The position numbers were made by a program, and so were the translations under genes. Source: a bacterium (GTDB taxonomy: Bacteria; Hydrothermota; 32-111). Taken from it: 19,067 nucleotides of DNA. Under the pieces are notes generated by a model. That model worked only from the letters and a program-made list of their open reading frames with translations. It made no database searches and was not told the origin of the DNA. This document shows positions 1 to 19,067 of this stretch, piece after piece (within the stretch, counting starts at the first letter, position 1; each line of letters opens with the position of its first letter). Where the stretch lies: positions 1 through 19,067 of the forward strand of contig JBFXGO010000041.1 of the NCBI GenBank assembly GCA_050239825.1, in the 5' to 3' direction.

Positions 1-252
1 TCCGCGCTTTCATCTTCATTTCACTCCGACATCAAGCTCATGGCTCAATCTCGTTGAGAGATGGTTCTCTGAAATCACCTGTAAAAGGATACGCCGAGGC
101 TCATTCAAAAACCTCAAAGAGCTTATAGATACAATTAACAAGTATATCGATAACCACAATCAAAACCCAAAAGTCTTTATCTGGACAGCCTCTGTCGAAA
201 GTATTATGAGAAAAATTTCAAATGTAAAGAACTGTTAGAGACACCACACTAG
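1..252 (+). mobile_element. Right end of an IS630-family insertion sequence (partial, runs off the window start)
   Basis: Transposase C-terminus followed by GAGACACCACACTAG ending at 252. IS630 elements duplicate TA and often target CTAG. A minus-strand host gene is interrupted exactly at CTAG 249-252. Confidence 0.88.
2..238 (+). CDS. IS630-family DDE transposase, C-terminal fragment
   Basis: Manual translation of frame +2: PRFHLHFTPTSSSWLNLVERWFSEITCKRIRRGSFKNLKELIDTINKYIDNHNQNPKVFIWTASVESIMRKISNVKNC*. The HFTPxxSSWLNxVERWF motif carries the catalytic Glu of IS630 transposases. Confidence 0.92.
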   Translation, partial: PRFHLHFTPTSSSWLNLVERWFSEITCKRIRRGSFKNLKELIDTINKYIDNHNQNPKVFIWTASVESIMRKISNVKNC

Positions 253-393
253 CGTTTGTTCCATTATTTGATCGAAATATGGGAATATTCCATCAAACAC
301 AATATTCGCTACTGGTTCATGTAAAAATCCATTAGATGAAAATAATGCTATCGATATAGAAACAACCAGAACAGTTAGTATACTTTTTTTCAA
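250..393 (-). pseudogene. 5' fragment of a secreted-protein gene interrupted by IS630 (not in the ORF track)
   Basis: GGAGG (403-399), 5 nt, then TTG at 393. Reads MKKSILTVLVVSISIALFSSNGFLHEPVANIVFDGIFPYFDQIMEQTL, enters the IS at CTAG and stops at TAA 237-235. Signal-peptide-like N-terminus. Confidence 0.75.
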
Positions 394-395
394 AA

Positions 396-848
396 TCACC
401 TCCACTTGTTATCTATGATACATCTTTCGAGTCCATCTAAAAATTCTTGTCTATATTCTATATCCTTTCCTTCCTTTTCGAGATACTTATAGGCATTTTG
501 TCTTAGGTTTTCTTTTCGGTTTATTAAAAGTTCTGTGCGCCAAACTATAATATCATATATAATAATAGCAAAATTGTATGGAATAATAAGTGTTGCGGCT
601 ATCATATCAACTGCTCCATGAGATGGGAGCGTAAATGAATAACTCACCCACAAACAACTGGGTATAAGGCGATAAAGAGCACTTTTATAAGCAGATCTGA
701 TAAACATTCCCTTTCCTATTTCATATCCATGCTCCTTGGAATATTCATAACCATCTTTATAAGCTTGACTCATACCTTTATTGTTTGGTGAAGCAAATAC
801 ATTGATAATAAATACAAATACAAAAACTAATATCAGTACTTTTTTCAT
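396..848 (-). CDS. Hypothetical exported/membrane protein
   Basis: Likely start is ATG 848 (MKKVLILVFVFVFIINVFA, signal peptide), overlapping the upstream TGA as ATGA. Internal hydrophobic segment. No family recognised. Confidence 0.7.
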   Translation of the reverse strand: MKKVLILVFVFVFIINVFASPNNKGMSQAYKDGYEYSKEHGYEIGKGMFIRSAYKSALYRLIPSCLWVSYSFTLPSHGAVDMIAATLIIPYNFAIIIYDIIVWRTELLINRKENLRQNAYKYLEKEGKDIEYRQEFLDGLERCIIDNKWR

Positions 849-1339
849 AAATATACCACCCAAATCATGAAAACCTCAAAACATGTAATAGCAGCAAAGA
901 TATATTTGTTTTGTGATGCAAGTATCGCTAAGTATGAAGTGATAAACAGACTATGAAGAATCTCTTTAGCCAGTGCGTTCTTTTTATCGCTTTTACTATT
1001 ATCCTTATATATGAACTCATTTCTTATCTTGTTTAAATGCTTCTCTCTCCCTTTTTGTTCATCAGGATAATAAATCGTGATATCATTAATTGCATTATCT
1101 ATTATTCTCATTTCGTTAAAATCGTTTACTTTTTCTCCGTTTATATATATACTGTCATATTGAATATTCAATATTCTCTTTTTCAGATGATCGCTCTTTA
1201 TATCTCTTATTAGAATCCTCTCTGTTATTAAATTACCACTCTTCGTAATTTCATAGTCAAAATATTCTCTTGCTGTTACATCTAATGAAGATATCACAAT
1301 TATTGACAGCAACAGTAATATTCTATCTGTTTCTGCCAT
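845..1339 (-). CDS. Hypothetical protein with an N-terminal signal/anchor and two C-terminal hydrophobic helices
   Basis: ORF track 845-1372. The likely start is ATG 1339 (MAETDRILLLLSIIVISSLDVTA) preceded by AAGGA, overlapping the upstream gene's end. Confidence 0.7.
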   Translation of the reverse strand: MAETDRILLLLSIIVISSLDVTAREYFDYEITKSGNLITERILIRDIKSDHLKKRILNIQYDSIYINGEKVNDFNEMRIIDNAINDITIYYPDEQKGREKHLNKIRNEFIYKDNSKSDKKNALAKEILHSLFITSYLAILASQNKYIFAAITCFEVFMIWVVYL

Positions 1340-2231
1340 ATCGCATTCCTTCATTATAGTACTTTTCGTCAAATTTATGCAGTTTAATAGTATTTAAAAA
1401 AGTTAGTCCGGCTAAATAGTCAAGTGAAGATACCGAAATAAACCATTCTTGACCCAACGATCCTCCATAGGAAATACCATTCATTGTATATTGATCTGTA
1501 TAATTCATCTTCATCCATGTTGCGTAAGTAACTAATAGAGCATTGACTGAACAAAGTTCCAATGCATTAAGATTCCTTTGGATTGGTTCTTTTGATGAAA
1601 ATCCTTTCATAAATTCATCATATATGCTCTCGGCACTTTCTGGTCTCTTGTTCTTCACTTTTATATCCCTTATTGACTGAAACATTGCTATTCCTGATAA
1701 TATTGCATACGGTATCCCCAGCAAAAGTATATTTATACGCTCGCTTCTATCCGTCCGTGCAAATCCGCTCGAATCCGTTACCGCCAGTCCCAGTATCGTT
1801 GATGCTGTTAATAGTACAGTTGCTGTCGTATTTACTATTAAATCCCTGTTGCCAGCTCGGTGAAGTTTCCCCTTCTGTATATTGAACTCCCCGGAATAGT
1901 CCGGGGTATCCAGCATGAATATATTGTTATAATCCTTCCCGTTAAGCTCCTTATACATTGTATCTATTCCCTCTTCCGTTAGTCCGCCTCTCTCTATAAG
2001 ATAAAACTCTTCTTCCTCTGATTCCCTAATTACTTTATATTCACCCAATGAGTCCAAGCTCTCTTCATACCCCTTCCTTACCAAGAGATATGCGTCTCTC
2101 AATTCAGCATTCTCTTTTGTATCCTCTATCATTATTCCTATTATGTCATACGGGAACACATTGACCGTGACAAAGCATATCAGTATTGTTAATATTATCG
2201 GTTTCATTCTACTTTTATGTCTTTTTCTCAT
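1323..2231 (-). CDS. Hypothetical membrane protein
   Basis: 302-aa ORF with a signal-like N-terminus (MKPIILTILICFVTVNVF; alternative start 2207), a central pair of hydrophobic helices and an upstream promoter. Confidence 0.75.
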   Translation of the reverse strand: MRKRHKSRMKPIILTILICFVTVNVFPYDIIGIMIEDTKENAELRDAYLLVRKGYEESLDSLGEYKVIRESEEEEFYLIERGGLTEEGIDTMYKELNGKDYNNIFMLDTPDYSGEFNIQKGKLHRAGNRDLIVNTTATVLLTASTILGLAVTDSSGFARTDRSERINILLLGIPYAILSGIAMFQSIRDIKVKNKRPESAESIYDEFMKGFSSKEPIQRNLNALELCSVNALLVTYATWMKMNYTDQYTMNGISYGGSLGQEWFISVSSLDYLAGLTFLNTIKLHKFDEKYYNEGMRYGRNR

Positions 2232-2283
2232 TCATCCCAGCTTTTATATAAATATTTATTATTTTTATAATTTTATCAAAATA

Positions 2284-2312
2284 AATTTACTAAATATATT
2301 TATTTTTGTCAA
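2284..2312 (-). promoter_or_regulatory. Sigma70-type promoter for the hypothetical-protein operon
   Basis: Minus strand TTGACA (2312-2307), 17 nt, TAAATT (2289-2284). Confidence 0.6.
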
Positions 2313-2377
2313 GACCCGAGTTTTTTAGCGATAGTGTCCTCATATAGTGTAAATAATACACTATGAATGATGGTTTT

Positions 2378-2409
2378 TCAATATACAGGGGGTACCCCCT
2401 GTATATTGA
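2378..2409. repeat. Perfect 32-bp palindrome
   Basis: TCAATATACAGGGGGT|ACCCCCTGTATATTGA, with no spacer. Confidence 0.95.
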
Positions 2410-2419
2410 GACGGCTCGG

Positions 2420-2470
2420 TTGCATTTATCGGCGGAATAATTATAATAATCTTATAGGAGGTAAAAATTG
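2420..2470 (+). promoter_or_regulatory. Orphan promoter plus RBS
   Basis: TTGCAT (2420-2425), 16 nt, TATAAT (2442-2447); GGAGG (2457-2461); TTG at 2468 opens only a 6-codon ORF. Confidence 0.45.
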
Positions 2471-2815
2471 GACACTATCCTAAATTAACCTCATTCCGCC
2501 CTCTCTTATGTCTCTCCTCAACAAACTCTCATCGGTCTAAAAGATAACATCCTCGCTCAAAGAAAAACCAATCTCGCTCTCGCTAAATCCATAAGATATA
2601 ATGCTTGGGCAAAATCTCAGAACCCTTGCTTTTTTAACCGCTCTTTGATAGTATCTCTATCAGTTACTTGAGGTCAATCTCGCTGAATTACTCCGGGTCA
2701 TTATCCTCCCAACAGATACTGTTGTTGCCTAAAGACCTCTCTATGTATTTTGTGCCATTTGTCAGTTCGCATCCGCTCTGAAAAAGCATCACAGAGATAA
2801 AGAGCAGAGCAAAAC

Positions 2816-2982
2816 AAAAAGTTAATAGTTTATGGTTAATAGTTGAGAGTTGGGAAAAAATAGAAGTACGCTGGTATGCTGGTAGACTGGTATGCTTTGA
2901 TAGATTCTTCAGGATAGAGGTAACTACTGCGGACTTCAGAATGACAAAATTCGTACGCTGGTTAGCTTGTGTGCTTGTATGC
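2816..2982. repeat. Heptamer (AGTTAAT-like) and octamer (TACGCTGG/TATGCTGG-like) tandem repeats inside the ORF
   Basis: gttaatagtttatggttaatagttgagagttg (2821-2852), gtacgctggtatgctggtagactggtatgct (2866-2896) and gtacgctggttagcttgtgtgcttgtatgc (2953-2982). Confidence 0.85.
2898..2946. repeat. 49-bp REP-like dispersed element, copy 1
   Basis: TGATAGATTCTTCA-N23-TTCAGAATGACA; collinear with 8100-8148. Confidence 0.75.
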
Positions 2983-3122
2983 TTGTTATGATTGAATATA
3001 TTCTTCATAATTACTCCTTTTTCACAGTTTCATTCTCTTGTCTTTCTTAATCTCATCTTATCCTTTTAACTAAAAACTTTAACTTTCTTTTTCCAGTCTT
3101 TCCTGTTTATCGTTTTCTCTTT

Positions 3123-3257
3123 TCAACTATTAACTATGCACTATAAACTATTAACTTTTTTACCAGCTTACTCTTTCTTTTCTTTAACTATTAACTATGC
3201 ACCATAAACTATTAACTTTATTTACCAGCTCACCAGCGTACCAGTAACCAGCATACT
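3123..3257. repeat. Direct repeat of about 45 bp built from heptamers, plus an octamer array, inverted relative to 2816-2982
   Basis: aactattaactatgcac(t/c)ataaactattaacttt...taccagct at 3125-3168 and 3186-3230, then accagcgtaccagtaaccagcatac. Confidence 0.9.
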
Positions 3258-3271
3258 AAATTTTTGTCTGC

Positions 3272-4141
3272 TTATCTCTTATGTGATTTTCTATAAACTT
3301 CAATAAGACGCTCTATGGAAGTGTGAGTGTAAATCTGAGTTGTTCCTATTGATGAATGCCCTAAAAGCTCCTGAACCACTCTGATGTCAGCTCCGCTGTT
3401 GAGCATGTGCGTAGCAAATGTGTGCCTGAGAGTGTGCGGTGAAATGTTTGAAATTTTTGCGAAATCAGATATTCTTTTTTTTACAATTCTTCTGATGTCC
3501 CTGTTGTCAAGCCTGTGTCCGCGTATTGATACAATTAAAGCTCTATCATTTGAATTTCTAAGAGCCATATAACTGTTTAAAATATCTTTTGTCGGTATAT
3601 TAATGGGCACATGTCTCTCCTTTCCTCCCTTTGCATGCTTGATTTTGACTGTCATCTCGCTTGTAGAGACATCCTCTATGTCAAGAGAGACAAGCTCATT
3701 CGACCTCATTCCGGTGGCATAAAGCATTTCAAATATAAGTCTGTCTCTCACATCAGTGAATGCGCACCCCTTCATTGAGTCGAGGAACTGATTCATAATG
3801 TCGACACTCACAAAGACCGGAAGCTTCTTCTCGAAAGAGGGTGTCTTTATCAAAGACATCGGATTCTTCTTAACAATCTGCTCCCTGGAAAGAAATTTAA
3901 AAAATGATTTCAATGTGGCGACTTTCCTTGATATTGACCTCTTCTTCATTCCGGTTTCAGAGAGGTATGAAATAAACATCCTGACCATTCTCTTGTCGAC
4001 ATCTTCAATGCGTGGAACCTTCTCGTTTTCAAGATACTCTGCAAATTGCTCCAAATCAACTGCATACGCCTTTTGTGTCAACATGGAGTAATTTTTCTGC
4101 ACTCTTATGTAATTTAAAAAATTATCAATGTGTTGTCTCAT
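3272..4141 (-). CDS. xerC: Tyrosine recombinase XerC
   Basis: Catalytic set R (YATGMRSNE), K (KGGKER), HxLRH (SPHTLRHTFATH), H (LLGHSS) and Y (TQIYTH); SAM-like N-domain; overlaps the end of trmFO as in the trmFO-xerC gene order. Confidence 0.9.
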   Translation of the reverse strand: MRQHIDNFLNYIRVQKNYSMLTQKAYAVDLEQFAEYLENEKVPRIEDVDKRMVRMFISYLSETGMKKRSISRKVATLKSFFKFLSREQIVKKNPMSLIKTPSFEKKLPVFVSVDIMNQFLDSMKGCAFTDVRDRLIFEMLYATGMRSNELVSLDIEDVSTSEMTVKIKHAKGGKERHVPINIPTKDILNSYMALRNSNDRALIVSIRGHRLDNRDIRRIVKKRISDFAKISNISPHTLRHTFATHMLNSGADIRVVQELLGHSSIGTTQIYTHTSIERLIEVYRKSHKR

Positions 4142-5405
4142 TGTACCATCCGTAAATATCTCTCAATGCCCTCTTGGCATAAAATAATTTATCTTTTTTG
4201 CTGTACTCTTTGAATAACCCGAAGTTTGCATTCATTGGACTTATTTTTTTATTGCTCTTCAGGATATATCTTAGAAGCGAACCTGACATTGTAGTTTCAG
4301 GAGGAAGACTTATGCTCTTTTTATTTAACTTTGAATACACTGATAAAGCGGCATAAAGCCCCGTGAGAACAGCCTCCATATATCCTTCCGAGCCGGTGAG
4401 TTGCCCTGCGAGAAAAGAACCGCTCTGGTTTTTGAATTCGAGATTCTCGTTTAAGACGGTAGGTGAATCAACATAGGGATTTCTGTGCATCACTCCGTAT
4501 CTGAGTATCTCGGTTTTTTCAAGCCCCGGTATCATTCTTACGATTCTATCCTGCTCTCTCCATTTCAATCTTGTCTGACATCCAACCAGATTGAGCATCG
4601 TTCCTTCCCTATTTTCATTTCTCAGCTGTACGACTGCATAATATTTTTTATCAAATCCAACCGGTTTCATAACTCCAAATACAAGCGCCCTCCTTCCGTA
4701 GCGGGCAATCTCCTCAAAAGGCATACACCCTGAGAAAAATTCCTCCCTATCTGTTTCATCAAATTCAGCTCTCTCAGCATTCAAAAGTTCATCATAGAAT
4801 TTGTTGAATTCATCCTTTGTCATCGGGCAGTTCACATAGTCGCTCCCTTCATTGTATCTTGAAGCGGTAAAGCATATATTCATGTTTACGGAGTCCCGCG
4901 ATACTATTGGAGAGACGGCATCGGTAAAATGGTAAAAATCTCTGCCCGCCTTTTCCTTAATATAATCAAGGATGTTTTGGGAAGCAAATGGACCTGCGGC
5001 GATTATTGTCATTTTGCTTATGTCGCTTCTGTCAGCCTCTTTTCTTTTGACTGCAATGTTTGCGTCACTCTCTATCTCTGATGTAACGGATGAGGAAAAT
5101 TCATCTCTGTCTATTGCTAGAGCTTTTCCTGCTTTGACTCTAGTTTTGTGGGCATGATACATTATGTCGCTTCTCATGACTGCAAGCTCCGCTTTCAAAA
5201 GGCCATGAGCATTTTTTATCTCCACTGATTTGAATGAATTTGAGCACACTGGATAGGCAAATGAAGCGGAGTTATTGAAATGCTTCATCTTTTCATCGGG
5301 TCTCTTTTCAATAAGAAGCACTTTCACATTCAATTTGGATAGCGTCATTGCGGCTTCGCTACCTGCAAAACCGCCTCCTATGACAGTCACCCTCTCCTCT
5401 GTCAT
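4125..5405 (-). CDS. trmFO: FAD/folate-dependent tRNA (uracil-54)-methyltransferase TrmFO
   Basis: VIGGGFAGSEAA FAD motif, VCSNSFKS, FSGCMPFE, YAVVQLRNEN, RYGVMHRN and AGQLTGSEGY. Confidence 0.96.
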   Translation of the reverse strand: MTEERVTVIGGGFAGSEAAMTLSKLNVKVLLIEKRPDEKMKHFNNSASFAYPVCSNSFKSVEIKNAHGLLKAELAVMRSDIMYHAHKTRVKAGKALAIDRDEFSSSVTSEIESDANIAVKRKEADRSDISKMTIIAAGPFASQNILDYIKEKAGRDFYHFTDAVSPIVSRDSVNMNICFTASRYNEGSDYVNCPMTKDEFNKFYDELLNAERAEFDETDREEFFSGCMPFEEIARYGRRALVFGVMKPVGFDKKYYAVVQLRNENREGTMLNLVGCQTRLKWREQDRIVRMIPGLEKTEILRYGVMHRNPYVDSPTVLNENLEFKNQSGSFLAGQLTGSEGYMEAVLTGLYAALSVYSKLNKKSISLPPETTMSGSLLRYILKSNKKISPMNANFGLFKEYSKKDKLFYAKRALRDIYGWYNETTH

Positions 5406-5406
5406 G

Positions 5407-7569
5407 TTACTTCAGGAGAATGAAACCCTTTTTTACTATTTTCTTCCCCTCTGCCTTAACAAAATATTTTCCGCTCTTCAAAAAAGAGACATCCACGGAT
5501 GCATCCCTCTGTGTTGTGACTGTTTTGTTTAACAGCACTGCGCCGTCGCACCTTATGATCTTTATACTTATCTGCTGCTCAGCATTTGAATAGACTTTAA
5601 GGTTCAGCTCTCTTGTTTGTGAATTGTATGAGATAGTCATATCATCAAGCATTGAAGTATCCTTTATGGAAGGATATGCTTCGGAAATACCCACTCCGCA
5701 CCTGTCAGAAAGCACTGTATTTCCATATACAGAAGAGTGGGGAAGAACCGTAAGATAGTTATTGGAGGCATACGGGTCAAATGTCAGCTCGATGAATGTA
5801 TCTGCCACTTCGGATGCATACTCTTCTCTGAAAGCGGAATCCGTCACAGGATAAACATTGTCTATATATACTCCAAATGAAGATGGATATCCGGAGAAAA
5901 GAGTTCTGAATCTTATAAAAACATCTTTATTAACCCATTTACCAAGGTCTATTGCATACCTCTTCCATTCGGAATCCGCGCCTGTATAACTCTTTAAAGT
6001 GTCTATCGGCAGATAAAGATTATCATCTTCGGAAATTTCGGGAAAGAGATAGTCATTTCCTGCGCTGAGATCATACTTCATATAAAAGACAAGGGAATCC
6101 CCGTCGCGAACTCGCACCTTCTCTTTCAGTTTTATTATTGATGCCGAAGTGTTCACATTCCACGGATGGAGTGAAGCAAAAGATGAATAGTATTCGGTTG
6201 AATCTACAGATGCATAGGTCATTTCATATTTTGAAGTGTCATTGTAAAAGTCTGTTACATTCTTCAATTCATCTTCAATGTAAATTGTAAAATAATCCGC
6301 ATTGGCCGTATTCAATCCTGACCAAAATAGCGAGTCATCCCCGCTTATTTCAAGTTCGGGTTTTAATGGCATCTCTTTTGCTTTTCCTCTTACAGAATCG
6401 CAGAGGATGGCGGCTTTCAGAAGCCCGGGATAAACCCTCCTATATAGTGAATCAAGGGTTGATGCGGCAGGCTGGAATGAAATATCCACTTCAAGAGTGT
6501 ACGGAATGGTGGTTTTTCCCTTTACTCTCTTAGTCCATCCGTATATCCAGTCATCGCAGTCACCTGTTGTCGGATACATTTCAACTGAACGGTAATAATC
6601 ATAAGTTGTAATTCCGTCATTCATCCTCATGCCGCCGGCTATTTTTTCTGCCGCAGATATTATAAGAGAATCATCGAAAGTTGCCGAATAAATTGAACTC
6701 CACGGGTAGATAAGAGCCTGCGCATAAGAGTGGAGAGATATCGAAATGCTGAAATCATAATTTTCAATAAGTTTTTTGACGCTCCGTGTCTCTGCTTCGC
6801 TCGCCGGATAGGGTCCCGCATAAAGGTAAAGGTCGGAAGGATTGAGAGAGATTCCGGAAGGGTAGCCCCAATCAGACATCAAGTTTCTGTTGCATCCTCC
6901 GTCATAGTTTCTGTTGAGGTCAACTCCATAGTTGCCTGCCCTGTATGTGCGGTTTTTTCTCCAGTAATTGTCTCCCAAAGGATCATCATGCGAATAGTAG
7001 TATCCGTCGGGATTAACAATCGGATAAACAACTATGAAGTTTTCATCTATCATTCTCTTAACGATAGTGTCCGTCTCGTATGATGCCATAATGGATTCCG
7101 CAAAGAAGATTGCCAAAGGAATGGTCTGCCATTCGCGCGCATGATGCTCAGCCATCAGAAGGAATGCATTCTGCCCCTGATACGAATCGGAATTCACTCC
7201 GTTTATCTTCAGAATAACAAGAGGATTGCCTTCATAAGTGAAACCGAGAGTCTCAAGGGAGCATATAGAATCATACTTCGCAGAGAGAGAGTCAAGAATT
7301 TCGTAGTATTCGCTCAAGGCAAGATATTCTCCCTTAGAATCTGCCTTCGGCGAAGATGTCATTTCAATTCCCATGCTTTTGATTTTTTCTGTCTGAGTTT
7401 CACTTAAATTGAGCTCCACCCACTCACCCTTCCTATATCCTATAATATCAAGGTCTATGATGCTCTCTCTTATACGGATAAATTCATCAAACTCTACCTT
7501 GACAATCTCTCGAGGGAATGAGATAAGAAAGAATGCCGATAATAACAATGAAATAATTATTTTTTTCAT
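5407..7569 (-). CDS. Secreted M14 zinc carboxypeptidase with a beta-sandwich domain and a T9SS-like C-terminal sorting domain
   Basis: Signal peptide; HHAREW (HxxE), NPDGY, WRKNR, GVDLNRNY, SLHSY, GDCDDW and TLE; C-terminus LKSGKYFVKAEGKKIVKKGFILLK resembles a T9SS type A CTD. Confidence 0.9.
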   Translation of the reverse strand: MKKIIISLLLSAFFLISFPREIVKVEFDEFIRIRESIIDLDIIGYRKGEWVELNLSETQTEKIKSMGIEMTSSPKADSKGEYLALSEYYEILDSLSAKYDSICSLETLGFTYEGNPLVILKINGVNSDSYQGQNAFLLMAEHHAREWQTIPLAIFFAESIMASYETDTIVKRMIDENFIVVYPIVNPDGYYYSHDDPLGDNYWRKNRTYRAGNYGVDLNRNYDGGCNRNLMSDWGYPSGISLNPSDLYLYAGPYPASEAETRSVKKLIENYDFSISISLHSYAQALIYPWSSIYSATFDDSLIISAAEKIAGGMRMNDGITTYDYYRSVEMYPTTGDCDDWIYGWTKRVKGKTTIPYTLEVDISFQPAASTLDSLYRRVYPGLLKAAILCDSVRGKAKEMPLKPELEISGDDSLFWSGLNTANADYFTIYIEDELKNVTDFYNDTSKYEMTYASVDSTEYYSSFASLHPWNVNTSASIIKLKEKVRVRDGDSLVFYMKYDLSAGNDYLFPEISEDDNLYLPIDTLKSYTGADSEWKRYAIDLGKWVNKDVFIRFRTLFSGYPSSFGVYIDNVYPVTDSAFREEYASEVADTFIELTFDPYASNNYLTVLPHSSVYGNTVLSDRCGVGISEAYPSIKDTSMLDDMTISYNSQTRELNLKVYSNAEQQISIKIIRCDGAVLLNKTVTTQRDASVDVSFLKSGKYFVKAEGKKIVKKGFILLK

Positions 7570-7575
7570 GAATTA

Positions 7576-7604
7576 AATATAAGAAGATATCAGATAAAAG
7601 TCAA
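7576..7604 (-). promoter_or_regulatory. Sigma70-type promoter predicting a leaderless transcript
   Basis: TTGACT (7604-7599), 17 nt, TATATT (7581-7576), 6 nt, ATG at 7569; no Shine-Dalgarno. Confidence 0.65.
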
Positions 7605-7776
7605 TACCCGACTGGTCTTATATTCGTAACAAAACAGGAAAATGTGCGAGCCGACGCTACGCTCCCTGCTGCCAGCAAATCAGTCTTCTATGGTATAATT
7701 CAGTTACGAGTTGAGAGTTACGGGTTGCGAGTTCAAATACAATACGGGGAGTTGAGTAATATTTATTCTTTTCAGT

Positions 7777-8041
7777 AATCTTCACAAAGTTCTGGTGCAA
7801 CCCGAGTTGTATATCATGTGCGCTCGCGCACATTCCTCCCAAGCCAATGCTTTGTGAAGATTCATTCAATTAATTATCTTATTGAAAGTGTAAGCTGCAA
7901 GCTCATGAGGATGTCAGCCGGGGCAGCCCATCATGTGTGGGGACATGTACTTGTACTGTCCCCATAACATGACTGCTGTTTTCAGCACTCCAACTCTACT
8001 CCATCATGATATAGCTGCCTAAGGCTGATGTGCGAATGAGC
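7777..8041 (+). ncRNA. Candidate structured RNA of unknown family (alternatively a mosaic of REP-like palindromes)
   Basis: A 13-bp stem (7777-7789/7850-7862) enclosing two hairpins, and a rod 7901-8041 whose G-U pairs favour the + strand; extended -10 TGGTATAAT at 7691-7699. Confidence 0.35.
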
Positions 8042-8099
8042 GCTATGCCCGCCAGCAGCCACCAATCAATCTTCAATAATCAACAAACAAACAATAAAA

Positions 8100-8188
8100 T
8101 GATAGACCCTTCACTATAGTCATAACCATAGAGGCGTTCAGGGTGACACGGCTGAGTCATAGCTACTGAATAGTTCAGGGTGACACGG
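8100..8188. repeat. 49-bp REP-like element copy 2, plus a tandem partial copy 3
   Basis: TGATAGACCCTTCA-N23-TTCAGGGTGACA (8100-8148); gttcagggtgacacgg occurs twice (8136-8151 and 8173-8188). Confidence 0.8.
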
Positions 8189-8265
8189 TTGAGTAGGATT
8201 TTGTTTTTTAAGACTCGTGTGTGAGCCGACGCTACGCCAGCATGCAGCCAGCAAACTCAAAGCAT

Positions 8266-8294
8266 AAAAAAGGGCGGGTTTAAGCCCGCCCTTT
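8266..8294 (-). terminator. Rho-independent terminator of the hydrogenase operon (possibly bidirectional)
   Basis: AAAGGGCGGG-tttaag-CCCGCCCTTT stem, followed on the minus strand by TTTTTT, about 20 nt after the hydA stop. Confidence 0.9.
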
Positions 8295-8314
8295 ATCTGC
8301 TTATGTTTTTTTAA

Positions 8315-10117
8315 TCAGACAAGGTCTGATCTGTCAACATACTTTGTATGAAGAAGTTTGTGCGCCTTGTGTGAATTCGGCTCGCCGAGATAATCCTTGT
8401 AAATTTTCTGCACCATCGGATTATTGTGTGAAGCGCGCACCTTGAGCATTTCTTTGTCTTCCTTATAGAGTCCTTCCGCCCTTCTTGCTCTTGCCGCATA
8501 TTCGCACGCATAAGGCTGTCCGCCGCCGCCGACGCAGCCGCCGGGGCAAGCCATTATCTCTATGAAGTGGTACTCTGACTGTCCTTTCTCCTTAAGCTGT
8601 TCCGCAACTTTCGTCAGAAGCTTTCTTGCATTTGAGAGTCCGTGGGCAACTGCCACTTTAGCAGGAAGAACCTTCATTCCGAGAGCCTTTGCATTTGCTT
8701 CGCTTAAGGGCACTTCAACGACACCCTCCTTAATTCCGTCCATTCCTCTCACAAGCTTTATGTCATAGTTTTCCATCTCTTTTCCGGATAGAACGAACCA
8801 TGCTGTTCTGAGCGCCGCTTCCATAACTCCGCCTGTTGCTCCGAAAATTGTTGCCGCTCCCGTGTAGAATCCCATGAGTTCATCGGCCTCTTCTTCAGGA
8901 AGATTCTTAAAGTCGATTCCGGACTGACGGATCATCTTTGCGAATTCTCTAGTTGTAAGAACATAATCAACATCCTGATAACCGCTTGAATTCATCTCCG
9001 GACGAGCCGCTTCAAATTTCTTTGCAGTGCACGGCATTATTGATACCGATACTATATTCTTCGGATCAATCTTTTCTGTTTCAGCATAGTATGTCTTGGC
9101 GAGAGCGCCGAACATCTGCTGGGGAGATTTAGCTGTTGAGATATGCTCTCTCAGATTGGGGAAGAATGTCTCCATGAATTTTATCCATCCGGGAGAACAA
9201 GATGTAATAACCGGCAGGTTCTTTCCTACTTCGCCCGTAGAGAGCGCTTTTGCTATCTTTCCCACAACCTCTGTTCCCTCTTCCATGATGGTAAGGTCTG
9301 CGGAGAAGTTTGTGTCAAAGACCCTGTCAAATCCCATCCTTCTTAAAGCTGTGTGCATCCTTCCGGATGAGACAGTTCCCTCTGTCATGCCGAAATCTTC
9401 TCCTATTGCAACTCTGACTGCAGGGGCTTCCTGAACTACAACATGCTTTGTCGGGTCATTTATCGCCGCCCACACTTCATTTATTGAACTCTTTTCATAG
9501 AGAGCTCCGACCGGACAGACTGCGACGCACTGTCCGCAGTTTGTGCATGTAGAATCATTGAGAGGCATATCCATGAATGTCGACATCTTTGTATCATAAC
9601 CCCTGTTTATAAAGTCAATCGCATAAACTGTCTGAATGTTCTGGCATGCCTGTATGCACCTTCCGCAGAGTATGCACTTGTTGGGGTCGCGTATTATAAC
9701 TCCTTTATCATCAATAGGCATATCCCTGTCAAATCTCTTGAACGGAAGCTCTGTAACTCCAAGCTGTTCAGCCATTGTCTGCAGTTCGCAGTTTTGATTT
9801 CTGTAGCACTGAAGGCAATCGTTCGGATGATTTGAAAGAATAAGCTCCATGACCGTCTTTCTTGCATCAAGAACCTGTTTTGTATTTGTGCGCACTTTCA
9901 TTTTATCTGCCGCGGGAGTGCAGCAAGACCTTTTCAATGTGCCTACGCCTTCAACTTCAACAACGCAGATTCCGCAATTTCCCGTCGGAGTCAAATCTTT
10001 GTAGTAGCAGAGAGTGGGAATCTCGACATTGACTTTTTTGGCCGCATCAAGTATGGTCACCCCTTCAGGCACCTTTACTTCTATCCCGTCAATATAAAGT
10101 GTCAATTCCTTTATCAT
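8315..10117 (-). CDS. hydA: [FeFe]-hydrogenase catalytic subunit, group A multimeric type (HydA/HndD)
   Basis: N-terminal [2Fe-2S], His-ligated cluster (HPNDCLQC...C), two [4Fe-4S] motifs (CILCGRC, CTNCGQC); H-cluster motifs TSCSPGW, MPCTAKKFE and EIMACPGGCVGGGGQP; small-subunit tail AHKLLHTKY. Confidence 0.97.
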   Translation of the reverse strand: MIKELTLYIDGIEVKVPEGVTILDAAKKVNVEIPTLCYYKDLTPTGNCGICVVEVEGVGTLKRSCCTPAADKMKVRTNTKQVLDARKTVMELILSNHPNDCLQCYRNQNCELQTMAEQLGVTELPFKRFDRDMPIDDKGVIIRDPNKCILCGRCIQACQNIQTVYAIDFINRGYDTKMSTFMDMPLNDSTCTNCGQCVAVCPVGALYEKSSINEVWAAINDPTKHVVVQEAPAVRVAIGEDFGMTEGTVSSGRMHTALRRMGFDRVFDTNFSADLTIMEEGTEVVGKIAKALSTGEVGKNLPVITSCSPGWIKFMETFFPNLREHISTAKSPQQMFGALAKTYYAETEKIDPKNIVSVSIMPCTAKKFEAARPEMNSSGYQDVDYVLTTREFAKMIRQSGIDFKNLPEEEADELMGFYTGAATIFGATGGVMEAALRTAWFVLSGKEMENYDIKLVRGMDGIKEGVVEVPLSEANAKALGMKVLPAKVAVAHGLSNARKLLTKVAEQLKEKGQSEYHFIEIMACPGGCVGGGGQPYACEYAARARRAEGLYKEDKEMLKVRASHNNPMVQKIYKDYLGEPNSHKAHKLLHTKYVDRSDLV

Positions 10118-10128
10118 TGGTCTTCTCC

Positions 10129-11703
10129 TTATTTATTAATATTTTTTTTCATGTCTTCTTCAAGATACTTGCTGAAACTGCTTATTGGAATATACGGCGA
10201 CTGCCCCAGAGGACAGAAGGATGTGAGCTTCATAGTTAACGAGAGATCTTTCATTGTCTCCCAGTCAGCCTCTGTGGCTCTTCCCTTCATAATATCCTTT
10301 GAAATCAGTTCAAGCCGCTTTGTTCCTATCCTGCAAGGCGAACACTTTCCGCAAGATTCATGTTTGAAGAATTCAAGAATGGAATTGAGTGTCTCTACGG
10401 GGTCCCTGTCCTCCGACATCACAAGCACTGCTCCTGAACCCAGTACTGCCGCCCACTCTCCAAGAGAGTCAAAGTCCATCTTCACATCAAGACCCTTCTC
10501 GGAAATGAATGCTCCAGCCGCTCCGCCTATGAGAGCCGCTTTGAATTTCTTTCCTTCTTTTATTCCGCCGCCGAATTTATACACTACATCTTTAAGAGTT
10601 GTTCCCATTTCAACTTCTATGAGACCGGGATAGAGAATATCTCCCATCAAAGTGAATACCTTTGTTCCGGGGCATTTTTCAGTGCCGAGTTTCTTGTACC
10701 AATCCGCTCCATTGACCATTATTGCAGGCACATTTGCAAGTGTCTCCACATTGTTGACAACAGAGGGATTCATCCTGAAACCCTTTACTCCCGGGAAAGG
10801 AGGCTTATTTCTCGGATTGCCGCGTTTTCCTTCCATCGACTCTATCAGAGAGGTCTCCTCTCCGCATACATAAGCTCCGGCTCCCTTTCTCACTTCAATG
10901 TCAAATGAGAATGAACTCTCGAGTATGTTTTTCCCGAGAAGGTTGTTCTTTTTCGCTGTCTCTATTGCTTTGTTCACCTTCTCTATTGAGAGAGCATATT
11001 CTCCTCTTATGTATATGAATCCCTTTGAAGCGCCTATAGCATAACCCGCAATTGTCATTCCCTCAATAAGTCTGAATGGAACTCCTTCCATAATGAGTCT
11101 GTCCTTGAATGTTCCCGGCTCTCCTTCGTCGGCATTGCATATTATATATTTCTCTCCGGCAAGCGGCGCCGTGAATGACCATTTGAGTCCTGTGGGAAAT
11201 CCTGCGCCTCCGCGCCCTCTCAGTCCGGATTTCTTTACTGCATCAACGACATCCTGCGGCTTCATTTCAAACAAAGCCTTGCCCAGTCCTTCGTATCCGC
11301 CTATACCTATGTACTCTTCTATTGATTCGGGATCAATCTCACCCGAACCTTTAAGCACAACTCTATTTTGTTTCGGCAATTCCATCTGTACAGAGGCTCC
11401 GGAAACTCTCTCTCCGGAGAAGACAAGGTCTTTTACAATTCTTCCCTTTATTATGTGTTCACTCATTATTTTTGTCACATCGTCAGCCTTCACATTGACA
11501 TATATGACTCCCTCGGGATAGACAATGACGACCACGCCTTTATTTGAAATACCCAGATTTCCTGTCTCAGCAACCATCACTTCATTTGAAAGTTTTGCGT
11601 TGTCAACCTCTTTCTTGAATTTTTCAAAGATCCCCTTTGCGCCTGAAAGCAGAGTCTCAGGGTCAATGGAGACAAGAATATGTGTTCTGTATATCTTAGC
11701 CAT
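10129..11703 (-). CDS. NuoF/HydB-like NAD(H)/FMN-binding subunit 2 (non-bifurcating signatures)
   Basis: GLRGRGGAGFPTG, NADEGEPGTFKDR, GAYVCGEET and ESCGKCSPCRIG...C; N-terminal thioredoxin-like domain without Cys. Confidence 0.93.
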   Translation of the reverse strand: MAKIYRTHILVSIDPETLLSGAKGIFEKFKKEVDNAKLSNEVMVAETGNLGISNKGVVVIVYPEGVIYVNVKADDVTKIMSEHIIKGRIVKDLVFSGERVSGASVQMELPKQNRVVLKGSGEIDPESIEEYIGIGGYEGLGKALFEMKPQDVVDAVKKSGLRGRGGAGFPTGLKWSFTAPLAGEKYIICNADEGEPGTFKDRLIMEGVPFRLIEGMTIAGYAIGASKGFIYIRGEYALSIEKVNKAIETAKKNNLLGKNILESSFSFDIEVRKGAGAYVCGEETSLIESMEGKRGNPRNKPPFPGVKGFRMNPSVVNNVETLANVPAIMVNGADWYKKLGTEKCPGTKVFTLMGDILYPGLIEVEMGTTLKDVVYKFGGGIKEGKKFKAALIGGAAGAFISEKGLDVKMDFDSLGEWAAVLGSGAVLVMSEDRDPVETLNSILEFFKHESCGKCSPCRIGTKRLELISKDIMKGRATEADWETMKDLSLTMKLTSFCPLGQSPYIPISSFSKYLEEDMKKNINK

Positions 11704-12160
11704 TGTTATTCTCCCTGTATTTTTTAATTATTTCGTCAATCTTCTCAGGCGTCAGATTTCCGTAGACTTCTTCGTCTATCATCATTGCCGGAGCCACAGC
11801 GCAGACTCCGAGGCATGCGGCGCTCTCAAGTGTGAACATCTTGTCTTCAGTGGTCTGACCGTCCTTCACTCCAAGAGCTTTTTTCAGATAACCCATTATC
11901 GTATCGCTTCCCATCATCTGGCACGGAGGCGAAACGCACACGCGCACAACATGACGGCCACGCTCTTTGACGGAGAACATGGTATAGAAGGTTACAACAC
12001 CCATCACTTCGGACCTGCTCATGTTCAAATGCTTTGAAACTGCTTTGAGGTCCTCTTCTGTCAGGTACTTGCCTTCATTCGCATCCTGTATGTCATGCAG
12101 GATGTAAAGAAGATTTTCCCGCGTCGGCTGGTACTTTTTAAGTATCTGCTCTCTTGCCAT
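11696..12160 (-). CDS. NuoE/HydC-like [2Fe-2S] subunit 2
   Basis: GVVTFYTMF and CVSPPC...CLGVCAVAPAM; GGAGG RBS. Confidence 0.93.
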   Translation of the reverse strand: MAREQILKKYQPTRENLLYILHDIQDANEGKYLTEEDLKAVSKHLNMSRSEVMGVVTFYTMFSVKERGRHVVRVCVSPPCQMMGSDTIMGYLKKALGVKDGQTTEDKMFTLESAACLGVCAVAPAMMIDEEVYGNLTPEKIDEIIKKYRENNNG

Positions 12161-12186
12161 AAAACCTCCGTATTATATTTTATTTT

Positions 12187-13809
12187 CTACTTTTTCTTTC
12201 TGAAGCAGACATTTGCTCTGCACTTCTTTTCTCTTATATGCTCATAGTACTCTTCTTTGAAATATCTGAGGGTGGAGAGCACTGGATTGGGAGCTGTTTG
12301 TCCCAGACCGCAAAGAGCTGTTTTGCATATCTGCTCTCCAAGATTAATCAGAAGGTCTATTTCGCTCTCATCGGCTTTTCCCTTTGAAATTCTTTCAAGT
12401 ATTTCAAGCATCTTTTTGGTGCCTATTCTGCATGAGGGGCACTTTCCGCATGATTCATCCTGGGTGAAATCAAGAAAATACTTTGCAAGATCTACCATGC
12501 AGGTGTCCTGACTCATGACAATAAGACCGCCTGAGCCGATTATTGTTCCAAGCTTCTTCACACTCTCATAATCAAGAGGCGTGTCTATGTAATCTGCAGG
12601 TATGCATCCTCCGGAAGGGCCGCCCATCTGTGCGGCTTTGAAAAATTTTCCTTCAGGCATTCCTCCGCCTATTTCATAGATGATTTCGCGGAGTGTTGTC
12701 CCCATGGGAACTTCCACAAGTCCGGTGTTGTTTATTTCTCCGGCCAGCGCAAAGACTTTTGTTCCCTTGCTCTTCTCTGTTCCAATTGACGAGAACCATT
12801 TGCTGCCTTTCAGAATTATCTGGCAGATGTTTGCATATGTCTCTACATTATTTATGAGAGTCGGTTTATCCCAAAGCCCTTTATCCGCCGGGAAAGGGGG
12901 CTTCGTAGAGGGTGTTCCGCGTTTTCCCTCAACCGAGTGCATAAGCGCTGTCTCTTCTCCGCACACGAATGCTCCGGCTCCGACTCTTATTTCAAGGTCA
13001 AAACTGAAATTTTTATCAAAGATATTCTTTCCGAGAAGATTCTCTTTATATGCCATATCAATTGCTTTTTTCAAACGCTTTATTGCCAGCGGATATTCTG
13101 CTCTAACATATACATACCCTTTATCGGATCCGACAGCATAACCTGCAATCGTCATTGCTTCTATTATTGAGAACGGGTCCCCTTCAAGCACAGACCTGTC
13201 CATAAAGGCGCCAGGGTCTCCCTCGTCAGCATTGCATATGACGAATTTTTTATCTGATTTGGCGTTTTTTACAAACTCCCACTTGAGTCCCGTCGGGAAA
13301 CCGGCTCCGCCTCGTCCGCGCAGGCCTGAATCTTTAATCTCCTTTACGACATCCTCCGGTTTCATTTCTGTCAGAACCTTTGAAAGAGCCGAATAACCGT
13401 CCTTTCCTATGTACTCTTCAAGAGATTCCGGGTCTATCACTCCGGTATTCCTGAGCACAATCTTCAACTGCTTTGAAAAGAAAGGCATCTCTGCCGCCTT
13501 CTCTATCAGTTTATCAGCCTGAGAATCTTTGTACATGAGCCTCGAAACCGTTCTTCCTTTTTCAAAATGCTCGGAGACAATCTCCGCGGCATCCTCCGGT
13601 TTCAGTTTTTTATAGAAGACTCCATCGGGATATACAATCGCGACAGGACCAAGCTCGCATATTCCTACACAGCCTGTCTCAACTATCTTGACAGTATCCT
13701 GAAGATTTTTCTTCTTAAGCTCTTCAATCAGCTTGTCTCTAAAAGAGTAACCGCCGCTTGAAATGCAGGAGGCTCCCGAGCAGAGCAGTACACTGTAGAC
13801 TTTTGTCAT
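12187..13809 (-). CDS. hydB: NuoF/HydB (HndC)-like subunit 1 (bifurcating signatures, C-terminally short)
   Basis: N-terminal CSGASC...GCVGIC; NADEGDPGAFMDRS, GAFVCGEET, GGPSGGC and ESCGKCPSCRIG; ends EHIREKKCRANVCFRKKK. Confidence 0.93.
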   Translation of the reverse strand: MTKVYSVLLCSGASCISSGGYSFRDKLIEELKKKNLQDTVKIVETGCVGICELGPVAIVYPDGVFYKKLKPEDAAEIVSEHFEKGRTVSRLMYKDSQADKLIEKAAEMPFFSKQLKIVLRNTGVIDPESLEEYIGKDGYSALSKVLTEMKPEDVVKEIKDSGLRGRGGAGFPTGLKWEFVKNAKSDKKFVICNADEGDPGAFMDRSVLEGDPFSIIEAMTIAGYAVGSDKGYVYVRAEYPLAIKRLKKAIDMAYKENLLGKNIFDKNFSFDLEIRVGAGAFVCGEETALMHSVEGKRGTPSTKPPFPADKGLWDKPTLINNVETYANICQIILKGSKWFSSIGTEKSKGTKVFALAGEINNTGLVEVPMGTTLREIIYEIGGGMPEGKFFKAAQMGGPSGGCIPADYIDTPLDYESVKKLGTIIGSGGLIVMSQDTCMVDLAKYFLDFTQDESCGKCPSCRIGTKKMLEILERISKGKADESEIDLLINLGEQICKTALCGLGQTAPNPVLSTLRYFKEEYYEHIREKKCRANVCFRKKK

Positions 13810-13819
13810 TATGCCTCCA

Positions 13820-14179
13820 TTACTTTGCTGATATTACCAATTCAGTAACCGTGCTTCCGTTTACAAAATGCTCTGCGACTATTCTTCTGGTCTTTTCCGG
13901 AGTAAGGTTGCCGTATGTAACCATCTGTTTTCCGTCTTCATAGACATCTATTATCGGCTCCACATCGCAGAGGCCTCTGCATCCGGACTGTGTCACCACA
14001 ATGTCTGTGAGATTTCTTTTGCTTATCTCATCCATGAGAGCGGACAGAACATCTCTTGCTCCAGCGGCTATTCCGCATGTTCCCATTCCCACAACCGCCT
14101 TTATTCTTCCCTTACCCTCTCTCAAGTTTGCTGATTTTTCCATCTTTTCCCTGATCTTTTTGAGATCTTCGAGTTTCAT
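13820..14179 (-). CDS. Thioredoxin-like [2Fe-2S] ferredoxin subunit (HndB/HydD-like)
   Basis: VGMGTCGIAAGA and SGCRGLCDVEP, typical of HndB; position before hydB. Confidence 0.9.
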   Translation of the reverse strand: MKLEDLKKIREKMEKSANLREGKGRIKAVVGMGTCGIAAGARDVLSALMDEISKRNLTDIVVTQSGCRGLCDVEPIIDVYEDGKQMVTYGNLTPEKTRRIVAEHFVNGSTVTELVISAK

Positions 14180-14727
14180 AATGCCTCCTGATTTTTTATT
14201 ATATTTTCTTGTTCTCTTATATAATCTCTTACTATCATTGATAATTCCGGCTTGTTCAGGTTATCGCTTCCGACTGCATCTTTGATTTCCGAACTGTCAA
14301 TCACCGTTTCTTTCCCTTTTGCTCTGTGAGAGAAAATGAAATCGCATGTATCGTACATTGTCATGAGTATCCACACAGTCTCTGCAATATCGCCCAAAGG
14401 GAGCGCATCTACATGGCTCGTGTTCACCGTCCATCTTACTGTAGTTCCCTCTCCGGGTTTTGATTCTATCTTGAATTTTCCGTCGCACAGCTCGACATTC
14501 TGTTTCAGCAGAGGAAGCCCGAGACCTATCTTCTTCTTTCTCTCCGTCTTGGTTGTATAAAAAGGATTGAGAGCATTTTTTATCGTCTCTTCATCCATAC
14601 CCCTGCCATTGTCCCGTATCATAAAAGAGGAAATATTTCCCTCATCAATGAGGATCTCCACCTTTGTTGCTTCAGCTCTCACGCTGTTTTCCGCAATATC
14701 AAGTATGTGCAGAGACATATCACGCAT
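14176..14727 (-). CDS. Stand-alone HATPase_c (histidine-kinase-like ATPase) protein
   Basis: N box (LDIAENS), G1 (DNGRGM), F box (PFYTTK), G2 (GLGLPL) and SKPGEGT; no separate sensor or dimerisation domain. Confidence 0.88.
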   Translation of the reverse strand: MRDMSLHILDIAENSVRAEATKVEILIDEGNISSFMIRDNGRGMDEETIKNALNPFYTTKTERKKKIGLGLPLLKQNVELCDGKFKIESKPGEGTTVRWTVNTSHVDALPLGDIAETVWILMTMYDTCDFIFSHRAKGKETVIDSSEIKDAVGSDNLNKPELSMIVRDYIREQENIIKNQEAL

Positions 14728-15226
14728 TTACCTTTTCGCCCGCCTCTTTTTCTTTATATTCGTTTATTATTTCTCTCACCTTTTCCTCTGTGAGCTTTCC
14801 ATAAACATCTTCATCAATCATCATCACCGGCGCAAGTCCGCACGCTCCAAGACATCTTGCACCCTGTATTTTGAAAAGACCGTCTTCAGTGGTCTGTTCA
14901 ATCTCCACTTTGAGCTCTTTTTTCAATGCGCTGAGTATTCTGTCAGCTCCCTTGACGTAGCATGCCGTGCCTAAACAAAGTTTGATAGTGTGTTTGCTGG
15001 GCGGTTGAAGCGTAAAAAAGTGGTAGAATGTTATCACTCCGTATATCACGCTTCTGTAAACCTCAAGCTCCTTTGAAATCAGGCTTATTGCCTCCTGAGG
15101 AATATATCCGAAGAGCTCCTGAGTCCTGTGAAGAACCTCTATAAGGTCATCCTGTCCTTTTTTATGCTTCTTCACCTCTTCAGAAAGCAGTTTCAGATTT
15201 TCTTCCCTGCTTCTCTTGTCGTTCAT
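14720..15226 (-). CDS. hydC: NuoE/HydC (HndA)-like [2Fe-2S] subunit 1
   Basis: CLGTACYVKG...CLGACGLAPVM. Start reassigned to ATG 15226 (AAGGAGG RBS, TAATG overlap with the PHP gene stop). Confidence 0.92.
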   Translation of the reverse strand: MNDKRSREENLKLLSEEVKKHKKGQDDLIEVLHRTQELFGYIPQEAISLISKELEVYRSVIYGVITFYHFFTLQPPSKHTIKLCLGTACYVKGADRILSALKKELKVEIEQTTEDGLFKIQGARCLGACGLAPVMMIDEDVYGKLTEEKVREIINEYKEKEAGEKVNA

Positions 15227-15954
15227 TAAAAGCCTCCTTTGTGGCATTCAATTAATCTTTTTTCCAATGCTTCCTTGAATATTTCAAACCCCGCACCTTC
15301 ATGGCACTTATCCATTGAAAATGAGGAGTATCTTCTTCCAATTTCATCTACATAATGCGCATCAGATGAGCAGATAACCGGATATTTGTCCGAATACGGC
15401 TTTAATGATGAATAGACCTCTATTCCGTCAAATAAGGTTTCCTCGGGAAGAAATCCCAGCTGAGAAACAACAGAGAATGCCTTCCTGTCAACATGGGAGG
15501 CAAGCGCAAGACCTTTGAATCTGTGTATCAACTCAACCGCGCCGTCAAGGCTAAGGGTGCTTGATACACCCAGGAACCTCTCCTCTTCTCTGACAACTTC
15601 ATCATTTTTATCAATGACTATCTGAGACCCCATGCTTTCAGTATCGCATTTTATAAATGGAAGGGTCTTCTCAAACTCCGCATAAAATTCAGATATTTGC
15701 TGGAAATCCTTAAAGTATCCGAGAATATGAACCTCTTCTCTTGTCTGAATCTCTATGCCGCTTATCACCTCAATGCCCATTATGTGACATGCTTCAACCA
15801 CTGCAGGAATGTTGGCAATAGCATTATGGTCTGTGACTGCTATAATATCAAGATGCATATGTTTTGCCATCTTTGCAATAGCGGCTGAGGACATTGACCA
15901 ATCGCCGCACGGCGACAGACATGTGTGAATGTGAAGGTCTAGCCTGTGTTTCAT
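15226..15954 (-). CDS. PHP-domain phosphoesterase
   Basis: DLHIHT, VTDHN, GIEI, EVHILG and SSDAH metal-binding motifs. Confidence 0.92.
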   Translation of the reverse strand: MKHRLDLHIHTCLSPCGDWSMSSAAIAKMAKHMHLDIIAVTDHNAIANIPAVVEACHIMGIEVISGIEIQTREEVHILGYFKDFQQISEFYAEFEKTLPFIKCDTESMGSQIVIDKNDEVVREEERFLGVSSTLSLDGAVELIHRFKGLALASHVDRKAFSVVSQLGFLPEETLFDGIEVYSSLKPYSDKYPVICSSDAHYVDEIGRRYSSFSMDKCHEGAGFEIFKEALEKRLIECHKGGF

Positions 15955-16280
15955 TATTTAATGCCTGATTCGTACAGCATTCCTGCAATTTCAAAGGTTC
16001 CTTTCTCTGTTTTTAAAATAGGAATATTCTCTCTAACTGCGGCCTCGACAGTATCATCATCCGCGGTGAACCCGTCGCAAATAATTATGGCTGATATATC
16101 AGCCATCTTCGCCACTGCGACGATATTCTTATGTGTCTGAACGGTTAGCCACACAGACTGCGGCTTCACCCTTCCCATTACAACAGAGAGAAGGTCTGAC
16201 GCATATCCGTTGACAACTTCATTGTCTCCCTGCACGGTATATTCAAGGCCAAATTTATCTTTCATCTGGGAAACTCTCAT
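15954..16280 (-). CDS. DRTGG-domain protein
   Basis: GYASDLLSVVM...VWLTVQTHKNIVAVA pattern of hydrogenase-associated DRTGG proteins. Confidence 0.82.
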   Translation of the reverse strand: MRVSQMKDKFGLEYTVQGDNEVVNGYASDLLSVVMGRVKPQSVWLTVQTHKNIVAVAKMADISAIIICDGFTADDDTVEAAVRENIPILKTEKGTFEIAGMLYESGIK

Positions 16281-17557
16281 TTTTCCCCCTTTTCAAGTTT
16301 TTTCAGTTCTTCTTTCATTATCACTATGCATTCATCAAGCTTCGCCTTGCCCTGAACTATATCTTCGGCAAATGCCATGCAGGTAGGGCATCCGCATGCT
16401 CCGCAGTCGAGCCCGGGAAGCTTCTGCTCTATCTCTTTTATCTTTTCCATCTTGTTTAGCGCCGCATTTATGTCCGGATCAAGCACAATGGGACGGGGGA
16501 GCAGTTTCTCTTTCAGCAGAAACTCTCTCTCTTTCAAATCCAAAGACTCTTCTCTGCCTGCTTCAATCTCCTTCATTGTCTTTGCTATGTTTTCAATTCT
16601 CTCCTTTGCCACAAAACTATTCTCAACATTGAAAATTCCGCCCACACAGCCGCCGGGACATGCCTGAGCTTCTATGTAATCAAACTGAGTGACATCATCA
16701 TCTTCAACCTTTTCAAGAACCTTTATGACATTATGTATTCCGTCGACAGAGAGTTTTCTAACTTTGCCCTTTATGGAATCATTCTCTCCGCCCTCTTTGC
16801 CCCAGAGAATCCCTCTCGGTCCTGCCTTTACAAGGTCGCGCCTCTTCACTATTTTGTCAATATGATTTATCAGATGTTCATAGATTTCGGCAATGGATAT
16901 TGTTCCGTCCACAGGAGAGACCTCGTCTCCCTCCGGGTCCTTCACTGATGTCACTTTCGCCGGACAGGGAGTTATGAAAAAAACGCCTATCTCTTTTTCG
17001 CTGATATTGAGTCTTTTTGCGGCTCTTCTCTTCGCCATTATTGCAGTGACATCCATTGGGGTCACGAGCGGGATAATGTTGGATATAAGAGAGGGAAAAC
17101 GCACCTGAATAAGCCTCACCACCGAAGGACAGGCTGATGAAATAAATGGTCTGATATCCCTGTGTTCTTCTATGTATTTTGCAATATAATCAGAGACAAT
17201 CTCGGCTCCGTATGCAACTTCCAGAACCTCATCAAAACCGCACTCTATCATGCCACCGAGAATCCCGGCTATCTCAAGCCTCTCCGGGAACTGCCCCACA
17301 ATAGAGGGAGCCGGTATCGCTATCCTGTGCTTGAAGTTTTCCAGCATTTTCAGTGTATCGGAGACCGCATATTTAGCATGATTTGGACAAGTTCTTATAC
17401 ATTCTCCGCAGTCAATGCACCTCTCCTCAATTATGGACGCTTTTCCGTTTCTGATTCTTATTGCCTCCGTAGGACACCTTCTCATGCAATGGGTGCATCC
17501 CTTGCAGTCATCCTCTTTCAAACGGACAGAATGAAAATATTTAATCATTCTTTCCAT
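16277..17557 (-). CDS. Putative sensory/regulatory [FeFe]-hydrogenase-like Fe-S protein
   Basis: N-terminal 2[4Fe-4S] (CKGCTHC...CP; CIDCGEC...CP); divergent H-cluster motifs SSACPS, TPCPAK and EAQACPGGCVGG; C-terminal FeS domain LPGLDCGACGCPTC...C. Start ATG 17557 after AGGAG. Confidence 0.87.
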   Translation of the reverse strand: MERMIKYFHSVRLKEDDCKGCTHCMRRCPTEAIRIRNGKASIIEERCIDCGECIRTCPNHAKYAVSDTLKMLENFKHRIAIPAPSIVGQFPERLEIAGILGGMIECGFDEVLEVAYGAEIVSDYIAKYIEEHRDIRPFISSACPSVVRLIQVRFPSLISNIIPLVTPMDVTAIMAKRRAAKRLNISEKEIGVFFITPCPAKVTSVKDPEGDEVSPVDGTISIAEIYEHLINHIDKIVKRRDLVKAGPRGILWGKEGGENDSIKGKVRKLSVDGIHNVIKVLEKVEDDDVTQFDYIEAQACPGGCVGGIFNVENSFVAKERIENIAKTMKEIEAGREESLDLKEREFLLKEKLLPRPIVLDPDINAALNKMEKIKEIEQKLPGLDCGACGCPTCMAFAEDIVQGKAKLDECIVIMKEELKKLEKGEK

Positions 17558-17978
17558 TATCTCTCCTGACAATGAAATCCACTGTTGTTCCTGTAGGCAC
17601 AACACTCTCGACATTCAGCACATCAGTATTCTTTTTTATATTGGGAAGCCCCATGCCCGCTCCGAATCCAAGTTCGCGAATTCTCTCCGGAGCAGTTGAA
17701 TATCCCTCTTTCATTGCCATCTCGACATTTTCAATGCCCGGTCCATTATCCTTAACAACAACCCTTACCTCATTCGGAGTTATTACTGCCCGCAGATGTC
17801 CGTCAGATGCATGAACCACCACATTCATCTCAGCTTCATAACTTGAAACGACTATCCTTTTTATGATATCGGGAGGATACCCTATCTGCTTAAGAGTATT
17901 CTTGAGGGCGCTTGATGCAGAGCCTGCCCTGTCAAAATCATTGTGCTTAATGTCAAAATCAAGCTCAATGGTTGTCAT
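17541..17978 (-). CDS. RsbT/anti-sigma-type Ser/Thr kinase (HATPase fold)
   Basis: YEAEMNVVVHA, DNGPGI, EGYSTA and GFGAGMGLPNIK. Confidence 0.88.
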   Translation of the reverse strand: MTTIELDFDIKHNDFDRAGSASSALKNTLKQIGYPPDIIKRIVVSSYEAEMNVVVHASDGHLRAVITPNEVRVVVKDNGPGIENVEMAMKEGYSTAPERIRELGFGAGMGLPNIKKNTDVLNVESVVPTGTTVDFIVRRDNGKND

Positions 17979-18327
17979 GCGCCACCTTTTTGTGCTTTAA
18001 TCCCTTTCCATAGAGGATTCCGCAGGTTTCAAACATATCAAATTCCGTTACAAGAAGCGCTATTCCATTCTTTTCAGCCAGTGTGACCATCTCTTTTGTA
18101 GGAGTCTTTCCCCTGACAAAAACTATGCACGACGATTCAACCATTTCAGCGGTTCTGATAGCCTGAAGATTTACAAGGTTCGTCACTATGACCGACTCCC
18201 TATCTGCAAGAAGCAGAACTTCACTCATAAGGTCTGATGCGCATATAGACTTTACTTCTTTGGCCCCAGCCTGCAGATTGCAGAACGGACAGTTTAGAAG
18301 GTTCTTCAATTCAGACAAATTCATCAT
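17965..18327 (-). CDS. DRTGG-domain protein
   Basis: ASDLMSEVL...TNLVNLQAIRTAEM...IVFVRGK...MFETCGILY. Confidence 0.85.
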   Translation of the reverse strand: MMNLSELKNLLNCPFCNLQAGAKEVKSICASDLMSEVLLLADRESVIVTNLVNLQAIRTAEMVESSCIVFVRGKTPTKEMVTLAEKNGIALLVTEFDMFETCGILYGKGLKHKKVAHDNH

Positions 18328-18427
18328 TACTCCATATATAATAAATTTGATTGCAGATGCTTTTTATTTCGGGGAAACAAACCCGAGCTTCAGCTAATCT
18401 CAATCATGTACATCTACGAGCGTATGC

Positions 18428-18445
18428 TCGTTATTTTTTTCACTA
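18428..18445. promoter_or_regulatory. Possible Rex operator
   Basis: TCGTTAT-tttt-TTCACTA matches 10 of 14 positions of TTGTGAA-N4-TTCACAA, just downstream of the predicted transcription start. Confidence 0.4.
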
Positions 18446-18457
18446 AATGTCCATAAT

Positions 18458-18485
18458 ATTATAATAATTAAGCAAATAAAGTCAA
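18458..18485 (-). promoter_or_regulatory. Sigma70-type promoter of the hydrogenase operon
   Basis: TTGACT (18485-18480), 16 nt, TATAAT (18463-18458). Confidence 0.65.
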
Positions 18486-18536
18486 GAGAGGGAAATATAG
18501 GCCCGAATGTCATTAAATCCATTTATTATCAGGGGA

Positions 18537-19067
18537 TTATTTTCTGATTCTGAGTCTGCCGAGTTTAGAGCTGAACTCCTCGTATTCGCCTCCCTTCATA
18601 ATAGAACCTATATGCGTCATGGAGACAGAGAAATAGACTATCGACATAAACGCGGCCATTGTTATTATTGCATAAGATTTCCCTATGAAATAGGCATAAA
18701 AAGGCATTGCCGTCATCATCAAAAGAGCCATCAGAGCAGGTCTCTTTGTTATTATTGCCAGAAGAATTGTTATTGCGATGAATATAAATATTATATCAGG
18801 AATAATACCCATAAGTGCTCCAAGTGAAGTCGAAAGCCCCGTGCCCCCTTTGAATCCTATGAATACCGGGAAAATATGCCCTAAAACCGCAAAGAGTCCG
18901 CAGATTATGACGGTTATTTCATTACTCAAGGTCAGACTCCCCAAAACATGTCTTGCAATGACAACCGGTATCAAGCCTTTTAGAATGTCAAATACTGCAG
19001 TTAGAGCTCCCACTCTGAATCCCCCCTCCAAAAATGCATTTGTGGCTCCAATGTTCTTCCTTTGTCC
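18537..19067 (-). CDS. PlsY-family glycerol-3-phosphate acyltransferase-like membrane protein (5' end outside the window)
   Basis: The frame is open to the window edge: GQRKNIGATNAFL..., FDILKG, AVLGHIFPVFIGFKGG; several transmembrane helices. Confidence 0.85.
   Translation of the reverse strand, partial: GQRKNIGATNAFLEGGFRVGALTAVFDILKGLIPVVIARHVLGSLTLSNEITVIICGLFAVLGHIFPVFIGFKGGTGLSTSLGALMGIIPDIIFIFIAITILLAIITKRPALMALLMMTAMPFYAYFIGKSYAIITMAAFMSIVYFSVSMTHIGSIMKGGEYEEFSSKLGRLRIRK

Follow-up and report, generated by a model that had tools for sequence, protein, structure and literature searches.

The window, by which we mean the whole 19,067-nucleotide stretch analysed here, comes from a bacterium of the mostly uncultured WOR-3 group and carries a tightly coupled minus-strand operon that appears to encode one [FeFe]-hydrogenase catalytic subunit together with two self-sufficient diaphorase modules, the first built around a flavoprotein of the bifurcating type (F1) and the second around one of the non-bifurcating type (F2). 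We lean towards a reading in which these modules would dock as alternatives on the single catalytic subunit, giving a mode that uses NADH only and a mode that uses NADH together with ferredoxin. The pairing of one hydrogenase core with two NADH modules suggests an enzyme able to run in two energetic modes.

Open reading frames, Pfam and NCBIfam matches and the sequence itself bear out the gene order of the sequence-only reading, nuoE1-HATPase-hndB-nuoF1-nuoE2-nuoF2-hydA (here E1-kinase-D-F1-E2-F2-HydA) with short gaps or overlaps; the successive junctions are −8, −4, +10, +26, −8 and +11 nt. E1 (14720..15226) is a HydC/HoxE-type (NuoE-type) [2Fe-2S] subunit with the loop C-LGTA-C, and scores 183.7 with the HoxE model, above the HoxE-near range and below the cut-off of 224. 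It is followed by a kinase-like HATPase of 183 residues (14176..14727), by D, a HydD/HndB-like thioredoxin-fold protein of 119 residues that keeps three Cys here (13820..14179), and by F1 (12187..13809; 540 residues). The second module consists of E2 (11696..12160), a [2Fe-2S] subunit with the cluster loop C-VSPP-C, and F2 (10129..11703; 524 residues), and the last gene encodes HydA (8315..10117; 600 residues), the catalytic subunit of a NADH-dependent group A [FeFe]-hydrogenase. An intrinsic-terminator-like hairpin on the same strand, with a 10-bp stem and a T run (8269..8294), is one of 10 such sites in total, which is the chance level (8.2 ± 3.1). F1 and F2 share 47% identity and E1 and E2 share 41%, indicating an old paralogy rather than a local duplication; the E1 and E2 cluster loops are distinct in 47 of 47 loci each.

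Upstream, five coupled regulatory-type genes on the minus strand extend the operon to 18327. The first encodes a DRTGG-domain protein of 120 residues (17965..18327; PF07085, below cut-off), followed by an anti-sigma-factor-like HATPase and putative Ser kinase of 145 residues (17541..17978; PF13581, with TIGR01925 below cut-off). Next comes an [FeFe]-hydrogenase-like protein of putative sensory type (16277..17560), with 2x[4Fe-4S], Fe_hyd_lg_C and C-terminal FeS domains and an SSACP motif without the Cys preceding the cluster ligand; the sensory role of such proteins is itself putative (PMC8924675), and the gene is missing from the block in the eight genomes of the second WOR-3 family. A DRTGG/HPr-kinase-N protein of 108 residues (15954..16280) and a PHP-domain phosphoesterase of 242 residues (15226..15954) complete the set.

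F1 is closest to A. woodii HydB (63% identity), aligning to residues 7-539 of this 599-residue protein (E = 5e-236) and then ending. The expected motifs are present (DPGAFMD, GAFVCGEE with F281, and GGPSG), which places F1 in the A/E-x-M, F, GGPSG class of bifurcating HydABC. F1 also retains the Cys of B5 (10, 15, 47 and 51) and of B1 (454, 457, 460 and 500), as well as the Zn/B2 hinge ligands C437, H524, C530 and C535, the conserved His included. The alignment is gap-free over the helical domain that faces HydA, and E1 provides the BfuC-type partner with its C1 [2Fe-2S] cluster. However, the proposal that F1 is an electron-bifurcating HydB holds for its motif class (published criteria, PMC7311640) and not for a complete HydB: a Pfam search gave no C-terminal 2x[4Fe-4S] domain (B3, B4) in F1, and the stop codon lies five residues past C535. 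Without this ferredoxin domain, F1 does not qualify as a Bfu protein in the formal sense and is similar to HoxF. A frameshift or pseudogene is ruled out by the 26 nt to E2, the same C-terminal boundary in all close relatives and low dN/dS. The short form arose, or was retained, in several lineages; a single clade of short F1 is rejected (AU p = 0.00017). FastTree placed the window F1 as sister to long F1 (0.98), a grouping that IQ-TREE did not resolve, and we therefore make no claim as to which F1 tail was lost. The long F1 of related blocks (about 1,020 residues) carries DPD-II and a FAD/NAD(P) domain, as in BfuB sub-type I. Searching the window's genome with the long-F1 tail gave matches only to NfnB, an Mbx-like subunit and weak flavoproteins, and no free-standing F1 tail; the GltD-like proteins of this genome are part of NfnAB and the Mbx-like cluster. 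We also considered a change in the F1 surface as a new interface, but the window's PR-to-PS change is specific to its lineage and nothing interpretable was found.

F2 carries the other predicted motifs (EPGTFKD, GAYVCGEE with Y278, and GGAAG), which agree with the published non-bifurcating pattern of T/S-x-K/S/A, Tyr and no GGPSG. Its N-terminal thioredoxin domain is Cys-less and it has only the B1 ligands, with none of B2-B5. The best solved-structure matches of F2 are HydB proteins (7t2r_B, E = 6e-162, versus 5e-117 at best for NuoF). With the curated NuoF models it scores 487.5 against a cut-off of 558.65 (TIGR01959) and 392, just above 389 (NF010120). F2 as a complex I NuoF is rejected by the TIGR01959 score, the N-terminal thioredoxin domain and the precedence of HydB structures, and by these comparisons F2 is nearer to HydB than to NuoF. 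HydA has intact H-cluster motifs (TSCSPGW, MPCTAKK and EIMACPGGCVGGGGQP), an intact His-ligated cluster (H97, C101, C104 and C110), a NuoG-like N-terminus, and scores above cut-off with NF040763 (843.7 versus 765) and with TIGR02512. It clusters with HydAs that follow F2 (58-61% identity) and is 53-55% identical to the HydA behind long F1 in Syntrophus-type loci. The idea that nuoE2-nuoF2 is a plain insertion of complex-I-like genes is thus contradicted, both by the structure matches and by the grouping of HydA. Instead, E2-F2-HydA looks like the core and E1-D-F1 like a module without a catalytic gene of its own.

The dual block is found in two WOR-3 families, in 24 of 93 Caldisericota genomes and in 31 of 201 Aminicenantia genomes, with gene order and coupling conserved across the three phyla, and this synteny in independent genomes rules out a misassembly or local accident. 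The window's genome (99% complete) contains only one NuoG-type protein, as do all four relatives tested, and no second A-type partner was found in it; both modules therefore have the same sole candidate partner. Together, these results dispose, for this genome, of the concerns raised initially that the arrangement might be unique, misassembled or served by a partner encoded elsewhere. In five genome pairs (a sixth was saturated), dN/dS was 0.011-0.038 for F1, 0.013-0.034 for F2 and 0.016-0.033 for HydA, so that both modules are under strong purifying selection comparable to that on HydA. Among 50 annotated blocks, the next gene encodes an [FeFe] HydA in 26, a formate dehydrogenase of the Mo/W type in 18 and a [NiFe] adaptor in two, while two have no A gene and two meet the contig end. 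The relatives L152 and L153 have a NiFe core. In G283 and G284 the single adaptor is located away from the block. L150 and L151 also have an intact block with the A gene elsewhere, as would be expected too if F1 and F2 were linked directly. Relatives may carry either module by itself: E2-F2-HydA without F1 in G009 (99% complete) and L170, and short F1 without F2 in G282 and G346, which are small drafts of unknown completeness. Syntrophus-type loci (L027-L030, L035) have a HydA of their own for each module within one cluster, and the order E-kinase-D-B-A is that of ordinary tetrameric clusters at many loci. A second, scattered set of these genes may exist in T. maritima; a literature search on this gave no papers.

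Of the two options offered by the sequence-only reading, interchangeable modules on one HydA give the best account. Alternative docking is favoured by the shared candidate partner, selection on the modules like that on HydA, the occurrence of each module alone in relatives, retention of the block while the catalytic partner swaps, and the distinct E1 and E2 loops. The modules would dock in turn at one NuoG-like N-terminal site of HydA. HydA with E2 and F2 would then act as an NADH:H+ oxidoreductase that needs no ferredoxin and works only when H2 is very low, and HydA with E1 and F1, perhaps also D, as an enzyme of the bifurcating type in which NADH and ferredoxin are coupled; it has been suggested that anaerobes use these two enzyme types at different H2 levels (Losey 2020, PMC7311640). 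Since F1 has no tethered 2x[4Fe-4S] domain, a soluble ferredoxin would have to bind instead, either close to the E1/B5 clusters or at the exposed Zn hinge, in the manner suggested for cyanobacterial HoxEFU. The choice of module may be set by the co-encoded sensor-like hydrogenase, kinases and phosphatase. Docking and the enzyme activities are inferences, as are bifurcation by the short F1 and any switching between modules. Deletion of the HydB C-terminus in T. kivui HydABC left low bifurcation activity (PMC10021017) and the family is defined by B1-B5 (Schut 2022), thus the short F1 may not bifurcate. In addition, co-transcription and coupled translation predict that the two modules are made in equal quantity, as expected of a fixed complex no less than of a switch.

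Such a fixed asymmetric complex, with two unlike FMN sites working in one cycle, is a tentative alternative that we consider unlikely. Known HydABC enzymes are dimers of trimers with His-ligated clusters about 9 Å apart (PMC9499530), and the corresponding HydA ligands H97, C101, C104 and C110 are invariant in 19 N-termini. The conserved order and coupling in three phyla and the persistence of the block without an A gene also agree with it, as does the presence of short F1 in several lineages, with 24 of the 25 short AFM/AYM-type proteins listed lying within a dual block. However, each module is found alone with an A subunit. In T. kivui, bifurcation is normal in a monomeric variant, and models point to little transfer between the halves of the dimer (PMC10021017). 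If an ungated NADH site were connected to the bifurcating one, moreover, the coupling should be short-circuited. We give similarly little weight to a broader form, in which the block would be a transferable unit for electron input, with two flavins, that has so far gone unrecognised within the HydABC/Bfu superfamily, placing a gated bifurcating FMN and an ungated NADH site in one asymmetric complex on a dimeric hydrogenase or formate dehydrogenase. The F1 tail (none, 2x[4Fe-4S] or FAD/NAD(P)) would select the low-potential partner, and the window would hold the smallest version, able to bifurcate with no ferredoxin domain attached.

It is more doubtful still that E1-D-F1 does not serve HydA at all and acts on its own as a NADH:ferredoxin oxidoreductase, senses redox state for the neighbouring kinases or feeds a partner not of the NuoG type, for instance the Mbx-like complex or Rnf, leaving E2-F2-HydA as the sole hydrogenase. 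The grouping of HydA with F2-following HydAs and the interleaving of E1 and D with regulatory genes would fit this, and BfuBC cores without BfuA have been described as Type 4 (Schut 2022). However, F1 keeps its B1 cluster and its HydA-facing domain, and in L164, L166 and L167 a related F1 stands immediately before HydA, with E2-F2 as the pair without an A gene. That both modules are non-bifurcating, the short F1 having lost ferredoxin coupling with its tail and differing from F2 only in kinetics, direction or nucleotide, is highly improbable: loss of B3/B4 is a mark of non-bifurcating enzymes (PMC11406978) and lowers activity (PMC10021017), but none of the 24 short F1 has lost B5, the hinge ligands or the A-x-M and F motifs, both flavoproteins have the NADH-selective glutamate, and HoxF shows that the tail is dispensable. 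This glutamate, tied to selectivity for NADH over NADPH (PMC12018979), is E286 in F1 and E283 in F2, and the suggested NAD/NADP split between the modules finds no sequence support.

F1 shares AFM/F/GGPSG, B1, B5 and the hinge ligands with HydABC(D)/Bfu enzymes (A. woodii 7Q4V, T. kivui 8A6T, T. maritima 7P5H, A. mobile NiFe-HydABCSL 7T2R and Hnd-type tetramers). However, it lacks B3/B4, an extra E/F pair lies between F1 and HydA, and the characterised members are described with one BC core each, whereas the window has two E/F pairs. Non-bifurcating NADH-dependent hydrogenases resemble F2 (T/K, Y, no GGPSG, no B2-B5) but have their own catalytic subunit; no case is described in which that subunit also serves a bifurcating-type module. 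The flavoprotein of cyanobacterial HoxEFU(YH) resembles F1 in its N-terminal [2Fe-2S] cluster, AFM, GGPSG and absent C-terminal ferredoxin domain, and HoxEFUYH is reported to bifurcate without that domain (preprint 10.64898/2026.06.25.734504). That system is built on a NiFe core with a single diaphorase module, whereas F1 has the Zn/B2 hinge and is nearer to HydB. A HoxEFUYH identity was rejected for the window, which has HydA in place of the NiFe small and large subunits with HoxU. BfuABC sub-type I (PMC11406978), whose BfuB has DPD-II and a FAD/NAD(P) domain, matches the long F1 of related blocks, but this tail is missing from window F1, and a separate copy was not found in its genome. We found no description of the dual-module block in the literature, although the Fig. 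4 labels and dataset sheets 6-11 of PMC11406978 and the supplementary figures of PMC9304861 may list it.

The determinants of HydABC-type bifurcation are still debated, and the operon offers a natural matched pair of a bifurcating-type and a non-bifurcating-type module with one catalytic subunit. It also contains a natural B3/B4 deletion retained under selection, and subsets of its proteins could test which features bifurcation needs. If the modules swap, fermenters would have a means of shifting gear as H2 pressure changes while relying on a single H-cluster enzyme. The operon also cautions that an enzyme labelled "bifurcating" or "non-bifurcating" from the motifs or domains of one neighbouring gene is incompletely described in three widespread anaerobic lineages.

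A search for S. aciditrophicus HydB as a member of the F2 clade did not show it by name among the 120 matches listed of 416, most of which are unnamed. The F2-like protein of Ca. Cloacimonas (YP_001741249; 520 residues) has T/K/Y/GGAAG and a Cys-less N-terminus, and its residues appear in Losey's supplement (compared by eye). By inspection of open reading frames, three adjacent ones on contig C30 resemble hydG, hydF and hydE, and on the same basis the window's genome has Rnf, NfnAB, 2-oxoacid oxidoreductases and small ferredoxins.

The window is one complete contig (C66) from a 2.1-Mb, 99%-complete genome. Twelve co-directional genes run along its minus strand from 18327 to 8315, with intergenic gaps of -20 to +26 nt. 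They encode, in order, a DRTGG protein, an anti-sigma-like HATPase, a hydrogenase-like putative sensor, a second DRTGG protein, a PHP protein, the [2Fe-2S] protein E1, a HATPase, a thioredoxin-fold protein D (which we take to be HydD/HndB-like), the bifurcating-type flavoprotein F1, a second [2Fe-2S] protein E2, the non-bifurcating-type flavoprotein F2 and the [FeFe]-hydrogenase catalytic subunit HydA, and end at a terminator-like hairpin. The H-cluster motifs of HydA are intact and its score lies above the curated NF040763 cut-off. The F1 and F2 motifs reported by the sequence-only reading are all present.

As far as C535, F1 aligns near residue-for-residue with the HydB proteins of A. woodii and A. 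mobile. The protein then ends without a B3/B4 domain (C-terminal 2x[4Fe-4S]), and HydB structures are the top matches to its predicted fold (mean pLDDT 76.9). The B5, B1 and Zn/B2 ligands are retained here and in all 49 F1 sequences examined from dual blocks, where F1 directly precedes E2-F2. Among solved structures the best matches of F2 are likewise HydB, not complex I NuoF, and its closest protein matches are titled WOR-3/TA06; its N-terminal thioredoxin domain has no cysteines, and its only cluster ligands are those of B1. T-x-K and Tyr are present in 63 of 63 F2-type sequences, a set defined by the T/S motif, so that only K and Tyr count as independent. Both flavoproteins carry the Glu tied to NADH selectivity in the accessible part of PMC12018979, and the cluster loops of E1 and E2 differ at all 47 loci checked for each. 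The cysteines of D are gone in most dual blocks (L131-L188), with a three-Cys pattern in 5 of 47, those of the window's family; outside this family D may be purely structural. Four Caldisericota loci (L149, L151, L152, L153) have a long F1 with AFK replacing AFM, a mix of both motif classes.

The E1-kinase-D-F1-E2-F2-A synteny, proposed as something to seek in other genomes, does recur in WOR-3, Caldisericota and the class that includes the Aminicenantes loci. In WOR-3, the tandem occurs in 6 of 13 family relatives, with 2 interrupted by contig ends; among the matches listed (150 of 278), a second WOR-3 family has a short F1, ending before B3/B4, in 8 of 8 genomes and the block on a single contig in 7. 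At least 24 of 93 Caldisericota genomes have the tandem (counted among 57 listed rows), and 37 of 201 sampled genomes of the Aminicenantes-containing class have an F2-level match, 31 with HydB directly upstream. Three loci (L144, L146, L147), all from genomes of one class, show the order E2-formate dehydrogenase-F2. We confirmed the block in 50 of 56 annotated loci, which were picked for tandem appearance, so this is no frequency estimate. F1 is short in 24 of the 50, standard in 9 and long, with DPD-II and an FAD/NAD(P) domain, in 17. [FeFe] HydA follows the block in 26 (2 of them cut); 18 continue with a Mo/W formate dehydrogenase, several with a formate transporter after it, and 2 with a [NiFe] adaptor plus small and large subunits; 2 have none and 2 meet a contig end. 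On a quick LG+G4 tree built from 47 of the B1 rows, a single clade of short F1 was rejected (AU p 0.00017); either gain or loss would fit.

The genome has a single NuoG-type protein and two NuoF-type proteins apart from RnfC; each of four relatives tested also has one NuoG-type protein. Purifying selection on both modules equals that on HydA. The simplest reading, which we consider somewhat probable from these sequences, is that two alternative modules share one docking site. HydA with E2-F2 would run in an NADH-only mode, fit for very low H2, and with the E1-F1 module in a mode using NADH and ferredoxin; motif criteria and a physiological rationale for two modes are given in the accessible part of Losey 2020 (PMC7311640). 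The main rival is a fixed asymmetric dimer carrying both modules, since HydA dimers place His-ligated clusters within 9 A (PMC9499530, accessible text); electron transfer across the HydA dimer is, however, disputed in the available part of PMC10021017, and we judge this arrangement unlikely.

The modules also occur apart. E2-F2-HydA is found without F1 in G009 and L170, and short F1 without F2 in G282 and G346. Five loci (L027-L030, L035) have a separate HydA for each module, and in L164, L166 and L167 F1 adjoins HydA with E2-F2 trailing. In G283, G284 and G305 the only [NiFe] adaptor is encoded at a distance from the block. In G009, sensor and D remnants (L026:6617-8279), with E1, kinase and F1 missing, precede an intact E2-F2-HydA. 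E2-F2 stands on its own at L189:8543-10638; this contig is Dictyoglomus-like (86% to P0032), and neither a catalytic gene nor F1 lies close by. Dictyoglomus has an ordinary bifurcating HydB of 624 aa as well. Two genomes of the window's family (L141, L142) encode, before HydA, a 577-aa E2-F2 fusion without the thioredoxin domain; S. aciditrophicus HydB has been described with this layout.

Whether a short F1 could bifurcate is uncertain. The retained motifs speak for it, as does the HoxEFUYH preprint (10.64898/2026.06.25.734504); against it stand Schut 2022 (PMC9304861), Zheng and Huang 2024 (PMC11406978) and the T. kivui C-terminal deletion (PMC10021017), each as far as its accessible text goes. 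F1 would be HydB-like in its working, yet falls outside Bfu, the electron-bifurcating HydABC family, by published definition. Each module type is already known singly, and an F2-like protein is already in Losey's supplement (PMC7311640, seen in part). Paper searches, with most subscription papers outside their coverage, found no account of a catalytic subunit that is paired with two BC modules of unlike type. The dual-module architecture, of the HydABC/Bfu kind, is real and conserved, and apparently uncharacterised.

Elsewhere in the genome, contig C38 has an exact 127-nt overlap with the window end (C38:1-127) and a 94-97% copy of window 17644-19067 (C38:1798-3084) in which the DRTGG gene has a gap of 134 nt; this copy is a partial tandem duplicate of the operon start. 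Downstream of the terminator, non-coding 7741-8208 is a member of a dispersed repeat family whose numerous copies, at 70-92% identity, are spread over more than 25 contigs; it had no Rfam match at gathering score. More intergenic repeats (1-253, 2209-2704, 2696-3030), with internal inverted repeats, are common to several contigs. Unrelated to the operon are an M14 zinc carboxypeptidase with a T9SS-type tail (5407-7569) and genes that by inspection we take to be TrmFO-like (4125-5405) and XerC-like (3272-4141). Other genes of the genome presumably encode hydG/F/E-type maturases and small ferredoxins, labelled by inspection, and a membrane complex at C21:188-11038, which we take to be Mbx/Mbs-like, includes a 619-aa NuoI-like subunit fused to a GltD-like flavin domain.
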